Of a DNA stretch of 64,000 nucleotides, positions 1 to 64,000 are shown one piece after another (the first letter of the stretch is position 1; every line of letters begins with the position of its first letter). The notes below the pieces were generated by a model that was not told the origin of the DNA, did not search any database, and was given only the letters and a program-made list of their open reading frames with translations. The position numbers and the translations under genes were made by a program. The stretch lies in IMG/VR virus record IMGVR_UViG_3300037313_000650. One strand, given 5' to 3'. Origin of the DNA: a virus. Lineage: Duplodnaviria; Heunggongvirae; Uroviricota; Caudoviricetes.

Positions 1-3000
1 TGTAGGTCTCTTTGAGAAATGTATTTCTTATATAATTTAGAAGAGGAATATGAGCCACCAAATAAGTTGGAGATTGCAGAAGCTGCATTTACACCTAATA
101 TTCTTTTTTGGTTGATATTATTCATCCATAAGATGAACTTAGTAGCAGAAATAGCAGTTGGTTTGTAATCTTCCCCTTCAGGAATATCGAATTGGTAAAG
201 CTTACCCATTGGAGATTTGTTCCACCTTTCTCTAAGTCTAAACTGTACAGCAAAATCAGCATCGGTCTGTAAATGTTCTCCATTTACAATAGCTCTTACA
301 TGCTGTTCCAGAACTGTTGCATTTAAACCTTTCTCCTGAGATTCTATATATTTTCCACCCTTTTTATTTAATTTACCAAATTTATTTTGTTGTAAAGTGG
401 TTTTATTCTTTTCAAGGTGGACTAAAGAGCGTAATATTTGATCATTCTCCTGAAGGTATTGCTCTTTATGAATTTCCTTACTCATAAGTCCATATATCTT
501 AAATATATCAAATGATCTCTCTTCAGATGGTAATTTAGATATATAAGGAACAAATCTCTTCTCTAATTTCTTACCTGTAAATGGGTCTCTTGCGCCTTCA
601 TAATTTAATTCATAATCAGATACAGTTAATGATTTTCTAAAATCATCATATATATTATAAAGTGTGTTACTTCCCTTTTTAAGAATATTATTGTCTTCTA
701 ATGATATAATATCAGCAAAGGACTTTCTTATACTTGGCAAGAAACTATACATTTCAAACTCTTCTATAGCTCCAGTATCAGCCAATTGTTTATTCTTTTC
801 AACGAAGAAATTATATACTGCAAGTAATTCAGGATGACTTGCTATTTCCTGATATTTTGGAGATAGCCATTTATTTTCATTAAAACCTTTACTCCAAACA
901 AGTTTATTATGATAACCAAAGGCGGTAAGTGGATGTTTTAAAATATTATAATTCTTTTCAAAATTCATTACCTTCTTTCTTATGATCTCATTGTTTTTCT
1001 TTTTATTATCATCATAAGTAGAATTTTTCCAAAGCTTAAGATTCTCTTCCAATTGTTTATCATACCATCTTTGCCATGCGGCTATATCATAATTATCTTT
1101 TACAAAATTTAATATATCTGTAGCATCTTTGCTATCAAATGCTATTTGTCTAGCTTCATAAAACTTAGCATCTATTTTAGAATGTATCCTACCCTTTTCA
1201 AAATCTACTAACATTCCGATAGCTTGCTTTTCAGATAAACCTTTTTTCTTTCTCCACTGTTCAAAATCAAACTTTAAATCTTTTAACTTCTTTAAATCAT
1301 CATCTACAGCAAATGTTATTTTATTGTATGCTTTTTTAACAAGCTCATACATAAATCTTACAGAAGCAATGTTTTGAGAACCCATTGAACGGAATGTTTT
1401 CTGAAACATGTTTACAACCTTTTCAGGAAGGAGTAGGTTGAATATATTTTCCTTCTTAGCTTGAGAGTCTAAGAGTTCATCTCTCATTAAAGACATTTCT
1501 CCATTCAGGAAGGATAAGTCACTTGCACTTCTATAAAGTTTAGCTCTACTTTCTTTTGCTATAGTACCATCTTTTTGTAGGAAGGTGGACGGAGTTACCA
1601 CATTTGTAATAATATCCTGATATAATGCAATAGTAGAAAGTGCTTCAGATACATCTTGTTTATCAGCCTTCTTTAAAGCTTCTTTCTCTTTAAGAATTTG
1701 TTCAAGTTTTATTCTTAAATCTATAAAGTAAGTAGCTAGGTTATCTACAGAGTTAGTTGTTCTAATTTCATATATAGCTTCCTGAACATCTTCTAAGATA
1801 TTTCTATCATCTTTCCAATAACCTTTTTCTATATATTTTTGATATAATAATCCTAATTTTTCAATAATTTCATCTCTTGTTCTAGAACCTGTAGATTCTT
1901 CAGGGGAGATAATAGGTCTATAAGCTCTATCATCTTTAGATATTTTTGCAGGATCAGCATCTCCAATTGTAACTCCAGTAAGAGTATTTTTATCACCTAT
2001 CTTTTTATGATGAGTTCTTATAGGAATAGCCCTTAACTTACCAAACTTTTCAGCACCATAAGCATCTTTAAGTATCCTTTTATATTCATTTAACTGTATA
2101 TAATAACCTTCTTTCTTATAGTCTTTAGCACCCTCAATATCTTGTTGAAGTGTTGATTTCCAATCAAGTATGTCTATCGTACCGTTTGGAAGGACTGCAA
2201 GAAAGTCAATTGTACCAAAAATGTTTTTACTTGAATCATGAATTATTTGTTCAGTAAGGAATCTGGTTCCCTCTGGGTATTGATCCAGCATCTTACCTAC
2301 ATATATTACAAACTTTCTTAAAGATTCTTTCTGAACTTGGTTCTGTGGGATGAACGTTAAATTACCCATAGTTCTTTTCCTAAGTCCAGTAGTAGGGTCT
2401 ATCCATGCATTTACAACATCTTCAATCATTTCATGAATGGTAGTACCTTCTAGTGCAGCTTGATCATAAAACTCTTTTAAATCCTCATCAAATGATTTAT
2501 TACCAAATAGCTTCTTATAATATTCATCCTTTAGGTTAGATACCCTTGTTCCTTCACCTTCTACCTTTTTACCATCCTTATAATATTCATTATCAACTTT
2601 ATGGAAGTTTTCTTGAGAGGGTTTATTTTTTATAGATTCCCAAATCTTTTTGTTCTCCTTATTTTCTTCATCTATCTTATCATTCGATTTTGCAGAAAGA
2701 AATATATCATCTACAGATAGATCAACAAATTCACCAAATGACTTAGGATTTTCATTTATTGCTTCTAAAGCTTCTTTAAATGGGTTTTTATACTTTCCAA
2801 ATAACTCTCTAACCCATTGAATAATAGAGTCTAACCAAGATTTTGTTCTTAATAGTTTTTGCTGAGAAGCTTCAGTACCTTCTAGTTGGTTAATTAAATA
2901 TTCAGCAAGAAGTTTTGTTACTGCTTCTTCTTTTATTTTTTCGTAATTTAAAGTACCATCTTCATTTTGGTAGAGCGGATTATTTTTATATGCAGGGTCT

Positions 3001-4199
3001 TTCAATACATCCCCATACATTTTATAGTTGATAATCTCCTTTACCATTTGGTTATACAATTCTGGTCTTGATTGTTTTACCAATTGTAACAAAATTGTCA
3101 TAGCCTCTTCAGGGAGCGTATAGTCTTCCTGCCCTTCTACAATCTGCATTACTGCATTGATAAAATCAATATAAGCTCTACCTGAAATAGGTTGACCTTT
3201 GTATATAAGCTGTCCTACTGATTTAATATTAGTAAATCCTATAGCTTCTAACCAACCTAACACTTTGTTCTTTGTAATTTTATCAGCCTTAGAAGATAAT
3301 GTTTGAGAATCTTCTTCATCTATAGGAGTTGCTGATTGAAATATATCACTGTTATCAACATTATATAAGATATTGCGTTTATTTAACTTTTTCCATTCCT
3401 TAAATCCTTCTATATCTTGTTTATTCCCAAGTATGTGTATCTGTTCTGGTTCAAATGCTACTATTTCTGTCTTATAATTTTGTTTTTTTTCTATTAGATT
3501 ATCATCTGCTAACATATCAGTATACACAGAATCATAACCTTGATTATATAATTGTTCCTTATCCTTGTCAGAAATAAAACTTATATCATCTATTTTATTA
3601 ACGTATTTTGGATTTTTTAAGTTTAGTAAAACTGCCAATATACCAGAATATGTAGTGTCACTGTCTTTATATATCCCATTCTTCCAACTTTCAGGTAAAT
3701 CTCGTGTTTCTGAAAAATAAGAACCATTTGTCCAACCTACATCATCAGAAAGTATCCTTGTATTAAAGGTTTCAATTTTCTTTGCATTTAAACTACCATG
3801 ATAAACAATATCCTTTATCTTACTATCAGGAAATATACTATCAATATATTGAGAATATTCCTTAGTAGTACCTACCTTTGATAATTCAGGATTTTGGTTA
3901 AATACAAAATCTACTCCATTCTTTATATTCAGATTATTTCCTGAAGCAATTGAATATTCCCTTACCAAATCATCAGAAGGTTCAGCTACAGCAAATACAG
4001 CTTGATCCCCAAGCTGCATTACTACATCATCCTGAAATTCATCATTTATGGAATCTATAATATCCTGATAATTTGATGACTCATCTTTAGGATAATATAA
4101 CTCATCCTTTTTATCAAATAAGTTACTGTTATCCATCTTTTCAGATGCATAATCTACAATTCCATTTGCTATAGTTTCTCTATTTATGGGACAAGTCAT
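1..4199 (-). CDS. large hypothetical virion-associated protein, truncated at the window edge (at least 1399 aa; N-terminus inside the window)
   Basis: ATG at 4199..4197 (MTCPIN...). The frame stays stop-free down to position 1 in three spot-checked segments (1-60, 2041-2100, 4081-4140). It is absent from the ORF track only because its stop lies outside the window. It sits directly downstream of the giant ORF in the same orientation. Confidence 0.5.
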   Translation of the reverse strand, partial: MTCPINRETIANGIVDYASEKMDNSNLFDKKDELYYPKDESSNYQDIIDSINDEFQDDVVMQLGDQAVFAVAEPSDDLVREYSIASGNNLNIKNGVDFVFNQNPELSKVGTTKEYSQYIDSIFPDSKIKDIVYHGSLNAKKIETFNTRILSDDVGWTNGSYFSETRDLPESWKNGIYKDSDTTYSGILAVLLNLKNPKYVNKIDDISFISDKDKEQLYNQGYDSVYTDMLADDNLIEKKQNYKTEIVAFEPEQIHILGNKQDIEGFKEWKKLNKRNILYNVDNSDIFQSATPIDEEDSQTLSSKADKITKNKVLGWLEAIGFTNIKSVGQLIYKGQPISGRAYIDFINAVMQIVEGQEDYTLPEEAMTILLQLVKQSRPELYNQMVKEIINYKMYGDVLKDPAYKNNPLYQNEDGTLNYEKIKEEAVTKLLAEYLINQLEGTEASQQKLLRTKSWLDSIIQWVRELFGKYKNPFKEALEAINENPKSFGEFVDLSVDDIFLSAKSNDKIDEENKENKKIWESIKNKPSQENFHKVDNEYYKDGKKVEGEGTRVSNLKDEYYKKLFGNKSFDEDLKEFYDQAALEGTTIHEMIEDVVNAWIDPTTGLRKRTMGNLTFIPQNQVQKESLRKFVIYVGKMLDQYPEGTRFLTEQIIHDSSKNIFGTIDFLAVLPNGTIDILDWKSTLQQDIEGAKDYKKEGYYIQLNEYKRILKDAYGAEKFGKLRAIPIRTHHKKIGDKNTLTGVTIGDADPAKISKDDRAYRPIISPEESTGSRTRDEIIEKLGLLYQKYIEKGYWKDDRNILEDVQEAIYEIRTTNSVDNLATYFIDLRIKLEQILKEKEALKKADKQDVSEALSTIALYQDIITNVVTPSTFLQKDGTIAKESRAKLYRSASDLSFLNGEMSLMRDELLDSQAKKENIFNLLLPEKVVNMFQKTFRSMGSQNIASVRFMYELVKKAYNKITFAVDDDLKKLKDLKFDFEQWRKKKGLSEKQAIGMLVDFEKGRIHSKIDAKFYEARQIAFDSKDATDILNFVKDNYDIAAWQRWYDKQLEENLKLWKNSTYDDNKKKNNEIIRKKVMNFEKNYNILKHPLTAFGYHNKLVWSKGFNENKWLSPKYQEIASHPELLAVYNFFVEKNKQLADTGAIEEFEMYSFLPSIRKSFADIISLEDNNILKKGSNTLYNIYDDFRKSLTVSDYELNYEGARDPFTGKKLEKRFVPYISKLPSEERSFDIFKIYGLMSKEIHKEQYLQENDQILRSLVHLEKNKTTLQQNKFGKLNKKGGKYIESQEKGLNATVLEQHVRAIVNGEHLQTDADFAVQFRLRERWNKSPMGKLYQFDIPEGEDYKPTAISATKFILWMNNINQKRILGVNAASAISNLFGGSYSSSKLYKKYISQRDL

Positions 4200-4257
4200 A
4201 TATTTCCTAAAGTTATTATATTTTAATTAGTTATGCAAATAAATTTTATGAAAATTA

Positions 4258-7200
4258 TTATGTACATCTAGGTTTAATAGGTGGCTTATTTGGAGGTGTT
4301 ACTTCATTAGTTTCTTCAGTAGAGGATTCTCCTTCAAAAGGTTTTATATCATATACATATAGTTTTCCTTTACCAGAAATCCAATCCTTACTTTGTTGGA
4401 ACTTTAAAGCTTCTACCTTATCTAAACCTTCAGAAGCAAGCATAGCTTGTAGTCCACCAGCTTCTTCAATTGTTAAATATCCTCTATTTGTAATATTATA
4501 GATATTACCACCAATCATTCTTGGTTGAGTTTCACCTACAGGAATACCTATTTTGTCAGCCTGATTTTTACTTTTAATGGTAGTAGTTTTAATACCTTCA
4601 GCTATCTTAATGATATTTGAAGGTTGAAAATCCATAGTTTTAACTTTTTTTCCTTCTACTATAGTAGTTTTCTCCTTTTGGGCTGCTCTAGGTTTAGCTA
4701 TAGTTCTAGGTGTTACAATTGCCTCTGTTTTCTTAGTTACCATATTTATAGGATAAAGCTTTCCACTTTTATCATTAGTAGAACCAACAAGTTCTTCATC
4801 TGATAACTCTTTAAATGCAGGGAAATTCAGTATTGACTTCATACCTACTACGGTTCCACCTTCAGTTTCATATAAAGGTTGTACTTCATTAAAATCTCTT
4901 GAACCATATTTATTAATAGGTTTATATAAAAGATTAATAGATTCTTTGCCCTCTTTATTCTTACTAATCATAAATCTAGCATGAGAAGAATTCTCTAATC
5001 CTACCTTTTTATATAATTGGTCAAACAAGAATGAATAGTCACCCTTCTTCATCATTTTTCCTATAACATCTTTAGGTTTATATATTTCTCGACCATTCAC
5101 TACTTTTCTTTCAAGAAACTCTGGTTTAATAGCAGGAATAGATATAATATTTGGTGCTGTTTTCCAGTAATTACCAACATCGTTTGTATCTGTATCACCT
5201 TGATTTCCTCTATAACCAGCCCATATCATAGCAGGGTGAATATGATTTACTATTTGATTTCCTATAACTTTACCGAAGAAAGTTTGAGAAATCTTATTAG
5301 GTGGTTTACTTTTACCATTTCTCCAAGAAGCTTTTGGTTCTAATTCATAATCACCTTTTTCATTTGGAGCTAAGAAATGCATAGAGAATTGTGTCTTTTG
5401 AGGGACAATACCCTTCTTATAGTATGAGTTTCTTTGTACTTGCTCATCCAGATTAGAAAAGTCTGCATCATCTATTTTATCTAGAGCAGGTTTGGTAATA
5501 TCGGTTAAACCAATATAGTTATCTGTACCATTTACAGGAAGTAAGTCTAAGAAACTTCTTCTACCAAAACGAATACCAAATTGAATATAAGCCCCATAAA
5601 CTAAAGCTCTATAGAACTCACTCATTTGTATAGCAAATTTCTTATGCCTTTCCTGTGTATAGTTTCTTTCATCAATAGAACCCATCTGAATTAAACCTTC
5701 AGTAATTCTTTCCTTTAACAGGAAATCATCATTCATAGGTTTCTTTTTGAATTCCATTAACCATATACCCAGATTATCATCCTTACGGAATTGTAAATTC
5801 TTTAAGAAGTAGTTTCTTTTGAATGTAGTTGGATATGCTTCTCTTAAAGCATCATATCTATTCTTTAAATTATATGGTTGTTTTGTACTAAAGAATTGCT
5901 TACTAAACTTATACAGTTGAGTATATACATCTTTAGATTCCCCATTCTCAATTACGACTCCCGGTACTTCTACCTCAGTGTTCACCAAAGAGTCAATCAT
6001 TGCTGACTCATAATGCTTCATAGCATTTACAAAGTCATCATTACTAATAAATGGATTTTGGTCAAACATTCTTGCAGCAATACTACGCAATGCATTTTTA
6101 GGATTTTTTCTCTGTAGAGCAAACAGGTTAATGTTTGAAAATAAACTATCAAACCATTTTAATAGTTTAATATCATTCTTTACTGCTGTATCTTCTCTTA
6201 GGGCTTCAGCACCATTAATAACATTATCTCCATCAATTTTTACAATCATATTACCAGACTTAGCTCTTTCTAGCTGTAAATCTTTTTTGGTTATGATGTG
6301 TGCATTTCTTATAGATGCTGTATCATGGTTAGAAGCTTGAATATTTTCCAACAGATGATTTGAGTACATTCTTACCTTCAGGAAGTTTACAAATGCGTGA
6401 AAGTTGGCTATTTTTTCTTCTTTAGTCCATTTTACTTCAGTTGCAGGTATACCCTTCTTTCTATTATCTTCAGCTTTTTTAATTAATGATGCCAATTGTT
6501 CATCAGTAAATCTATAATCAGAATTGTATTCACTTTCTTCTCCTGCAAAATCATCTAAAATACCTTCTACTAATTCTTTATATTTTGAATATTTAGATTG
6601 ACCAAAATATGTTTTATTATCAAAGAATAAATACTCCTTTAAGAATTCCCTAATTGCAGGATTATATAAGAATAATGCGGCGGTTTTACCCCTTACTCCC
6701 ATTCTTTCCAGAAGTACATAGGAACCAGCAAGTTCTGTATGCATACCCATTTCTACAATATCAGGTTCTTTTGCAACGTCCACAGCACCAGAAATATAAG
6801 CTGAAATCTTATCCATTGTAAGTTTACCTTCAGCATCCCTTACGGTAGATATAGGAATAAACTTGTGACCATTGATCTCTTGCATTTTAATATCTGAGAA
6901 TGGTAGATCAATATGATCCTCATTAAGTTTCATCACCATACTATCAATATCCTTATAAGTACCTAGTTCAGATATACCAATACCAGTAATTTGAGAATTA
7001 GCAAAATTGGTCATTGCTACGGCAAAAATACCAATGTCGTATTTACCTTTAGCAAACTGATTCCTTTTAGAAGAAATATACTCATTTGAAACTAATCTGG
7101 TATAATCCAATTCTTTAGCTTCAACTTCTTTACCTAATGCGTCAAACACTGCCTTCTTGTTATCCTTGATGTGTTGTACTGAAGCAGGGGAAAGTAAGGC

Positions 7201-10200
7201 TTCAAACATATTAGGTGAAGAAAGTACATTTCTAATAGATTGGAAGTATTGATTTTCTATAGCCCCTTTAGTATTTTGTAGATACATAGGTAGCTTACTA
7301 AAGTCATCAAAAGAGACAAAACCATTAAATTCAGCTATTAAATTAGCAACTTTGAAACGGAAATTATCCATTAAGGATTGATTTTCCAGTTTGTTTGCAG
7401 CTTTTAATGAACGGTATTCATTTATTAATTCTTCAGTTATTCCCATAGCTTTTAATACATCCTTATAATTTAGTATTAAATTTTCTAATATGGGTAGAAC
7501 TTCAGCTTGGTGTACCACCTCTTCTTTTATTTTACCATCTTTAGTTTTTAAAGGAAGAATTAATCTAGTACCATTTTCAAATTCATTAATCCATTTATCT
7601 GTATATGTTAAATATCTTAAAATTTTCTCTGCACCTTCAATACCATTTACTCTGTAATCTGCTTCTGTGTCCCAATATTGTTGTTTTACAGGAAGAGGTA
7701 AGTCATGAAATATTTCTAAACCTGCTTCATAAATAGATTCTTGTTCATCCTTAGAATTACCAACTTTACTCTTCTTATGTTCTAATTCTTCATTATTTGA
7801 GTCAATTATTTCAGAGATAGTCTTATATTCTTGACTACCTTTCATTTCATCCATGATAACACGATATTCTCTCTCCTTAGATTTAATAAAGGATACAAAC
7901 CTCTGTTCAGGAGTAGAATTGTTATCATCCTTAAATTCTTCAAATTCAGGTAGCCCATCCTTACCTAACTTCCAGTTATTCAGGTAAGTACTTAATTTAT
8001 CAACGTCAAAGTCAGAACCTGCTTTGGTAGTAATTGCAGATGGTACTACTACTGCATCTCCAAATGCTTCAGGTAAAAATCCTTTAATCTTAAAGAATTC
8101 TAGTGAAGATGTGGCCTGAGTAGGAATACGGAAACCAATACCTTCCAATAGTTTAGGATTTTTATTCAAGTGATCTAATAGCTCTTGTTCACTTAGAACT
8201 TTTAAACCTTTGGCTTTTCTTGCTATATTTACTTTACGTAAGTAAATGTTAGGAAGATATATTTCCATTGGGTTAGTTTCTCCTGTTTCAGGATTTACAG
8301 AATAGAAAGCTAGATCAGAAGAAGTCATTACCAATTTTTTACCTTCTGCTTTTAACCTATCGAAATCGGCCTCATTATCCACTTCTACCCATTTACCAGA
8401 TTCATCTTTATATGTAGCCTTTCTGGATTTAGAGAAGAAAGCAGATGAAACCTGAATATAAGGTTTACCATTAACTGACATAGATGTAATTGATTTATCA
8501 GCAATAGCCCATAACAGGTTTGAAATAGTTGTGTAGGAAGGTGTAGTTTCAGCAGGATTTTTAAAAGCTTTTAGGTCTTCTTCTAATTCAAAGTTGGAAA
8601 GATTATTCTCATCCATTCCAAGTCTAAGTAATTCATCCTTAATATATTCCTGAATCTTACTTAAATCATCAATGGAATATTCTATACCACTTTCTTCTGA
8701 GTAGTTCCACTTAACACCCAATTCAGTAAATCTATCTAAAGTATTTTTCATCTTCAGGTGTCTTAAGGTTGTTATAGTACCTTGAGGACCAAATACTTTA
8801 GCATAATTTTCAGACTCTTTTATTTTATCTTCTTCACCCAATAAATCCCAAAGTTCCTTTCTTTCCTTTTCACTAATTTCTTCACCCTTCATAAAGTCTA
8901 CAGGAATCCCATTCTCAAACAGGTTAAGATTGATATCTTTAGTTAACTGAGAACCAATTGTTTGATGTTTATCATCAGCATTTTGAGTTTCTACCTGAAT
9001 ACCAATAGTTTTTAAATCAATTTGAGTTTTTGGATTACCCTTACTGTTTAGATCATTTTTAGTGAATGGATCAGCATAATAGCTTGTAATTTTATTTTCA
9101 TTATCCAGTTTTAAACCTACCTTTTTAGTAGATTTAAAGTTTAATAATTGATTTTTATCCTTTAATAAATCCACATATGTATCCAGTAGCTCAAATTGTT
9201 TAGCTACTTGGTAAGACATAAAATGTACTGAGTGCTTCAGAAGTGATTGATTACCATCTTCATCTACATAAGGCATTAATGTTTTTACAGGAGATAGTTT
9301 AGCGGCAGGAGGATTTTCTTTATAGAACTCTACAATTTTCTTATCTAATTCCTGTAATTCATTATTACCATTATAATTATAATAATGTGGGTGATTTACT
9401 GGTAGTTGAGAAAGCTCCTGTCTCATCAAAGCAGTATCATACTGATAGAACTTTTCATGTTCATCAGTCCATCTCCATCCTGATTTGATTAATAAATGTC
9501 TAGCAAAACCTAGTGTACCAATAGATTGACCATCTGATTCATTGGTTTTTTCATATTCATTTAAGAACGTTTTAGCAAATTCAGAATCTTTATCTATAAG
9601 ATTATTTACAGTAGTAGTGGATACTACAGTAAAATCATCTACAGTTCTTTCATTGATATGATCACTAAAATCTGTTCTAAACCAATCATTAGGGGCAAGT
9701 TCTACCTTATCGTCACCTAATACAGCAATGTTTTTATTTTCATTTAACCAATCATTTAACTCACCATTTTTATCAGAATATGTTTGTTCAATAGGACCAA
9801 ATAAAGATTTAGCCCTTTTTTCAAAATCTTTATATTGAGCAGGATCACCGAATACCATTTTAAACGTTTCCATATTACCTATTATGGAGTTAATTTTTTG
9901 GTATTCAACTAAAGAATTGAATTGAGATTCATTCATATTAGCTACCCCACTATCAATAGAGAATGAACCTGAATATTTCTGAACAAATGAACCATTCAGA
10001 GATTGCATGTAATATCCACCTGCATCACCTACAACAAGTCTGTTGTCAAGTAAGGCTTGTTTAGTTTCTGCTACTTCATGTTTCAGGTAGAAATCTATAG
10101 CTTTAATAATCTTATTTTTTAATTTTCTATCATTTAATATCTTTTCAGAAGATTCACCTGCATCTAATCTTTTATAGATTTCATCAAGAATAGCTGTAGA

Positions 10201-13200
10201 AGTTTTACCATCCTTAGTATGTTGTAAAATATCTTTAAAGAATCTCAGTGATCTACCAATTTCTCTACCATTAGAATGTTTTTGAGAAAGTTGAGCAAAC
10301 CCTTTATTACCTTCTATAACAGCATTTATTTCTGATCTCAACTTAGGTAAGAATATGGTTTTGATAATTTCATCACCTTTTTCTTCCAATAGATTTTCAC
10401 GAAACTGTACAAATTCTCCAAAGTTAAACACCCATTCAGTTTCAGAATCAGCAGGAATAGAGTAGTACAATCCAGATAAACTAGCTTGGAATTGTAGGAA
10501 GTATCTATCGCTTTCTTCCAATTTTGCAGTTTTTGTACCTTCCTGTTCTTCTAAATCCTTAATACCTTCCATGTACCCAAGAGAGATATTAAAGGAAGTA
10601 TTTCTAGTACCATCCTTGTTGAACAGTTTGGACATGATAATAGAATCCTCAGCAAAGTATGTATCCAAATTTGGAAACTTTGCTATAAGTTCATCCCTAG
10701 TTTCAACATTATTTATTTCAGTAACTAACCTAGAGGCAAATGAAGGAGTAATATATTTTTGTTGAGGTTCATTATTAATATTATAGAATTGTGTACTTAC
10801 TTCACCTGCATCTAACTTTTCATCTAAGAAATCCATCAAATCTTTGGAAATATAGTTAAAAATATCCAAAGATTTAATACTGATATTACCAGCCACTTTA
10901 GCTTCAGTCATCTTATTTCTGATTTTATGAAGCAGGGTATTTAACTTATTTCTTTCATCAATAGTTAAACTTTTATACAACTTAGGTGTAATCATCTCTG
11001 ATAAACCTAAATATTCTATAAACTTTTCTACTTTTGGATATTTACCATCTTCCTTTTGTGTAAACTCAGCAAGAGAGGTGGGCTGGAATTCCTTTTTAGC
11101 TACAAGTATAGAAGTGCCATCCTTGACAACTTTACTATATAATAATGATTGTTGTGACCTTAATGAACTTTCTATAGTTCCTATAATATTTTCAAAGAAT
11201 GACCTCTTTGTAGATGAAATTATTGCAGATGTACCACCACCAACAATAAATACAAATGGTTCTGGAGAATGCTTCGAAACATAATTATGAAATTTAACTC
11301 TTAAATTCCATGCAGCTTCTGGATTTACATTAATTCCGAACAATCTGATGTAAAGAGAAGTCCACACAGCTTTCTCCTCATCCATTGTAGCTACTAGTTT
11401 TTTTATTTTTTCTGCATTTTTAATAGCTTCAATCTCTGCAATTCCAGAAAGCTGTTTTAACTTATTCTTAACTTGTGTGAAATCATTCAATCCTTTAAAC
11501 TCATCTAATGCTTTCAACATATAGTCATCATATTCTACAAGATTAGTCATGTAGATTGATGAAGGTTTTGGTATAGGTTGTCCAGCAATTGAATTATCTA
11601 CAGTTATAGTTTTACCTTCTGGGTTAAATTTCATCTCCATTAATGAACCGAATAAAAATCTAATAGACTTAGAAGCTGATTTTTTACCAGATGTTTTAAA
11701 TACATCTTGTAAATAATCATTTCTATTCTGCATTTCTTTTCTTTCATCAGTTTGTTCTATATCATTCTGTTCAAACTTAATAGAGAATTTTCTTAAGAAA
11801 TCCTTATGTGTTTGTACAAGTTCTCTCCAATTATTTAAACCATATTTAATGAAATCTATAGATTTAAGATAGTTCTTTTTTAGATTTTCATCCTTTTCAT
11901 TTTCAGCAGCACCAGTTAATGTATCAATTCTTTCTTGGAATTGAGCCTTTATAGGTTCATATACACTTTCATCTGTTTCATCAATTTCATCCAGAGATAC
12001 TAAGGATTTAGGACTGCTCATAAGATTACGAAGCATATATGCAGTGACACCTTCCAATAAGTCTCTCTTTACTTCAACTGGTACTCCGGCCAGTCTATAG
12101 TTAGCAGCAAATCTATCTTCCCTTCTAAGTTCTCTTTTTGCAAATTTTCCAGTATCAATCTTAGAAAAGATTTGTTCAATTGTAGGTCTTACAGAGAAGA
12201 ACTTCTTAATGAAATCCCAAATTATCTGGAAATAACTTCTTGTTTGGTGTTGACTTGGTGCTTTCTTACCTAATTTAAAATCTTTAAATTCTTCAGCTAA
12301 TTGTTCCTTTGCTTCATGGGCAGTAGCATCCTTATAATTTATAGTTCTACCAGTTTCTCTATCAGTAAAACTGCCATTTCTGGAAGTAAACTCTTTATAT
12401 AATGCATTCCATTCCTTATCTGTTAATAATTTATTAACTACAGCTTCAAATACTTCGTGATATCCTGTACCTTCTTCAGCCAGTTCATATAGCTTAATTA
12501 CATTATTTACAAATTGACCCCATGCTTCTAAATTATCAGATACTTTTATAGGAATTTTAAGTCTATCTACAGGGAATTGAGGAATCATTCTTTTAATCTC
12601 TGCAATGACAGAATCCAAGTCCTCCTCGGTTTTGAAAGGTCCAGATTTGGCTACCCTGAACAAACCTAAATTAGATAATCCACCATCTCTATAGTTCGGT
12701 ACTTCGCTAGGTGGTTCTTCTGAATCCTTGATTTCTTGTGAAACAGGTTCTACTATTTCTTCTTTTTCCTCAGTATCATAACCATATGATTCCATAATAC
12801 CTGCCATTACAGCATCAGTTAATGCTGAACCAGTTCCTTGATTAGCAGGTTTGGGGTTAGATTTTGGTTTTGATGCTTCTTTTTTCTTTGGTTCTTCCTT
12901 TTTCTTTTCTTGTTTTTCAGGTTTAGTCTCTTCATCATAACCATAAGACTCATAGATACCTGCCATTACACTATCCATCAGGTCTGAACCAGTAGATTTT
13001 TGTTTAGCTTTTTGCTCTTTCTTTTCAGTTTTTATAACTTCAAAATTACCTTTAGTTTTCTTCTTAGCAGTAGGTACATTATCAGTTTTTACAGATATAG
13101 ACCTGAATTCATATGGACGATATGGTTCTGTAGTATTCTCTACCTTATGTTGTTCTTCAGTTTTAATAGCTGTAGTTACAGGTATTGAAGTTCTTTTAGA

Positions 13201-16200
13201 ACCATCTGGGTTCTTTTCAGAAAGTAAATAATGGGCATAAGTTTTCCATGTCCTATTTTTAAGTTTATTACCTTCTAAATAGTACTCTGTATATTCCCTA
13301 TTTGCAGTATCTGTATTAGGAAAATATTTAATATTGTGGAATTGGCTCTTTAAGAATTCTTGAACTTCTGAATTTTGTACAGAAGAAGGGTCAGTAAGAT
13401 CAATAGATAAATTTTCTCCAAAGAAAAGTTTTGATCCTACAAAATAGATTTGATTTTTATGTACAGGTTTATACTTACCTGCTTCATCCTTTTCTCTCTT
13501 ACCTGTAAAGTAGACTATTGAGGAAAGGAAATTAGTATAATTACTATTAAATAATTGTATACCGGGAATAGATGTTGCAGCAACAAATACTTCCTTTTTA
13601 TCCTTTAAAGAAAGTTTCTCTATACCACCTACTTTCTTAACCAGTTCCTTTTTAGCAGCAGGGAAAGCAGGATTATTTTCGATAATATTATTTAATTTGG
13701 AGATATGATCTTTCATCATTTCTTCCAATACAGTAGATACTACCTTTACTTGCTCATCATTTAATTTAGCATTGTTGGCATAATGTAATTGTTCAAATAC
13801 ACCATTATTAGTATATATAAATGGCATACCAGCAGGTAGACTAACAATTACACCATTCAACATTTTTTCACCTTTGCTGTAAACTCTTACACTTTGTCCA
13901 TTTATTTGATCTTCATCCAATAAAGTTCCAACTACAGGATTTTTAGCTTGTGAACCATCCTGCATCTTTTGTTTATTAGCTATACCATTAGTAACAAAGA
14001 AGTCAAATGTGGTGTTTGGTTCCAGTTTAGTTTGAGCCAGTACCTGTTCTCTCCAATCTGTTGCAACCTTTACTGCATTCTGTAAATCTGCTTCTGAATT
14101 TTTTGCAAGATATTGTTGTTCTTCTTTAGCAGAAAACCTTGGAAGACGTAAGCTTGTTCTTACAATGGAATTAGATAAATTTGATTTAGATTTACCTGAG
14201 GATTTTAATTGTTTATCATAGTTAGCTATATCAGAATTTGCTACTTCAGTAAGTAGTTTTCTATATACGTAATCAGTTAACTTATCTTCAGATGTTAAAC
14301 CTATCTTTTTAATCCCTTCTTCTCCTGTAGCCTTGATAAAATCTTCTACATATTTTACAATTTCATCTTCTGTTTTTATCTTATTCTTTACAAGAGATTC
14401 AATGTTTTTTTCTACTAGAGAAGAAGACATTTTAGGAATACCCTTCAAGAAATCTTCAGATTCCTTCTTATCTTTCTTTATCTGTTCTTTATTAATAGAT
14501 GTTGTTTCACCAACTTTACCAAGTTTTTTAAGTTTAGAATCTACATAATATAAGAAGCCTTCATCTTCAATTACAGGAACAAGCTCAAAATGAGTTTCAT
14601 CAGCTTTCTCTTTTGCAAAGAATTCTTCCTTGTCTTTTAAGACTTGTTCTAAGCCTGCCTCCTTTACATTATTCCTTGTAACTACTAATAGCTTTAATTT
14701 ACCTTTACCTAAAGCTTTTTTAAGTTTGGTAGCATTCTTAGGATTTGTTACAAATTCTGCAAAGTCCATATAATCCTTTACATCCTGAGGAAATGTAGAA
14801 GGGTCTCCAGCAGGAAATGTTGCAGTGAAGAACTTAGTATGAAGAGGTCTAATATAATCCTGCCCATCATATATTTGTTCCTCTTGATAATCAATACCTT
14901 GAGAATTTACACCACCGGGGAATGCCCCTTTATCTTTGGTTAAATTATTGGTGATAGTGTTATCTGTAGCATCAGGCTTTACAGGTTGTTGTTTTGTTAG
15001 ATCAATGTATTTATTTTTAAAGAATTTTTCAGTTTCATTAAAAATATCCTGAATTTCCTTCTCCCAAATACTTAGTTGATTCTCAATAGATTTATAACTA
15101 TCCTGTAATTCCTTAATATAGTTTTCAAGTTCTTCTTTTTTAGATTTATTCAGATTAATCTCATCATATGCAGAAAGAATGTCTTCATTGTAGTTTCTTC
15201 TATTCTGCTCACCATAAAATGAATCATGAAATACTTTATCCAGAAACTTAAGGTTCCAATTTTTACCAAATAAACTTTTTGCTATTTTTAACAAATCTTT
15301 TATAAGTTTCTCTAACTTAGCCAAGATACCTTTAGTTTCTTCTATCTTATTCTCTACCCAAGCCTTTTCCTTTTTTAGTTCATCTACCTGACTTTTCAGA
15401 CCCGTTAAATTACCACTAGTGATTTCTTGTTCTAACAGTCCTATTTGGTAATCTACAGAAGCTAGTTCCTTATTCCAATTTTCAATAGCACCTTCTACAG
15501 TATAGATATCATCCTGTAATTTCTTTAATGTATCCTCAATTACTTTCCTATCTGCTTTAGTACCAGTAGAAATTGCTTGTTGAAGTTGTTGAACTAAATT
15601 ATCAATTTCATTCCTTTTCTGAGATATAGCATGATTCTTTTCAAATATTTTATCTAATAAATTAGATTGTTTAGCTTTTAAACTATCTAATTTCTTGTTT
15701 AAAATTTTGACTCTAGACTCATCCACTACCTGTCCATATTCCGCTAACATCTCTTCAATGAGCTTGCTGTAATTCTTCTGAAGTTGTAATTCTTCATCAG
15801 AATACTGCTGGTTTTCACCAAATGCCATCTTAGCTACAAGAGTATGTACTTTTGCAAAGTCACCTTCCTGAAGCTCTCTGTAATTCTTGGTAATTTTAGT
15901 GATAGGGGTTTCTACCTTACCACTCAATATATCTTTATACTTTTTATTTAAAGGAGTATCTTGTAGTTTTAGATAGTTATTATATCCTTCTTTAGGATCA
16001 GAAAGTAAATTATCAAACCATTGATTTTTAGATACTATATTATCATAGTCTGCTAATCTTTTCTTTAGTTCAGAAGTTTGTTTATTTTGAGTGACTTCTT
16101 TTGTATTACCTTGTGGATCAGTGATAGTTGGTACATATACACCACTTTCTAATCGTTTAGCATCTTTTAGAGCTAGTTCATTATCTTGTTTGTACTTAGC

Positions 16201-18471
16201 TATTTTTTCTTTTATTTCATTACCTCTGTCTATGTGATACTGCTTTTCCAGTTCAGACATATTTTCAGAGAAATCTTTAGATTTCAAGATATCATTATTC
16301 AGTTTTGACTGATACAACATAAAGTTAAGCTGATCTATAGTAAAGTCAGAAAGAGAACTATTGTTTACACCTCTTTCTTTATTTAACATTTCCAGCAACT
16401 TAGAGTTTTCTCTTTGTGCCATTTGGGAAATGATCGTGCTTTCCACTCTATTATTATAAGTTATAGCTTTTCTTGCATTATTATCCTGAGCAAATTCCAA
16501 CAAACTCACATTATCTGGCTTTTTACCATTTGGTAATTCATTGATATCTTTAGCATGTTGTTCAAATGTCTTGGCTAATTCTACAAATTCTCCAGCTTTT
16601 TTATTGATAGCTCTAGGGTCCATACCTACCAGAGAAGCAGTTTCGGCATTTAAATGACTGAATTTATCACTTATATTTTCTACACCTATATTAACCAAAG
16701 ACTTAATGTAGTCACCTAAAGCCTTCTTTGTAGTGAATTCTACAGCATTTGAATTAAAGAAATCATCCTTATTTGAAGTACTAATAGCAGCAAATACTTT
16801 TTCAGATTGTTGTCTTTTTGCATCCAGTTTCTTAGGGTCTATTTTAGGTTCATTGTTTTCATATACTATATTATTGTTTTCATCTCTAGTATAAATATCA
16901 TTAAAACTGAATAAATTTTGCCTAGCTGTTTTAGCTTGTGCTATAGCATCCTTTGTATTGTGGATAACCTCTTTTCTTTCACCAGCAAGTTTTGACATAC
17001 CTACTGCACCACCTATACCAATTAATGCACCTAATCCAATATTTTCAGCAGCTTCTTCATCTTTTCCAGAAAGTGCAGCAAGTGTTTGATGACCTAATTG
17101 TTTACCAAAACCTTTTAAAGAACCAAGAAATCCACTATAATTTTTATCGTCTTCATTCATTCTTTGGATAGCTAACTGAGCATTCTCTTCCCAAAGACCT
17201 TCCATTAATGTACCTTCGGCAGCTTGCTTACCATAATACACTGTTCTACTCAATGGGCTTGATATAGACTTCCAAAAGCTTTCACTTTCCAGATTAGTGA
17301 GAGCTTTAGAACCTACGTTAAGAGAATTATCAATTTGCAAAGCAGCTTTACCTTCTACCTTTTTAAAAGGTTTAAAGAATAAAGTATTTTCAAATGCATT
17401 GGAAAACAATAATACAGGGACGTTTCCTAAGAATGTATTTCTGGCTAATTTACCTGCTCTTTCTCTAATCTGTTCATCAGATAGATTTACATATTCAGGA
17501 TCACCAGCATCTCTTTTATCTTCCATTCTTTGTTTAACATCTTTAAATACACCTGAAGCTTCCTGAGCAGATTCCATTGCTGTATTAAAAGTAAGAGAAC
17601 TAAGTTCAGCCCAAGAACCAACTCCTACCTTTGAAGCAAGTTTACCTAACCTAGTTACAGTGGAGAATTCTTCAGCAAATGCACCTAGTTTACCCAATGC
17701 CCCTAACTTTGCTATACCACTACCGGGAATAGCAGCAGAAGCCATGAAAGCTACACCATCAGCAACGCTATCATTCCAGAATGACCAATCTCCAAGTTTA
17801 GAGAAGAAACCTTTATCATCAAATCCAGCTTGTTTATATACAGGAATTACGTGATCTTTATAACTTTGTTCTAAGCCTTCTAACCATTTAGCAAATCCAT
17901 TATCAGCAACATCAGCCCAATAGTTATCAGAACCAATAGATGTGAGCATTGAACCTATATAACCCAAACCTTCACCAAACTTTAAAACGGCAGGTACAGC
18001 AACTCTAGCTAAGAAACGAGCAGGATTTTTAACAAAGTTTCTCATAAAGAAACCATCATTCATGTAATCATTTCTATAGTAAAAATCCTCATTATTCCTT
18101 AATGCAGAATAACCATAATCCTTATCCATGTATTTTTCTGCTCTATTGAGAGGAGACTCAATACTTCTACCTAAACCATATTTAAATTCTGGATTTTGTT
18201 GAGTTTGTTTTTTCCATGTATCTATAGCAAACTGTTTAACTACAGGATCATCCGAGATCAATGCTTTTTGGAGCGGAATAGATTTAATATCAGGAATCTT
18301 CTGAGAGGGTTCCTCAAATATAGAAAGATTCTCTGCAAACTTATCATTAATTGCAGGAGCATCCTCTGCATTTAAGATTGGAGAAAGCCTCTTATATGTA
18401 TCAATTTTTAAATCTAGACCGTCTTGATGGTCAAATCCTACTACTGAACTATCTAAATACGTATCTGGCAT
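4258..18471 (-). CDS. giant 4737-aa virion protein with a beta-prime-like double-psi beta-barrel RNA polymerase catalytic motif (candidate virion-packaged RNAP, crAss gp66-like)
   Basis: Uninterrupted 14.2-kb ORF. The segment GIGFRIPTQATSS...PSAITTKAGSDFDVDKLS (DFDVD encoded at 7999..8013, about aa 3487) parallels E. coli beta-prime NRAPTLHRL...AAYNADFDGDQMA. It also contains coiled-coil stretches and an internal duplicated motif. Confidence 0.75.
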   Translation of the reverse strand: MPDTYLDSSVVGFDHQDGLDLKIDTYKRLSPILNAEDAPAINDKFAENLSIFEEPSQKIPDIKSIPLQKALISDDPVVKQFAIDTWKKQTQQNPEFKYGLGRSIESPLNRAEKYMDKDYGYSALRNNEDFYYRNDYMNDGFFMRNFVKNPARFLARVAVPAVLKFGEGLGYIGSMLTSIGSDNYWADVADNGFAKWLEGLEQSYKDHVIPVYKQAGFDDKGFFSKLGDWSFWNDSVADGVAFMASAAIPGSGIAKLGALGKLGAFAEEFSTVTRLGKLASKVGVGSWAELSSLTFNTAMESAQEASGVFKDVKQRMEDKRDAGDPEYVNLSDEQIRERAGKLARNTFLGNVPVLLFSNAFENTLFFKPFKKVEGKAALQIDNSLNVGSKALTNLESESFWKSISSPLSRTVYYGKQAAEGTLMEGLWEENAQLAIQRMNEDDKNYSGFLGSLKGFGKQLGHQTLAALSGKDEEAAENIGLGALIGIGGAVGMSKLAGERKEVIHNTKDAIAQAKTARQNLFSFNDIYTRDENNNIVYENNEPKIDPKKLDAKRQQSEKVFAAISTSNKDDFFNSNAVEFTTKKALGDYIKSLVNIGVENISDKFSHLNAETASLVGMDPRAINKKAGEFVELAKTFEQHAKDINELPNGKKPDNVSLLEFAQDNNARKAITYNNRVESTIISQMAQRENSKLLEMLNKERGVNNSSLSDFTIDQLNFMLYQSKLNNDILKSKDFSENMSELEKQYHIDRGNEIKEKIAKYKQDNELALKDAKRLESGVYVPTITDPQGNTKEVTQNKQTSELKKRLADYDNIVSKNQWFDNLLSDPKEGYNNYLKLQDTPLNKKYKDILSGKVETPITKITKNYRELQEGDFAKVHTLVAKMAFGENQQYSDEELQLQKNYSKLIEEMLAEYGQVVDESRVKILNKKLDSLKAKQSNLLDKIFEKNHAISQKRNEIDNLVQQLQQAISTGTKADRKVIEDTLKKLQDDIYTVEGAIENWNKELASVDYQIGLLEQEITSGNLTGLKSQVDELKKEKAWVENKIEETKGILAKLEKLIKDLLKIAKSLFGKNWNLKFLDKVFHDSFYGEQNRRNYNEDILSAYDEINLNKSKKEELENYIKELQDSYKSIENQLSIWEKEIQDIFNETEKFFKNKYIDLTKQQPVKPDATDNTITNNLTKDKGAFPGGVNSQGIDYQEEQIYDGQDYIRPLHTKFFTATFPAGDPSTFPQDVKDYMDFAEFVTNPKNATKLKKALGKGKLKLLVVTRNNVKEAGLEQVLKDKEEFFAKEKADETHFELVPVIEDEGFLYYVDSKLKKLGKVGETTSINKEQIKKDKKESEDFLKGIPKMSSSLVEKNIESLVKNKIKTEDEIVKYVEDFIKATGEEGIKKIGLTSEDKLTDYVYRKLLTEVANSDIANYDKQLKSSGKSKSNLSNSIVRTSLRLPRFSAKEEQQYLAKNSEADLQNAVKVATDWREQVLAQTKLEPNTTFDFFVTNGIANKQKMQDGSQAKNPVVGTLLDEDQINGQSVRVYSKGEKMLNGVIVSLPAGMPFIYTNNGVFEQLHYANNAKLNDEQVKVVSTVLEEMMKDHISKLNNIIENNPAFPAAKKELVKKVGGIEKLSLKDKKEVFVAATSIPGIQLFNSNYTNFLSSIVYFTGKREKDEAGKYKPVHKNQIYFVGSKLFFGENLSIDLTDPSSVQNSEVQEFLKSQFHNIKYFPNTDTANREYTEYYLEGNKLKNRTWKTYAHYLLSEKNPDGSKRTSIPVTTAIKTEEQHKVENTTEPYRPYEFRSISVKTDNVPTAKKKTKGNFEVIKTEKKEQKAKQKSTGSDLMDSVMAGIYESYGYDEETKPEKQEKKKEEPKKKEASKPKSNPKPANQGTGSALTDAVMAGIMESYGYDTEEKEEIVEPVSQEIKDSEEPPSEVPNYRDGGLSNLGLFRVAKSGPFKTEEDLDSVIAEIKRMIPQFPVDRLKIPIKVSDNLEAWGQFVNNVIKLYELAEEGTGYHEVFEAVVNKLLTDKEWNALYKEFTSRNGSFTDRETGRTINYKDATAHEAKEQLAEEFKDFKLGKKAPSQHQTRSYFQIIWDFIKKFFSVRPTIEQIFSKIDTGKFAKRELRREDRFAANYRLAGVPVEVKRDLLEGVTAYMLRNLMSSPKSLVSLDEIDETDESVYEPIKAQFQERIDTLTGAAENEKDENLKKNYLKSIDFIKYGLNNWRELVQTHKDFLRKFSIKFEQNDIEQTDERKEMQNRNDYLQDVFKTSGKKSASKSIRFLFGSLMEMKFNPEGKTITVDNSIAGQPIPKPSSIYMTNLVEYDDYMLKALDEFKGLNDFTQVKNKLKQLSGIAEIEAIKNAEKIKKLVATMDEEKAVWTSLYIRLFGINVNPEAAWNLRVKFHNYVSKHSPEPFVFIVGGGTSAIISSTKRSFFENIIGTIESSLRSQQSLLYSKVVKDGTSILVAKKEFQPTSLAEFTQKEDGKYPKVEKFIEYLGLSEMITPKLYKSLTIDERNKLNTLLHKIRNKMTEAKVAGNISIKSLDIFNYISKDLMDFLDEKLDAGEVSTQFYNINNEPQQKYITPSFASRLVTEINNVETRDELIAKFPNLDTYFAEDSIIMSKLFNKDGTRNTSFNISLGYMEGIKDLEEQEGTKTAKLEESDRYFLQFQASLSGLYYSIPADSETEWVFNFGEFVQFRENLLEEKGDEIIKTIFLPKLRSEINAVIEGNKGFAQLSQKHSNGREIGRSLRFFKDILQHTKDGKTSTAILDEIYKRLDAGESSEKILNDRKLKNKIIKAIDFYLKHEVAETKQALLDNRLVVGDAGGYYMQSLNGSFVQKYSGSFSIDSGVANMNESQFNSLVEYQKINSIIGNMETFKMVFGDPAQYKDFEKRAKSLFGPIEQTYSDKNGELNDWLNENKNIAVLGDDKVELAPNDWFRTDFSDHINERTVDDFTVVSTTTVNNLIDKDSEFAKTFLNEYEKTNESDGQSIGTLGFARHLLIKSGWRWTDEHEKFYQYDTALMRQELSQLPVNHPHYYNYNGNNELQELDKKIVEFYKENPPAAKLSPVKTLMPYVDEDGNQSLLKHSVHFMSYQVAKQFELLDTYVDLLKDKNQLLNFKSTKKVGLKLDNENKITSYYADPFTKNDLNSKGNPKTQIDLKTIGIQVETQNADDKHQTIGSQLTKDINLNLFENGIPVDFMKGEEISEKERKELWDLLGEEDKIKESENYAKVFGPQGTITTLRHLKMKNTLDRFTELGVKWNYSEESGIEYSIDDLSKIQEYIKDELLRLGMDENNLSNFELEEDLKAFKNPAETTPSYTTISNLLWAIADKSITSMSVNGKPYIQVSSAFFSKSRKATYKDESGKWVEVDNEADFDRLKAEGKKLVMTSSDLAFYSVNPETGETNPMEIYLPNIYLRKVNIARKAKGLKVLSEQELLDHLNKNPKLLEGIGFRIPTQATSSLEFFKIKGFLPEAFGDAVVVPSAITTKAGSDFDVDKLSTYLNNWKLGKDGLPEFEEFKDDNNSTPEQRFVSFIKSKEREYRVIMDEMKGSQEYKTISEIIDSNNEELEHKKSKVGNSKDEQESIYEAGLEIFHDLPLPVKQQYWDTEADYRVNGIEGAEKILRYLTYTDKWINEFENGTRLILPLKTKDGKIKEEVVHQAEVLPILENLILNYKDVLKAMGITEELINEYRSLKAANKLENQSLMDNFRFKVANLIAEFNGFVSFDDFSKLPMYLQNTKGAIENQYFQSIRNVLSSPNMFEALLSPASVQHIKDNKKAVFDALGKEVEAKELDYTRLVSNEYISSKRNQFAKGKYDIGIFAVAMTNFANSQITGIGISELGTYKDIDSMVMKLNEDHIDLPFSDIKMQEINGHKFIPISTVRDAEGKLTMDKISAYISGAVDVAKEPDIVEMGMHTELAGSYVLLERMGVRGKTAALFLYNPAIREFLKEYLFFDNKTYFGQSKYSKYKELVEGILDDFAGEESEYNSDYRFTDEQLASLIKKAEDNRKKGIPATEVKWTKEEKIANFHAFVNFLKVRMYSNHLLENIQASNHDTASIRNAHIITKKDLQLERAKSGNMIVKIDGDNVINGAEALREDTAVKNDIKLLKWFDSLFSNINLFALQRKNPKNALRSIAARMFDQNPFISNDDFVNAMKHYESAMIDSLVNTEVEVPGVVIENGESKDVYTQLYKFSKQFFSTKQPYNLKNRYDALREAYPTTFKRNYFLKNLQFRKDDNLGIWLMEFKKKPMNDDFLLKERITEGLIQMGSIDERNYTQERHKKFAIQMSEFYRALVYGAYIQFGIRFGRRSFLDLLPVNGTDNYIGLTDITKPALDKIDDADFSNLDEQVQRNSYYKKGIVPQKTQFSMHFLAPNEKGDYELEPKASWRNGKSKPPNKISQTFFGKVIGNQIVNHIHPAMIWAGYRGNQGDTDTNDVGNYWKTAPNIISIPAIKPEFLERKVVNGREIYKPKDVIGKMMKKGDYSFLFDQLYKKVGLENSSHARFMISKNKEGKESINLLYKPINKYGSRDFNEVQPLYETEGGTVVGMKSILNFPAFKELSDEELVGSTNDKSGKLYPINMVTKKTEAIVTPRTIAKPRAAQKEKTTIVEGKKVKTMDFQPSNIIKIAEGIKTTTIKSKNQADKIGIPVGETQPRMIGGNIYNITNRGYLTIEEAGGLQAMLASEGLDKVEALKFQQSKDWISGKGKLYVYDIKPFEGESSTEETNEVTPPNKPPIKPRCT

Positions 18472-18475
18472 AAGT

Positions 18476-21037
18476 TTATTTTCCTATTGTTGATGTATTT
18501 CCTAATCTTGTTTGAAGCATTCCTAATGCATCATCCCTATCAGGAGTTGAATATACAGGTGAATTTGGTTTTTCCTGATCTATAATATCATATACAAAGC
18601 CTCCATCTGAACCTTTTGATACCTCTAATCTATAAGCTGTACCGCTAGAAGCACGAAGGAAACCTGTAGATTGATTTCTGTTAGGTGTAGTTCTTTTTTC
18701 CAAAGCTCTCATATAAGGTTTCATTATAGATGCTAAGTTATTTTCATCTATAACTTTAAAATCATCAAGTCCTCTAAGCATTACACCATAAGGATCATCT
18801 TTTAATGTAATGTTATCTTGTCCACCATACGATTTTAATTTTTTAAGAGCACCTTCAAAATCATAATCATTTTCTACATTTTTTCTATGGTTTAACCTAA
18901 CAATTAAATCACCTTTGAAATCTGTTTGACCTATAGTGATATCTTGCATATGATCAAGAGGAATTCCTAATTCTCCTGCTATTTTAGCTTTAAATTCATT
19001 GTCTTTATCATTTGAATTTAGAAATGCAAAATTGTAACCTTCTTTCTGAAGTACTGTTTCTTCCTTCATGTAATTATTTCTTGTATTTTTTACATTTTCA
19101 AAATAATCACTTTTCATTTTTTGTATATCCCTTACCAATTTATGAAGTGGATTTACACCGAAAGCACTTGCTGTAGTATTAATAGGTACACCATTTATAG
19201 AATAGCTAGACTGTTCATAACCGGAACTGGAGGTAGAACCATATGGAGTACCTATAGTAGAACCTAAGCTACCATTATTTATTTTTAATGGGGATTGTTT
19301 ACCCATTATACTATTATATATATCTATAGCAGAAACAGTTACTGTATGATTACCAACTTTTACATTTACAGATGGCATCTTAGATATATCATGTATAAAA
19401 TTTTTTTCTAAAGGTTTAACCCTTTCATCTACAATCTCTTGTGTATGCCTATGTAAATCTTCTAAGGATACAAGTTTATCCATTTTAGAATCATACTCCT
19501 GAAGTGTTTGTATTTTAATTGGGTCAGTTGCAGTAGCTCTAAAGTTTGCAATCCATTGTTTTTCTTCAGGTGATCCAGATGTGATATCTTTTGGCATCCC
19601 AAATCCTTGTAGACGTTTAACAAACCATTGATTCAAATCTGTTCTTTGTTGAGCTATTTCTTGTCTCTTTTTAGTTACATCATCATAAGCATCACCACTT
19701 TGAATTTGAGTAAATGGAGAAGTAGTATCATTCATTTGCCTTGCACCATCAATCAAATCTGAATTCATTCCAAGCAGACTTTTAAAATTACCTTTACCAA
19801 GTAGTTTAAGTTTGAGATTAGCATCAAGTTCCTTTTCCAGCTTATCCATTTCAAACTTTTGTTGGTCTTCTTGTCTAAGATTAGCCATATGTTCTCTATA
19901 GAACATCATTTGTACAGGATCAGCCTTCTTTTCGTTTGTTCTAAAATCATAAGAGAAACCCTCACCTATATTTTTTATATAATCTTTAGTATATATAGTT
20001 CCAGCTACAGTTTCAAGATTATCACCCATGATTGGTGAAAAATCATTGGATAACAATTTCTTTATAGTCTCACTTGTGTTTAGAATTCTATCATCTATAG
20101 ACTGCTGTTGTTCTTCTAAAGATTTTATAAATTCAGGAGTTATTTGAGAAGAGTCATAAAGACCTAACTTAGCTAATTGTTTTTTACTAAGACTTTTAAG
20201 ATTATCTTTATTGGCAAGAACACCTTGGATAGCAGCTTTTTCTTCTGATAATTGAGTTCTAGTACCTTGTAAATATGGTAAGTATTGAGAGGCTAATGCT
20301 TCAGGATTATTCTTATATTGTACATATCCATTTATTTGAAGTTGCCTTTTTGCTCTTTCAGATAAACCAGCATCCATACATGCATTTATCTTTGCAGCAG
20401 AAAGAGACTCATCGGAATAGGTATTTATATAATAACCTTGCACTACATCATTTGTAGCTTTATCAGGTTTACAATTCTTTAGAATACCATTCAATTCAGA
20501 AGTAGGGTCATAGAATGGCGTATACTCTTTTCTCTTTTCATAGAATTTCTTTCCGGCCATTCTATCTGTAGAGTTAACAAAATCATTATAACCATCCATA
20601 GCATAAGCTAGGTTGGTATCTGAATAACCTTTACCATCGTCCTGTTGTCTATAACGTAATGCATCATTTCTAACTTTTTCATAGTGCTTGGTCATAGCAT
20701 CATCATATAGAATACCTTCATCTTGAAATAAAGGTTTAAATATTCCCATACCTTGTCTCTGTACAGAAGGATCAGCAAGGTTCATTGTAGATAATTTAGA
20801 AATTTGCTTTTCAGCATCTTTCATAAAATTATCACGGATTTGTTTATTTGCACCAATAGATAAGTTTAATCCTAAAGCATTATCATATACACTTTTTACT
20901 CTAGCAGCACCTTGATCCCAAAATTGATCTTGAGCAGCAATAGCTTTATATATATCATTTACAGGCAGTTGGTACGGCCTGAAGGCACTTGCTGCATTAT
21001 AGTCATTTTGTTGATATGGAGATGTACTTACTGGCAT
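18476..21037 (-). CDS. hypothetical virion protein (853 aa)
   Basis: Long ORF only 4 nt upstream of the giant ORF, in the same operon. No motif recognised. Confidence 0.6.
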   Translation of the reverse strand: MPVSTSPYQQNDYNAASAFRPYQLPVNDIYKAIAAQDQFWDQGAARVKSVYDNALGLNLSIGANKQIRDNFMKDAEKQISKLSTMNLADPSVQRQGMGIFKPLFQDEGILYDDAMTKHYEKVRNDALRYRQQDDGKGYSDTNLAYAMDGYNDFVNSTDRMAGKKFYEKRKEYTPFYDPTSELNGILKNCKPDKATNDVVQGYYINTYSDESLSAAKINACMDAGLSERAKRQLQINGYVQYKNNPEALASQYLPYLQGTRTQLSEEKAAIQGVLANKDNLKSLSKKQLAKLGLYDSSQITPEFIKSLEEQQQSIDDRILNTSETIKKLLSNDFSPIMGDNLETVAGTIYTKDYIKNIGEGFSYDFRTNEKKADPVQMMFYREHMANLRQEDQQKFEMDKLEKELDANLKLKLLGKGNFKSLLGMNSDLIDGARQMNDTTSPFTQIQSGDAYDDVTKKRQEIAQQRTDLNQWFVKRLQGFGMPKDITSGSPEEKQWIANFRATATDPIKIQTLQEYDSKMDKLVSLEDLHRHTQEIVDERVKPLEKNFIHDISKMPSVNVKVGNHTVTVSAIDIYNSIMGKQSPLKINNGSLGSTIGTPYGSTSSSGYEQSSYSINGVPINTTASAFGVNPLHKLVRDIQKMKSDYFENVKNTRNNYMKEETVLQKEGYNFAFLNSNDKDNEFKAKIAGELGIPLDHMQDITIGQTDFKGDLIVRLNHRKNVENDYDFEGALKKLKSYGGQDNITLKDDPYGVMLRGLDDFKVIDENNLASIMKPYMRALEKRTTPNRNQSTGFLRASSGTAYRLEVSKGSDGGFVYDIIDQEKPNSPVYSTPDRDDALGMLQTRLGNTSTIGK

Positions 21038-21096
21038 ATTAATATATCTTGTAAATTTACATTATTTTTTTATATATTCAAAATTAACATGTTATG

Positions 21097-23040
21097 TTAA
21101 TATCTGTATGGATTTACTTTCCCACCTTTCTTTTGTTTACCCATTAATTGACCCCATGTAGGAGCATTACCCATATAAGGAGCCATTTGTGAGAAAGCTT
21201 TAGTTTTGATTAATGCAGCAATCACACTATCTGATAAACCTGAATTTCTTAAGTTTTGAATCTGAGAAACCATAGAATCCCAAGTATCACCACTAGTTCC
21301 AGACTGAACATCTAATATATTCTTATCATTACGTAAGAAATTACCTGTCTTCCAATCAAAGGAATATGCAGGTTTAGGACCAAGCGTAGCAAGGTTATAA
21401 GCAAGGGCTTGGTTAGTTTCTACATCTCTCATAACATTATTCATCCACTGATCTCCAAGATAACTTCTCATATTCCTGAAGTTAGTTCTACCAGTAGCAG
21501 CATCTCTCCAGTATTGTTGGTCAAATTGATTATTAGTATATAAATCTCTATTAATATTTTGATTGTTTATACCTCTCACTTGCTGCATTATCTGCTGGTT
21601 CTGGTTATCATATTGAGTTCTTATACCGGGAACTTGGTTAAGTAATTGCCCATATGCACCAGCAGCTTGTGCATTTCTTAATATAGGATTAAGAGTATTT
21701 AATGCTGTAATTTGTTGATTAGCAAGACCTTTTGCATCAGCAATTGTCTGTTCAGGATTTACTAAGTATGGGTCTTCTAATGTAGATTTAACATGTGACC
21801 TATATGGCATTTCTCTATCTACAGAAGCCCACTTGTAAGCATTGTACAATTGGGATTTTTTCTGCCAAGGGGTAAACTCCCAATTGATAGGAATACCATT
21901 TTGTGCATTACCTGTAACATCGTTAGGAGTGGGTGTAGGTGTATATGGGTTTTTTGTTGGAACAGGAGCAGAAGGTTTTGTATTAATTACAGGAATTTGC
22001 TCCAAAGCATCATCCCATCTAATCCCCCAAATACCATCATCTTCATGCCCTGCTGTAGGTTGACCATATTTATTGTGAAGACTGTCTACTACCTTCCTTC
22101 TTTCAGGGTCTCCAAGAATCCATCTCTGAAGAGAAAGATTATCCATTGGTCCAGTATATCCTCTGGCTTCTGCCAAGTTTGCAATCTGAGCAGCATTATA
22201 TTTAGAAGCATTACTTATACCATAGTTATTTTGGAATGTATTGTATTTATCTCCCGGATGTGGTATAAAATGATTATCAGGATTATAGGAACTCATAAAA
22301 CTAGGGAATAATGGGTTACTATATACAGGTCTTGTAAGCGGAATATTAGGATCATAATTAGTGGTAATAGCACCCATTTGTGCCTTTGGTAGATAAGGGT
22401 TATTTATCTTACCACCATATTTAGCATATTGCTTTTGTTCCATGATTTCATTCTTTAGATTTGTATCATATACAGGAGCAGTACCTTCTGCAAATTCAGG
22501 TACACCTTGAGGAAAATCTTTCTTTCCTTCTTGGATATAAGCTATATTTCCTAATGTGTTAGTATATTTCTGCAACATTAACATAGCACTCTTCTTCGAT
22601 AGCTCATCCTTTTTAGGATCATTCAGGATAGCCATTAAAGAATTATAGTGTTCCAAATCCACATTTCTTTCTACTACCTTTGCTGGAGTATTCTTATAAG
22701 GATTTGTTACTTTACCACCTTTCTTAAGTTCGAATAGATCATGGTCCTTCTCATCCAGAGCTAAGGTTTTATCATTGGAGAATATAAAAGAATCTGGTTC
22801 CAGAAATACATCTGTTCCACCCTGAGAGTGTTTCTTACCCTTAGCCTTAAACATAGCAGACATATCTGGTTTTAGAACCAGTTCGTCCTTTTCAATCTCA
22901 ACATTAGACCTGTAAGGATTTTCCTTAATAGTGGTGTTGATAGTTGGTTCTTTATATATAGAAGGCATCTCTTCAAGATTGTTCTGATAGTTCTCATTGA
23001 AGTGATACGTATCTTTATATGACATTTCTCCTTTTTTCAT
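21097..23040 (-). CDS. hypothetical virion protein (647 aa) carrying AKYGG and KKGGKVNPY short repeats
   Basis: Long ORF. Shares the K-Y/K-Q-K/R-G-G motif and the C-terminal KKGGK.NPY motif with the two upstream proteins. Confidence 0.6.
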   Translation of the reverse strand: MKKGEMSYKDTYHFNENYQNNLEEMPSIYKEPTINTTIKENPYRSNVEIEKDELVLKPDMSAMFKAKGKKHSQGGTDVFLEPDSFIFSNDKTLALDEKDHDLFELKKGGKVTNPYKNTPAKVVERNVDLEHYNSLMAILNDPKKDELSKKSAMLMLQKYTNTLGNIAYIQEGKKDFPQGVPEFAEGTAPVYDTNLKNEIMEQKQYAKYGGKINNPYLPKAQMGAITTNYDPNIPLTRPVYSNPLFPSFMSSYNPDNHFIPHPGDKYNTFQNNYGISNASKYNAAQIANLAEARGYTGPMDNLSLQRWILGDPERRKVVDSLHNKYGQPTAGHEDDGIWGIRWDDALEQIPVINTKPSAPVPTKNPYTPTPTPNDVTGNAQNGIPINWEFTPWQKKSQLYNAYKWASVDREMPYRSHVKSTLEDPYLVNPEQTIADAKGLANQQITALNTLNPILRNAQAAGAYGQLLNQVPGIRTQYDNQNQQIMQQVRGINNQNINRDLYTNNQFDQQYWRDAATGRTNFRNMRSYLGDQWMNNVMRDVETNQALAYNLATLGPKPAYSFDWKTGNFLRNDKNILDVQSGTSGDTWDSMVSQIQNLRNSGLSDSVIAALIKTKAFSQMAPYMGNAPTWGQLMGKQKKGGKVNPYRY

Positions 23041-23046
23041 TATATA

Positions 23047-25806
23047 TTATTTATATGGATTAAATTTGCCACCTTTTTTCTTTTTATTTGATATTGCTGC
23101 TGTTCCTATTATTGCTGGAACTGCTACTGGTGCATTATTCATTAACCATTTGAATTGCTTTTTATCTTTTAAGAGTTCGAAAAATCTAGGGTCTACACTT
23201 GTCTTTCCATCTAATCCTTCTTCGATAATACCATTAACCATATTTGATGTAACATCAGTTTCTGGTTTTAATCCATATGTTTTTCTCAATTCACCAATTC
23301 TTGCATGAATCTCAGTAGGATTAGTAAGATATTTATCATACTTAGATACTACTATTGGATCATCTAATTCAAAAGCTTTTGAAAAAGCTTTTCTAGCATT
23401 ATCAGTTAATCCTATTTCCCCATTGGTTAATTTATGAACACCTTCATGTACTGTTGTATTTGGTATATCAAAATTACCATATTTAAATTCAGGATGTGCT
23501 ATATCTACCCAAGCATCTTTACTATTACGATAGTATACACCTAAACTATTTTGTGTTAATTTATCAGTAGTTGGATATACTATATCTTGCCCTGATAATA
23601 AATCATCCATATTTTGATAACCTATCTTTGCAGCAGTTGGTCCCTTTAAAGAACGATTTATATTTATACTGCCCACTTTTTTAGAATTTATATAATCTGA
23701 AAGTTCAGCCATCATTACATCACGATCATCAACTTGTCTTTTAAGTGGTGTATGCATAAAGTTCTTATATCTTTCCTGAGATATAGGATTAGAGTACCAA
23801 TCTTTTAACCATTGATTACCTTCAGCAACCTGTGATTCTAATTCATTTAAAAGTTTTGGAGAATTTTTAACAATCTGCCTATGAAGTCCTTTAGTAACTA
23901 AAGCTCTAGCACCTAAAGCACCATCTAATAACATTGCTCCTTCTGTTAAATCTCCAGCTACTTTCTGAATAGGAGCTATTTTTTCACCTAAATTATATAA
24001 AGGTTTCTGTCCAAGTGGCCTACCTGTTTCGTCTGTATTATATCCTGCATCTTCCCAATATGCTTGCTTCTTAGCAATCATATTAGCTTTCTGTACTTCA
24101 TCTAAGATAGGAGCAGTACCTACTCTACCATTAGAAGCTAATCTTTTCTTTTCACCTTGAAATACTTTATCTCTTGCTTGTTCTATTGTTTCAGGATTTA
24201 TATTACGTGGAAGTTGGTCAGCAAAATGATTCTGTATATCTCCTGATTGAGGTTTATATAGATTATTATAAAAAGAAGGAGGTAATGTACCACCTCTTTG
24301 ATACTTCTTCATGGAACCACCATACTTTGCTTCGTTTGAGTTCGATTGCTCAATACTTGCAATATTATTATTAAGCCATATTATAGAATCATCGTCAAAG
24401 TGTTTGCTTAATCTCTGATAGATAAAGCTATTTTTTATATTGGGATTATTTTTAATTTTCTCAAATGTTTTCTTATCTAAATCTCCTTTACGAGTATCAT
24501 ATAAACCATTCTTGTACATTAGGTATCTTAATGCATTCAAATCTGAATATTGTTCATCAGGTTGGAAATCATGATTATTAGGAGTTTTACTAAGAAATTC
24601 ACTATAACCATTTCTTTTATAATCACTCACACTATTGCTAAATTTTTCATACAACTCACCAGCTTTAGGATTAATTTCTTCATGTGCAAAATTACCTTCT
24701 TCAAGTTTAGTAAGTCTTCTCATATTATGACTATGCTCATGTGGTAAAATTTCAGAATATAAGCTAGAATTAAGTTTCTTTGCCTGACTTTGATCTAATA
24801 CTACAGACCTATTCGGATAACCTTGCGATTGAGCAGTAATTTCATTTTTAAAAGCTTGACTACCAGTAGGACGAGATTCAACAACTAATGGATTATATCT
24901 ATTCACTTGATAGCCCATCCATTGCTTAGGAAATTCATAGTCACCTTCACCATTCATTTTTGTGTATCTTTCCTTGAATTTATCTCCTGTCATATAAGAA
25001 TTTAAGAATCCTATAGGACCAGTTATATTCCCACCTCTTTGATACCTTTTACCTTTTGGTTCTACGTGGTAGTGGTTATTATGATATACTACATCGTATT
25101 TACCTCTTAACATTTGTTGGTATGAACTAGGAAGTTTAGCCCAATCAGAAGGTTTCATATCTACAGCATCTCCTGTTAAGTGCCATGAATTAGGTACTCC
25201 AAATCCCTGATTTATCAGTTGTTGTTGTTTTTCAGGGGTACGGAATACTGAATTGAATTGTGGTGTATAACCTAATCCAGAAGAAATATCTCCAATAATT
25301 TGTTTACCAAAATCACCTACTTTTTCTTTACGGAAGTCATAGTTTGCAGACTGTGTATAAGGGTTGTCAAAATCCTGCATAGCTACAGATAAAGCCGTTA
25401 GATAATTTTCTTTATCATTCAGTTGCTTTTCTCTTGCTGCGTACTGTTGTTGTAGTTCCTCTTCAGAAGGAGCAGTAGGTTGTTGCTCTTTCTGTTTTGG
25501 TTTTACATCTTCTTCATCATCTTCGAATAGGAAGTTGTATAAATCTTCAGCAGAATATCCACCTTTTTGTTTTTTGATTCCTCCTTTTTTAGCAAGAGGG
25601 ATTTCCTTTACCTTCTTACCTCTGAATTTGTGAGTTCCAGAGAAAGGAGGTAACACCTTAGAATATCCTGTTTCATCTACAGCAAGTAAGGGAATATCTG
25701 TGTTAGACATATCAATTAAACCTTGTGGAGTGTTTATATTAATATAAGGATTATTCCTATACGGACTGCCGACTGCATAACCTAATATTGATTTTTTATC
25801 AATCAT
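23047..25806 (-). CDS. large virion protein with a peptidase M15 (LAS-family, VanY/L-Ala-D-Glu peptidase-like) peptidoglycan hydrolase domain
   Basis: SSGLGY...FRTPEKQQQL...NSWHLTGDAVD matches the LAS signature SxHxxGxAxD preceded by SGYR...Q. A downstream YHNNHYHVEP His cluster is present. There is also a HEHSH (HExxH) motif and the repeated KYQRGG and AKYGG motifs. Confidence 0.65.
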   Translation of the reverse strand: MIDKKSILGYAVGSPYRNNPYININTPQGLIDMSNTDIPLLAVDETGYSKVLPPFSGTHKFRGKKVKEIPLAKKGGIKKQKGGYSAEDLYNFLFEDDEEDVKPKQKEQQPTAPSEEELQQQYAAREKQLNDKENYLTALSVAMQDFDNPYTQSANYDFRKEKVGDFGKQIIGDISSGLGYTPQFNSVFRTPEKQQQLINQGFGVPNSWHLTGDAVDMKPSDWAKLPSSYQQMLRGKYDVVYHNNHYHVEPKGKRYQRGGNITGPIGFLNSYMTGDKFKERYTKMNGEGDYEFPKQWMGYQVNRYNPLVVESRPTGSQAFKNEITAQSQGYPNRSVVLDQSQAKKLNSSLYSEILPHEHSHNMRRLTKLEEGNFAHEEINPKAGELYEKFSNSVSDYKRNGYSEFLSKTPNNHDFQPDEQYSDLNALRYLMYKNGLYDTRKGDLDKKTFEKIKNNPNIKNSFIYQRLSKHFDDDSIIWLNNNIASIEQSNSNEAKYGGSMKKYQRGGTLPPSFYNNLYKPQSGDIQNHFADQLPRNINPETIEQARDKVFQGEKKRLASNGRVGTAPILDEVQKANMIAKKQAYWEDAGYNTDETGRPLGQKPLYNLGEKIAPIQKVAGDLTEGAMLLDGALGARALVTKGLHRQIVKNSPKLLNELESQVAEGNQWLKDWYSNPISQERYKNFMHTPLKRQVDDRDVMMAELSDYINSKKVGSININRSLKGPTAAKIGYQNMDDLLSGQDIVYPTTDKLTQNSLGVYYRNSKDAWVDIAHPEFKYGNFDIPNTTVHEGVHKLTNGEIGLTDNARKAFSKAFELDDPIVVSKYDKYLTNPTEIHARIGELRKTYGLKPETDVTSNMVNGIIEEGLDGKTSVDPRFFELLKDKKQFKWLMNNAPVAVPAIIGTAAISNKKKKGGKFNPYK

Positions 25807-27065
25807 TTTCCTCTGTATTTTACGTTACCACCATACTTCTTTAAACTACCGCCATATTTAGCATACATAGAGTACGGATTAGGTTGGAAATCCTGATATG
25901 GTAGTGCATCTCTTTGACCTAAAGTAGATTGCTGATTATAGAAGTATTGATCTTGTCTTTTTCTCTCTGCTCTACCTGAAAGTTCAGCAAGTCCTACTGT
26001 TGCTGCTCTCATAGCAAAGTAAGGATTATATGGACTTTTTTGTTTAGGTACAACAACTTGAAAATCATTAGGTGTACCTTTACTTTGTTCTTCCTGATCT
26101 ATTTTAAACAAATCTTCACCATCTACCTTAGGTCTTATGATGTTCTGATTTGGTTGTATGAAATCATAATTAGTTTCAGTGTTTGGTTTAAGTTGTACAA
26201 TTGGCTCACCTGTTATAGGATCAAAAGGTCCACCACTTTGATATTTTGATAAACTACCACCTAATCTTTTTTTAAAACGTGGGAGATTTAATACAGATGC
26301 ATCTACATCTATATTATGACCATTTCTATCCTCGTACCAATAATTGCTTCCATCTCCCTGAATATCAGAAAGATTTACATACCAAGGAACATTGTATTGT
26401 TTCTTTACAGATGGAGAATTGTCTACAAATGGTAATCCTGTTTTACCATCTATAAATGGTACTACAGGGTCTCCAACTTTCTTTGCTACATACACATCCT
26501 GAGGGTTAAGTACGCCATTATTATTAGCAAATCTTCTTGCTGTAAAAGATTTAGCAAATGCATTTGCAGCATCTAATTCAGCTTGAGTTTTATACACCTG
26601 TGGTTTTGTAGGGTCTAATGCAGCAAGAGAAACAGCCAAACTTGCTACTCCACCTTTCTGATACTTTGGAGCAGGAAGATATACATCACTGTCATCACCT
26701 TTTAAATACATTATAGGATTTAATTGGTTGTTTATTTTATCAATATCTTTTTTAGACAGTTTATATTTCTTATTTTCTCCTGCATTTAAAATAGAATTGA
26801 ATTGGTTAACTTTATATCCGAGTAATGTTGGTGTAAGTTGTTTATTGACAACCATTTGACTAATTGCATGAGGGATTTGATTAGCTGCGAGGCTATCACC
26901 GGGATATGTAACAAAACCATTATTCAGAGGAATTGAACCTTGTGCAGAGCTATATGCTTGCCAAGCTTTATCCAAAGCTACTTGTTCAGGAGTTACATGT
27001 GGATAGGAGTTATATAAATCTCCTTTTAGACCACCTTTTTGATATTTTTTACCTCTATATTTCAT
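25803..27065 (-). CDS. hypothetical virion protein (420 aa), rich in KYQKGG and KYGG repeats
   Basis: ORF whose start and stop overlap its neighbours by 4 nt. The motif occurs at the N-terminus (MKYRGKKYQKGG), twice internally, and at the C-terminus (AKYGGSLKKYGGNVKYRGK). Confidence 0.6.
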   Translation of the reverse strand: MKYRGKKYQKGGLKGDLYNSYPHVTPEQVALDKAWQAYSSAQGSIPLNNGFVTYPGDSLAANQIPHAISQMVVNKQLTPTLLGYKVNQFNSILNAGENKKYKLSKKDIDKINNQLNPIMYLKGDDSDVYLPAPKYQKGGVASLAVSLAALDPTKPQVYKTQAELDAANAFAKSFTARRFANNNGVLNPQDVYVAKKVGDPVVPFIDGKTGLPFVDNSPSVKKQYNVPWYVNLSDIQGDGSNYWYEDRNGHNIDVDASVLNLPRFKKRLGGSLSKYQSGGPFDPITGEPIVQLKPNTETNYDFIQPNQNIIRPKVDGEDLFKIDQEEQSKGTPNDFQVVVPKQKSPYNPYFAMRAATVGLAELSGRAERKRQDQYFYNQQSTLGQRDALPYQDFQPNPYSMYAKYGGSLKKYGGNVKYRGK

Positions 27066-30000
27066 CGTAGTGAGATTAATTTTTTCACGTTTGTTAATTT
27101 ACAGATAAACTTGTTAGCTCCAGATACAGTTTTGATAAATAGGAATTTGTTCCACATACTGCGGAACTTTTTTCTTTGATCTTCTGGTTTATCTATATCT
27201 ATAGCTAATGGATTTATTATCCTTTTATATCCTGATTCATCAGTTGGGAATAGATGAGATTCAGCATTAGTAAACTCTCCTCTATCTTTTACACTATCCC
27301 AAAATTGGTTGATATGGTATTTACCACCTTCTTTGAAGTATAGAATATCATAAGATACATTTGTAGAGGTGTTTTTCTTAGGCCATTCTAGATTCAATTC
27401 AGGGTCCATAGTACCATAATTTAGATTCAATACAGGGGATATTTGTTCTGAATTATGTACTATAAGTCTATCAAAGTTTTCGTGGTGAACATGAAATCTA
27501 TCTCTACCAAAGTTTTTATATTTATATACTTCTAATAAGTATTCTAATGAACGTACAGTGTGTTCTTGTTGCCCTGAAGTAGAAACAAATTCCAACTCAA
27601 ATGGATAATCTTTACCATAAAAGTTACAGAATGAGCTAAAGGATTCGTTATGTTTCCATACTCCATTATCCTTAACTGTCATGAAATGATTGTCTGTCTG
27701 AATAACCAGATCGGGATACCAATCATGCCATGAGATGAAGGATTTATCTAAGGGAGAATACGATATTGTCCAGCTTGCATCATTAAAGTACCTTGTATCT
27801 CTAACAGATATTTTATTCGATTTGTAATAGAATTGATTATTTTCATAAGTAATATCATTTATGTACTCCCTCTTAGGTACAAAGTCTCTTTTAGTGATAT
27901 ATACTGTCTCGTAATTTGAATCGAATGCAGTTAAATACCCTACTCCAGATACAGGATTTTCTACTTCTGGATATTCAGGGAAATAGTTATACAGAAGTAT
28001 AGGCATATAGTTTTTACACCATTGAGATACACCTTCTCTGGAAATATCATCTAAACTTTCTGTAAAATTGATGATTCTACCTTGACTTTCAGAAGGATAG
28101 AACCTACCCAAGTGTGTATTTGAAAACGCATATTTAGAGTTACATGAACCATAATTATTATCTGTAGGCATGATTTCTCTTGGGTCTTGTGCAAATAAAC
28201 CACCATCACCAATAGTTATCTTTCTACCAGATTGTTCCAGTTCCAGAAAATCTCTACCCATTGACACATAAGGAGAAGACTTTGAGAATAGGAATATTAG
28301 TCTGTCTTGATCCAGCTTGTGAATACCTGTTAGTTGTCCAAAATCAGCCTCATTAAATGCAAAGAAATTAGCTGGTAAGAAATACTGCCAATTGTCTACA
28401 TTCTGTAGATTGAACGAAGGGAGTGAATAAATTACTGAGTTTGGTTGATTTACAGGAATTGGGTTTGCAGGATCAAAATCATACCTCTGCTGTTGAGCAA
28501 ATATTTCAGTTGTATATATATCTGAATAAGCTCTTGATATTTTAAACTCTTCAGGGAATTCTAACCTATCTGATCTGAAGATTTGAGATAGATTATTGTT
28601 AGTTTTTGAGTAGTGAGGATATTGAGTTTTTTCCCTGTAATCTACATTATAATCAGCTTCTACAAAGAACTCCATCACACAGTTGTTTGACAAATACATA
28701 TAAGCATCGTCAATACGTACTGGAGATTTCTTATCATCTTTTGCACAATCCAGATTATGTTTGGAAGTTGTGGTACGAGTGAACTTTGTAAAGTTGATAG
28801 TTGTCTGATTCAGAAGTTCAGAGTAATCATACTTTGTAGAATCCAGCCAGAATCTAGGATAACCAATGTTTCTATATAGTCTATAATCATACTCTACACC
28901 ATCAGCGTAATTAATATTTGCTAAGTTCTGATTAAAGAACTGCATTCTTTTCTGTACATGGAACTTGGTAATTATACAATCACCACCGTATAAAATTGGA
29001 GATTCTGTTACATCTCCATCAGAGAATTGTAACATTCCAGAATGCATAGAAACTGGATTAGCTGAACCTAATTGGCCGTACTGGTTAGGGTTCTGTACCT
29101 TAGATGTAGCATAGAATACAGAACCAGTAGATTTTACTTTATCTGTAGGTCTATCGGCTATACCAAAGCCAGATATGGTTTTTCTAGAATTATCTTTTAT
29201 AGTAGGGTCTAATATTTCCTTGTTTAGTTCAAAATAAACTGATTTTTCTCTTAAGAAATTGTTAAACACATTATCATCTATACTAATAACATCAGAAGGT
29301 ACATAAACTGCATCTCTTTTTAATCTTCTTCTCTTGTTACCAGATTTGACAGGGATAGACTGATTAAACAATGCATGTGCATTGTATTGATATACGTAGT
29401 CTGTATATCCAGTAAAATTGTAAATTATATCCAATACTTCCTGAGCATAGCGGATTGTACTAACAATAGATAACGCTGCTGTTAATCCCAGATCAGCAAT
29501 AAGCTTAAGTACAGATTTTATAGTTTTTATATAAGCTTTAATTCCACCAACATCTCCCTTTTTGATTGACTTAATAAGGTCTTGTAAAGCTTTAATGTCA
29601 TCAGCTACACCAGAACCAGTAATAGAGAGGGCTGAACCACCTCCTTTAGAAATTGCTGAACCTGTAGTACTAACATTACCGAAATCACTAGTTCCATTAT
29701 AATTGAAACTGGTACTACCTGTAGCATCTCCTTTATCAGTAGTCTTACCATCAAATTGCTGATTAGTAGTAAATTTTTGCTGGTTTTTCAAACCTTGTGC
29801 TTCGAAATAAGTTTCAATACCACCTATAGCAAGGGATACCCAAAATGAAAACTGATTTAATAGTTTCAGTTTAGGGTGCTTATATACAATCTCAAATTGG
29901 CCTGTCACATCAGCTACTTCTACTGCTTCTATCTTTACTTCATTACCTAAATGATAACGTGGTTCAAAAGAGGTGTGAGGAGAATAAAAGTTGAACTTAT

Positions 30001-31741
30001 CTTTATGATAATCAGCAAGTGGACTAAAAAATTCTTCTTTACCATTCTTAAATCTTGTTTGAGTAGATGAAATGTATTGGTCAGGAGAAAGGTCATTTAC
30101 AGTGTAGTTAGAATATAGAACAGTTTGTTTTGTTTGCTGATCTGTATAGGAACGTACATTAGTCATGATACCTCTTGCTACTACTGTACCATTTCCACCT
30201 TTTCTATCTGAACGGGTAATTTTGTACCCTACAATATGAGGATTGTTGAACTTGGGTATGTTTTTTAAACGAATACCTAAGATGTTAATATAAGTTTTAC
30301 CATTAACTACAGAATAACGTGGAACTTTAACTTCATCAGGAAATTTATGATAACGAATAGGTTTACCAGCATCCTCACCAAACATTGCAGGATTATCAGG
30401 ATATACTTCTGTAGATTCAAAATACCCCATTTTACCCCTACCTAATACTCTTCTATTACAGAAGAACTCATTGCTATAAGGGATCATTTCTCCAGCAGTG
30501 TTTTCTACCATCCATTTAGGGACTCTATCAGGCTTATTACAATCCTTAAATTGTTCGTCTAGTTCATATACGTCTGCACCTGAAGCAAGGGCTAAATCCT
30601 TGTCTGTAGCCTTCCTACCACCAATATGCCATTTATCAGTTTCCTCACCAGTATCATATATACCCTGAATATACAGATCGTAGTTTTCATCTCTGTAAAA
30701 CCCTACATCAGCACCATCATTTCTATAATAGTCAGCCTCTACTTGTTCTACTACATACTCAACATCAATTTGCATAGCTTTTAACTGGTAGTTTTCTTCC
30801 TGTCTTCCAACTAAATCACCTAAAATGAGATAGTTTGAATTAGAAGAAATAATACCCACCTTTTCCCAAGTCTTCTTTTTTACTACAAGTTTAGATAGAG
30901 GAACTTCAATGTATGAAGGGTTTATGAAGTCAGTTACGGCAATCTTGGTAGTTTTTGTAGAATATTCTCCTATATTTTTGGCAACCTTTGTTACTCCCTT
31001 AGTTACAGGATCAATATAGTTACCTACTACAATAAGAGAAAATTTCTTAAATTCAGTGTCCAGATTTGATAATTCCAAATGAATAGAGTTAGCACTATCT
31101 TCAGAATACAGGGTAATTCTATTTGTTATAGATAAAATATCAGAGAAGATTTGTCCATCTACAGAATAGGTAATTGCAATGGAATATGTACCATTTGGTA
31201 CAGTTCCTATATTACCTTTTTTATATTTGATATTTGGAAGCTTTATTTTCTTGAACAATAAAGTATTATTACAGTCGGTAATGGTAGGAAGTTTGTTTAA
31301 TTCTACCCTCTTTGTAAGTTGATTCTTGTCAGTAAAGGTTACAATAGTTCCTTTCTGAAACATCTTTTTAGCTACTCCAGTAATAGGAAAGTTCTGATTA
31401 AAACCCCAACAAGAGTTATTATTTAGAGTTTTATAGGTACAAGTTTTTCTGTTTCCTATACCTATTTCAGAATTAGTATCATCTGTAGAGAAGATTAAAT
31501 CTTCTCCATCAGGAAGAGGAATAGCACCTATAATTTTATAAGGAGCAGAATAACACAACTCATTAGAAGGTTCATTTCCAATAGTTCCTAAATCACCTTC
31601 TTTTGATGTTCTTACAGCATTTCTTGCATGAGAATATTGCTCATGTGAAATGTATGAAGAATTCAATTCAGTTACTAATGCAGCTTTAGATGTTGTATTA
31701 GTATCTACAGTTGATGTATTCTGTAAGTTATTATTAGGCAT
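27062..31741 (-). CDS. large structural protein (1559 aa), possibly a tail or muzzle component
   Basis: 4.7-kb ORF inside the virion-protein operon. Thr/Ser/Asn-rich with a Gly/Ser-rich segment. No catalytic motif recognised. Confidence 0.55.
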   Translation of the reverse strand: MPNNNLQNTSTVDTNTTSKAALVTELNSSYISHEQYSHARNAVRTSKEGDLGTIGNEPSNELCYSAPYKIIGAIPLPDGEDLIFSTDDTNSEIGIGNRKTCTYKTLNNNSCWGFNQNFPITGVAKKMFQKGTIVTFTDKNQLTKRVELNKLPTITDCNNTLLFKKIKLPNIKYKKGNIGTVPNGTYSIAITYSVDGQIFSDILSITNRITLYSEDSANSIHLELSNLDTEFKKFSLIVVGNYIDPVTKGVTKVAKNIGEYSTKTTKIAVTDFINPSYIEVPLSKLVVKKKTWEKVGIISSNSNYLILGDLVGRQEENYQLKAMQIDVEYVVEQVEADYYRNDGADVGFYRDENYDLYIQGIYDTGEETDKWHIGGRKATDKDLALASGADVYELDEQFKDCNKPDRVPKWMVENTAGEMIPYSNEFFCNRRVLGRGKMGYFESTEVYPDNPAMFGEDAGKPIRYHKFPDEVKVPRYSVVNGKTYINILGIRLKNIPKFNNPHIVGYKITRSDRKGGNGTVVARGIMTNVRSYTDQQTKQTVLYSNYTVNDLSPDQYISSTQTRFKNGKEEFFSPLADYHKDKFNFYSPHTSFEPRYHLGNEVKIEAVEVADVTGQFEIVYKHPKLKLLNQFSFWVSLAIGGIETYFEAQGLKNQQKFTTNQQFDGKTTDKGDATGSTSFNYNGTSDFGNVSTTGSAISKGGGSALSITGSGVADDIKALQDLIKSIKKGDVGGIKAYIKTIKSVLKLIADLGLTAALSIVSTIRYAQEVLDIIYNFTGYTDYVYQYNAHALFNQSIPVKSGNKRRRLKRDAVYVPSDVISIDDNVFNNFLREKSVYFELNKEILDPTIKDNSRKTISGFGIADRPTDKVKSTGSVFYATSKVQNPNQYGQLGSANPVSMHSGMLQFSDGDVTESPILYGGDCIITKFHVQKRMQFFNQNLANINYADGVEYDYRLYRNIGYPRFWLDSTKYDYSELLNQTTINFTKFTRTTTSKHNLDCAKDDKKSPVRIDDAYMYLSNNCVMEFFVEADYNVDYREKTQYPHYSKTNNNLSQIFRSDRLEFPEEFKISRAYSDIYTTEIFAQQQRYDFDPANPIPVNQPNSVIYSLPSFNLQNVDNWQYFLPANFFAFNEADFGQLTGIHKLDQDRLIFLFSKSSPYVSMGRDFLELEQSGRKITIGDGGLFAQDPREIMPTDNNYGSCNSKYAFSNTHLGRFYPSESQGRIINFTESLDDISREGVSQWCKNYMPILLYNYFPEYPEVENPVSGVGYLTAFDSNYETVYITKRDFVPKREYINDITYENNQFYYKSNKISVRDTRYFNDASWTISYSPLDKSFISWHDWYPDLVIQTDNHFMTVKDNGVWKHNESFSSFCNFYGKDYPFELEFVSTSGQQEHTVRSLEYLLEVYKYKNFGRDRFHVHHENFDRLIVHNSEQISPVLNLNYGTMDPELNLEWPKKNTSTNVSYDILYFKEGGKYHINQFWDSVKDRGEFTNAESHLFPTDESGYKRIINPLAIDIDKPEDQRKKFRSMWNKFLFIKTVSGANKFICKLTNVKKLISLR

Positions 31742-32258
31742 TTAAAACAGTCTCGTTAATTAATCTTAAAGTTCTCATTTGAGCAATATCAGTAAGTGTC
31801 ACTGCTTCTACGGATACCCCAAATTTTTTCATTTCACTTCTTAATTTCTTTGTGATAGAATTGTCTATCTCCACATCTGTACAATCTTCCCAACTAGAAT
31901 TCATTACTATATGTTTAACAATTCCCATAGTAACGTCAGATATTGCATCAATAGAATCAAATACTTCAAGTGCAAATATTTTAATGTCTGAAATTTTATA
32001 CTTAACCATTGATTTAACTACTACATTCTTACCATCTTTTGTTACTAAGGACTGAGCAGGGATAGTAAGAGTTGTTAGTACAGTGTGTTGCTTAAATATA
32101 TCATCTAGGTAAGGAATTTTCAGATGAAGTCCCGGTTTACACACTCTGTTAAACTTACCACCTCTTAGCACTACTGCTTCCTGATATTCAGCTACCACAA
32201 ATACAGGAAATATCTCATGGAAGATAGAGAGTAAGAAATCTAATATCCTATCAAACAT
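31734..32258 (-). CDS. SPFH (band 7, HflK/C, prohibitin-like) domain protein with a hydrophobic N-terminus
   Basis: FPVFVVAEYQEAVVLRGGKF matches the start of the SPFH domain (v.p.g..gvv.rfGk). The N-terminus ILDFLLSIFHEIFPVFVV is hydrophobic. Its 3' end overlaps the start of the 1559-aa gene by 8 nt. Confidence 0.55.
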   Translation of the reverse strand: MFDRILDFLLSIFHEIFPVFVVAEYQEAVVLRGGKFNRVCKPGLHLKIPYLDDIFKQHTVLTTLTIPAQSLVTKDGKNVVVKSMVKYKISDIKIFALEVFDSIDAISDVTMGIVKHIVMNSSWEDCTDVEIDNSITKKLRSEMKKFGVSVEAVTLTDIAQMRTLRLINETVLNA

Positions 32259-32264
32259 ATTTGT

Positions 32265-33113
32265 TTATTTAATGTTTTTAAAGTATTTATTGTAATATTC
32301 CCACTCTTTCTTTTTCTGCATTTCTGCAAATTCACCATACCCTTTTTCAGTAGTGATATTGAATGCATCTAACCATGCATAGGATTTCTCCTGTTGTGCT
32401 AATTTTAATAATTCTCCATAGTTACCTTCTGAATTAAATATAGCATCCATTAAAATCTGCTCCTTTACAGCCCATTCATAATAGGGTGTAATTCTGGGAT
32501 TGAATGGAAACAAGATATTTCCTTCTTCATCTCTCATAGCACCCAAATACATTACATATAGCTCACCTTTTCTGAAAGGAGTATTGATTTTATCATCAGT
32601 AATACTAATCTGGTATTTTCCCGGCCTTGTCATATTTGGACATGCAGGGTGGCAATATGGATTTGAAGTAGGTGTAAGAGCTAATTCTGTCCAGTTTGTA
32701 TATTCAGCTTTAATTTCCAGATCAGTTAGTTTCTTAATTGTAACATTATAATTAGGAGCACCGCCAAGATTCTCTCTGGATAATTCAGCTTCATAGATTA
32801 TACTTCTGTCAAATGAGTTATCAAATGGATTCTTATATGCACTAATTACAGTGGTATTGGAACATTGCAGAGCGCACACATAATATAACTTCTCAAAATC
32901 TAGTGGTAAATCTGCTTGCCATTCTTCTACAGGGATAATCTTTTGTTTAATTTCCCTAATAGGCATACCTAGCTTATCATTACAGCGCATAACTGTTTTG
33001 ATAAGTTTACCTTCGTCAATTAACCCTTCATCATCAAACTTGCTCATAGACTGTTTGACAATTGCCATTAATTGACTTATAGGACGTAATTCAAATAATT
33101 TATTATTTGTCAT
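32265..33113 (-). CDS. hypothetical protein (282 aa)
   Basis: ORF; Cys-containing segment CHPACPNMTRPGKY. No assignment. Confidence 0.5.
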   Translation of the reverse strand: MTNNKLFELRPISQLMAIVKQSMSKFDDEGLIDEGKLIKTVMRCNDKLGMPIREIKQKIIPVEEWQADLPLDFEKLYYVCALQCSNTTVISAYKNPFDNSFDRSIIYEAELSRENLGGAPNYNVTIKKLTDLEIKAEYTNWTELALTPTSNPYCHPACPNMTRPGKYQISITDDKINTPFRKGELYVMYLGAMRDEEGNILFPFNPRITPYYEWAVKEQILMDAIFNSEGNYGELLKLAQQEKSYAWLDAFNITTEKGYGEFAEMQKKKEWEYYNKYFKNIK

Positions 33114-33258
33114 TTGATATTTTATTTCTAAGCTGTTCTCTAACTTTATCTGCTTCCATTAGCAGCTTTATGCCTTTTTCAAAGTAATCAGGAGCTTCTT
33201 CTTTTAATTCATTTAACTCCTCTGTTAACTTTTCTGCTTTCTCGATGAGTTTATCCAT
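33103..33258 (-). CDS. small coiled-coil ORF (51 aa, MDKLIEKAEKLTEELNELKEE...) below the ORF-track threshold
   Basis: ATG at 33258. Its stop overlaps the start of the downstream gene (ATGACAAATAA arrangement). It fills an otherwise empty 145-nt gap. Confidence 0.25.
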   Translation of the reverse strand: MDKLIEKAEKLTEELNELKEEAPDYFEKGIKLLMEADKVREQLRNKISNDK

Positions 33259-33260
33259 AA

Positions 33261-33980
33261 TTAGTTTTTCCTTTGATCGTTTTTATTAATCTCTTCATCT
33301 TCCTGCATTCTCTTAGTAACCCCTGCAATTTGTTCTAATGCCTTACTATACATTTCAGCAATAACCCAATCTGGAACTACAAACTTTGTATCAAGGAATT
33401 TTACACAACTATTATCATCTCCACATTCAGAACAACCTTCTTTTACATTAGAAACATCATCTTTATAGAACCCATAGAAATTAACCTTGTGAGGGTTAAC
33501 TTGTGGGAAATACCAATGACCATCTAAGAAGAATGCATACTTTTCCTTACTCATCTGTTGGTAAGGGTCTATTAGTTTATTTTGCCATTGAGTTGCAGTA
33601 GTGATTGTAAAAGAAGTTGAACCATCCAGAGATGTAATATTTTTCATTACAGGACCATCATTATCCAGCCACATTTCAGGAACTTTGGTTTTTGTTCTGT
33701 ATATCTTACATCTCGTTTTTATACTTAAACATTCAGGAATTGTAGATACTTCTATTACATCTCTTGCAGGAAGAGTTTGGAAGAAGTATGTATTTCTATA
33801 TATTCTTCCAGCAGATATTTCTCTCTTAATAAGCCATTGAGCATGTTCCAATAAAACATTATAGAGGAATTGATTCGTAAAGTTAGAATCAGCATTCCTC
33901 TCTCTTAACTTAGTTCTGAAAGTTTCAATTGCTTCTCTTTTTGTCATTTTATTTATTTTTCCAAACACTATGACCACCAA
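33261..33980 (-). CDS. hypothetical protein (239 aa)
   Basis: ORF. C-terminal part has a Cys cluster (CSECGDDNSC). Confidence 0.5.
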   Translation of the reverse strand: MVVIVFGKINKMTKREAIETFRTKLRERNADSNFTNQFLYNVLLEHAQWLIKREISAGRIYRNTYFFQTLPARDVIEVSTIPECLSIKTRCKIYRTKTKVPEMWLDNDGPVMKNITSLDGSTSFTITTATQWQNKLIDPYQQMSKEKYAFFLDGHWYFPQVNPHKVNFYGFYKDDVSNVKEGCSECGDDNSCVKFLDTKFVVPDWVIAEMYSKALEQIAGVTKRMQEDEEINKNDQRKN

Positions 33981-34470
33981 TTACAGCCCTTGAATCTCTT
34001 ATCTTTTCAGGGTTATTAGTGGCGTGTTCTTTTGCAAATTGATGCATTTCCCTGTGTGGTTCAAATGCATAGAATTGTAATATCTTATTATACTTTACAG
34101 CAGTTCTCCTTTCCCACTTCACCTTTGCTACCTTTCCTCTAGTTACTAGATTTACATAGTTTATTGATTGTCCTGCCTCATTTGAACCTTCCCTATCATA
34201 TGCTTTATACTTATAAGGTAGATATTGAAACTTTATTTCCCCTAAGTAACAACCCAATTTTACCCCTAAAGGATTATAAATACTTTCATACCTTATAGTT
34301 TCACATATATCTTCCCATCTTTTCTGAAACTCTTTCCAATTAATTTGTTTCTTATATTCAGGGAATTCAGAGATAAACTTTTTATATAACTCCTTGGAAA
34401 TCACTTGCATAGAGAAATCCTTCTTACCCATTCTAGGAGCCTTCTTATTTATATATATTGGTTTATTCAC
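33949..34470 (-). CDS. hypothetical protein (173 aa)
   Basis: ORF in the same orientation, overlapping the downstream gene by 32 nt. Confidence 0.45.
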   Translation of the reverse strand: MNKPIYINKKAPRMGKKDFSMQVISKELYKKFISEFPEYKKQINWKEFQKRWEDICETIRYESIYNPLGVKLGCYLGEIKFQYLPYKYKAYDREGSNEAGQSINYVNLVTRGKVAKVKWERRTAVKYNKILQFYAFEPHREMHQFAKEHATNNPEKIRDSRAVIGGHSVWKNK

Positions 34471-34547
34471 TTTAAAAATTAAAATTCAGGTAATATACAC
34501 TATGTAACAATATAATTAATTTTAGTCATAATTCAAAATTAACATAG

Positions 34548-34582
34548 TATATTAAATAATAAAGGGGTGTAGAAACACCCCC
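34548..34582 (-). terminator. intrinsic terminator (GTAGAAAC-loop hairpin family) after the phosphoesterase gene
   Basis: Minus strand reads GGGGTGTTTCTACACCCC followed by TTTATTATTTAAT. Perfect 7-bp stem. Confidence 0.55.
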
Positions 34583-34627
34583 TTGATGAAAAACTCATGT
34601 TTAAAATTAGTGCCCAAAGTTTAAATA

Positions 34628-35902
34628 TTACTCTAATAATCTTGTATATATGTTATGCAAACCACTTTTCTCTCTGATCAGGAAAGCTTGCATCTCTCCC
34701 GGTGTTAAATAACCACTCTTATGTTCCCATTTAGATTTAGAAGGTGTTAGAGCAGGAACCCTATAATGTTTGATTCCCTGATGATCTCCACTAAGTTCAT
34801 TATGTTTATCTCCCAAGAAGATATAATAATGGTTACATTTACCCCATTCCTTCCTGAACTCTACAGGGAATCTAACTGCTAATTCTTTACCATTCAGTTT
34901 GTCACCATGATTATACATAACTGCTGTATCACCATATCTTTCATACTTTCTTGGTTCAGTTTCATCATCATTCACTATAACTCTGTCATTGTTCCTATAG
35001 TAACATTTTAACCAATCAATCAAATGCCAACCTACATATTCATCATGGTTGCCGGGAACAAACAGAAGCTCTACACCATCTGCATACTCAAGTAGGTTTT
35101 CTATATTAGTCACTTCATGATTACATATTGCTCTAAAAGCATTATGGTGAGACATTAGATTTTCCTGAGGAGTTCCACCAGTTGTCATACTGTTCCATTC
35201 AGAGTTAAACTGATCAGAACCAACAATATATGTAATCTTTTCAAGATCGTTAAATGCAGAAGCTTCCTGAAGGATTTCTATTGTTTTTTCTTCAATCTGT
35301 GTAAATCTATCTTGTATATTATTTCTACCCTTTATATCTACTCTATTGAAGTGAGCATCTTGTTTGGGGAATACAAGTAGAGCTTTTTCTTTCTTGAATC
35401 CAAAGTCAAAATATTCAGCTACTACAGGAGCAGGTGTATAATCCTTTAAGAACTTTTGGAATGCTATGGAGAATACAGTAGCATCTTTAGGTTTGACTAG
35501 TTTAGCCTTAACCTGAAATAAAGGTTTTATAACCAGTTCTTTAGCAGCATTTTTAGCTCCTACTTCCCACTTATTACATTCCCATGAAGCTATTTCCCAT
35601 TCTTTTGTATCAATCTCACAATATTCAATCAAATCTTCTAGAGTGACGATTCTTCTATATGTTTTACCATCAACAAAACATTCACCTTTTTCATTGAATT
35701 TCTTATTGATGTATTCTTCTTGTTCAGCAATGATATTCTGAAGCTCTGCTTCTTTAGATCCAGATAGAATATCTTTTGCTGATAGTTTTGCTTTATAGAT
35801 AGTTTTCTTATCTGTTTTAAATAAGTTGGCTAGGTATCCAGCACCTTTTTTAAGGTATCCGGGTCTCTCTACAAATTTGTCAATAATGGCTTGTAAATTC
35901 AT
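34628..35902 (-). CDS. calcineurin-like metallophosphoesterase (424 aa)
   Basis: LFVPGNHDEY (GNHD/E motif), YNHGDK and GDKHNE His/Asp clusters typical of the metallophosphatase fold. N-terminal roughly 200 aa are extra. Confidence 0.55.
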   Translation of the reverse strand: MNLQAIIDKFVERPGYLKKGAGYLANLFKTDKKTIYKAKLSAKDILSGSKEAELQNIIAEQEEYINKKFNEKGECFVDGKTYRRIVTLEDLIEYCEIDTKEWEIASWECNKWEVGAKNAAKELVIKPLFQVKAKLVKPKDATVFSIAFQKFLKDYTPAPVVAEYFDFGFKKEKALLVFPKQDAHFNRVDIKGRNNIQDRFTQIEEKTIEILQEASAFNDLEKITYIVGSDQFNSEWNSMTTGGTPQENLMSHHNAFRAICNHEVTNIENLLEYADGVELLFVPGNHDEYVGWHLIDWLKCYYRNNDRVIVNDDETEPRKYERYGDTAVMYNHGDKLNGKELAVRFPVEFRKEWGKCNHYYIFLGDKHNELSGDHQGIKHYRVPALTPSKSKWEHKSGYLTPGEMQAFLIREKSGLHNIYTRLLE

Positions 35903-35917
35903 TTAGTTGTGTTTAGG

Positions 35918-35953
35918 TGGAAAAGAATAAAGGAGGTATTAACCCTCCTTTAT
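35918..35953 (-). terminator. perfect 10-bp hairpin overlapping the stop of the 58-aa ORF
   Basis: ATAAAGGAGG-tattaac-CCTCCTTTAT, followed on the minus strand by a T-rich tract (TTCTTTTCC). Confidence 0.35.
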
Positions 35954-36115
35954 TTCTTGGACTTTAGTTTGTATAAATTGAATTAATGGATTTGCAGTAA
36001 CCCAAGGAAGTTGACTTAATGAATTCAGTACTTGATTAAATTCAGATTCAGTGGCTTCAAGTTTGAATCTTTTTTCCTTAGGAGCCTGTGCTTGTTGTTG
36101 ATTTTTTTCTTCCAT
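35939..36115 (-). CDS. small ORF (58 aa, MEEKNQQQAQAPKEKRFKLEATESEF...)
   Basis: ATG at 36115 and stop at 35939 inside a perfect hairpin. Just under the ORF-track cutoff. It fills a gap between two genes. Confidence 0.3.
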   Translation of the reverse strand: MEEKNQQQAQAPKEKRFKLEATESEFNQVLNSLSQLPWVTANPLIQFIQTKVQEIKEG

Positions 36116-36174
36116 TTATTTTGATTTGTATATGTAAATAAACTTTACATTATATGTTACAGTTGTATAATACA

Positions 36175-36438
36175 TTATTCTTTAATAGGATTGAGTTCAA
36201 CAAGAGTATTGAAGTATTTTGGAATAAGATTACCTTTCAAATCTCTGCTGAATTGTAGTTTATTTGTTTCAGGATTTACAAAGGTTTCATATCCAAATTG
36301 AAAACTATCCCAACCTTTTAGGTAAGCTTTGAGATGTTTGTTATGAAAGTTGATTCCTTCTCTACCTTCTTTCTGAAGAATCTCTCTGTAATTCTGTGAA
36401 GTGATTGTTACTCCTAAATATTTCCTTTCGTATTTCAT
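36175..36438 (-). CDS. hypothetical small protein (about 87 aa; the track ORF 36175..36588 trimmed to an internal Met)
   Basis: The first 50 codons of the track ORF are low-complexity AT-rich read-through (MQILVNTHTNYHLHL...). They also overlap the upstream gene. MKYERKYLGVTITSQNYREILQKEG... beginning at 36438 looks protein-like. Confidence 0.4.
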   Translation of the reverse strand: MKYERKYLGVTITSQNYREILQKEGREGINFHNKHLKAYLKGWDSFQFGYETFVNPETNKLQFSRDLKGNLIPKYFNTLVELNPIKE

Positions 36439-36538
36439 GTATTTCAATTTATACGAATTTACTAAGTATAAGAAGATATAGGAAATATTTAGTGTTAATG
36501 TTATGTAATAATATAAGGAATATATTGTTAAGAAAATG

Positions 36539-36943
36539 TTAACGAGATGCAGATGGTAATTCGTATGTGTATTTACCAGAATCTGCATTCACCTTGATAG
36601 TATTTTTAAACATTTCCATACCTTTTTCTCCAGTATAGAGGTTATATAACGGCATATCTGTTTTCTTTTTCATGCTCCATAAATCAGTTATAGCACTATC
36701 CAAATCTACTCTCTTGTATAGATCATAGGAATGTTTGTATGATGTATTCAGTTGTTGCCATAATCCTAAGCTTCTTAATTTAACCTTTCCAGAAGTTTCC
36801 AGTTCCCTGATTACTTCTTGGCAGAGAATATAAGGTTGTCCTGAATAGTCACGTAAGTCCTTAAGTTCTTCCTTGTATGTTCCCCACTTTCCTTTCAGAA
36901 GTAGGTAGGTAGCCATTGATTTTTTCCAATCTGTAGTTTTCAT
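36539..36943 (-). CDS. paralogue A of a tandem three-gene family (134 aa)
   Basis: N-terminal domain WKKSMATYLLLKGKWGTYKEELKDLRDYSGQPYILCQEVIRELETSGKVKL is shared with the two adjacent genes. Confidence 0.55.
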   Translation of the reverse strand: MKTTDWKKSMATYLLLKGKWGTYKEELKDLRDYSGQPYILCQEVIRELETSGKVKLRSLGLWQQLNTSYKHSYDLYKRVDLDSAITDLWSMKKKTDMPLYNLYTGEKGMEMFKNTIKVNADSGKYTYELPSASR

Positions 36944-37245
36944 ACATCGTATACTTTCAATTTTTCTATCTCCATTTTTATTCTATATTCATCCATTTTC
37001 TTTTGATGTTCAGCCATTTCTATGTTGTATATCTGCTGCTGAAGTTTTATTTTATCAAATACAGATTCAGTAGATTTTAATTTTATCTTCTTTTCAGCTT
37101 CTAGACCACGTAAGATTATTCTACATATAGATTCAGTCATTCCAGAAAAATCTATCAAATCATCAACTTCTTCCTGAAGAGTACCATAAGTCCCTTTAAG
37201 AAGAATATAAGTAATCATTGATTTTATTTTATCTTGTTCTGTCAT
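36940..37245 (-). CDS. paralogue B of the tandem family (101 aa)
   Basis: KSMITYILLKGTYGTLQEEVDDLIDFSGMTESICRIILRGLEAEKKIKL. Overlaps its neighbours by 4 nt. Confidence 0.55.
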   Translation of the reverse strand: MTEQDKIKSMITYILLKGTYGTLQEEVDDLIDFSGMTESICRIILRGLEAEKKIKLKSTESVFDKIKLQQQIYNIEMAEHQKKMDEYRIKMEIEKLKVYDV

Positions 37246-37508
37246 ATAGAAGGTTTTGGTACAAGCTTAAAAGTTCTTGTTGGGTCTTTTACCCATACAT
37301 TCATATTGCTGAAAGGGTTGAATAATTTTATCTTCTTATTTTCATCACACCATTTTATTACCTCTGCACAAAAATTAACATCCTGCCCTGAATAGTCTAC
37401 TAAATCATGAAGTTCTGTTGCAAACATTCCCCATGTTCCTTTTAACATTAGGTAAGTGATCATTGATTTTCTCCATTGTTCATCTGTCATAAAATTCTCT
37501 TCCTGCAT
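37242..37508 (-). CDS. paralogue C of the tandem family (88 aa)
   Basis: WRKSMITYLMLKGTWGMFATELHDLVDYSGQDVNFCAEVIKWCDENKKIKL. First gene after the divergent control region. Confidence 0.55.
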   Translation of the reverse strand: MQEENFMTDEQWRKSMITYLMLKGTWGMFATELHDLVDYSGQDVNFCAEVIKWCDENKKIKLFNPFSNMNVWVKDPTRTFKLVPKPSI

Positions 37509-37608
37509 AGAACAAATTTAAAAAACTTCTACAACTTTTCATACTTAAAAAAGTTAAACAAAATAATATATAGCGCAAATCCGCTACCAGTAAGGATTTC
37601 ATGGGAAG

Positions 37609-37710
37609 TTTTTTGATATACATCAAATGTTTTTTGATATACATCATAAAACTAGCTGTATACATCAAATTTCTAAAAAAATATTTAACATACTTTGATG
37701 TATTTGTCAT
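37609..37710. promoter_or_regulatory. cluster of 10 to 14-bp palindromic repeats (core ATACATCAAA) in the divergent intergenic region. Candidate operator, iterons or origin.
   Basis: TTTTTTGATATACATCA repeated directly at 37609 and 37630 (21-bp period). TGTATACATCAAAT at 37657..37670. An inverted copy TTTGATGTAT at 37695..37704. All lie in an AT-rich 257-bp region between divergently transcribed genes. Confidence 0.5.
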
Positions 37711-37765
37711 AGTTTTATAGTATATTTGCTTAGAATTTATTACAATTTTATACAAAAACGTTTAT

Positions 37766-38191
37766 ATGTCACAGATAGTATACTCACACCAAAAGATAAA
37801 TCATGAAACCGGAGAAGTTACAGAATCCAAGTTTGTAAAAAAAGAAGTAAAGAGTACGGATGAGTTCATATTCCTATATATAAAACATATAGGAACTCTA
37901 GCAAAACTTCCTTCTTGTGAACTTAAAACTTTAATATGCTTATCTTCTCATATTAATTGGGAAACAGGTGATATAGGTTTATCTCCAAATATTGTAGATG
38001 AAGTACAGAATTGCTCAGAGTTGACTATCTCTTCTATACGTTCAGCTATATCAAGGCTTGCAAAGAAGAATTTTCTGCAAAAGGTGAAGAATAATTGGTA
38101 TAGAATAAATCCAGATATCTTCTGGAGAGGTTCTGAAATTAAGAGACAAAAAATGTTTGAATTAACTTATCAGTGGGAAATAAAAGAGTAG
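37766..38191 (+). CDS. winged helix-turn-helix DNA-binding protein (141 aa), regulator or replication-initiator-like
   Basis: The only plus-strand gene in the window. The C-terminal LTISSIRSAISRLAKKNFLQKV is a classic wHTH recognition helix as in MarR/Rep-type proteins. It is adjacent to the repeat cluster. Confidence 0.55.
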   Translation: MSQIVYSHQKINHETGEVTESKFVKKEVKSTDEFIFLYIKHIGTLAKLPSCELKTLICLSSHINWETGDIGLSPNIVDEVQNCSELTISSIRSAISRLAKKNFLQKVKNNWYRINPDIFWRGSEIKRQKMFELTYQWEIKE

Positions 38192-38255
38192 GAATTTTAA
38201 ATTCCTATAATTAAAAATTTTTTATTTTAATATAGGAATTTAAAATATTTATGTG

Positions 38256-38340
38256 TGGAAGTGGTTGGAATCGAACCAACACCTGTACAGGGCTGCGATT
38301 TTACAGATCGTCCTACCTAACCAATAGGTAGCTCACTTCC
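38256..38340 (-). tRNA. tRNA-Tyr(GTA), class II
   Basis: Acceptor GGAAGTG/CACTTCC. Anticodon loop cTGTAaa. Long variable arm. T-arm GTTGG-TTCGATT-CCAAC. Confidence 0.7.
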
Positions 38341-38416
38341 ATGATAAACTAAATTTTACGTAATAAACTTACCTAGTTTATTATATAAAAACAAGGTTAC
38401 TATATTGATAATCAAG

Positions 38417-38499
38417 TGGAGAGTACAGGATTCGAACCTGTGTCACCAAAGATGACCTTCCATTAGCAACGGAGTACATTACCCCTCTGTCAACTCTCC
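38417..38499 (-). tRNA. tRNA-Ser(GCT), class II
   Basis: Acceptor GGAGAGT/ACTCTCC. Anticodon loop tTGCTaa. Variable arm GTCA-TCTTTGG-TGAC. T-arm ACAGG-TTCGAAT-CCTGT. Confidence 0.65.
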
Positions 38500-38578
38500 A
38501 TTTAGATATCGGAAAATTTCCGATAATGTTGGATATATTATACAAATTCACTCATTTTGTTGACAATATCCAGCATTG

Positions 38579-38663
38579 CGGTGGGTAGAGGAATCGAACC
38601 CCTGTCAGTGTTACCTGCCTTTAATTTTCAAGATTACGCCATTACCAACTCTGGCAACCCACC
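38579..38663 (-). tRNA. tRNA-Ser(TGA), class II
   Basis: Acceptor GGTGGGT/ACCCACC. Anticodon loop cTTGAaa, with one mismatch in the anticodon stem. Long variable arm. T-loop TTCGATT. Confidence 0.55.
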
Positions 38664-38738
38664 AAATTATATCCAGCCAAAACTACCCCAAAAAGTAGAG
38701 TTTTGGCCGGATATAATGAATCTATATCTCGCCAAAAG

Positions 38739-38819
38739 TGCTCCTGAAAGGATTCGAACCTTCACGCCGAAGCAAGGGTTTTTAAGACCCTCATGTACTA
38801 CCAATTTCATCACAGGAGC
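38739..38819 (-). tRNA. tRNA-Leu(TAA), class II
   Basis: Acceptor GCTCCTG/CAGGAGC. Anticodon stem AGGGT/ACCCT with loop cTTAAaa. Long variable arm. T-loop TTCGAAT. Confidence 0.65.
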
Positions 38820-38824
38820 ATTTG

Positions 38825-38899
38825 TACACCTAGTCAGATTCGAACTGACACTACCATGTTCCTAAGACATGTGACTCCTTCCGATTGGTCTATAGGTGC
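38825..38899 (-). tRNA. atypical tRNA with anticodon TAG (Leu-like) but a short variable loop and a 12-nt D-loop
   Basis: Acceptor GCACCTA/TAGGTGT (G1:U72). Anticodon stem CATGT/ACATG with loop cTTAGga. T-arm GTCAG-TTCGAAT-CTGAC. No long extra arm. Confidence 0.45.
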
Positions 38900-38900
38900 A

Positions 38901-38936
38901 TAAAATAAAAATCCCGACCTTTTTGAGATCGGGATT
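38901..38936 (-). terminator. hairpin plus U-run (intrinsic-terminator-like) directly abutting the 5' end of the downstream tRNA
   Basis: Minus strand reads AATCCCGATCTCAAAAAGGTCGGGATT followed by TTTATTTTA. Stem is 8 bp. tRNA 5' end is at 38899. Confidence 0.5.
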
Positions 38937-39222
38937 CTTGTAATAGTAAAAGTAAAATCTAAAACATACTATTCCCAATCTCTTGTAAATTCAAGAGTGA
39001 TAAACTGGAATAATATGATAGTAATTTTTTCATTTTTAAATAAGGTAAATAGTTTGTTTGAGCCTGTCTTCTGGAACACTCCTTACTTTTCTGACATTTG
39101 CTCTCAGTATAGTCTAGTCGGTACTTCCTAACCTTTCTCAGCCTTTCAGAGGCTTACTACTTCGGTAGGTTTCAGAATTTTAAGACCTCATACAATTTTA
39201 TAGTGTTACTCTCAAAAGAACT

Positions 39223-39266
39223 ATTACAATACAATAATACAAAATATTATTTAATCTGCCAAATTT
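39223..39266 (-). promoter_or_regulatory. conserved 44-bp promoter-like motif, copy 1 (Bacteroidetes-type -33 TTTG / -7 TAnnTTTG-like)
   Basis: Minus strand reads AAATTTGGCAGATTAAATAATATTTTGTATTATTGTATTGTAAT. Same motif and spacing as the copies at 42991 and 44211. Overlaps the stop codon of the upstream gene. Confidence 0.5.
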
Positions 39267-39546
39267 ATTTTCTTTCTTGTACAGGGTGTCTCATTAATAT
39301 AGATATTGCTATAGCTGCAATTATTCTTACTTCCTCTAATGCTTTTTCCGAATCTTTAGAAAGAATATATTCTTTAGCCTGTATTGCACGATTGGTTAAA
39401 CTATTAACCCTCTCATCTAAGGGTGTTGGTGGTACATGTGGACCTTTGCCACTTCCCCAATGTTTTTCCTGCCATTTGATTTCATTTTTTAGAATTCTCA
39501 AAGATTCTAAAGATTCAATAGCATCAATAAATTTTTTGTTATCCAT
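39265..39546 (-). CDS. hypothetical protein (93 aa)
   Basis: ORF with protein-like composition. The overlapping plus-strand ORF 39203..39562 looks spurious. Confidence 0.5.
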   Translation of the reverse strand: MDNKKFIDAIESLESLRILKNEIKWQEKHWGSGKGPHVPPTPLDERVNSLTNRAIQAKEYILSKDSEKALEEVRIIAAIAISILMRHPVQERK

Positions 39547-39558
39547 AAATATTAGATT

Positions 39559-40554
39559 TTAAAAGAAGCCTTTTATACCCTTCATATCCTTATTATCCTC
39601 ATCCCTTTGTTTAAAATATTCTTGAATCTGTCTTTTCAATTCTGGACTTCTATCTGTAAGCTGATATATCCCATTCCAATCTTTCTTTAAATCCAGAGAA
39701 GGTGTGAATTTATTTTCAACAAGGATTTGCCATCTATCTTTATATCGTCTATTAACCTTAGCTCCATGAAAGTTATGAATCAATCCACCTTTCATATAAC
39801 CTATATTCTTTTTGATATATTTTAAAGCTCTATCTTGCCATATCTTAAGCATCTCTTTATATTCTTGCTGCACTTTACCATTAACTGATTTCTGCCAATC
39901 ACCAATTAAACATCTTGCCATATGATTATCTCCAGAACCAAGAATAGCCCAATCAATTAACCCACCTAAATCAGAAATAGCTTTCCTTGTAGCTGCCCAT
40001 GCATATCCAGTATGCCACGAATTAGGTCTTCTCCATTTACCGTTGTAACAGTTATTTTCAGCAACACCATTAATATAATCGTGTACAAATCCCGTACTCA
40101 TTGAAAATGGTACATAGTCTGAATCAACATCTATAGCCACTTCAAACATCTGTATCACATCATAGTGCTGTAGCTGATGAATACATTCTCCTACCCAATC
40201 AGGTCTTATAAACTGTATATCTGCATCTATCCAAGCAACATATTCCCAATCAGCAGGAAGCCTCTGAATAGCCAAATTAATCATGTTTTCCTTTATCCAG
40301 ATTTCATGATTGGTCTGTACTTTAATTACTGTATGTTTAGGAGAGGGATGTTCTTCTATTACATGACTTCTTTCACCAAAAGAACATTCAATTGTAACAA
40401 GGTGGGCTTCATCATTTGAAAGTACGTAATGTTCAAAATCTTCATACAACTTCCATCTTTGTCTATATCTTTGAGGATTGAATACGGGAGCAATTACATA
40501 TAGGGGTGTATTTACTTTATCATATCTATGAAAGTTGGATATTTGATTTTTCAT
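39559..40554 (-). CDS. putative GT-A-fold glycosyltransferase-like protein (331 aa) with a DXD motif
   Basis: VAWIDADIQFIRPDW (hydrophobic run, then DxD) and a conserved upstream acidic/His region. Embedded in the tRNA array. Fold assignment is tentative. Confidence 0.4.
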   Translation of the reverse strand: MKNQISNFHRYDKVNTPLYVIAPVFNPQRYRQRWKLYEDFEHYVLSNDEAHLVTIECSFGERSHVIEEHPSPKHTVIKVQTNHEIWIKENMINLAIQRLPADWEYVAWIDADIQFIRPDWVGECIHQLQHYDVIQMFEVAIDVDSDYVPFSMSTGFVHDYINGVAENNCYNGKWRRPNSWHTGYAWAATRKAISDLGGLIDWAILGSGDNHMARCLIGDWQKSVNGKVQQEYKEMLKIWQDRALKYIKKNIGYMKGGLIHNFHGAKVNRRYKDRWQILVENKFTPSLDLKKDWNGIYQLTDRSPELKRQIQEYFKQRDEDNKDMKGIKGFF

Positions 40555-40597
40555 ACATATTAAATATACAAAAAATATTTCAAAATACCAAAAATAG

Positions 40598-40669
40598 TGG
40601 AGGATACGGAATTCGAATCCGTACTGCTAGAATGCAAATCTAGTGTGCAGCCAATAACACTTATCCCCC
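40598..40669 (-). tRNA. tRNA-Ala(TGC)
   Basis: Acceptor GGGGGAT/ATCCTCC with the G3:U70 Ala identity pair. Anticodon stem CTAGA/TCTAG with loop tTTGCat. T-arm ACGGA-TTCGAAT-TCCGT. Confidence 0.7.
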
Positions 40670-40676
40670 ACTATAT

Positions 40677-40967
40677 CTACTTCCTTCTATATTTAGGGTC
40701 ACTACCCCAGAATCTATAGTCACAAATATCATATTGATTTGTGATAGTTCTATAGTGTGGAATTACTGGTTCCATAGGAAGATGCCAGTAATCTTCATAT
40801 CTATTTCTTTTGTAGAAATAGAATTCCATTTCATTCCATTCAGGAAACATTGTTTTACGATATTCAGTAAGGATTTGCCTTACCCTTCTTCTCATCTTCC
40901 TAGCATGAATCTCTTTCATACCTGAAGTGTGGTCTTTACACAAAGGAGTTCTGTAACTTCTGCTCAT
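40677..40967 (-). CDS. small basic hypothetical protein (96 aa)
   Basis: ORF between tRNA-Ala and tRNA-Ile. Arg/Lys-rich. Confidence 0.4.
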   Translation of the reverse strand: MSRSYRTPLCKDHTSGMKEIHARKMRRRVRQILTEYRKTMFPEWNEMEFYFYKRNRYEDYWHLPMEPVIPHYRTITNQYDICDYRFWGSDPKYRRK

Positions 40968-41025
40968 AGTAACTAAATTTTAGTTACAAGGCATCAAATA
41001 CTTTTTTCATGATTAAATATTTAAG

Positions 41026-41097
41026 TGCTCAAGCCAAGATTCGAACTTGGAACCTTCATCGTATCAGGATGACCGTCCACCATTGACATACATGAGC
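41026..41097 (-). tRNA. tRNA-Ile(GAT)
   Basis: Acceptor GCTCATG/CTTGAGC (one mismatch). Anticodon stem TCATC/GATGA with loop cTGATac. T-arm CCAAG-TTCGAAT-CTTGG. Confidence 0.65.
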
Positions 41098-41106
41098 ATT
41101 ATAAAG

Positions 41107-41181
41107 TGGACTCTATAGGGATCGAACCTATGTATCTCTTGATTATGAGTCAAGTGCCTTCACCAACTTGGCTAAGAGTCC
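41107..41181 (-). tRNA. tRNA-Met(CAT), elongator type or Ile2
   Basis: Acceptor GGACTCT/AGAGTCC. Anticodon stem CTTGA/TCAAG with loop cTCATaa. T-arm ATAGG-TTCGATC-CCTAT. Confidence 0.65.
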
Positions 41182-41275
41182 ATTTGTACTATACTCCTCC
41201 TTCAGTGGTGACTGAATCACAACTTAGCCTCAGTTGCTTCGTAGATAGATTCTACAGAGGGTATAGTACTATATG

Positions 41276-41348
41276 CAGAGAGTGGGGGATTCGAACCCCA
41301 GACCTTTTGCGTGACAAGCAAATATGCAGCCGTTACACCACACCCTCC
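41276..41348 (-). tRNA. tRNA-Asp(GTC)
   Basis: Anticodon stem TTTGC/GCAAA with loop tTGTCac. T-loop TTCGAAT. Acceptor GGAGGGT/ACTCTCT with two G:U pairs. Confidence 0.55.
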
Positions 41349-41354
41349 ATATTG

Positions 41355-41426
41355 TATTCCTGAACGGAGTCGAACCGTCATCTTTGGCGTGAAAAGCCAA
41401 CGAACTAACCATTATTCTACAGGAAC
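41355..41426 (-). tRNA. tRNA-Glu(TTC)
   Basis: Acceptor GTTCCTG/CAGGAAT. D-stem GAAT/GTTC. Anticodon stem TTGGC/GCCAA with loop tTTTCac. T-arm GACGG-TTCGACT-CCGTT. Confidence 0.65.
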
Positions 41427-41489
41427 ATGAAACATCAGACCGTATGCCCCTAAGCACCGCTAAGGCTTTCTAATTCCACATCTGATGTG

Positions 41490-41565
41490 TGCAGCATGTC
41501 GGACTCGAACCGACTAATTCCCCCTGTTTGGAAGACAGGTATGCAACCAGTTACACCTATGCTGC
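41490..41565 (-). tRNA. tRNA-Gly(TCC)
   Basis: Acceptor GCAGCAT/ATGCTGC. Anticodon stem CCTGT/ACAGG with loop cTTCCaa. T-arm GTCGG-TTCGAGT-CCGAC. Confidence 0.65.
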
Positions 41566-41688
41566 AATTTGCTAGGTCAACCACTTTCCCTAGCTTGGTG
41601 ACTTGAGGGTTTTTGATTAATTCCGCAGAGTTGTCACTTTACCCTAAACTCCGAATGGCGGTTAACGTGATTACCGAAACGTAGAACT

Positions 41689-42171
41689 TTAAGCAGCTTC
41701 TTTCAAAGCTTCTTCTATATTAAACATATTGCTTCTCTTTCTGCATTCATGGTTAGCTGCTCTTGTAGCTATCATATCTTCAGATTTGAATCTTGCATTA
41801 TGATAACCTTTAAAAGAACTAACCAGATTAGAAGAAAGTGTTTTCTTTAGATCATTATAGTCAAACTCCAGAATAGGACTTACAGGAAGTTCATCTGTAA
41901 GTAATCTAGCAGCTTCCAGAGTTCTCATACCCTCATCATAAAGTCTCATATACTCTACCTTCACTCTATCTACTTCTTCCTTAAATACAATATAATGTGC
42001 TCCTCTAGTGCCATATCTGTAACAGATTGTAGTGGCGTATATTGTATTAGCTTCAGTTTGAGAATCTGTTCCAATATGTATTTTTAGGTCAGGATATAGA
42101 TTCAATTGTTCTAACGTATGTTTTATGATATTTACGTATGAACCATCCACTTTTTTAAAATACCTTTCCAT
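41689..42171 (-). CDS. hypothetical protein (160 aa) embedded in the tRNA array. Possible RNase H-like or RuvC-like fold.
   Basis: ORF. KIHIGTDSQTEANTIYATTIC loosely resembles the first strand-Asp motif of RuvC/YqgF-like nucleases. Weak. Confidence 0.4.
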   Translation of the reverse strand: MERYFKKVDGSYVNIIKHTLEQLNLYPDLKIHIGTDSQTEANTIYATTICYRYGTRGAHYIVFKEEVDRVKVEYMRLYDEGMRTLEAARLLTDELPVSPILEFDYNDLKKTLSSNLVSSFKGYHNARFKSEDMIATRAANHECRKRSNMFNIEEALKEAA

Positions 42172-42188
42172 TGGACAACAATTTAAAG

Positions 42189-42260
42189 TTTCGGAGGCAG
42201 GATTTGCACCTGCGACTAAGAGCTTATGAGACTCTTCTGCTACTACTGCATCACTCCGAA
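42189..42260 (-). tRNA. atypical tRNA with anticodon CAT (Met/Ile2-like) and a non-canonical T-loop TGCAAAT
   Basis: Acceptor TTCGGAG/CTCCGAA. Anticodon stem AGAGT/GCTCT with loop cTCATaa. T-stem GCAGG/CCTGC. T54-G55-C56 replaces the usual T-psi-C. Confidence 0.45.
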
Positions 42261-42268
42261 ATGTTTAG

Positions 42269-42339
42269 CTGCCCTGCTGAGAATTGAACTCAGACCTCAA
42301 TGTTAACAGCATTTTGCTCGACCTTCGAGCTACAGGGCA
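42269..42339 (-). tRNA. tRNA-Asn(GTT)
   Basis: Acceptor TGCCCTG/CAGGGCA. D-stem GCTC/GAGC. Anticodon loop cTGTTaa. T-arm CTGAG-TTCAATT-CTCAG. Confidence 0.6.
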
Positions 42340-42343
42340 TTAG

Positions 42344-42415
42344 TACACCGTACTAGGGTCGAACTAGTAACCTACTGCTTAGAAGGCAGTTGCTCTTCCA
42401 TTGAGCTAACGGTGC
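42344..42415 (-). tRNA. tRNA-Arg(TCT)
   Basis: Acceptor GCACCGT/ACGGTGT (G1:U72). D-stem GCTC/GAGC. Anticodon stem ACTGC/GCAGT with loop cTTCTaa. T-arm ACTAG-TTCGACC-CTAGT. Confidence 0.65.
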
Positions 42416-42472
42416 AAAGAGTGCAGTTGACTTCTAGCTGTCATGTGGTTACTGCACGTTTTATCCACTTTG

Positions 42473-42545
42473 TAGTTCCTATAGGATTCGAACCTATGAC
42501 TATCTCCTTGTAATGGAGCTACGCTACCAACTGCGCCAAGGAACT
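42473..42545 (-). tRNA. tRNA-Val(TAC)
   Basis: Acceptor AGTTCCT/AGGAACT. D-stem GCGC/GCGT. Anticodon loop aTTACaa. T-arm ATAGG-TTCGAAT-CCTAT. Confidence 0.65.
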
Positions 42546-42720
42546 ATTTTATTTCCCAAGTATATTTTTTATCTGCATCTATAATCATGATGTGATCTTT
42601 GGGATAATATTTTCGTTGAGTCATATTAAACCTTCTCCAAGATTTAAGCTCTAATTTTCTTAATTTTGATAATCTGATTATCATATATCAAATATAAGAA
42701 CTATTTTAATTATTTCAAAG

Positions 42721-42791
42721 TGCTCCCTAATGGAATCGAACCAGTATCCCTAAATTAAAAGTTTAGTATTCTACCATTGAACTAAGAGAGC
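42721..42791 (-). tRNA. tRNA-Lys(TTT)
   Basis: Acceptor GCTCTCT/AGGGAGC (one G:U). Anticodon stem CTAAA/TTTAG with loop cTTTTaa. T-loop TTCGATT. Confidence 0.65.
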
Positions 42792-42796
42792 TATGA

Positions 42797-42835
42797 GTAA
42801 AAAGAAAAACCCCAAAGCTCTTTTCAGCCTTGGGG
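42797..42835 (-). terminator. hairpin plus U-run upstream of tRNA-Lys
   Basis: Minus strand reads CCCCAAGGCTGAAAAGAGCTTTGGGG followed by TTTTTCTTTTTAC. It ends 6 nt before the tRNA-Lys 5' end. Confidence 0.5.
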
Positions 42836-42861
42836 TCTTCTTTTATCTTTAGATGTTTCTG

Positions 42862-42969
42862 TTATTTTCCACCACAACCGCAACCACCACCAGATAATAG
42901 AAGCCCCAAGGCAATCTTCTCGTTGCCTCTCGCTTCAATATTATCCACTATCATATATAGGTATGACAT
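42862..42969 (-). CDS. possible 35-aa Gly/Cys-tailed peptide (MSYLYMIVDNIEARGNEKIALGLLLSGGGCGCGGK) in the leader transcript
   Basis: ATG 16 nt downstream of the predicted start of promoter copy 2. Stop is 25 nt before the hairpin. Too short to be in the ORF track. Could be non-coding. Confidence 0.15.
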   Translation of the reverse strand: MSYLYMIVDNIEARGNEKIALGLLLSGGGCGCGGK

Positions 42970-42990
42970 TTTGTGCGGTGTTAAATTTTA

Positions 42991-43034
42991 ATTACAATAC
43001 AATATTACAAAAAATATTCCAGATTACCAAATTT
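42991..43034 (-). promoter_or_regulatory. conserved 44-bp promoter-like motif, copy 2
   Basis: Minus strand reads AAATTTGGTAATCTGGAATATTTTTTGTAATATTGTATTGTAAT. Identical end-to-end spacing to copies 1 and 3. Confidence 0.5.
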
Positions 43035-43050
43035 CTATAGAATTATTTTT

Positions 43051-43221
43051 TTACCAAGTAGTAATTGACTGTCTATAAGACCTACTCATAACTTTAAACC
43101 TGTTAGAATTTTTAAATCTCCTTACTGTAGTTTCAGAAAGACCTAATTTTTCTGCTAATCTTTCATTACCCCATTTAATATAACCGGGATTGTTGATTAA
43201 AAAGTTTTCAATTTTTTTCAT
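43051..43221 (-). CDS. small helix-turn-helix protein (56 aa, MKKIENFLINNPGYIKWGNERLAEKLGLSETTVRRFKNSNRFKV...)
   Basis: ATG at 43221 and stop at 43051. LAEKLGLSETTVRRF is a canonical HTH segment. Below the ORF-track size cutoff. Confidence 0.4.
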   Translation of the reverse strand: MKKIENFLINNPGYIKWGNERLAEKLGLSETTVRRFKNSNRFKVMSRSYRQSITTW

Positions 43222-43307
43222 ATTTAAATATATTTAGTACACTAAAATACACAAAGTATTTGAAAGTATATTAAATATATTGTTAAAAGAACACCTAAAA
43301 GGAGTCG

Positions 43308-43381
43308 AACCCCATAGAGGACTCGAACCTCTACATCTCCTGATTCGTATTCAGGTGCATTTCCAGTTTTGCTAATGGGGC
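43308..43381 (-). tRNA. tRNA-Arg(ACG)
   Basis: Acceptor GCCCCAT/ATGGGGT (G1:U72). Anticodon stem CCTGA/TCAGG with loop aTACGaa. T-arm AGAGG-TTCGAGT-CCTCT. Confidence 0.6.
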
Positions 43382-43404
43382 ATTATGTCTAATTCTATGA
43401 CAAT

Positions 43405-43476
43405 TTACACGAGGGAGTACGATTCCCTAACCTCCAGAGCCGTAATCTGGTGTTCTGACCATTGAACTACAGGTGC
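43405..43476 (-). pseudogene. degenerate tRNA-like element, a duplicate with anticodon ACG, lacking a pairable acceptor stem
   Basis: Perfect D-arm (TA-GTTC-AATGGTCA-GAAC) and anticodon arm (CCAGA-tTACGgc-TCTGG). The T-loop is AATCGTA/ATCGTAC rather than TTCGA. The 3' end cannot pair with 5' GCACCTG. Confidence 0.35.
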
Positions 43477-43479
43477 TTA

Positions 43480-43553
43480 TGGGGTGGAAGTGGGTATCGA
43501 ACCCTAGCCTTCTCCTTCACAGGGAGCTATTCTACCATTAAACTACATCCACC
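43480..43553 (-). tRNA. tRNA-His(GTG) with encoded G-1 and a 3' CCA
   Basis: 5' G-GTGGATG pairs with CTTCCAC-C (G-1:C73). Anticodon stem GCTCC/GGAGA with loop cTGTGaa. T-loop TTCGATA. Terminal CCA present in the DNA. Confidence 0.55.
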
Positions 43554-43560
43554 ATTTTAA

Positions 43561-43633
43561 GTTCCCAACCAAAGATTCGAACTTTGACAATGAGTGCCAA
43601 AAACTCATGTGCTACCGTTACACCAATTGGGAA
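43561..43633 (-). tRNA. tRNA-Gln(TTG)
   Basis: Acceptor TTCCCAA/TTGGGAA. Anticodon stem TGAGT/ACTCA with loop tTTTGgc. T-arm AAAG-TTCGAAT-CTTT. Confidence 0.6.
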
Positions 43634-43637
43634 TATG

Positions 43638-43709
43638 CACGTATGGAGAGATTCGAACTCCCACCAACGGTTTTGGAGACCGTCATACTACCATTATACT
43701 ACACACGTA
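43638..43709 (-). tRNA. tRNA-Trp(CCA)
   Basis: Acceptor ACGTGTG/CATACGT (one G:U). Anticodon stem ACGGT/ACCGT with loop cTCCAaa. T-arm GGGAG-TTCGAAT-CTCTC. Confidence 0.6.
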
Positions 43710-43749
43710 TATGAGCCGTTTTATAGTCTTTCCTGCTCAGGACTTTAAG

Positions 43750-43822
43750 TGGTAATGAGCAGAATCGAACTGCTGACACCCAGATTTTCAGTCTGGTGCT
43801 CTACCAACTGAGCTACATTACC
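43750..43822 (-). tRNA. tRNA-Phe(GAA)
   Basis: Acceptor GGTAATG/CATTACC. D-arm GCTC-AGTTGGTA-GAGC. Anticodon stem CCAGA/TCTGG with loop cTGAAaa. T-arm AGCAG-TTCGATT-CTGCT. Confidence 0.75.
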
Positions 43823-43826
43823 ATAG

Positions 43827-43898
43827 AGGCCAAACAGGTGATCGAAACCTGAACCCATGTTTACAAGACACGTATTTTGCCACTTAAACTATTCGGCC
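43827..43898 (-). tRNA. tRNA-Thr(TGT)
   Basis: Acceptor GGCCGAA/TTTGGCC (one G:U). Anticodon stem CGTGT/ACATG with loop cTTGTaa. T-arm CAGGT-TTCGATC-ACCTG. Confidence 0.6.
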
Positions 43899-43904
43899 TT
43901 ATAG

Positions 43905-43980
43905 AGGTCAAGAAGGGAATCAAACCCTTGTTTCTAGGTTTTGCAGACCTATGCCCATATCAACATTGACGACTTGACCA
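43905..43980 (-). tRNA. tRNA-Cys(GCA)
   Basis: Acceptor GGTCAAG/CTTGACC. Anticodon stem TAGGT/ACCTA with loop cTGCAaa. T-arm AAGGG-TTTGATT-CCCTT. Enlarged D-region. Confidence 0.55.
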
Positions 43981-43984
43981 TATG

Positions 43985-44060
43985 TATAGGTGGTGAGATT
44001 CGAACTCACGACCCCAAGCTCCCAAAGCTTGTGCGCTAACCGGACTACGCTACACCTATA
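43985..44060 (-). tRNA. tRNA-Pro(TGG)
   Basis: Acceptor ATAGGTG/CACCTAT. D-stem GCGT/GCGC. Anticodon stem CAAGC/GCTTG with loop tTTGGga. T-arm GTGAG-TTCGAAT-CTCAC. Confidence 0.6.
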
Positions 44061-44093
44061 TAAAATAAAAATCCCCACATTTCTGTGAGGATT
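44061..44093 (-). terminator. hairpin plus U-run immediately abutting the tRNA-Pro 5' end
   Basis: Minus strand reads AATCCTCACAGAAATGTGGGGATT followed by TTTTATTTTA. The next nucleotide is tRNA-Pro position 1. Confidence 0.5.
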
Positions 44094-44210
44094 CTGTATC
44101 GTTGAAAAGCTGTAAACTATTTCATTATCGGACATACAATACATGAACCCTCACATGTGCCAAAGGGACACTGCGTAAACGGTTGCCATGTATGTGTACG
44201 ATTCATTTTC

Positions 44211-44254
44211 ATTACAATACAATAATACTAAATTTATTTGAAACTACCAAATTT
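44211..44254 (-). promoter_or_regulatory. conserved 44-bp promoter-like motif, copy 3
   Basis: Minus strand reads AAATTTGGTAGTTTCAAATAAATTTAGTATTATTGTATTGTAAT. TTTG, then about 20 nt, then TATTATTG resembles the Bacteroidetes sigma-A -33/-7 consensus. Confidence 0.5.
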
Positions 44255-44690
44255 AATTTAATAAAAACATTACAGTAGTATTCCACATTGCATGTACAGC
44301 TACAGAAGACCAATAAGAATACTTATTCTGAATATATACCCAACAAAGTACCATACCCAATACACCTTGCATAAATAGTGAAAATATACCACCATCATGA
44401 GCAAATCCAAATTCAATAGAGCTAAATATAGCTGCTACCATAAGTAATTCCCCACCTGCATTAAACTGTTTATCTAAATATTTACCTAATGTAAGTGGTA
44501 ATTTTCTATAGTATAATTCTTCCCATAAAGGAGCTATTATACATGTCATAGATATTTCTAATATAGATTTATCAGTATCATTATCTCCATATACAGGTTG
44601 ACCAACTAATTTAGCCATAAACCACGCAATGAAGAATGACCATAATACAAATGCTACATAACCAATTGTGATGTTTTTAATTTTATTCAT
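44253..44690 (-). CDS. CPBP-family (CAAX protease / Abi, PF02517-like) intramembrane metalloprotease homologue (145 aa)
   Basis: All three family motifs are present in order: PLWEELYYR (EExxxR), FGFAH (FxxxH), HAMWN (HxxxN). Hydrophobic segments consistent with about 4 TM helices. Confidence 0.65.
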   Translation of the reverse strand: MNKIKNITIGYVAFVLWSFFIAWFMAKLVGQPVYGDNDTDKSILEISMTCIIAPLWEELYYRKLPLTLGKYLDKQFNAGGELLMVAAIFSSIEFGFAHDGGIFSLFMQGVLGMVLCWVYIQNKYSYWSSVAVHAMWNTTVMFLLN

Positions 44691-44708
44691 GGTGGAAGAG
44701 TTTTATAA

Positions 44709-44740
44709 TTAGAAATAAAAAGGGCTGTAGAAACAGCCCT
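44709..44740 (-). terminator. intrinsic terminator (GTAGAAAC-loop hairpin family)
   Basis: Minus strand reads AGGGCTGTTTCTACAGCCCT followed by TTTTATTTCT, directly after the stop of the 367-aa fibre-like gene. Confidence 0.55.
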
Positions 44741-44778
44741 ATAACATATCAGTAGCAAACCAACAAAGCCTACTGTGT

Positions 44779-45882
44779 TTAAAAGTTTGGATGTATAACA
44801 ACTCCAGTGAAGTTTACTACTACTGTTTTAGAAGTAGAGGAAGTAAATGCAGACTGAAGTTTAAGTTTTAATTTCTCAGCAGCCCTACGAACAATATATC
44901 CGTATTGCTGAACTGTTTGATCAGCAGATGCTTGCGGTGTATCTATATAGTTAACACCTTTCAAATCTTCTGAACCAGCTAATTCTGTAAGAGTAATGCA
45001 TGTTGTAGGTAATGAACCTAGTGTAATTTCAAACTCTTTATTTGAAGATTGATAGTTACCAAAACTTACTGTATATGTAGCACTACCTTTAAATTCTACA
45101 GAACCATCGAATCTATATCTATATTTAGGTTGACCAGATACAAACACTACATTAGCATTTCCTGTAGCTATAAGGGTTAAATCTTTCCAAGTACCATCAA
45201 AGCACGACCTTGCTATCTGGATAGAAGGATTGGTAGAAAGTATATATGGGTCTAAAGTAGTACCTGTACCGCTTTTATTTATACCAGTACCAGCAACAAT
45301 TTTAGTTTCAGAACCATCAGGAGCAGTATATGAAGTTTTTAACTTACCATCATCACCTAATGTAAGCTGATTACCATCATCATTTGAAATGAGAGAAGAA
45401 GGAACCACATCAAATTTCACCTTCTCATCAGCACCGGGATTTACTATAATTTTAGATAAGAAAGTACCATTGGTTAACTTTTCTGTTAGATAACCATTAG
45501 TAGTATCAGCAGATGTAGCTTTAACTTTTACATCTACAGGAACACCACCAACAGTAGAATCTATCTTAAGCTTCTTATCACAACCTGTACCTACAATACT
45601 CAATGAGATGTTTAATCCGGCCTCAACTTTATCAAGTAAGGATGCAGGACATGTATCACTATCATCGGCTTTAACCTTACCTTCATTATCTTTTAAATCC
45701 TGTACAGCAATATTTACTTTGTTTAATACAGTATCACCCTCATCATTATTTAATACACCTAATGCAGTAAGTTCAGTTCCTGTATAAGTAGTACACTTAA
45801 ACGTATTAGGATTTATACAACCACAATTGTCGTAGTTGCTTTCTGCACAAGGGTCAACATTATTACAAGTATCGCAAGACAT
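44779..45882 (-). CDS. tail fibre or receptor-binding-like protein (367 aa) with a Cys-rich N-terminus
   Basis: MSCDTCNNVDPCAESNYDNCGCINPNTFKC, then a Thr/Ser/Gly/Val-rich beta-rich composition. Position at the distal end of the structural module. Confidence 0.45.
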   Translation of the reverse strand: MSCDTCNNVDPCAESNYDNCGCINPNTFKCTTYTGTELTALGVLNNDEGDTVLNKVNIAVQDLKDNEGKVKADDSDTCPASLLDKVEAGLNISLSIVGTGCDKKLKIDSTVGGVPVDVKVKATSADTTNGYLTEKLTNGTFLSKIIVNPGADEKVKFDVVPSSLISNDDGNQLTLGDDGKLKTSYTAPDGSETKIVAGTGINKSGTGTTLDPYILSTNPSIQIARSCFDGTWKDLTLIATGNANVVFVSGQPKYRYRFDGSVEFKGSATYTVSFGNYQSSNKEFEITLGSLPTTCITLTELAGSEDLKGVNYIDTPQASADQTVQQYGYIVRRAAEKLKLKLQSAFTSSTSKTVVVNFTGVVIHPNF

Positions 45883-45907
45883 ATTTTATTATTGTTTTAT
45901 TAATTAA

Positions 45908-46468
45908 TTAGAATTCTGTATATCCAGCAGGAACACAATCAGCAGATACTACACCTTTTATATAAAATTTATGATTTTGTGTAGTGTTGTTAACTTTAAG
46001 TTCAGGTATATCAGAACCTAACACTTTAACAACAAGAAAGACATTCTTTGAATTTCTACTTGAGTTTTCTACCTTTCCAGCAGTTGCTGTAATCCTATAA
46101 TCATCAAGATTATTTATTGCTGTAGCTAAATCCTGTAATGTTAACGAATTAAAATTAGAAGGAGAAATACTTAATACATCAGTACCTAATACTATAGCTT
46201 CAATTAAATATGATAACGATGTAGTACCATTACCTATAGTTTCCCAATCAAGTAGATAACAATTTTCTGTTAATTCAGTTATGGTTAAACAAGAAGAACT
46301 AGCAATTGCATCACCTGATTCAGTTGTATAAGTTACTTCAGTAGCTGTGTCATCAATATATATGGGATCACCAATTTGTGCAGTTAAGCTATTAATATGG
46401 CTACCCAACTTATATCTTAAAGTTACAGAACCACTAGTACCAGTTATATTTACTAAACAAGATGCCAT
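45908..46468 (-). CDS. structural or fibre-associated hypothetical protein (186 aa)
   Basis: ORF; Thr/Ser-rich. Lies within the fibre gene cluster. Confidence 0.45.
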   Translation of the reverse strand: MASCLVNITGTSGSVTLRYKLGSHINSLTAQIGDPIYIDDTATEVTYTTESGDAIASSSCLTITELTENCYLLDWETIGNGTTSLSYLIEAIVLGTDVLSISPSNFNSLTLQDLATAINNLDDYRITATAGKVENSSRNSKNVFLVVKVLGSDIPELKVNNTTQNHKFYIKGVVSADCVPAGYTEF

Positions 46469-46475
46469 TTATATA

Positions 46476-47090
46476 TTAAATTGAAGATGAAGGACAAGCA
46501 GGTAAGTTTGAATATCCGCTATAGTCAGAATATGGAACAGGTTTAAAATAAGCCAATGGATAAGTAGAAGAACCAAAACCATCCTTACTTGTTTCAGCAA
46601 CTATTTCCAACTTTTCTATAACACTAGGAATAGTTTTGACTACAACGTAGTTAATACATCCATTATCTCCATCACCACCATCTGAACCTGTTACAATAGA
46701 GTCTATAAATATACCTGCTGCATCTGCTGCATCTTTTAATGGTTTACTAAGTGTATCTACTATAGTAACACTTGGGAAACTTGCAAATGCAAAACAACCT
46801 AAATCGTTTGGACGTACTAAACCATCAACTGTATAAAGAGCACCATTATATCTCCATCCTACTATTGTAAAACCTTGTGCATCCCATAAAATAGTATCTG
46901 AATTATCATGATCCCCAACTGCTATCTGAAATGCATAGCATTGTAAAGATTCTAATTCAGGAATATCACAAGTAGACTCTAATACATCTGCATTATCAGA
47001 AGCTATAAGAGTAGCACCCGGAGGTAAGGTAAATGGTTCCCCCGGTTTTAATGTTACTGATTTTACTATACTATTTGTAATTGATGACAT
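46476..47090 (-). CDS. structural or fibre-associated hypothetical protein (204 aa)
   Basis: ORF. 2-nt gap to the upstream gene. Confidence 0.45.
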   Translation of the reverse strand: MSSITNSIVKSVTLKPGEPFTLPPGATLIASDNADVLESTCDIPELESLQCYAFQIAVGDHDNSDTILWDAQGFTIVGWRYNGALYTVDGLVRPNDLGCFAFASFPSVTIVDTLSKPLKDAADAAGIFIDSIVTGSDGGDGDNGCINYVVVKTIPSVIEKLEIVAETSKDGFGSSTYPLAYFKPVPYSDYSGYSNLPACPSSSI

Positions 47091-47091
47091 T

Positions 47092-48291
47092 TTAATTTAT
47101 TTTATATACAATCTTAACATCTTCTGTACCAGCATTTGTAATTACACAACACTTAGAACCAGATACTTTAATTGTTTTATTTAAGCACTTTTCACAAGTA
47201 AGTGAGTCTGTACCAAGTTTAGTAGAGATATTAATAGTTAGATCACCAGATTTAGTAAGTGATGGTATTAACACTTCAGTTTCACCATTATTAGATATAG
47301 CAAGTGTAAAGGTTTCAACATTACCTTCTGTATCTTTAATAGTACCTGTACTACCTTTATCTGTAAATGCAGCAGGAATTGAAGTTCCAGCACCAGAAGT
47401 AAACTTGATGATTATACCATCTGCATCTTCATTCATATAAGCAGTGAATCCAAGTTTAACATCATCACATGTTACAGCACAACAGTTTTCTTCCATGAAT
47501 TTTATTCTGGCTTCATGATTAGCTATAACAAGTAGAGCATTATTTAATGCTTCTGCTAATGTAGCAACTGTTAAATCCCAACCTGTAAGTAAACCAAATT
47601 TAGTATTCCAATCAGAAGGGATTTTGGATAATGCTGTAGCTATATCAAAAGGACTACCTGTAGCTGCCTGTAAATCACAATGAGCTTGTGCCACAGCCTT
47701 TACCTGAGAAGATGTAGGTTTAACTCCAGCATCTACACAAGTAGCAAAAGTTAATTCTTCAACAGTTTTTGTATTATCAAAATTATCAATTAAGCTACGA
47801 AGAGTAACTACAGTACCTTCCAGACTTTCAATTCTTTGTTTATGATTACAAAGATTATCTATAATTAATTGATCTAGTTGTTCTCTTGTAACACCTAAGC
47901 TATTACCGATATTATCAAATTGCTCGTAACACTTTAGGTTTATATTAATTTTAGAATCCTTTTGCAATTCAGCAATTGCAGAAGATAAAGTATCAATATA
48001 ATCTTTTAAACAAACTTGATTATCTCTAACTAAACTTAGGATGGAAGTAAGTGTAACTTCAGTAGGAGCTTTTGCTTTACATATATCTAATAAAATATCT
48101 ATATCAAATTTAGATAAGTCTTCTCCAGCTATATCCTGTAACTTACCTACAACTTCCCAAATTAAAGTATTTAAGGAATCACCATTACATATACCCAAAT
48201 ACTCTATATCTCCACCATTCCACTCAACACATGAGCTAGGTGTAGGTATACAATTTGGAACTGGATTACATTTTACTTCTCTCATTTGCAA
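47092..48291 (-). CDS. tail fibre-like protein (399 aa) with a Cys-rich N-terminus
   Basis: MQMREVKCNPVPNCIPTPSSCVEWNGG...ICNG. N-terminal Cys pattern similar to the 367-aa protein. Central helical region and a C-terminal beta-rich region. Confidence 0.45.
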   Translation of the reverse strand: MQMREVKCNPVPNCIPTPSSCVEWNGGDIEYLGICNGDSLNTLIWEVVGKLQDIAGEDLSKFDIDILLDICKAKAPTEVTLTSILSLVRDNQVCLKDYIDTLSSAIAELQKDSKININLKCYEQFDNIGNSLGVTREQLDQLIIDNLCNHKQRIESLEGTVVTLRSLIDNFDNTKTVEELTFATCVDAGVKPTSSQVKAVAQAHCDLQAATGSPFDIATALSKIPSDWNTKFGLLTGWDLTVATLAEALNNALLVIANHEARIKFMEENCCAVTCDDVKLGFTAYMNEDADGIIIKFTSGAGTSIPAAFTDKGSTGTIKDTEGNVETFTLAISNNGETEVLIPSLTKSGDLTINISTKLGTDSLTCEKCLNKTIKVSGSKCCVITNAGTEDVKIVYKIN

Positions 48292-48438
48292 TCTTTTAAC
48301 TTAATTTGAAATATTAAGTCTTGTAATTTTTGTTTTGAGGAATACGATTCGTACTTCTTAGAGAAACAGGTCTGAATAAGATATTTATCTGAAAGTAATT
48401 GTTCATACTTCAGATCAGCAAATTTCTCCTTCAATTGA

Positions 48439-48987
48439 TTAACACTGACACTCATTGGTATATTGTTCTAGGAGTTTTTCTGCCCATTTATAAAGTTCAA
48501 TACCCTCTTTCTTTTCAAGCTTTTCTTCAACTTTATACTTGGCAGCATCAGCAAATTCTTCTATTTCTCTTAACTTATCTCTATTCTCTATATATTCTTC
48601 TCTGGAAAGATTACATTTATTAGAAAATAATATATCTCTTTGTTCTTTGAGTTTATTCAGTAAATGCGTATTTCTTAGATGATACACATGTTTTACTGTA
48701 AAAAGGTTCGGTTTAAATGATTGCTTTATTTCATATATTCCATCTGGAAGCTCTATCAAATCATTAGTATCACTTACTTTATGATATCGTAGATTAGATG
48801 AATTTAATGCTAAAGAGAATCCTTTTTGAACAAAAAATGTAACCCAAGTACTTTTATTTGCAGGTAGGACTTCAACTAAATAGTTTTGTATAGTTTCAGT
48901 GCTACAATACTCAGAAGTATCGTATATCCTTAAAACTTTTTCGTTTGAACTATTAGAATAATCTATAGATAATTTAGTACTTACCAC
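48439..48987 (-). CDS. hypothetical protein (182 aa)
   Basis: ORF. C-terminal charged helical segment. Confidence 0.45.
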   Translation of the reverse strand: MVSTKLSIDYSNSSNEKVLRIYDTSEYCSTETIQNYLVEVLPANKSTWVTFFVQKGFSLALNSSNLRYHKVSDTNDLIELPDGIYEIKQSFKPNLFTVKHVYHLRNTHLLNKLKEQRDILFSNKCNLSREEYIENRDKLREIEEFADAAKYKVEEKLEKKEGIELYKWAEKLLEQYTNECQC

Positions 48988-49030
48988 AATATATAATACT
49001 TAAAATATATGAGAAATACAAATAATTGTT

Positions 49031-49070
49031 TAAATTAAAAAGCGGCAGACATTATTCTGCCTACCGCTTT
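49031..49070 (-). terminator. intrinsic terminator after the 487-aa structural gene
   Basis: Minus strand reads AAAGCGGTAGGCAGAATAATGTCTGCCGCTTT followed by TTAATTTA. It is a bulged hairpin. Confidence 0.45.
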
Positions 49071-49093
49071 AAGGTTATTTTCATTAACTAGGA

Positions 49094-50557
49094 TTAGCTA
49101 TTTGTGTGAATAGTCAAACCTGATTTAGCTTCTACTACATCAATGATGTTAGTTTCAAATGCTGTAATAGTTGCAGTATCTGTACTCTTTATTGCAAACA
49201 CTGCTGTAAATTTCTCACCAACATTACTTTTTCTGAAATTACGCTTGTAAGAAGCAGTGAAAGTTATATAATACAGTTTGTAGTAAGCATTTCTATCTAC
49301 TTGACCTAACAATTGCATATCAAATGCTTCTCTCATTCTTGGTTCCAAAGAGAATTGTTTGATGTGATTAAGGTAAGCATCAGTTTTCATGATAGACTCA
49401 CGAACTACCCACTCACCAGATTGACGAGCAATTCTACCAACTTTGGTCTGTAATACAGAAGGCCATTGAGCAGCATCACATCTGTCACCATCTTCCTGAA
49501 GAAGAGATACTTCCATTTTAACAGGTTCACTGTTATAGTAGTCAGTAGGTTGGAAAGAGCAATCTCCAAATTTCTTATCTACGTAACCAGCAGTTACTCT
49601 AATACCTACTTTTCTATCAGCTACAGGAGTAGCAGCAGCTACATCAGCAGGGTCAGTTTCTGAAACAAATACCCAAGCTACATTTTCAATAGCAGGTAAT
49701 TGAGCATATTGGAAGGTAACATTATTAGATAATGCAGCAGCAGTAGCTGGAATTTCATAAGATTCTTGCTCAACAGTGTAATCATCAGTTTGACCATCTG
49801 TAGTAGTACCAGCACCAACTACCTTAGCCAAGCTAGAAATATCAACACCATCTACAGCACCAATCCAATCTGCAAATTCTGCAAGTCTGTCAGAACCATC
49901 AGCATTCCTATTCAGGGTGATTCTCATAGTTCTTGTAGCAGTTACAGTACCGCTACCTTCATCAGTTGCAGCAGCAAATGTAAGATATGCCTGTACACCA
50001 AATTTTCTAAGCTCAGTGTGATTATTGATTTTATCAACCAATTTTTTAGCTTCTACAATTGGATCAGAAATTGCATCTGAACAATCACCACTTTCACAAG
50101 GAGTAGTGCAATCTTCAGTAGGAGTGTGAGAAACTACATACTCTTTAGGACCATTGAAGAATCTATAAGTAGGTTCACCATGAAAGTAGAACTTAACTCT
50201 AGTAGCTTCACCTTTTTCAAACTTCAATCCTTTACAAGTAGGAGAACCATTGTATCCAAGAATCCACTCTTCATTTTGAATAGTTACAGGATCAGAAGTA
50301 TAGATAGCTTCTACATCTGTACCCATGAAGAAAGGAGATTTATGGCTAGATGCTACTGGTAAACCATACCAATCTTTTCCACCAATTTGACCTTGTGCAA
50401 AATAGAACTCCACACCGCTACCGCCAGAAGTGGCAACAGAGAAGTTTTGTCTGTCAAAAATACCAACTTTAGCTGCCGCTAAGTCAGCAGAATGACCTGA
50501 AGTAGCTACACCGTTATTAACTACGTAAAACGGAACATGATAGCTGTTGTTTTCCAT
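49094..50557 (-). CDS. abundant structural protein (487 aa), a candidate major capsid protein
   Basis: Ala/Gly/Thr/Val-rich composition. Followed by its own terminator hairpin. Located in the head module. The fold was not verifiable by eye. Confidence 0.4.
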   Translation of the reverse strand: MENNSYHVPFYVVNNGVATSGHSADLAAAKVGIFDRQNFSVATSGGSGVEFYFAQGQIGGKDWYGLPVASSHKSPFFMGTDVEAIYTSDPVTIQNEEWILGYNGSPTCKGLKFEKGEATRVKFYFHGEPTYRFFNGPKEYVVSHTPTEDCTTPCESGDCSDAISDPIVEAKKLVDKINNHTELRKFGVQAYLTFAAATDEGSGTVTATRTMRITLNRNADGSDRLAEFADWIGAVDGVDISSLAKVVGAGTTTDGQTDDYTVEQESYEIPATAAALSNNVTFQYAQLPAIENVAWVFVSETDPADVAAATPVADRKVGIRVTAGYVDKKFGDCSFQPTDYYNSEPVKMEVSLLQEDGDRCDAAQWPSVLQTKVGRIARQSGEWVVRESIMKTDAYLNHIKQFSLEPRMREAFDMQLLGQVDRNAYYKLYYITFTASYKRNFRKSNVGEKFTAVFAIKSTDTATITAFETNIIDVVEAKSGLTIHTNS

Positions 50558-50587
50558 ACAAATGTTTATTTGTTTTTGTTATAAATA

Positions 50588-51256
50588 TTAATTATTGTAT
50601 TCTCCTCTTTCCTGAGATATACCTTTCTGATTTAAGGATTCAATATCTGAAGCTAATATCTTACAAGCTTCATCTATTAATAGTTCACATACACTGTCAT
50701 TAAACTCTATCTCATCATCTAACTTCTTAAAATCATATACTTTTGGTTTTCTGTAGTAAGTAAGCTCTGCTTTATTCACTTTAAAATCACCAAAATGATA
50801 TATATGAACTCTATTACCTATAAGAGTATGAAATGTTTCTTCAAAGTCAAAAGAAGGAACTGATCTTAGTTCATCTACGTTGGCTTCCTCTCCCAACTTT
50901 GATTTCATTCTTATATTCAAACAATTACCTTTACTTACTACAGGTGTTAATCTTTTGAAGTATAGATAATCACTTGGTAATTTTCCAGATTCTGCATAGA
51001 AATCCCTATCTCTTACAGTTAAACTATCCTTTTTTAAAAGAACTTGTAAATCATCTACTCTTGTATCAGTCTCTTCATCACCTTCCTGAGTCTGATTTTT
51101 ACCTCTTTTTAACCTTCTAACAAGATCAGTTACAGCTTTGTTGAAAGCATTTTTCTTGTGGTGAGGCCAAATTGAATCAAAGTCAGCACTTGCTCCTTTG
51201 TTCAACCTCAAATCCATACTAGCTGATGCTTGTCTTACTGTCATTACGATTTCCAT
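50588..51256 (-). CDS. hypothetical structural-module protein (222 aa)
   Basis: ORF. Overlaps the upstream gene by 13 nt. Confidence 0.45.
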   Translation of the reverse strand: MEIVMTVRQASASMDLRLNKGASADFDSIWPHHKKNAFNKAVTDLVRRLKRGKNQTQEGDEETDTRVDDLQVLLKKDSLTVRDRDFYAESGKLPSDYLYFKRLTPVVSKGNCLNIRMKSKLGEEANVDELRSVPSFDFEETFHTLIGNRVHIYHFGDFKVNKAELTYYRKPKVYDFKKLDDEIEFNDSVCELLIDEACKILASDIESLNQKGISQERGEYNN

Positions 51257-52233
51257 TTTTCTTCAACCGAGTCTCTCAATTTCTCTAAATCATGAGTAAA
51301 CTTAGGTTGACTTAATTTTGCTACAGCATCTTCGATAGTATTACCTAATACAGTACCGTCTGCTGTTGTATATTTTTTCTCTCTTTTTACAATGAAAGAG
51401 TAATAGTCACCTGCCTTAACATATGCCTCTGTATACAAACTAGGTCTTGTTTGTTGACCTTTCCATTTCTCTGCATACTCCAAGAACCTCTTTGGCATAT
51501 TTCTCTTCTTCTGAGTTACTAGCTTACCATTAATATAATTAATATGGTAAGTAACTAAATCTTTAGGAGAAACTGATTTGGTATAAGCACCAAAACCATT
51601 TGTGTCATACTGTAAACACCATGCTAGGATAAACAATGATTCAGGTTGTTCCTCTTTCAGATAGTGAAGCATTGCGTGAGCAGCACTTCTAGTAAGTTCT
51701 ATATCATCTGAACTATCATCTACATCTGTTTCCAGAGCCAGATAATGAGGGATTTGGTTCCTTTCAGCATACTCTTTAGTAGGAGCTACTGTATCTATAA
51801 ATGCACCCCCAATTATACTTAAGTATAATAAAGCATGTGAAACTTTTTCTGTATCAAAGAACAATGCTTCTGTTTCATTTGTTAACAACAAGCTATACAC
51901 TTGTTTGTTCTCCTTCCAGAAGTACCTATTTGAATCATCTAGTACTTCTTTACCACCATATGCTTTTACTAAAACAGGATATAATTCCTTTATAGCTTTT
52001 TTAACAACTTTCTTTTCTTCTTCGTTATACCAATGGTATAAGTCAACTTTATCAACATCTAATCCTGTAGTAAACCTTAATCTAGGATTTCCTGCACCAT
52101 CTACACCTACTTTAATTACTTGTCTTTCTGTAGTTCTTCTAAATGGTTCTGCTGTACCTGAATATCTTACTGTAAGATCACCTTCTTTTTCAGCCTTAGG
52201 AGGCGTGTTTTTGATTTGAAATCTAATTGACAT
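51244..52233 (-). CDS. hypothetical structural-module protein (329 aa)
   Basis: ORF downstream of a structured GC-rich spacer. Confidence 0.45.
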   Translation of the reverse strand: MSIRFQIKNTPPKAEKEGDLTVRYSGTAEPFRRTTERQVIKVGVDGAGNPRLRFTTGLDVDKVDLYHWYNEEEKKVVKKAIKELYPVLVKAYGGKEVLDDSNRYFWKENKQVYSLLLTNETEALFFDTEKVSHALLYLSIIGGAFIDTVAPTKEYAERNQIPHYLALETDVDDSSDDIELTRSAAHAMLHYLKEEQPESLFILAWCLQYDTNGFGAYTKSVSPKDLVTYHINYINGKLVTQKKRNMPKRFLEYAEKWKGQQTRPSLYTEAYVKAGDYYSFIVKREKKYTTADGTVLGNTIEDAVAKLSQPKFTHDLEKLRDSVEEKWKS

Positions 52234-52280
52234 TGTTTTGTTGGTTTAAATATTATATTTTTGTAAGATTGGTTGGTTAT

Positions 52281-52385
52281 CCAGCACTACCATCGTGGAG
52301 GTTCTTACTTAGTGCCAAGGAAGCCCTACGGAGACTTCCTATTATTTACAGGGCTGATGTGATTAGCACATCTTACCACCCTTTT
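52281..52385 (-). ncRNA. GC-rich structured intergenic element (three stem-loops) between two head genes
   Basis: GGCACTA...TAGTGCC (7-bp stem), GGAAG-TCTCCGTAGGG-CTTCC, and GATGTG-CTAAT-CACATC. About 45% GC against a 30% background. No following U-run, so not a classic terminator. Confidence 0.3.
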
Positions 52386-52418
52386 TCTTCTTTTTACTCA
52401 TATTATATAATTTGAAGA

Positions 52419-54113
52419 TTATAGAGCAGCAATACCTGTTCTTGGGTTCTTTGGAACCAACTTCAGCAGCTTAGTTGGGTCTTTTACAATTGCTGTATCA
52501 GCCTTACCTTTAAATTTAACTTGATAACCACTCAACTCATCAGAAGCAGCATGAACCTGAATATTCTGACCATTGATATTAGCACCACTTCTCAACAGAG
52601 GGTGAGTTTCTTCACCAGCTTCAACAACCATTTTCAGTTTGTTGCTAGTCTTTCTTAAGATAGCTAAGTTGTCTCTAGAAGTGTTGTAATCTTCAATCAA
52701 CATAGTATAAGAAGACAATCTGTAACCAGAAGCTAATATAGGGTTTACAAATTCATCAGCTTTTACAGGGTCAAATCCGGGTTCCCATTCTACTCTCAGA
52801 ATACCAATGTTAGGAATCTGATAGTCAATGAATCTTGGTGCTCTGTAAGACAGATTGTTAGCATCACCAGTAATGAAACCGTGATCTTTGTTCTGTAATT
52901 GAGCAGGGATTTGGAATCCTTTCTTAATGAATTCTTTATAGATTAACTCTTGACCACCTCTACCAGTTTTAACTACGTATATATTAGTAGAGATACTTTC
53001 TCTTAATTCTACTTTACCAAATTCAAAATCTTTGATAGCATCAGTGATAGTATCAAGACCGAACAGATCAATTGAATAAGTGTGTTTGTAACCAGCAAGG
53101 TCTAATTGGAACCATACACCGGGAACAAGCCTTGTTGTATCATAACCATCTCTAAGGATATTGATTTGGTCAGACCATACCATCAGGTCATTGTTTTGCT
53201 TTTGCAGCATGTTAATAGCAATGCTATCTAACAGGTTTACAAATGCAGCTTCACCTTGACCACTTGCTTTAGCTTCCTTCAGTTTCTCAAAGTACATCTT
53301 GTACTGCTCAGGATTCTTAGTGAAGTCTAATACCTTATTATCAGCAATACCTCTTACTTGATAGAACTGCAAACAAGCTTGCTCCATTTCAGCAATCTTA
53401 GATTTGTCAAATCTTGTATTAGTATTCAGATATTCTACTGCACCTGTAGTTACTCTATAAGACTGTTGCAATCTTGCATTAGAGATATAGTTCTTATATT
53501 TAATAAGAGAAGGTACACCAGAAACAGACCATACAGACTTATTAGAACCGAAGTCTAAACCACCGATATCAGCAATCTTAATGATTTGTCTTTGAGTTTG
53601 GAATTCAGCTTGGGTAACATAAGGAACCTGAGGATTCACGTTCAGAGTAGCCCAAAGCTTAAAGTGTTCACCCATTTGCTCAACCTCTCTATCAGCTACA
53701 GTAAAAGAGATACGAGAAGTAAGGTCAAACTTGAAGATTGAACCCGGACCTAAATCTCTACGGGTAACTACAAATGGAATCTCTTCACCATCTCTACCTT
53801 GTTTATCTGTACCAAGACCACCGCTTACTAAACGAGTAGTAGCATCAGCAGCAGAAGGAAGTTCAAATGTGTAGAAATCAGCATCAGTATAGATTACCTG
53901 TGCATTATCTATTGCCATAGTTAGCATAGGTGAATCAATCCTTTGTTTTAATGCCCATAAATCCAGAACACCAAATTCCAAAGGTGTTTCAGGAGCCATT
54001 GCAGTCACATAGGGGATATCAACGTGATTCTTGATACCAAGCGACTTGCTTTGTCCGATAAATATACCGGGGTGGCCTAATGTCCCTAACCCCGAAGTTG
54101 ATGTTTGTATCAT
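52419..54113 (-). CDS. head protein (564 aa) next to the scaffold-like gene. Alternative major-capsid candidate.
   Basis: Gene order portal, then acidic protein, then this ORF mirrors the T7-like portal-scaffold-capsid order. No motif verifiable. Confidence 0.4.
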   Translation of the reverse strand: MIQTSTSGLGTLGHPGIFIGQSKSLGIKNHVDIPYVTAMAPETPLEFGVLDLWALKQRIDSPMLTMAIDNAQVIYTDADFYTFELPSAADATTRLVSGGLGTDKQGRDGEEIPFVVTRRDLGPGSIFKFDLTSRISFTVADREVEQMGEHFKLWATLNVNPQVPYVTQAEFQTQRQIIKIADIGGLDFGSNKSVWSVSGVPSLIKYKNYISNARLQQSYRVTTGAVEYLNTNTRFDKSKIAEMEQACLQFYQVRGIADNKVLDFTKNPEQYKMYFEKLKEAKASGQGEAAFVNLLDSIAINMLQKQNNDLMVWSDQINILRDGYDTTRLVPGVWFQLDLAGYKHTYSIDLFGLDTITDAIKDFEFGKVELRESISTNIYVVKTGRGGQELIYKEFIKKGFQIPAQLQNKDHGFITGDANNLSYRAPRFIDYQIPNIGILRVEWEPGFDPVKADEFVNPILASGYRLSSYTMLIEDYNTSRDNLAILRKTSNKLKMVVEAGEETHPLLRSGANINGQNIQVHAASDELSGYQVKFKGKADTAIVKDPTKLLKLVPKNPRTGIAAL

Positions 54114-54141
54114 ATTTAGTTATTAAGATTTTAATAGTTTG

Positions 54142-55350
54142 TTATCTTCCAAAGCCCTTAAACTGACTTCTTCTAACTACAGGTCTATTTTGTTCTACAG
54201 TACTACCATCATTTCCAGTAGCACCTCTAGCTTCTGTAGCTGCTCTTAGTTTTCTTTCTAATCCTGTAGCTGTTTTTTGTGCAGCACTGGCAGAAATATA
54301 ATTTGTAAGGGAATCTTCATTTGCAAGTAGTAAGGCTATTTTACGTAGCTTCTCAAAGTTTTTACTTTCGAATAATTTATCTATTTCAGTATAGATTCCA
54401 TATCCACCACTTTCAGGGTCTGGTGCTCCTATAAGATCATATACAGCAGCCTTTTCTTCTTTCTTTAAGGTTTGTTTACCGAAGATTGGAGATTCTATAA
54501 CTTTAACAGCACCATTATGGATTTCTTCTACTTGCCTTTGGTAATTTTGTTGCTCTAACAATTTTTGTTGCTGCAATCTTCCAAGCCTTTGTTGTTCTGC
54601 CTGAATCATTGCGGGTTTTAATTCCTTTGCAGCATCTAGAAGTTTATCAGTAGTTTTTAGAGCTTCAATTTGTGTATCAATAAGTGCTTTAGATTGACCA
54701 GTGGATTCTAAATTCATCCTAACAATAGCCTCAGCACCCTCAATTTCATCTTCCTTTATATTTGCAACAGATTGTATATTTTGTACACCTTGCAGGAATG
54801 GAATCATTTCAGCAGGGTTATCAACTAATTCAGCATATTGTAAAGTAGCTTTCCATGCTGGAGATTGTGAATTATATACTTGCTCTTTAAGTTGTTGTCT
54901 TTCTTGCTCAAGTTTATAATTTACCTGAATATCAATTACTTCATCGAAGTCTTCAGGTGTTTGGGGAATAAATTGAACTGGTTTTCCATCTTCACCATCT
55001 TGTTCAATTGCTACAAATTTTCCTGATTTAATCCTATCTTGAAAATATCCAGATATATCTGAAAAATCATACTTAGGCTTTCTTCCCGGTTTACCTTTAT
55101 CTGCATCATCTCCTTCATCTAAAATTGGAGTTTCTTCTACCTTCTCCTCTACTTTTTCTACTTCTCCAGTTGGTATATTTTCTACCTTTTCTTCTACTTT
55201 CTCTACAGGATTACCAAATAGATCAAGTTCCTGTGTTTCCATTCCAGTAAAGCCTGTTTTAGGTATAATTACTTCTTCTGGTTTTGTCATTTCACCTTCT
55301 GAGCCAAAAATATCAACGAATGTTGATTCGCTTAATGAATTGATTGCCAT
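54142..55350 (-). CDS. acidic repeat-containing protein (402 aa), scaffold-like
   Basis: EKVEEKVENIPTGEVEKVEEKVEET tandem peptide repeats (DNA repeats at about 55135..55215), coiled-coil and acidic character. Located between the portal and a head protein. Confidence 0.4.
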   Translation of the reverse strand: MAINSLSESTFVDIFGSEGEMTKPEEVIIPKTGFTGMETQELDLFGNPVEKVEEKVENIPTGEVEKVEEKVEETPILDEGDDADKGKPGRKPKYDFSDISGYFQDRIKSGKFVAIEQDGEDGKPVQFIPQTPEDFDEVIDIQVNYKLEQERQQLKEQVYNSQSPAWKATLQYAELVDNPAEMIPFLQGVQNIQSVANIKEDEIEGAEAIVRMNLESTGQSKALIDTQIEALKTTDKLLDAAKELKPAMIQAEQQRLGRLQQQKLLEQQNYQRQVEEIHNGAVKVIESPIFGKQTLKKEEKAAVYDLIGAPDPESGGYGIYTEIDKLFESKNFEKLRKIALLLANEDSLTNYISASAAQKTATGLERKLRAATEARGATGNDGSTVEQNRPVVRRSQFKGFGR

Positions 55351-55463
55351 CTTTGTTGGTTTTTATCAGTTGTATAATTTGATTATAAATATTTTAAATT
55401 AATTTACCAAATAAAAGATAGTAGAACTATTTAGAATATGACAGTATACACTAAATATGCACA

Positions 55464-58217
55464 CTACATTGATTTATTTTCTTTAGCTACCTTCAGTGCG
55501 TATTCCCCTTTAATCTTTTCCTTCTGTAAATCCATCTGTGCTTTTTCTCTACCAGCATTTATTTTATCAATTTCAGTCTGACGTTTTATGTTATTACTAT
55601 CTTTAACTTGCTGATTCTTATTAGCTATCTCCTGTTGTTTCAGGAAGTAGTTAAGATTTTCCTGTGCATCTGGAACTTGGTTAGTGTTAACATCTGTTTG
55701 CATACCACCCATAGCTCTGATTTCAGCAACTTCAACCTGAGTTTGATTTCTCTTATCATTCTGAGAGTTGATAAACTCGTTGTTTTGTTGTTGTTGAGCA
55801 AGAAGTGTCTTCCTTCTTTCTTGTTCCATTTGCATTTCATGATCTCTTTGAGCTTGTTCTTTAGCATCAGCTTCCATCTCACCTTGTTTAACCACTGACA
55901 TAATCTTAGGTACTGATTGCTCAATCAATGCTTGTAGTTTAGCAGAAGGTTTAATAGGCAGAGTATTTTCTTCCATCAGGAACTGAGAAATCTTCTGAAG
56001 TGCTGCTCTAACATTAGCTTTAGATTGTAGATATATATTATAATGAGGAAGTGTATTTTCCATACCTTCTATCTCTAAGAACATCATTTCATCACTATCA
56101 GTTTGATATATATCTCTGTTAGATTCATTAAATGTTGAATAATACTGAGTAGCATCTAACATCCTCTGTCTTACTCTTTCCATTAGATTAGAGTGCTGTT
56201 CAAAGTATTTCTCTGTTTGAGTTTCAGAAAGATTAATACCTTGCTGTACAGAAAATGCTGTCTCTGAAGCTTTCTGTCCACCTGCTCTTTGTCTTGTAAT
56301 TCCTATACTTTCACCAGCCATCCACTTCAATTGATCTCCCATTTGTAGATAGAATTGAGCTTCTTGGGCTGTTGATAACGGTAATACTTGTGGAAGTGCT
56401 GGTTGTCCTAATCCTCTAACCATTTCAGGATCAAGTGTGTAGTCAAGAATATCAGATTCTCTTAATCTATCTTCATATTCTTCTATTGGATCTACTCTAT
56501 TAGTACTATTATTTAAGTTGTTAGTACTTATCATTCTTCTATCTATAGCTATCTTATTACCATAATCCTTTAAGAATTTCTTAGGAACTTGGTTCATTGC
56601 TATATTATGTAGAATCTGATAAGGTTTAATTCTATCAATAAAGGAATGAGGAACTGTATTAATGTATGAGAAGTCACAACCCTCTACAGGAGGTAGGGAG
56701 TCAAATGGGTTATCCTTGCCTTTGAATTGGAACTTTACAGGACCACCATCTATATAAATAGATTCTAATGTATTTTGAGAATTCATCCAGAAAGTATGTT
56801 TCTGGTTTGGTGAAATCTTCATTACGTGTCTCCATTCAGGAACCCATGTCCAATCTATATGTTCACCATATAACAAGTTATCTTTGGATTTTTCTTTTAT
56901 AACGGATGTATCGTATGTAGGTTCTACAGTTACTCTATAATTCTCATCTATCCACTCACCGGGAGTAATAGTACCATCTCTGTCAATCTTTGTCAACCAT
57001 CCAATTCTTCTCATACTTCTCCAGTAGAGTCTCATTACTCTGAACATTTGAGGGTGTCCAGTTACCATTCTACCCCATACAGGATTAAGAATATCTACAT
57101 CTATATTATGATCGAAGTTTGGACTTCTCATAAAATTGTAAGCCAATTCCTTACCTAACAAGGCATCATTCATTGCAGGATTAAGGTCTGTAGCTTGCGC
57201 CCAAGGTTTAGATAGATCATAATAACTACCCTGATGAGACTTTAAATAGTCTGGTACAATAATATTAGCAGTTTTAACATAGATATCTCTCATTTTTAAG
57301 ATATCCTCTTCCTTCATTCTTCTACCATACCTATTTACTATATCTCCAGCAGACATAAAATCAAACCACAAGAAGTAATCTCCTTGAGATACATACTTAG
57401 TGTTTGGTCCCTTATGCTTATCTATGTATTTTGGATTAAGTAATTCTAATTTGAAATCATCATCCAGAAGGTCTAAGTGCCAGTATTCACCATCTGTAAT
57501 CAATCCACATTCAAAACCATCCGGTTCTATTTCCTGTAGATTGTATCTTCTTTCATGAATCTTTACTGCTTTCTCTGCCCACTTTACCCCAACACTTCTA
57601 AAATTTCTTGATTGGGCTTCCAAATCATCCATTTGCTGCATTAATTGCTGCATTTGTTGATTATACTGATCAGGATCAGTATCTGGTGTTATACCCATTT
57701 GAGCAAGTGATTGTTGTTTTTCTACAGCAGCAGATTGGAGAATAAGTTCTTTAAACTGTTCGGATTTCTTGCTGAAAAGTTCATCCTTAGAATATGGGTC
57801 TATAGCTTCTATAGTCCATGTATTTTCTCTTTTAATAAACTCTCCTCTGAGAATATCAACAAAATTGGGAGCAATAGGATAGAATTGTTGTAGTGGAGAA
57901 TTATTCTCTGGTGGAACAATCATCCCTATAGCTTGGTGAAAGGGATTGACTTCAGGATTGATAATATAATCAGATTGGTCTAACAAACCATGTCTCAACC
58001 AAAACTGCTTTTGGATTTTGGTGGCTTTCTTTTCTACATTATGCCATCCAGCAGTTTCGTAGTAGTCAGCTACAGCATGAATCCAATCCTCTGTTTTTTC
58101 TTCCAGAGTTAACATCTGAAATGGAAGTATATCATCTATAGCTCCATTCAGTAGTACATTTTTGTCTAATTTGAAACCTTTATATAGGTCGTGACCCCAG
58201 ATTAGCTTGTTTGCCAT
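55464..58217 (-). CDS. portal protein candidate (917 aa)
   Basis: Large ORF immediately downstream of the large terminase gene (13-nt gap). Size and position are typical of podophage and crAss-like portals. C-terminal Gln/Glu/Lys-rich tail. Confidence 0.5.
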   Translation of the reverse strand: MANKLIWGHDLYKGFKLDKNVLLNGAIDDILPFQMLTLEEKTEDWIHAVADYYETAGWHNVEKKATKIQKQFWLRHGLLDQSDYIINPEVNPFHQAIGMIVPPENNSPLQQFYPIAPNFVDILRGEFIKRENTWTIEAIDPYSKDELFSKKSEQFKELILQSAAVEKQQSLAQMGITPDTDPDQYNQQMQQLMQQMDDLEAQSRNFRSVGVKWAEKAVKIHERRYNLQEIEPDGFECGLITDGEYWHLDLLDDDFKLELLNPKYIDKHKGPNTKYVSQGDYFLWFDFMSAGDIVNRYGRRMKEEDILKMRDIYVKTANIIVPDYLKSHQGSYYDLSKPWAQATDLNPAMNDALLGKELAYNFMRSPNFDHNIDVDILNPVWGRMVTGHPQMFRVMRLYWRSMRRIGWLTKIDRDGTITPGEWIDENYRVTVEPTYDTSVIKEKSKDNLLYGEHIDWTWVPEWRHVMKISPNQKHTFWMNSQNTLESIYIDGGPVKFQFKGKDNPFDSLPPVEGCDFSYINTVPHSFIDRIKPYQILHNIAMNQVPKKFLKDYGNKIAIDRRMISTNNLNNSTNRVDPIEEYEDRLRESDILDYTLDPEMVRGLGQPALPQVLPLSTAQEAQFYLQMGDQLKWMAGESIGITRQRAGGQKASETAFSVQQGINLSETQTEKYFEQHSNLMERVRQRMLDATQYYSTFNESNRDIYQTDSDEMMFLEIEGMENTLPHYNIYLQSKANVRAALQKISQFLMEENTLPIKPSAKLQALIEQSVPKIMSVVKQGEMEADAKEQAQRDHEMQMEQERRKTLLAQQQQNNEFINSQNDKRNQTQVEVAEIRAMGGMQTDVNTNQVPDAQENLNYFLKQQEIANKNQQVKDSNNIKRQTEIDKINAGREKAQMDLQKEKIKGEYALKVAKENKSM

Positions 58218-58230
58218 TTATATTTAAATA

Positions 58231-60483
58231 TTAAAGTAATGATTGTGTTTTCTTCTTTTTTGCTGGACCTTGATAGGTTTTTCTCATCCCACCCAACATA
58301 TCTATTTGTTTAGGTGGTTTATATGTATTTTGTGGAGTTTCATCCTTCACCTCATTTCTTCTCTTAATAAATCTGTTCTGCTGGTAAATCTTAGCTATCA
58401 TTACAGCAGCACCAAAGGATACAACTCGGTCAAAGTTTCCATCTTCATTAAACTGGATAAGTTCTTCTATTAGCCAGTAGTCATCTATCTTATCTATACC
58501 ACGAATAGCCTTAAGAACTTCATCTGTATTACCTTTATATATTACACCATATTGTGTTAATAAGTATTCTTTTATATAACTGATAAGTAGATTCCACATA
58601 TTATTATGTGGAGATATAGTGAACCCAAACTTGGACTGCCCACCACCACTTGCTATATTTAAATCCTTAAACATAGGAACATCAGATTCCTTTGCTAAGT
58701 ATTTTTCAGCCCTACCATTTCTCTGCATGTAGTTGATAAAGTTTGGCTTAGAACGTTCTACAAATGCAAACGCATTGTACAACTTCAGAAGAAGCCAACC
58801 TTGTTCATTCGTAGCTTCAGTACCACCATCCTTTGCAGAAAACCTTCCTCTGTAAGTAGCTACCAGCTTATCACCTTCTATTCTTGTTTTAATCTTACCA
58901 TCTGTATCTCTATATTTAACTTCTATAACTGTTTTAAATATATCCATAGAAAATACAGATTCAGAAGTGGTTGTGTCATCAGCTTCAATGGTATCCACTC
59001 CAGCAAAATATGTAAAGAACTCTGCGTTTTCATCTGGTGGTTCGTATATAGTAACTACACCTCTTTTATCAGGCCATTCTGGTTTGATTGGGTATTGATG
59101 TTCTGGTGGGTTATTTCTGCTATCTAATTTTACTACACCATTTGTATCTTCATACAATAAACCTTTCTGAGGTTTAAATACCCACTTATCTTCACGTTCC
59201 TTTAGTTCAATTCTTTCCTGTTGGTTCTGAAGTAGGATAAGAGGAAATATTGATACATTCCTATTCTTAAAGGCATCATCAAGATAGATAGGGTGCTGAG
59301 AAACTTCCAACTGATAATCTTCAGGAGAGATTTCAGGGTTATTCCTCATAGATTCATATTTCTTAGTGAGGAATTCAAAAGCCTCCATAACCTTTGAATT
59401 ACCATTCTTATCTATGAATCCCGGCATTCCCCAATGTTCAGGAATATATAAACCTGTATCTGTAGGTACTCTATTTTTATTTACCCAAGTATTCTTAACT
59501 GGTAAGAACCCGTTTGATCTTGGAGCAAACATGTACTTCTTCAGAGGTCTACATTGTTTCAAATCACCTACAGAACCTGCTGCTATGAACATACCAGTAG
59601 TATAAATACCAGCTTCAACGGCAGGTTTAAAGAAACCATAAGTAGCATCCAGTTTAGGAGCAATACCACCTTCCTCATGATAACCGTAAGCACATGCACC
59701 ACCAACACCATTTGTAGCATTGATTTTCAATGAGATACCAGAGATAACAGACATTCTACCCTTGTATAATTTCTGCCCATCCTTGGTTCTAATCTCCTTA
59801 CGCTGCATCCAAGAAAATTCCTGATCTGGTTGATTATCTCTTTTCCAATCAGTATTTTGGTTTAAGAAATCTTTATATTTAATTAAAAACTTCCAGATAC
59901 CATCTTTGATGTTTAGGAATTTCTCATCTGAAGCAAAGAGTTTATTTATAGCATTCCTATCAAACCAATACTTATTAATAATCTTAGCGCAATGCAGAAG
60001 TGAAGAAGCCATCTGACGTTTCTTAGTCAAGATGGAATGTAAGTGATGAGCTTCTGCTCTTTTCTCATATAAAGAAAGGTGATATTGAATATCCCGTATA
60101 TCAGGGAAAGTATCTATATCACCCTTTTCCTTGTTGGCAAACTGACAAAAATTCAAGAAGAAATAGTAATCTCTAGTTAAGTACCAGAGTGTATTTCCTT
60201 GTTTATATATTACACCTCTTACACATTTTTTACCTTCCGTTCTCCAAAACTCTTTTCTCTCCTTTGAACCTCCGGGGTGAAAGGTGTAACACTTATGTTT
60301 TTCAAAATGTATTGCTTTTTCTCTAAATGCTTCTACAGCTTCATCAGTAAACTTGTAGTCACATTCATCATTCCATACACTGTCTAGGAATACAGCTAAG
60401 TCCTCTTGGATATCGAAGTCTGTTTCACTCCAAACCTTGCTATCTATATCATACGTTGGTATTCCTTGAAATGGTACAATCAT
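58231..60483 (-). CDS. terminase large subunit candidate (750 aa)
   Basis: C-terminal half has an RNase H-like nuclease signature (FTYFAGVDTIEADDTTTSESVFSMDIFK, Asp-containing strand). Size and position upstream of the portal fit. ATPase motifs not confidently resolved by eye. Confidence 0.55.
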   Translation of the reverse strand: MIVPFQGIPTYDIDSKVWSETDFDIQEDLAVFLDSVWNDECDYKFTDEAVEAFREKAIHFEKHKCYTFHPGGSKERKEFWRTEGKKCVRGVIYKQGNTLWYLTRDYYFFLNFCQFANKEKGDIDTFPDIRDIQYHLSLYEKRAEAHHLHSILTKKRQMASSLLHCAKIINKYWFDRNAINKLFASDEKFLNIKDGIWKFLIKYKDFLNQNTDWKRDNQPDQEFSWMQRKEIRTKDGQKLYKGRMSVISGISLKINATNGVGGACAYGYHEEGGIAPKLDATYGFFKPAVEAGIYTTGMFIAAGSVGDLKQCRPLKKYMFAPRSNGFLPVKNTWVNKNRVPTDTGLYIPEHWGMPGFIDKNGNSKVMEAFEFLTKKYESMRNNPEISPEDYQLEVSQHPIYLDDAFKNRNVSIFPLILLQNQQERIELKEREDKWVFKPQKGLLYEDTNGVVKLDSRNNPPEHQYPIKPEWPDKRGVVTIYEPPDENAEFFTYFAGVDTIEADDTTTSESVFSMDIFKTVIEVKYRDTDGKIKTRIEGDKLVATYRGRFSAKDGGTEATNEQGWLLLKLYNAFAFVERSKPNFINYMQRNGRAEKYLAKESDVPMFKDLNIASGGGQSKFGFTISPHNNMWNLLISYIKEYLLTQYGVIYKGNTDEVLKAIRGIDKIDDYWLIEELIQFNEDGNFDRVVSFGAAVMIAKIYQQNRFIKRRNEVKDETPQNTYKPPKQIDMLGGMRKTYQGPAKKKKTQSLL

Positions 60484-60485
60484 AA

Positions 60486-61025
60486 TTAATAATCTTCATC
60501 TTCGTCAAAGGCTAGTTGTCCACCACCTCTAACATTTATCTGACCTTGTTCTTCTTCAAAGTCTTTATAGGCTTGTTTGAAGCTTTTACGCATAGCTTCA
60601 TACTTTTCCATGAGTTTCAATATATTAGTAGCATTACCTTCTCTAGCTGCAAAGTCTATCTCTATATTGGATAACTTCTCACCAATTTGATCCATCATAG
60701 ATTTAATACCTTTATACAATCTATAGAAAGTAGTTGAGTATTTTTCTTCTACACAAATGAGAGCTTTTTTAAGAACTTCATCAGTAGAACTATCAAATGG
60801 TAATCCTAAGTCATATACAATCTGTTCTTCCCTCTTTTCAATAGGAACATCTGAATATGGATTATCATCCTTATTCATACTTTTCATATAGTGTAAATAA
60901 GGAATCACTTTAGGATATTGGGTGAAATATTTATCAATAACAGCCTTAATAGGTTCTATTATATAACAATCATCCTTTGGGATAATCACCTCGCCTTGCA
61001 GTTCAAAAAGTTTTCCTAGTGCCAT
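60486..61025 (-). CDS. hypothetical protein (179 aa). Possibly the terminase small subunit, by position.
   Basis: ORF 2 nt upstream of the large terminase gene. Acidic C-terminus AFDEDEDY. No motif. Confidence 0.3.
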   Translation of the reverse strand: MALGKLFELQGEVIIPKDDCYIIEPIKAVIDKYFTQYPKVIPYLHYMKSMNKDDNPYSDVPIEKREEQIVYDLGLPFDSSTDEVLKKALICVEEKYSTTFYRLYKGIKSMMDQIGEKLSNIEIDFAAREGNATNILKLMEKYEAMRKSFKQAYKDFEEEQGQINVRGGGQLAFDEDEDY

Positions 61026-61063
61026 ATTAATTTATAATGTTAAGGAAGGGGATACGTGGAACA

Positions 61064-61837
61064 TTAGGATTTAAGAGTTTCTAACATTGCTACAACTTCC
61101 TTCTTTCTGTAAGGAACTTCTATTTGTTTCTCAAACAGGATTTTTGGTTGTCCATTATATAATATAGGAATACCATCACTATCTCTTTCAATTGGACACC
61201 AGTTAAGAATAATTGGTCCCGGTTTAAATCTACCCTTATTGGCTTTCCAGATAAGGTACATATACAGAGACATTTTCAGGGAGTAGATATTTCCATTACA
61301 GTTCTCCAAGTGGTGTAATGGTGGCATGAGCATTTCAGGCTCATTGTAACCATTATCATATGCTTTGAAATCAATAGATTTATCTGTTTTATGATCTCTT
61401 ACAATAATATAATCATCCTTTATTTCCACTTCATCACTCTGTCCACAAATCATATAATCCAAGTCGTAGATCATTAATTCAGGATATACAGTATTATTTT
61501 CTAGTTCACATACATTTAATGCATACTTGAACTTTCCATCATAGTCTGATTCCTTTATCCTAATTTCACCCTTCTTGGCAAGCAGTTCAGTTTCTTTAAT
61601 CTTGTGAACTATTGTTCCTGCTTCACTACCTTTAATTCTTTTATTCTCCCAATCCCTTAATACTTCATCTACTGTCTTTATTATACCTTTATACCTTTTC
61701 AGGTTCTTCACGTTCTTCTTAGCTATCTCAACCCAATCTTTAGGTTGTTCAAACTTGTGCATAAAACCAGAAACAGAGATAAGTTCCCTGTTATCTAAAG
61801 TGTAATACTTATGTCCATTCTCTTTAAACTTTACCAT
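61064..61837 (-). CDS. putative PD-(D/E)xK-type nuclease (257 aa)
   Basis: GSEAGTIVH ... IYDLDYMICGQSDEVEIKDD ... pattern (D, then ExK) reminiscent of YqaJ or lambda-exonuclease-type recombination nucleases. Tentative. Confidence 0.35.
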   Translation of the reverse strand: MVKFKENGHKYYTLDNRELISVSGFMHKFEQPKDWVEIAKKNVKNLKRYKGIIKTVDEVLRDWENKRIKGSEAGTIVHKIKETELLAKKGEIRIKESDYDGKFKYALNVCELENNTVYPELMIYDLDYMICGQSDEVEIKDDYIIVRDHKTDKSIDFKAYDNGYNEPEMLMPPLHHLENCNGNIYSLKMSLYMYLIWKANKGRFKPGPIILNWCPIERDSDGIPILYNGQPKILFEKQIEVPYRKKEVVAMLETLKS

Positions 61838-61838
61838 A

Positions 61839-62132
61839 CTATACTATTGCTCTAAAGGTTAATTCAAGTTCTTTTGAACTATATACTACTCTTACTTTCT
61901 TAGTTTGAAGTCCCGTAGAGTTAGGGGTGAAGGTTACATTAATCAGTGTAGATTCTCCCGGCTTCACCTCTGTCTTATTTGTAGATGCAGTTGTACAACT
62001 CCCACAACCTGCAATAAGGTTTGTGATAGTTTCAGTTGTTGTACCATTATTGTTTAAAGTATAACTAAAATTATAAGATTGACCAAGATTCAACTTCCCT
62101 AAGTCAATAGATGGTTGGTTTGCTACTAACAT
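61839..62132 (-). CDS. DUF1573-like beta-sandwich protein (97 aa) with a CGSC motif
   Basis: TNLIAGCGSCTTAST within an Asn/Thr-rich Ig-like-length protein. The motif is characteristic of a Bacteroidetes-restricted domain family. Confidence 0.4.
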   Translation of the reverse strand: MLVANQPSIDLGKLNLGQSYNFSYTLNNNGTTTETITNLIAGCGSCTTASTNKTEVKPGESTLINVTFTPNSTGLQTKKVRVVYSSKELELTFRAIV

Positions 62133-62482
62133 TATTCAAACAGTTTTATATTATTAATACGTTTGTATATTTCCCAATTTTCTGCATTCATCATTTCAGG
62201 ATAACACTTTCCTTCACATCCTCTATCTTCCATTGTCTTTCCCAAGATTTCACATCCACATTGAATGCAACTACCTGATTCCCAACACTTAGGAGATTTA
62301 ATAATCACCTGTACCCTTCTCCATATAATCTGTTCGTACATATAATCTGGAAGGTCAAAACCACCTAAGCTTCTTCTCTTTTTCCTGAACCAAGCCTGAA
62401 TTACAGCATATACATTCCTAAGTGTTATTTTGGCTGGATTGATTGCTGTCTTTCTTGCTTTCAGGTAACTTCTCAAACTCAT
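62132..62482 (-). CDS. Cys-rich small protein (116 aa), putative zinc-binding
   Basis: CWESGSCIQCGCEILGKTMEDRGCEGKC. Its 5' end overlaps the upstream ORF by 65 nt, so the true start may be the internal Met at about 62341. Confidence 0.4.
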   Translation of the reverse strand: MSLRSYLKARKTAINPAKITLRNVYAVIQAWFRKKRRSLGGFDLPDYMYEQIIWRRVQVIIKSPKCWESGSCIQCGCEILGKTMEDRGCEGKCYPEMMNAENWEIYKRINNIKLFE

Positions 62483-62843
62483 TTCTTTTCTGTTTTGTTT
62501 CTTTTTTAACCCTTATAAATTCATCATAATCTTTAAGTCTTTCCTTGAAGTTTAAATAGAAAGCCTGTTTATCTATAAATTGTAAGAATGCTCTTTCAGA
62601 TTCAAAATCCTTATATCCTTCTATTTCATAATATACAGGATAACAACCCATTATTCTCTGCATCCTACTTCTTCTAAGGTGAAAAGAACCCAAACCTCTT
62701 ATCTTAATGATTAATTTCTTAGGAAGATCAAGCTCTTTAACTATTTGTTTCTGAACAAAATTTCCTAAATCTTTATACATCTGTTCAGGTAAACCAGTTC
62801 TCTTAGATGTAATCTTATATATTTCCTTACTATCTGATTGCAT
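62418..62843 (-). CDS. possible HU/IHF-like DNA-binding protein (141 aa)
   Basis: IIKIRGLGSFHLRRSRMQ resembles the HU beta-arm region (vGFGtFkv..R.aR). Lys-rich C-terminal tail. Tentative. Confidence 0.3.
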   Translation of the reverse strand: MQSDSKEIYKITSKRTGLPEQMYKDLGNFVQKQIVKELDLPKKLIIKIRGLGSFHLRRSRMQRIMGCYPVYYEIEGYKDFESERAFLQFIDKQAFYLNFKERLKDYDEFIRVKKETKQKRNEFEKLPESKKDSNQSSQNNT

Positions 62844-62845
62844 CT

Positions 62846-63214
62846 TTAATTTTTGTGGGAAACTATATGTTGTAGAACAAGTTTATCAAATGAAACTTTT
62901 GGAATAAACTCATTATTTATTCTCAGAACAGTGTTACGAGGTTTGTCTAACACTTTTAAATTAGTGTACTTAGAAAGTGTATTTCTAATACTTTGTGGAT
63001 TCTTTCTCAATTTCTTATCTAAACATATTTTGAGAAAGTTAGATTGTTCTTCTACATTCCTATATCCACCAAATAGATATAATTCTAAAAGGATATCTAT
63101 ATCATTTTCAAAGGGTTTTATTCCATTTTGTATAAGTTTAGTATAAAGGTGTACTCTTAATACATCTCTTTTATCACTAAACAAGATTTTATCTGAAAAA
63201 GATTTGATTTCCAT
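62846..63214 (-). CDS. hypothetical protein (122 aa)
   Basis: ORF 3 nt downstream of the preceding gene. Confidence 0.45.
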   Translation of the reverse strand: MEIKSFSDKILFSDKRDVLRVHLYTKLIQNGIKPFENDIDILLELYLFGGYRNVEEQSNFLKICLDKKLRKNPQSIRNTLSKYTNLKVLDKPRNTVLRINNEFIPKVSFDKLVLQHIVSHKN

Positions 63215-63308
63215 TGTCGGTTTTATTATACTTAATATACATAAAAAAAATTAATCTACCAAATTTTCTTTAGTAGATTAATTTAATATATTAAAATAAC
63301 TTACTAGA

Positions 63309-63677
63309 TTATAAAGATAATCTAGAGGAATGTAACTCCACCTTATTAGAAATGAGAGTATAGATATCCATTAGTTGCTTAAGAGGAACACCTTTATCCC
63401 TAACCATAGCTTCATTCCAGATAAGAGCATCATTACCCCTTGTCTTGAAGTCATCAAAGATTGAGGGACATGCTGTTACTGGAAGATTTAAGATTTTCTC
63501 AATAAGACTTTCCCTATAATCCTGTAAGTCTCTAGCTACCTGATCTTTATTAGTATCCATAATTGTGTTGATTTTAGTTTTCTTGTCATGATCAACAAAA
63601 GTGAAAGACCTCATGTTTCCATCGAGGTCTTTATAATGTTGTGCAGACGTATAATGATCTGATTTCTTGTCATGCAT
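63309..63677 (-). CDS. hypothetical protein (122 aa)
   Basis: ORF. Confidence 0.45.
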   Translation of the reverse strand: MHDKKSDHYTSAQHYKDLDGNMRSFTFVDHDKKTKINTIMDTNKDQVARDLQDYRESLIEKILNLPVTACPSIFDDFKTRGNDALIWNEAMVRDKGVPLKQLMDIYTLISNKVELHSSRLSL

Positions 63678-63692
63678 AACTTTAAGTTTTAA

Positions 63693-63968
63693 TTATTGAG
63701 CTTCAACGTCATGTTCTGCTGATAAAACTGGTTCTTCTACAACTTCAGTTTCTACTTTAGCTTTAGCTTCTTCATTGGCTTTATCAATCTGTGCCTGAAT
63801 CTTTTCCAGATTGGCTTGTCTTTCTTCTGCTTTCCTTTTCTTATATTCAGCAAATAAAGGTTCTAACTTGTCAGATTCCAAAGCATAGTACATCTTCTCA
63901 TAGTGAGCCTTCCATGACCTAGCTTCTAATTCTTGTTGTACTACAATTTGTCTCTGTTCTTCAAACAT
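63693..63968 (-). CDS. coiled-coil hypothetical protein (91 aa)
   Basis: ORF. Glu/Lys/Ala-rich heptad-like sequence. ATG at 63968. Confidence 0.4.
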   Translation of the reverse strand: MFEEQRQIVVQQELEARSWKAHYEKMYYALESDKLEPLFAEYKKRKAEERQANLEKIQAQIDKANEEAKAKVETEVVEEPVLSAEHDVEAQ

Positions 63969-64000
63969 TGCTTGTTGAAGTGCCTGTTGTTCTTTCTGTT

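Follow-up and report, generated by a model that had tools for sequence, protein, structure and literature searches.

Amino acid biosynthesis operons of bacteria are controlled by leader-peptide attenuators, among them trpL, hisL, leuL, thrL, pheL and the leader of ilvGMEDA. The phage tRNA locus that we describe here has in common with the trp, his and ilv attenuators a 5'-proximal short ORF, regulatory codons in segment 1 and the pairings 1:2, 2:3 and 3:4, and with biosynthesis-operon attenuators generally a GC-rich hairpin followed by a U-run just before the first regulated gene. Its closest counterparts are the multivalent ilvGMEDA and thr leaders, in which several amino acids are sensed by a single leader, as they would be here. 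Unlike the attenuators of biosynthesis operons, the phage leaders have tRNA genes, not enzymes, as their targets; and unlike the classical leaders with their one or few repeated codons, the phage sensor samples every tRNA of its block, with up to ten amino acids and with codon families distinguished. Furthermore, unlike bacterial leaders, they are virus-encoded, and a genome has three of them, one adapted to each block. The phage leaders resemble the known ones neither in sequence nor in Rfam searches.

In the E. coli pheST operon the Phe-codon-rich leader peptide pheM controls expression of Phe-tRNA synthetase in response to tRNA-Phe charging. The likeness to the phage locus is that attenuation serves homeostasis of the translation machinery; the difference is that pheST is a cellular gene with a synthetase target and a single sensed amino acid, whereas the phage device targets tRNAs. 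In T-box leaders, too, tRNA decides whether a terminator or an antiterminator forms ahead of tRNA-charging genes, but they bind tRNA directly, read one specifier codon and carry the conserved T-box sequence, whereas the phage read-out would need a ribosome. As for phages, T4 and T5 both have arrays in which the tRNAs are interspersed with further RNA genes or short ORFs – in T5, annotated stable RNAs and many small ORFs – but their stable RNAs are non-coding products, not switches, and none of the T5 tRNAs follows a hairpin and U-run with a codon-matched short ORF upstream. The crAss-like Bacteroides phage crAss001 resembles our locus in carrying about 25 tRNAs in one array with a Bacteroidota-type promoter (TTTG ... 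TAnnTTTG) in front. In crAss001, however, the promoter abuts the first tRNA. We found neither a leader ORF nor a terminator hairpin before any of its tRNA blocks, and the device is therefore clade-specific and not general to crAss-like phages.

All of the features described here are located on the minus strand of a 64,000-nt stretch of DNA from a crAss-like phage (the whole of which we refer to as the window). Each of the three leaders is preceded by a promoter-like repeat of family D1: copy 3 at 44205..44254 (motif match 44220-44251), copy 2 at 42985..43034 (43000-43031) and copy 1 at 39217..39266 (39232-39263). Throughout the 64 kb, the 13-mer ATTACAATACAAT is found only in these three strong copies, once in each. 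A scan for the motif TTTGG-N17-21-TANNWTTR yielded five matches in the window, four of which are D1 copies. The fourth, weaker copy (40546..40595) lies directly before a 331-aa ORF (39559-40554) with homologues in other phages and has no attenuator; here, too, the ATG of the long ORF follows just after the -7 box. Copy 3, the promoter-like element that would drive the leader of the Pro block, combines a -33 TTTG with the -7-like TATTATTG, resembling, with one mismatch, the Bacteroidota housekeeping-sigma type TTTG/TAnnTTTG, whose two motifs stand some 19-21 nt from each other. The D1 copies of the window have TTTG with either TATTATTG or TAATATTG, again with one mismatch each, and so look Bacteroidota-like. 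Related phages have a perfect TATATTTG at the equivalent position, and the same promoter motif is found in the phage Lbo-JY46, yet that phage is recorded on a cyanobacterium. Scanning with the sigma-70 consensus returned fewer promoter-like sites than in shuffled sequences and was for that reason uninformative.

ARAGORN predicts 24 tRNAs, and Rfam adds a 25th tRNA-like gene at 43406..43476. They form three blocks. The Pro block (43307..44059; ARAGORN, Rfam) comprises Pro(tgg), Cys(gca), Thr(tgt), Phe(gaa), Trp(cca), Gln(ttg), His(gtg), the tRNA-like gene and Arg(acg). The Lys block (40597..42791) comprises Lys(ttt), Val(tac), Arg(tct), Asn(gtt), Met(cat), Gly(tcc), Glu(ttc), Asp(gtc), a second CAU tRNA (Met or possibly Ile2), Ile(gat) and Ala(tgc), interspersed with ORFs at 42544-42684, 41689-42171 (YkuK/RNase-H-like) and 40677-40967. 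The second CAU tRNA (41106-41181) is weakly similar to the tRNA-Ile(tat) of relatives; what points to a tRNA-Ile2 is its position and a conserved ATA codon in the sensor. Finally, the Leu block (38255..38899) comprises Leu(tag), Leu(taa), Ser(tga), Ser(gct) and Tyr(gta).

Each block-initial tRNA is closely preceded by a putative intrinsic terminator, that is, segments 3 and 4 followed by a U-run. Before the Pro block (44060..44100) the hairpin at 44095..44068 has 12 pairs (-16.1 kcal/mol) and the element ends at position -1 of tRNA-Pro; before the Lys block (42797..42844) the hairpin at 42840..42805 has 15 pairs (-25.6 kcal/mol) and the element lies about 6 nt from tRNA-Lys, which starts at 42791; before the Leu block (38900..38939) the hairpin at 38939..38907 has 14 pairs (-18.4 kcal/mol) and the element abuts tRNA-Leu(tag). 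A consensus scan of 37000-46000 detected 9 terminator-like sites as compared to 3.5 +/- 1.9 in shuffles, and the three leader hairpins are the three longest of the nine. As judged across the 24 ARAGORN tRNAs, strong GC-rich hairpins (-16 to -26 kcal/mol) with a T-rich run are found only before the three block-initial ones. A weaker stem before tRNA-Glu (-11.1 kcal/mol) passed a looser detection threshold, and we treated it as spurious. If a phage polymerase uses the D1 promoters, termination at a hairpin with a U-run would not be guaranteed.

The recurrent order of promoter, leader, hairpin and tRNA had been proposed in an earlier note on this DNA, and it holds: three strong D1 copies and the three longest hairpins, each before a block-initial tRNA. 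We likewise share the note's view of the hairpins as resembling intrinsic terminators that are possibly read through. Its count of three promoter copies is right for the strong copies but overlooked the weaker fourth, and of the two places at which it had a U-run contiguous with a tRNA, the one at 38899 is correct, whereas tRNA-Pro starts at 44059 (ARAGORN and Rfam) and not at 44060. Where the note saw leaders without a substantial ORF, we found that all three carry a conserved short ORF, one of which, the 35-codon ORF in the copy-2 leader, the note had itself listed and we confirmed at 42969..42862.

Leader ORF 3 (44117..44212), with its ATG 7 nt past the -7 box, encodes MKMNRTHTWQPFTQCPFGTCEGSCIVCPIMK (31 codons). 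Its codons 5-17, CGT ACA CAT ACA TGG CAA CCG TTT ACG CAG TGT CCC TTT (44162..44200), constitute segment 1, the sensor run; they read RTHTWQPFTQCPF and precede the Pro-Cys-Thr-Phe-Trp-Gln-His-Arg(acg) block, with at least one codon for each of the eight tRNA species of that block and none for other tRNAs. Leader ORF 2 (42862..42969) encodes MSYLYMIVDNIEARGNEKIALGLLLSGGGCGCGGK (35 codons), in which codons 6-20 (42910..42954) spell MIVDNIEARGNEKIA ahead of the Lys-Val-Arg(tct)-Asn-Met-Gly-Glu-Asp-Met-Ile-Ala block; the Arg codon of this run is AGA, as read by tRNA-Arg(tct). Leader ORF 1 (38959..39033) encodes MKKLLSYYSSLSLLNLQEIGNSMF (24 codons), and its codons 4-14, TTA CTA TCA TAT TAT TCC AGT TTA TCA CTC TTG (38992..39024), give LLSYYSSLSLL before the Leu-Leu-Ser-Ser-Tyr block, covering all five tRNAs: Leu taa, Leu tag, Ser tga, Ser gct and Tyr gta. 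The runs are unbroken over 13, 15 and 11 codons in leaders 3, 2 and 1, and include 8/8, 10/10 and 3/3 of the amino acid types of the respective blocks; the probability of the run length alone arising by chance is about 3e-7, 3.5e-3 and about 1e-7, respectively. The only amino acid type common to two blocks is Arg, and there the codon family separates the two Arg tRNAs. On either side the runs are flanked by non-block residues (N-terminal MK.., MSYLY and a GGGCGCGGK tail). A GGCGCGG motif recurs in several small ORFs, and the Cys-rich leader ORF 3 lies just downstream of a CPBP-family gene (CPBP/Rce1-like protease) at 44253-44690.

Upstream of its ORF, leader 1 has a 5' segment of about 185 nt (39034..39216) without an ORF and without significant structure: folding compared with shuffled sequence gave z = +0.7, i.e. 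no excess. The segment is little conserved, with only a short TACCGAC-containing stretch in common with the relatives L121 and L006. An Rfam cmscan of 37000-46000 at E <= 1 returned tRNAs and chance hits; it placed no family in the leaders, and specifically none of the Trp_leader, His_leader, Leu_leader or Thr_leader type. This bears on whether the leaders could be T-box-like riboswitches that bind uncharged tRNA directly, with no need for translation. Alternative terminator and antiterminator structures upstream of translation-related genes are a T-box hallmark too; however, neither a T-box nor any other Rfam match was found in the leaders at that threshold, and 11 to 15 different codons in one frame, with an ATG and a stop at conserved distances, are not a single specifier codon. 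We regard a T-box-like riboswitch as scarcely credible.

In the 3' part of each leader ORF we found a segment 2 that can pair with either the codon run or the 5' arm of the terminator. In leader 3 this is GUGAGGGUUCAUGUAUUGUAUG (44135..44156, inside the ORF), and its duplex with the terminator arm, the putative antiterminator, has a predicted energy of -22.6 kcal/mol (z = -7.2 versus shuffles). In leader 2, UGCCUUGGGGCUUCUAUUAUCUGG (42890..42913) is complementary to the terminator 5' arm AGAUAAAAGAAGACCCCAAGGC (-26.4 kcal/mol, z = -6.5 versus shuffles), and in leader 1, GAGAUUGGGAAUAGUAUG (38965..38985) can pair with the sensor run or with the arm UCCCGAUCU, with a complementarity to the latter of z = -4.5. 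In constrained folds of all three window leaders, the minimum-energy structure without a ribosome is 1:2 plus 3:4; with a ribosome placed on the sensor, and only the part of the nascent transcript before the terminator loop allowed to fold, 2:3 forms instead. For leader 1 the three modelled ribosome states give 1:2, 2:3 or 3:4.

To establish whether this anatomy is conserved we collected related loci. Among 50,697 phage records, megablast matched the region over no more than 56 nt of a tRNA; the locus has no close deposited relative. The 367-aa and 160-aa proteins, used as single queries for related loci, found nothing; the 331-aa ORF led to loci that are non-syntenic and without tRNA clusters; and the exonuclease gene retrieved 80 loci, of which only L006 is syntenic. 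Relatives were gathered by anchoring on a 487-aa ORF and an alignment of the YkuK-like protein, yielding 55 unique leaders from about 25 related genomes. The order of promoter, leader, hairpin and tRNA is kept in these genomes and in two cultured phages, and so the conservation that the earlier note had proposed to look for is there. Leader ORF 3 has homologues in 16 relatives, with the same residues in permuted order; leader ORFs 2 and 1 have 19 and 20 unique homologues, respectively. Across the 55 unique homologues the median length of the ORF is 29 aa, and its stop codon lies a median of 60 nt upstream of the tRNA (range 50-88). In the reading frame of the ORF the longest stretch of block amino acids averages 8.85 residues, versus 2.4 and 2.2 in the other two frames (p ~1e-9).

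The composition of the sensor is kept across the relatives, and the order of its residues is permuted. When a tRNA is present in a block, its amino acid is present in the sensor in 324 of 341 cases (pooled odds ratio 35, p = 5e-88). The correspondence extends to codon families: Arg is encoded by CGN in 13/14 Pro-type and by AGR in 18/18 Lys-type sensors (Fisher p = 4e-8), a split that fits Arg(acg) in the Pro-type block and Arg(tct) in the Lys-type block; the phage genes of the window have 63 CGN versus 508 AGR codons. The relatives L096 and L114 have their tRNA-Cys in the Lys block, and in both it is the Lys-type sensor that includes Cys, the Pro-type one having none, whereas outside these two genomes Cys is present in 14/14 Pro-type sensors, with tRNA-Cys in the same block. 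Similarly, L089 and L128 have a Lys block without tRNA-Arg(tct) and a sensor without Arg. When the whole regions preceding segment 2 are considered, the share of residues from the block set is only 62%, in part due to truncated loci and to N-terminal over-extension of ORF calls. At the sequence level, then, the codon content of a leader follows the tRNA content of its block as tRNAs move between blocks.

Two cultured phages have the same device. In Cellulophaga phage phi17:2, which infects Cellulophaga baltica and has phi4:1 as a near relative, the tRNAs are grouped as {P,E,Q,H,L,R}, {A,K,I,G,M,D,T,V,R} and {Y,S,N,W,F,C}. The three leaders, QRLHLQELEQP, TKTGITVIDKTKGARA and NYCTYNNSNWSFSY, match this partition, which is unlike that of the window, and the codon run pointed to a 'pseudo' tRNA being tRNA-Cys. 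One of these leader ORFs is gp077, a hypothetical protein. In Leptolyngbya phage Lbo-JY46 the leader codons likewise fit the tRNA blocks of that phage.

The pairings were examined in the same 55 leaders. Complementarity between segment 2 and the terminator arm exceeds that of shuffled sequences in 47/55 (mean z = -3.6), and pairing 1:2 does so in 35/55. In a mix-and-match comparison, 36/55 arms had their own upstream sequence among the best-ranking tenth (p = 4e-23), and within a genome a leader's own arm outdid the remaining arms in 45/46 comparisons (p = 2.5e-12). Compensatory variants of the segment 2/terminator-arm pairing were found in relatives, including for leader 2, and in the leader 1 type of L006 the corresponding pairing is GAAUGGG/CCCAUUC. 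The 2:3 signal is weak or absent in 8/55 leaders; for leader B of phi17:2, p = 0.455. In the MAFFT alignment of leader 2 type, pairings 1:2 and 3:4 co-vary (0.257 versus 0.185 in shuffles, reached by 0/500, with slid controls lower), but column-wise covariation counts for 2:3 in the MAFFT alignments are not above controls. The slid controls were equally good, from which we assume that errors of alignment register account for the missing excess. The support for 2:3 consequently comes from the alignment-free tests: complementarity against shuffles, mix-and-match and the own-arm comparison.

Could the ORFs instead be ordinary small-protein genes, Cys-rich or bacteriocin-like, with terminators of their own, so that the tRNAs depend on leaky read-through or on promoters elsewhere and their match to the codons is incidental? 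The Cys-richness of leader 3 and its place next to the CPBP-family gene, the recurrent GGCGCGG motif and the annotation of gp077 as a hypothetical protein would all suit such genes. However, the peptides are not conserved as proteins: composition alone is kept, and it shifts exactly with moves of tRNAs, just as the Arg codon family switches together with the Arg tRNA. Nor would one expect of a plain gene with a terminator that the 3' part of the ORF be complementary to its own arm, as the within-genome comparisons show it to be. We consider ordinary small-protein genes highly improbable.

The same data bear on the suggestion of the earlier note that the leaders are structured non-coding small RNAs reminiscent of those of T4. 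Such RNAs, as in T4 or T5, would be co-expressed with the tRNAs; termination or RNase P cleavage would free them, and the 3' hairpin would protect them. A hairpin with a U-run would indeed make a stable 3' end, T5 has its annotated stable RNAs among the tRNAs, and terminated attenuator transcripts act as sRNAs elsewhere, for example rnTrpL. What is conserved in our leaders, however, is a codon-matched frame and several pairings that exclude one another: it is the reading frame and its codons that are kept, not one RNA fold; residues are permuted with the composition kept; the conserved structures are alternatives and do not add up to a single stable fold; the leaders match no Rfam family; and the 5' part of leader 1 shows no excess structure. 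This makes a non-coding function very unlikely. Attenuation would nevertheless probably yield short, terminated leader RNAs as a side product.

Taking the evidence together, we propose that the three leaders are ribosome-mediated (leader-peptide) transcription attenuators, one per phage tRNA block, an explanation that we hold to be probable. Sequence analysis shows the anatomy of a leader-peptide attenuator: a short ORF at the 5' end, a run of cognate codons, a terminator before the first tRNA, and the 2:3 and 1:2 pairings. The exception is the classical target, biosynthesis enzymes or aminoacyl-tRNA synthetases: the genes downstream are tRNAs. The proposal implies that the ORFs are translated, that the hairpins terminate the polymerase and that stalling shifts the ratio of termination to read-through, all of which we infer.

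On this model, transcription would begin at the D1 promoter repeat, and ribosomes would start on the short ORF very close to the 5' end of the RNA. In its core, segment 1, they would meet one or more codons for each of the tRNA species encoded downstream. If all sensor codons are decoded fast, the ribosome would advance, and either 1:2 would re-pair or the ribosome would cover segment 2; the 3:4 terminator would then form and RNA polymerase would stop just before the first tRNA. If, on the other hand, any cognate tRNA is scarce or uncharged, the ribosome would stall on segment 1, leaving segment 2 free to pair with the terminator 5' arm (the 2:3 antiterminator); the polymerase would enter the tRNA block, and RNase P would excise the tRNAs from the read-through transcript. 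The outcome would be negative feedback, block by block, with tRNAs made on demand when the decoding of their own codons is limiting. Given a codon-matched ORF and a switchable terminator, the phage thus appears to make its tRNAs only when ribosomes are short of them.

The same anatomy might serve another signal: general translation capacity, amino acid starvation, or a timer during the takeover of host translation. In classical attenuators the cue is tRNA charging, and a lack of amino acids would therefore stall the ribosome as well; such stalling would not be relieved by more tRNA, a point that counts against a firm assignment of the physiological signal. However, a general sensor needs neither the exact codon set of its block nor a change of that set as tRNAs move. 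We take a different signal to be unlikely, and tentatively infer that the physiological signal is tRNA supply and not amino acid starvation.

A more far-reaching reading, which we put forward tentatively and at somewhat less than even confidence, is that the leaders are programmable multi-tRNA sensors: a codon bar-code would monitor, for each block separately, whether the infected cell still decodes every codon, and would switch on the matching tRNAs, making this the first known feedback of cognate-codon translation on tRNA transcription and a sensor for counter-defence. Decoding might fail through the mismatch in codon usage between an AT-rich phage and its host, through phage-induced loss of host tRNA or through anticodon-nuclease defences of the host, and in evolution the bar-code would be rewritten whenever a tRNA gene changes block. 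In the openly available full-text literature on phage tRNA, leader peptides and attenuation, we found no prior description of such control of tRNAs, and a review that we consulted does not mention any.

If the proposal is true, leader-peptide attenuation gains a new class of targets, the RNA genes of the translation apparatus, and with it a new sensor design: one codon per tRNA, up to ten amino acids and discrimination of codon families. The codon run predicts the downstream tRNAs, including unannotated or degenerate ones, and the modules could become compact reporters of tRNA availability for synthetic biology. The device is present in the cultured phages phi17:2 and Lbo-JY46 and is hence open to experiment. 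Why phages bring tRNAs of their own, and how these are put to use, is an old question; phage-encoded tRNAs have been proposed to compensate for codon usage, to replace degraded host tRNAs or to escape anticodon nucleases; if our proposal is true, the supply of phage tRNA would be regulated on demand, indicating a shortage in decoding as the selective pressure.

ARAGORN places 24 tRNA genes at 38255–44059 of the window. A ~50-nt promoter-like repeat occurs in three strong copies on the − strand (39217–39266, 42985–43034 and 44205–44254; the core 13-mer occurs exactly three times in the 64 kb) and one weaker copy (40546–40595, −). It reads TTTGG, 19–20 nt, then TA(T/A)TATTG and, judged by sequence, resembles the −33/−7 promoter of Bacteroidota; four of the five matches to a motif of this type in the window are repeat copies. 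The order of promoter, leader, hairpin and tRNA described in the earlier note holds at all three strong copies, each with a leader downstream whose end is formed by one of the region's three longest terminator-like hairpins (15, 14 and 12 pairs, with folds of −25.6, −18.4 and −16.1 kcal/mol). The region contains 9 terminator-like sites as compared to 3.5 ± 1.9 in shuffles. The U-run abuts tRNA-Leu(tag) at 38899 and tRNA-Pro (0 nt in both cases), as the same note had it, save that tRNA-Pro starts at 44059 and not 44060; the gap to tRNA-Lys (42791) is ~6 nt. None of the other tRNAs among the 24 is preceded by so strong a hairpin. A weaker stem before tRNA-Glu (−11.1 kcal/mol), which passed a looser detection threshold, was treated as spurious.

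The three hairpins divide the tRNAs into three blocks. While the leaders had been described as lacking a substantial ORF, with only a 35-codon one noted in the second, every one of them contains a short ORF, and its core – the ‘sensor’ – is an uninterrupted series of codons that correspond exactly to the tRNAs of the following block. We name leaders after the first tRNA of that block. The ORF of the Pro-type leader 3 (44212..44117) has the sensor RTHTWQPFTQCPF ahead of Pro, Cys, Thr, Phe, Trp, Gln, His and Arg(acg); that of the Lys-type leader 2 (42969..42862) has MIVDNIEARGNEKIA ahead of Lys, Val, Arg(tct), Asn, Met, Gly, Glu, Asp, Met, Ile and Ala; and that of the Leu-type leader 1 (39033..38959) has LLSYYSSLSLL ahead of Leu(tag), Leu(taa), Ser(tga), Ser(gct) and Tyr. 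The sensors cover 8/8, 10/10 and 3/3 of the amino-acid types of their blocks, respectively, and, given the amino-acid usage of the window, runs of such length have chance probabilities of ~3 × 10⁻⁷, 3.5 × 10⁻³ and 1 × 10⁻⁷. The match extends to codons: arginine, the sole amino-acid type common to two blocks, is told apart by codon family, with CGT ahead of Arg(acg) and AGA ahead of Arg(tct), and sensor 1 draws on a single codon family for each tRNA (TTR, CTN, TCN, AGY and TAY).

Several features of the leaders lie outside the sensor. The five residues ahead of the Lys-type run are mostly Tyr, Leu, Ser or Asn (MSYLY, MYNLN, MYSSY, MYLIN; 42955–42969 in the window), and Tyr, Leu and Ser belong to the Leu/Ser/Tyr block and not to the Lys block. 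In leader 1, promoter and ORF are separated by 185 additional nt (39034–39216, −), devoid of an ORF and of excess structure; the equivalent place in relative L006 (368–520) holds a 50-aa basic ORF (MAKRESQKVKGCKKCGRSKRKNSG...YFKETNQKVRK), with a homologue ahead of tRNA-Val in L091 (11234–11380), and the segment in the window may be a copy that has decayed. GGCGCGG(K), a Gly/Cys motif, turns up repeatedly as a mobile module. Lys-type leaders carry it as their C-terminal tail in the window (42865–42891), L099, L122 and Leptolyngbya phage Lbo-JY46 (L131:1839–1949); L087 (18709–18771) and L092 (7904–7951) have it ahead of the Pro-type leader, as a mini-ORF in its own right that is preceded by a further promoter copy; and in L086 (17278–17418) the Pro-type leader has it fused to its N-terminus. 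It is also found at L088:16385–16474. The module could be a second Gly/Cys codon sensor, an RNA element rich in G or a genuine micro-peptide. Promoter copy 3 and the Cys-rich leader ORF directly follow a gene for a CPBP/Rce1-like intramembrane protease (44253–44690, −), a neighbourhood that recurs in L130 (6049–6516); this may be coincidence or a link to small Cys/Gly peptides.

The phage itself is large and AT-rich (about 30–37% G+C), with a contig of ~165 kb, nearly all genes on the − strand and a 4737-aa ORF. It is related to the crAss-like phages: its portal protein is 20–27% identical to crAss-like, Cellulophaga and Flavobacterium phage portals, and neighbouring genes in relatives match CrAss_Ring Pfam families. 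As no close relative was found among deposited sequences, we used a 487-aa ORF and a YkuK/RNase-H-like gene inside the cluster as anchors, gathering 47 loci from IMG/VR, JGI, ENA and Logan assemblies (~25 genomes of 125–175 kb). Conservation in related genomes, which the earlier note had named as a check, is borne out: a strong hairpin with a U-run abutting a tRNA occurs at 74 sites in these loci, with 55 unique leader ORFs (median length 29 aa; stop codon a median of 60 nt ahead of the tRNA).

The leader peptides of the relatives are not conserved in sequence; residue order is permuted and composition kept, as in RTHTWQPFTQCPF, RQWHTPTCTQCPF, THTQWFTCTQFP and FQHTRFWFTQPT. A tRNA in the block has its amino acid in the sensor in 324 of 341 cases (pooled odds ratio 35, p = 5 × 10⁻⁸⁸), and the match is frame-specific, the longest run of block amino acids averaging 8.85 in frame as compared to 2.4 and 2.2 in the other frames. 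Arginine is CGN in 13/14 Pro-type and AGR in 18/18 Lys-type sensors (p = 4 × 10⁻⁸); the phage's own genes use 63 CGN vs 508 AGR codons. Sensors also follow tRNAs that move or are lost. In L096/L115 and L114, where tRNA-Cys is located in the Lys block, the Lys-type leaders contain Cys (IVDNMICGNGRAKE; NIAINMICKEV) and the Pro-type sensors do not (FQHTRFWFTQPT), while all 14 Pro-type sensors whose block carries tRNA-Cys contain it; in L089 and L128 the Lys block lacks tRNA-Arg(tct) and the sensor lacks Arg. What we observe directly is a set of sequence features and their co-evolution.

A second CAU-anticodon tRNA (41106–41181, −) occupies the position, directly before tRNA-Ile(gat), where relatives carry tRNA-Ile(tat), and 18/19 Lys-type sensors contain an ATA codon. 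The tRNA would accordingly be a tRNA-Ile2 of the lysidine type and not a tRNA-Met, a choice that sequence similarity does not decide. Rfam (41.2 bits), but not ARAGORN, detects a 25th tRNA-like gene (43406–43476, −) flanked by tRNA-His and tRNA-Arg(acg); it may be a degenerate second tRNA-Arg, its anticodon loop being read as ACG. Strong hairpins are predicted in several inter-tRNA spacers of 60–100 nt (38664–38737, 41182–41274, 41427–41488, 38500–38577 and 38341–38415; the Leu(taa)–Ser(tga) spacer folds at −27.8 kcal/mol); related phages have different sequences at these positions, and the hairpins may serve as signals for processing, derive from decayed tRNAs or belong to small RNAs. ORFs for HNH and other homing endonucleases are inserted between tRNAs in the relatives L086, L087, L088, L093, L094 and L121–L130, and every such ORF is accompanied by a separate AAATTTGG...TATATTTG promoter. 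Some separate attenuator from block (between the Leu-type terminator and tRNA-Leu in L088, ahead of tRNA-Pro in L093 and L094), which would uncouple the switch. The sole sizeable + strand ORF near the cluster, RepL-like (Pfam PF05732; 37766–38191), is convergent with the cluster end, and an AT-rich inverted repeat between them (aaattcctat...ataggaattt, 38190–38250, seen by eye) is possibly a bidirectional terminator. Three tandem diverged ~65-nt repeats, family D2 (36880–37491), mark the 5′ ends of three small paralogous − strand ORFs (36940–37245, 37242–37508 and 37480–37755).

Constrained folding of the three window leaders, with and without a ribosome mask, gives a predicted anatomy of the classical four-segment attenuator. 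With no ribosome, the sensor (segment 1) is predicted to pair with segment 2, located towards the 3′ end of the ORF, and terminator hairpin 3:4 is also formed. When the sensor is masked to mimic a stalled ribosome and the nascent transcript is folded to the terminator loop, segment 2 pairs with the terminator's 5′ arm, yielding a predicted antiterminator 2:3 of −17.6 to −39.9 kcal/mol. With the ribosome at the stop codon, full-length folds predict the terminator for leaders 1 and 2; the fold of leader 3 is ambiguous because its segment 2 lies upstream of the masked region.

Among the 55 leaders, 47 have an ORF segment, always at about ORF nt 50–80, complementary to their own terminator 5′ arm beyond shuffles (mean z = −3.6), and pairing 1:2 is significant in 35. 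In a mix-and-match test an arm's own upstream sequence had a mean fractional rank of 0.118 and fell in the top decile for 36/55 arms (p = 4 × 10⁻²³); the own arm was preferred over other arms of the same genome, a comparison that controls for base composition, in 45/46 cases (p = 2.5 × 10⁻¹²). Compensatory variants include GCCUUGGGG/CCCCAAGGC, GCUCCGGGA/UCCCGGAGC, GCCUCAGGG/CCCUGAGGC and GAUUGGG/CCCGAUC vs GAAUGGG/CCCAUUC. In a MAFFT alignment of Lys-type leaders, covariation of 1:2 plus 3:4 scored 0.257 vs 0.185 in shuffles, 0/500 of which reached the observed value (slid controls, 0.11–0.15). Column-wise counts for 2:3 gave no clear signal, a weakness of the case that we attribute to register errors.

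Cellulophaga phage phi17:2 (portal ~20% identical) carries the same device with a different partition of tRNAs, and its leaders match that partition: QRLHLQELEQP precedes Pro, Glu, Gln, His, Leu, Leu and Arg(acg); TKTGITVIDKTKGARA precedes Ala, Lys, Ile, Gly, Met, Asp, Thr, Val, Arg(tct) and Met; and NYCTYNNSNWSFSY precedes Tyr, Ser, Ser, Asn, Trp, Phe and a ‘pseudo’ tRNA whose anticodon loop, GCA, is that of Cys. Lbo-JY46 (PP438436.1) has the same design, with Cys tRNAs and sensor Cys both in the Lys-type unit. Its recorded host is cyanobacterial, yet the promoters of its tRNA region (TTTG / TAnnTTTG) match the pattern characteristic of Bacteroidota. The motif may be read by a phage-directed polymerase; otherwise the host assignment should be looked at again. 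Some of its tRNAs are seemingly unannotated: Arg(acg) (L131:6639–6709, by Rfam) and, by eye, probable Lys, Ser and Trp. The device is absent from Bacteroides phage crAss001 and coliphage T5. The 91-aa T5 ORF T5.072 (NC_005859; L135 locus 13618–13893), just upstream of the tRNA-Tyr-Glu-Trp-Phe block, contains SWEGWEGEIEWLYFYDVE, rich in exactly W, E, Y and F, which may be accidental or point to another kind of codon-matched device.

In mechanism, the device belongs to the class of the trp/his/leu/thr/ilv leaders and shows every one of their structural features; the target, tRNA genes, differs. Rfam leader families and the T-box model gave no match in the leaders, and the literature searched, with older subscription journals outside its scope, held no earlier report of leader-peptide control of tRNA genes. 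Taken together, this argues for a variant of leader-peptide attenuation not described before, and the two cultured systems, phi17:2 and Lbo-JY46, open it to direct tests. Ribosome-mediated attenuation is the simplest reading of the leaders; we infer that the ORFs are translated, that the hairpins terminate transcription, that stalling alters the outcome and that tRNA supply is the physiological signal. A sensor decoded fast would lead to termination ahead of the tRNAs, while a stall at any sensor codon would free segment 2, prevent the terminator and let the polymerase transcribe the block. Since the product would be the very tRNAs that read the sensor, the circuit would amount to negative feedback on decoding capacity.

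Follow-up and report, generated by a model that had tools for sequence, protein, structure and literature searches.

A promoter-like motif that occurs three times in the DNA of an uncultured crAss-like phage is, in our reading, its clade's variant of the host sigma-A promoter, and each copy would start a trp-type attenuator placed before one of three tRNA gene sub-clusters; we estimate the probability of this reading, which is drawn from sequence, at about three in four. The anatomy of the units, their conservation, the covariation of their paired bases and the accompanying statistics were observed directly in the 64,000 nt stretch of DNA analysed here (the window) and in related loci. An earlier note on this DNA had placed the motifs upstream of tRNA sub-clusters. 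That holds for all three, but none abuts the tRNAs: a small ORF, which we take as a leader, and an intrinsic terminator lie within each motif–tRNA interval, and the motifs are 152 (A), 200 (B) and 324 nt (C) upstream of their respective sub-clusters (Table 1). Similarly, the view of the motifs as plain tRNA promoters stands with regard to promoter type, but does not accommodate the strong terminator that sits just before the first tRNA.

Table 1. Positions of the features discussed, in window coordinates.
Feature	Coordinates	Strand	Details
Promoter copy A	44211..44254	-	-33 TTTG 44248-44251; -7 box TATTATTG 44220-44227; predicted start G 44215
Leader ORF A	44117..44212	-	MKMNRTHTWQPFTQCPFGTCEGSCIVCPIMK; 31 codons; homologues in L003, L004, L100, L104 and L005
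Segment 2, unit A	44137..44156	-	ATGTGAGGGTTCATGTATTG; complementary to 5' arm of terminator A; potential antiterminator strand
Terminator A	44060..44100	-	GC-rich hairpin 44068-44095 and T tract; tRNA-Pro from 44059
tRNA sub-cluster A	43307..44059	-	Pro(tgg), Cys, Thr, Phe, Trp, Gln, His, Arg(acg)
Promoter copy B	42991..43034	-	-7 box TAATATTG 43000-43007; predicted start G 42995
Leader ORF B	42862..42969	-	MSYLYMIVDNIEARGNEKIALGLLLSGGGCGCGGK; 35 codons; eight homologues in alignment A3
Segment 2, unit B	42898..42913	-	TGCCTTGGGGCTTCTA; pairs with segment 1 (GGATAATATTGAAGC...) or with 5' arm of terminator B
Terminator B	42798..42840	-	15-bp stem 42805-42840 and T tract; tRNA-Lys from 42791
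tRNA sub-cluster B	40597..42791	-	Lys, Val, Arg(tct), Asn, Met, Gly, Glu, Asp, Met/Ile2, Ile, Ala
Further putative promoter of same general type	42689..42719	-	TTTG-N19-TATATTTG; inside sub-cluster B
Weaker motif relative (family D2)	40561..40592	-	TTTGG-N19-TATATTTA; just ahead of 331-aa ORF
Promoter copy C	39223..39266	-	-7 box TATTATTG 39232-39239; predicted start G 39227
Leader ORF C	38959..39033	-	MKKLLSYYSSLSLLNLQEIGNSMF; 24 codons; ten distinct homologous leaders in relatives
Segment 2, unit C	38972..38982	-	GAGATTGGGAA; complementary to 5' arm of terminator C
Terminator C	38900..38939	-	14-bp stem 38907-38939 and T tract; tRNA-Leu from 38899
tRNA sub-cluster C	38255..38899	-	Leu(tag), Leu(taa), Ser(tga), Ser(gct), Tyr(gta)

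The motif and its probable promoter type

The composite AAATTTGG-N18-GTAWTATTGTATTGTAAT is present in three minus-strand copies in the window, where the chance expectation is none. The three copies reported in the earlier note, with their identical internal spacing, are borne out, and their sequences read as quoted there. A genome search for further copies, which the note had proposed as a check, found the full composite only at these sites: a scan of the window with AAATTTGG-N18-GTANTATTGTATTGTAAT, allowing up to three mismatches, returned the three known sites, and 100 dinucleotide-preserving shuffles gave no match. The short pieces of the motif, searched for in the window, showed no excess over chance, with 12 matches versus 10.7 expected for GTATTGTAAT with one mismatch and 34 versus 31 for TATTGTATTGTAAT with three; exact copies of either piece are confined to the three motif sites. 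The significance rests on the composite with its fixed spacing, and not on its short pieces. The proposed location at the 3' end of a protein-coding gene is also correct: two copies (44254 and 39266) share bases with the TAA that closes the upstream ORF, and the third (43034) begins 17 nt past a stop.

The motif comprises an A-rich stretch, a -33 TTTG, a 20-nt spacer, a -7 box TAWTATTG and a start region, TATTGTAAT. As the note had proposed, this is the layout of Bacteroidota sigma-A promoters; in the window copies, TTTG is followed after 20 nt by TATTATTG or TAATATTG, one mismatch from TAnnTTTG. The -33 TTTG is present in 3/3 window copies and in all 19 leader promoters detected in relatives. 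The -7 boxes of the window copies (TAnnATTG) agree with TAnnTTTG at seven of eight positions, both n being counted as matches, and the syntenic promoters in most relatives carry the exact match, TATATTTG. The TTTG-to-TA spacing is 20 nt in all copies and invariant across relatives (19 nt if counted from TTGG); the sequence of the spacer varies between promoters, while boxes and spacer length are kept at syntenic positions. Set beside Bacteroidota sigma-A promoters, the window copies have the -33 element, the 20-nt spacing and a candidate -7 box with a single mismatch, and their flanks are far more conserved than those of host promoters.

In 240 kb of related loci, all 59 matches to the family pattern lie on the coding strand, where ~1 is expected, and an ORF starts within 44 nt of the match in 48 of them. 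The same promoter family is found at a divergent switch that heads a long block of structural genes, and the motif variant of the window also precedes a normal protein gene in L001. The closest described counterparts are the middle and late promoters of the Cellulophaga phage phi14:2, which consist of an A-rich stretch, a -33-like TTG/TTTG, ~19–20 nt, and TAnnTTTG followed by TA; the middle promoters were mapped by primer extension, and are rifampicin-sensitive and dependent on the host RNAP (Drobysheva et al., bioRxiv 10.1101/2020.03.07.982082). The tripartite motif (A-rich stretch, -35-like element and -10-like TAnnTTTGTA) was recovered in comparison with the regions upstream of phi14:2 g070, g075, g108 and g110. 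The start codon can follow the box by 4–5 nt, as it does in g070 and g110; in the window variant, unlike phi14:2, TAWTATTG is followed by TATTGTAAT. A middle/late motif of this kind lies upstream of at least one tRNA gene in 12 of 14 crAss-like genomes, and the phi14:2 paper makes no mention of a leader ORF or a terminator separating the promoter from the tRNAs (bioRxiv 10.1101/2020.03.07.982082). The coding-strand bias and the phi14:2 architecture support the suggestion that this is a promoter family read by the host RNA polymerase, from which we infer promoter activity for the three motifs. The Bacteroidota host that had been suggested is consistent with the promoter type and with the crAss-like portal, terminase and giant ORF of the phage, whose TerL is ~26% identical to those of described crAss-like phages.

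In sigma-A promoters of this type the -7 box occupies positions -12 to -5, which puts the start 5 nt beyond its G (PMC9723704), and TATTGTAAT would therefore span about -4 to +5. It is presumably the start-site region and not an additional promoter element of separate role; in unit A it takes in the first two nucleotides of the ATG as well. A reading of TATTGTAAT as a separate operator was rejected on the grounds that the block is the predicted -4 to +5 region, and it is also disfavoured by the relatives, whose block at this position (yATT) is different but just as well conserved. An E. coli-type -35/-10 reading of the motif (TTGGCA or TTGGTA, 17 nt, TATTAT) predicts nearly the same start base and leaves the conclusion unchanged.

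Conservation extends beyond the host consensus: AAATTTGG, the G before TA and the TATTGTAAT after the box do not differ between the three copies, and L002 has them unchanged. This could indicate that the motif is read by a phage-directed polymerase (a giant virion RNAP, or one redirected by a phage sigma-like or appropriator factor or by an activator binding the additional conserved bases) instead of the plain host sigma-A holoenzyme, the more so as crAss-like phages encode an RNAP of their own and the window contains an ORF of 4737 aa. We regard this as unlikely. The virion RNAP of phi14:2 serves early genes that have no common motif, whereas promoters with exactly the present architecture are sensitive to rifampicin, and sigma-70 RNAP transcribes from them in vitro; the elements and their spacing are those of Bacteroidota sigma-A; and the additional conserved bases surround the predicted start or belong to the A-rich upstream stretch, as is usual in strong phage promoters.

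Leader ORFs and the tRNAs that follow them

Megablast of the region against GenBank phages gave a spurious tRNA match only, tblastn with the 160-aa protein embedded in the array found no close phage, and a strict motif search of IMG/VR returned two contigs. Single-protein queries were unproductive, and the loci of relatives were retrieved with an alignment-based query. A DNA pattern for leader B matched 94 loci, among which the real ones were the three contigs already known, the others being chance matches or unrelated genes. The GTDB genomes contained neither the array protein nor the motif, and for this reason no host could be assigned from bins.

The leader ORFs have a start and a stop codon and are kept in relatives with synonymous changes. 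In unit A the ATG overlaps the end of the motif, leaving ~3 nt of 5' leader, while leader ORF C begins 193 nt past the predicted transcription start; for the ~190 nt that separate promoter C from leader C, neither the relatives nor Rfam yielded a match, and this gap counts against the reading.

The composition of each leader mirrors the tRNA genes that follow it. Residues 5–17 of leader A comprise only, and all, of the eight amino acids of the following tRNAs, RTHTWQPFTQCPF lying ahead of tRNAs Pro, Cys, Thr, Phe, Trp, Gln, His and Arg(ACG). The same is true of residues 6–20 of leader B and the 10 amino acids of its sub-cluster, where MIVDNIEARGNEKIA lies ahead of tRNAs Lys, Val, Arg(TCT), Asn, Met, Gly, Glu, Asp, Ile and Ala. 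Residues 4–14 of leader C (LLSYYSSLSLL) are Leu, Ser and Tyr only, and precede Leu, Ser and Tyr tRNAs. The correspondence reaches the codon in the case of Arg, which is encoded by CGT before tRNA-Arg(ACG) in leader A and by AGA before tRNA-Arg(TCT) in leader B. Under strict wobble rules, only 9–13 of the 11–15 central codons per leader are decodable. When the 271 small ORFs in the six frames of the window were ranked by the longest run drawn from a given tRNA set, the three leaders came first for their own sets, with runs of 13, 15 and 11 residues (A, B and C) versus 7, 12 and 7 in the next best ORFs. The chance of such a run also covering the whole set is 7e-9 (A), 2e-4 (B) and 1e-7 (C). Each regulatory codon is present only one to three times per leader, and the sensitivity of the leaders to one scarce tRNA is therefore uncertain.

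The match is general among the loci analysed for leader and tRNA content: wherever a tRNA for an amino acid was detected in a sub-cluster, the leader of that sub-cluster contains the amino acid, with the sole exception of L120, in which Met is present as initiator only. The leaders also follow the relocation of a tRNA gene. In L005 and L113 the Cys tRNA is in sub-cluster B, and there is a Cys codon in leader B and none in leader A. In three distant relatives with a single large tRNA array, L117, L118 and L120, the leaders are 35, 39 and 31 residues long, respectively, and unrelated; each contains all 20 amino acids, an outcome with a joint probability of ~1.6e-10.

Alternative RNA structures and the proposed switch

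The terminator stems end 8 (A), 13 (B) and 7 nt (C) ahead of the first tRNA, and the distance from hairpin to tRNA block is 5–13 nt. Downstream of them, sub-cluster A includes a degenerate Arg(ACG)-like copy between His and Arg(acg), while small ORFs and an RNaseH-like gene of 160 aa break up sub-cluster B.

The 3' part of each leader ORF can form a duplex with the 5' arm of its terminator, with energies of -22.6 (A), -26.4 (B) and -13.4 kcal/mol (C); for each unit, none of 100 shuffles paired as well. Among 26 distinct units, cognate combinations averaged -16.1 versus -9.4 kcal/mol for non-cognate ones. In 21 of the 26, at most two of 100 shuffled upstream sequences paired as well; in the other five, complementarity between segments 2 and 3 (numbered from the leader towards the terminator, as set out below) is weak, with 11–20 of 100 shuffles pairing as well.

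Covariation in the class B alignment is in agreement with these pairings. Eight of the 14 pairs of the antiterminator helix have changed on both sides, and its covariation score was 0.304 versus 0.192 for shuffles, none of 500 of which reached 0.304; structures slid by 1–3 columns scored at most 0.258. The 1:2 helix and the terminator together show 12 compensatory pairs, a number matched by 0/500 shuffles. Because MAFFT put the L005 terminator out of register in alignment A3, the pair counts from that alignment are conservative.

The free leaders adopt the 1:2 hairpin together with the terminator (z-scores -5.9, -3.4 and -5.5). When the regulatory codons were masked to represent a ribosome sitting on them, the MFE structure of units A and B changed to the 2:3 antiterminator. 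A ribosome that has reached the stop codon of leader A leaves segment 2 uncovered, a state in which the thermodynamic model is ambiguous. For unit C, a stalled ribosome does not displace the terminator as the MFE structure unless segment 4 has yet to be made. The constrained folds of units A and C therefore imply that the switch must be kinetic. Complementarity, covariation and folds make antiterminator and terminator mutually exclusive; that the choice between them depends on the ribosome is what these structures would predict.

These observations bear on a rather improbable alternative, in which the promoters are ordinary, the small ORFs are independent micro-protein genes (a 4-Cys peptide, for instance) with insulating terminators and the composition match has no regulatory meaning, the tRNAs being made from other promoters or by leak-through. 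Leader A has a C-x5-C...C-x2-C pattern in five relatives that could suggest a folded zinc-binding peptide, but the pattern is wholly absent from leader A of L005. Promoter-like sites within sub-cluster B would also fit: that at 42689-42719 directly follows tRNA-Lys and is 4 nt before the ATG of a 46-aa ORF, and together with the site at 40561-40592 it could drive most sub-cluster B tRNAs independently of attenuator B. The normal protein gene driven by the motif variant in L001 is a further point in favour. Against this, the leader–tRNA composition match is far above chance, leader composition follows tRNA relocation in L005 and all-20 leaders recur without any sequence similarity. Independent micro-proteins would, moreover, leave the ORF–terminator complementarity and its compensatory changes without a role.

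We therefore favour attenuation, with translation of the leaders and conditional read-through as its predicted steps. Segment 1 would be the central ORF codons, which name the amino acid of each downstream tRNA one to three times, and segment 2 the 3' part of the ORF, able to pair with segment 1. Segment 3, the 5' arm of the terminator, would pair either with segment 2, giving the antiterminator, or with segment 4, which is followed by the T tract, giving the terminator. With charged tRNAs all plentiful, the ribosome would run through the leader, covering or passing segment 2; the terminator would then form and RNA polymerase would halt a few bases ahead of the first tRNA. Were any one tRNA scarce, the ribosome would stall on segment 1 and segment 2 would capture segment 3, so that no terminator forms and the polymerase reads on into the tRNA genes. 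The tRNAs would be released from the read-through transcript by RNase P and other processing enzymes. Because the products would be the very tRNAs that are sensed, such a switch would provide direct negative feedback and an on-demand supply of phage tRNAs. The mechanism presumes efficient translation of near-leaderless mRNAs, and coupling of transcription and translation, in the host. Leader-peptide attenuation is indicated in amino-acid operons of Flavobacterium (PMC9723704), and the host phylum thus plausibly supports it.

The tRNA arrays of the clade probably regulate themselves through such ‘roll-call’ leaders, in which a shortage of any listed tRNA would flip the attenuator and turn the array on. 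We likewise think it probable that a roll-call leader has one codon read per downstream tRNA species, up to all 20 amino acids. Taken to its boldest, the idea would make the arrays an inducible counter-measure, supplying replacement tRNAs only upon depletion of host tRNAs, for instance by host shut-off or by anticodon-nuclease defences.

Relation to known leaders and tRNA sensors

Leader-peptide attenuators are known from the trpL, hisL, leuL, thrL, ilvL and pheL operons, and from pheST (pheM); the his, leu and thr leaders contain runs of regulatory codons. The units described here resemble them in the short leader ORF (its translation being predicted), the regulatory codons in segment 1, the mutually exclusive 1:2, 2:3 and 3:4 hairpins and the intrinsic terminator directly before the regulated genes. 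They differ in that the genes are those of tRNAs, and not biosynthetic, transport or aminoacyl-tRNA synthetase genes; in that 3 to 20 amino acids are each represented about once, in place of runs of one or two; and in that the units are phage-borne, with some of the leader mRNAs leaderless. Because the regulated genes are tRNA genes, we file the units as a new variant of attenuator, outside any described leader family. A scan of 37500–45500 against Rfam at E<=1 gave tRNA-type and weak spurious matches only, with no leader family and no T-box. In Bacteroides phage crAss001, examined as a candidate experimental model, a promoter-like sequence and an ORF of four codons precede the tRNA array, and no leader/terminator unit was seen there; the attenuator therefore appears to be clade-specific.

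T-boxes also sense tRNA status and choose between terminator and antiterminator. It is nevertheless very unlikely that the leaders sense tRNAs at the RNA level, whether in a T-box-like manner or by codon–anticodon pairing, with no translating ribosome involved. The idea has some appeal in that the regulated products are RNAs and the signal would be tRNA supply, as in T-box systems. T-boxes, however, bind tRNA directly, without a ribosome, by means of a conserved T-box sequence, a specifier loop and a stem I platform, and they use a single specifier codon to control aminoacyl-tRNA synthetase and amino-acid genes. The codons in the window, by contrast, lie within an ORF, in one frame, running from a conserved ATG to a stop, with synonymous changes among relatives. 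No T-box or other Rfam family was matched at the above threshold, and up to 20 specifier codons within 31–39 codons would be a misfit for a structured specifier loop. Least likely of all are recombination or duplication scars at cassette boundaries of the tRNA region, without a transcriptional role, which the gene-boundary positions, the many inserted small ORFs of the region and the HNH insertions carried by relatives' arrays might suggest, but the boxes and their spacing are kept while the spacer sequence varies, the matches lie on the coding strand only and their distance to start codons is fixed.

Phage tRNAs are usually assumed to be expressed constitutively, either matching codon usage or replacing cleaved host tRNAs. 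To our knowledge, the ways in which phages control their own tRNA genes are hardly described, and our search of the literature found no description of such control logic for tRNA genes. If the reading proposed here is true, it would be the first case of leader-peptide attenuation controlling tRNA genes, would give those genes a direct product-feedback loop and would extend this form of control from amino-acid metabolism to the translation apparatus itself. Cloned leaders would then be testable sensors of individual tRNA supply in Bacteroidota. For annotation, these ORFs of 24–39 codons would be called leader peptides, in place of hypothetical proteins or non-coding spacers. The all-20 ‘pangram’ leaders would be a striking case of selection acting on the composition of a peptide and not on its sequence.

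Motif copies and the interval before the tRNA genes

The composite pattern AAATTTGG-N18-GTAWTATTGTATTGTAAT occurs in three minus-strand copies (A, B and C), with the letters exactly as quoted in the earlier note. A search of the whole window with the composite, allowing up to three mismatches, returned only these three full copies, all on the minus strand, and no site in 100 dinucleotide-preserving shuffles. The short 3' block taken by itself is not above chance in the window (12 matches against 10.7 expected with one mismatch, and 34 against 31 with three), and its exact copies are found only at the three motif sites. Because the composite is significant and the relaxed short block is at chance, the signal lies in two conserved ends at a fixed distance.

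The earlier note read the motif as a promoter lying upstream of tRNA sub-clusters, and from it proposed a Bacteroidetes host. The interpretation is supported in part: promoter and host are well supported by comparison, and the position upstream of the sub-clusters holds, but none of the three copies abuts a tRNA, a leader ORF and a terminator that had been missed intervening in every case. This motif-to-tRNA interval of 150–320 nt is the more interesting feature. Promoter C is separated from its leader ORF by a further stretch of ∼190 nt (39034-39222, minus strand), which matches no Rfam family and lacks a homologue in relatives; there, promoter and leader adjoin.

Coordinates of the promoter, leader, terminator and related features
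Feature	Position	Strand	Remark
Motif copy A	44211-44254	-	composite pattern
Leader ORF A	44117-44212	-	31 codons; downstream of copy A
Terminator A	44068-44095	-	hairpin and T tract; between leader ORF A and tRNA-Pro
tRNA-Pro	starts 44059	-	first of sub-cluster A
Motif copy B	42991-43034	-	composite pattern
Leader ORF B	42862-42969	-	35 codons; downstream of copy B
Terminator B	42805-42840	-	15-bp; between leader ORF B and tRNA-Lys
tRNA-Lys	starts 42791	-	first of sub-cluster B
Promoter-like site	42689-42719	-	inside group B
Promoter-like site	40561-40592	-	inside group B
Motif copy C	39223-39266	-	composite pattern
Leader ORF C	38959-39033	-	24 codons; ∼190 nt after copy C
Terminator C	38907-38939	-	14-bp; between leader ORF C and tRNA-Leu
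tRNA-Leu	starts 38899	-	first of sub-cluster C
4737-aa ORF	4258-18471	-	
All-20 leader ORF, L117	5823-5930		35 residues; terminator next
All-20 leader ORF, L118	6659-6778		39 residues; terminator next
All-20 leader ORF, L120	6780-6875		31 residues; terminator next

In the clade, the consensus preceding the leaders is aTAAATTTGG-N18-yG-TATATTTG-yATT, with an invariant distance and a variable spacer; a variant, TAWTATTG-TATTGTAAT, is present in the window and in one relative (L002). The pattern TTTGG-N19-TAnnWTTG has 59 matches in 240 kb of related loci, all 59 on the coding strand, where ∼1 is expected; in 30 of the 59 the box is no more than 10 nt from an ATG that opens an ORF, and in 18 more the distance is at most 44 nt. 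Other copies in relatives stand upstream of HNH and other genes, and a canonical copy is found just outside the window, at the divergent switch that heads a long block of structural genes. Beside it, ∼3 kb past the right edge, the divergent intergenic region (L124:4560-4740) carries spaced repeats resembling GGGGTAT(A), six or more in number; these look like iterons and may mark an origin or regulator binding sites. On a 158-kb IMG/VR contig, the same motif variant, as TTTGG-N18-GTAATATTGTATTGTAAT, stands before an ordinary protein gene (L001:5190-5230) with no tRNAs in the 11-kb locus, so this variant is not leader-specific in other phages.

In Flavobacterium, sigma-A promoters have their TAnnTTTG box at -12 to -5 (PMC9723704), and we therefore predict transcription to start at the G of GTAAT, at 44215 (A), 42995 (B) and 39227 (C). 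The unit A transcript would thus have a 3-nt leader in the window and be exactly leaderless in two relatives (L004 and L104). The mapped middle promoters of phage phi14:2 (g070, g075, g108 and g110), which host RNA polymerase transcribes (bioRxiv 10.1101/2020.03.07.982082), have the same build (TTG, ∼19 nt, TAnnTTTGTA), and in two of them the ATG is 4–5 nt past the box. Such motifs precede a tRNA gene in 12 of 14 crAss-like genomes (bioRxiv 10.1101/2020.03.07.982082). Clade, Flavobacterium and phi14:2 comparisons agree in making a host-type promoter, and with it the Bacteroidetes host, well supported.

Leader peptides and the tRNA sets behind them

The leader peptides spell out the tRNAs encoded behind them. 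Leader A (MKMN-RTHTWQPFTQCPF-GTCEGSCIVCPIMK) precedes tRNAs for Pro, Cys, Thr, Phe, Trp, Gln, His and Arg(ACG); leader B (MSYLY-MIVDNIEARGNEKIA-LGLLLSGGGCGCGGK) precedes those for Lys, Val, Arg(TCT), Asn, Met, Gly, Glu, Asp, Met/Ile, Ile and Ala; and leader C (MKK-LLSYYSSLSLL-NLQEIGNSMF) those for Leu(tag), Leu(taa), Ser(tga), Ser(gct) and Tyr. Leader A encodes Arg by CGT and leader B by AGA, each fitting the Arg anticodon of its own sub-cluster. When the window's 271 ORFs that open with ATG and span 20–60 codons, taken from all six frames, were ranked by their longest run of residues from each tRNA set, leaders A, B and C came first for their own sets, with runs of 13, 15 and 11 against 7, 12 and 7 for the next best. 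With residue frequencies taken from the window's own proteome, the chance of such a run covering every set member is ∼7e-9 (A), 2e-4 (B) and 1e-7 (C).

Relatives were retrieved by alignment of a 160-aa RNaseH-like protein encoded in the array (three IMG/VR and 24 metagenome contigs) and screened with ARAGORN and a terminator/small-ORF script. The three leader families recur (examples: class A, MKAQRTHTWFTCPQCPFGTCEGCSVCVLNL; class B, MYLINMIVDRINGAEKSGSGLLLS; class C, MKQHISYYSSLSLLSIAQAGRTM), each followed by a terminator and then by the matching tRNA group. Among the loci analysed for leader and tRNA content, every amino acid with a detected sub-cluster tRNA is present in its own leader, with the exception of L120, where Met occurs only as initiator. 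Two arrangements serve as natural experiments. In L005/L113 the groups are rearranged, with tRNA-Cys in group B; leader B there (MYLIVDNMICGNGRAKE...) contains Cys, and leader A (MIKFQHTRFWFTQPT...), with no tRNA-Cys downstream, does not. In three other relatives (L117, L118 and L120) a single leader precedes one large, differently ordered array. Each of these leaders contains all 20 amino acids and they are mutually unalignable; the chance of all 20 is 6e-4, 2e-3 and 1e-4 respectively (product 1.6e-10). Selection here is on leader composition, not sequence.

Leader B ends in SGGGCGCGGK (42862-42892, minus strand), and in L004 (6368-6430) a Gly/Cys module almost identical to this end stands just before leader A as a mini-ORF of its own with its own promoter (MKKILTCKKGGGCGCGGTKK); a peptide module that is mobile or has been fused may be involved. 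The tRNA-Gly(gcc) of relatives is absent from the window. A tRNA with anticodon CTA (amber suppressor) lies between groups B and C at L100:5439, L104:12056 and L107:2103, which suggests that part of the clade has reassigned TAG; the window has no such tRNA. Arrays of relatives also contain inserted HNH endonuclease genes (L103:4720-5015; L105:8900-9055 and 7300-7575; L004:7640-8020). These often carry their own promoter copy, and in some relatives they separate the terminator of the attenuator from the first tRNA.

A proposed attenuation switch

We propose that ribosome-mediated attenuation gates the tRNA arrays. The leaders are built like the trp, his and leu attenuators, in four segments: regulatory codons (1), the 3' part of the ORF (2), and the 5' and 3' terminator arms (3 and 4). 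Free leaders fold into an in-ORF 1:2 hairpin plus the terminator (z-scores -5.9, -3.4 and -5.5). Segment 2 can instead pair with segment 3 as an antiterminator at -22.6 (A), -26.4 (B) and -13.4 (C) kcal/mol, as good as which none of 100 shuffles was. Across 26 distinct units, cognate pairing averages -16.1 kcal/mol against -9.4 for non-cognate pairing, and in every unit the ORF side of the 2:3 pairing is its 3' part; complementarity is weak in five units.

Terminator sequences vary among relatives and the ORF partner changes in step. The class B pair is GCCTTGGGG/CCCCAAGGC in the window, GCCTCAGGGTTC/GAACCCTGAGGC in L002 and GGCTCCGGG/CCCGGAGCC in L004; the class A pair is TGTGAGGGTT/AATCCTCACA in the window and TGAAGGCTGC/GCAGCCTTCA in L004. 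In an eight-sequence class B alignment, 8 of 14 antiterminator pairs have changes on both sides, a covariation score matched by none of 500 shuffles and by no structure slid by 1–3 columns; the 1:2 helix and terminator of this class have 12 compensatory pairs.

In the proposed scheme, a strong sigma-A promoter would start the leader transcript, and undelayed translation would let the terminator form just before the first tRNA. A stall from shortage of any listed aminoacyl-tRNA would allow segment 2 to sequester the terminator 5' arm, and polymerase would read into the array, whose tRNAs would relieve the stall and so close a feedback loop. Each regulatory codon occurs only 1–3 times per leader, a caveat on such sensing. 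With a ribosome masking the regulatory codons, the antiterminator is the minimum-energy fold in units A and B, and in unit C only while segment 4 is still unmade; on this thermodynamic picture, units A and C would need kinetic control. Transcription from the two promoter-like sites inside group B could circumvent attenuator B.

The region has no match to an Rfam leader, T-box or other family. In the full texts searched, among which most subscription journals are missing, no paper was found that connects leader-peptide attenuation to phage or tRNA genes, and this absence is no proof of novelty. In Bacteroides phage crAss001, a Bacteroides-type promoter-like sequence and a 4-codon ORF (MIRR) precede the array (1600-1690), and no leader-peptide/terminator unit was seen upstream of it. 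On these grounds, we file the driven unit as putative ribosome-mediated attenuation with three new aspects: tRNA genes are the target, the leader logic is a roll-call that can run to 20 amino acids, and a phage is the carrier; the motif itself we file as a member of the known crAss-like/Bacteroidota promoter type.

The phage and the neighbourhood of the array

All long ORFs in the window are on the minus strand, including portal, large terminase and the 4737-aa ORF, which presumably encodes the giant virion protein/RNAP that crAss-like phages typically have. The terminase shares ∼26% identity with its counterparts in crAss-like and Flavobacterium/Cellulophaga phages, and G+C is ∼32%. No close relative was found among GenBank phages or GTDB genomes, and identical sequence is present in one Logan assembly and two JGI metagenomes. 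From these findings we conclude that the source is an uncultured, divergent crAss-like phage.

The 24 tRNA genes (38255-44059) cover all 20 amino acids in three groups, with small ORFs between. Directly upstream of promoter A is a gene for a 145-aa Rce1-like/CPBP intramembrane protease (44253-44690, minus strand; PF02517, E=2.6e-15), an unusual neighbour between structural genes and tRNA array. The 160-aa RNaseH-like protein (41689-42171, minus strand; PF04308, E=9e-9) is embedded in the array, keeps its position in relatives at 39–76% identity, and may have a role in processing the array transcript. A tRNA-like element overlooked by ARAGORN (43406-43476, minus strand; Rfam tRNA, 41.2 bits) combines an ACG anticodon loop with a defective acceptor stem, and is probably a degenerate second copy of the neighbouring tRNA-Arg(ACG).
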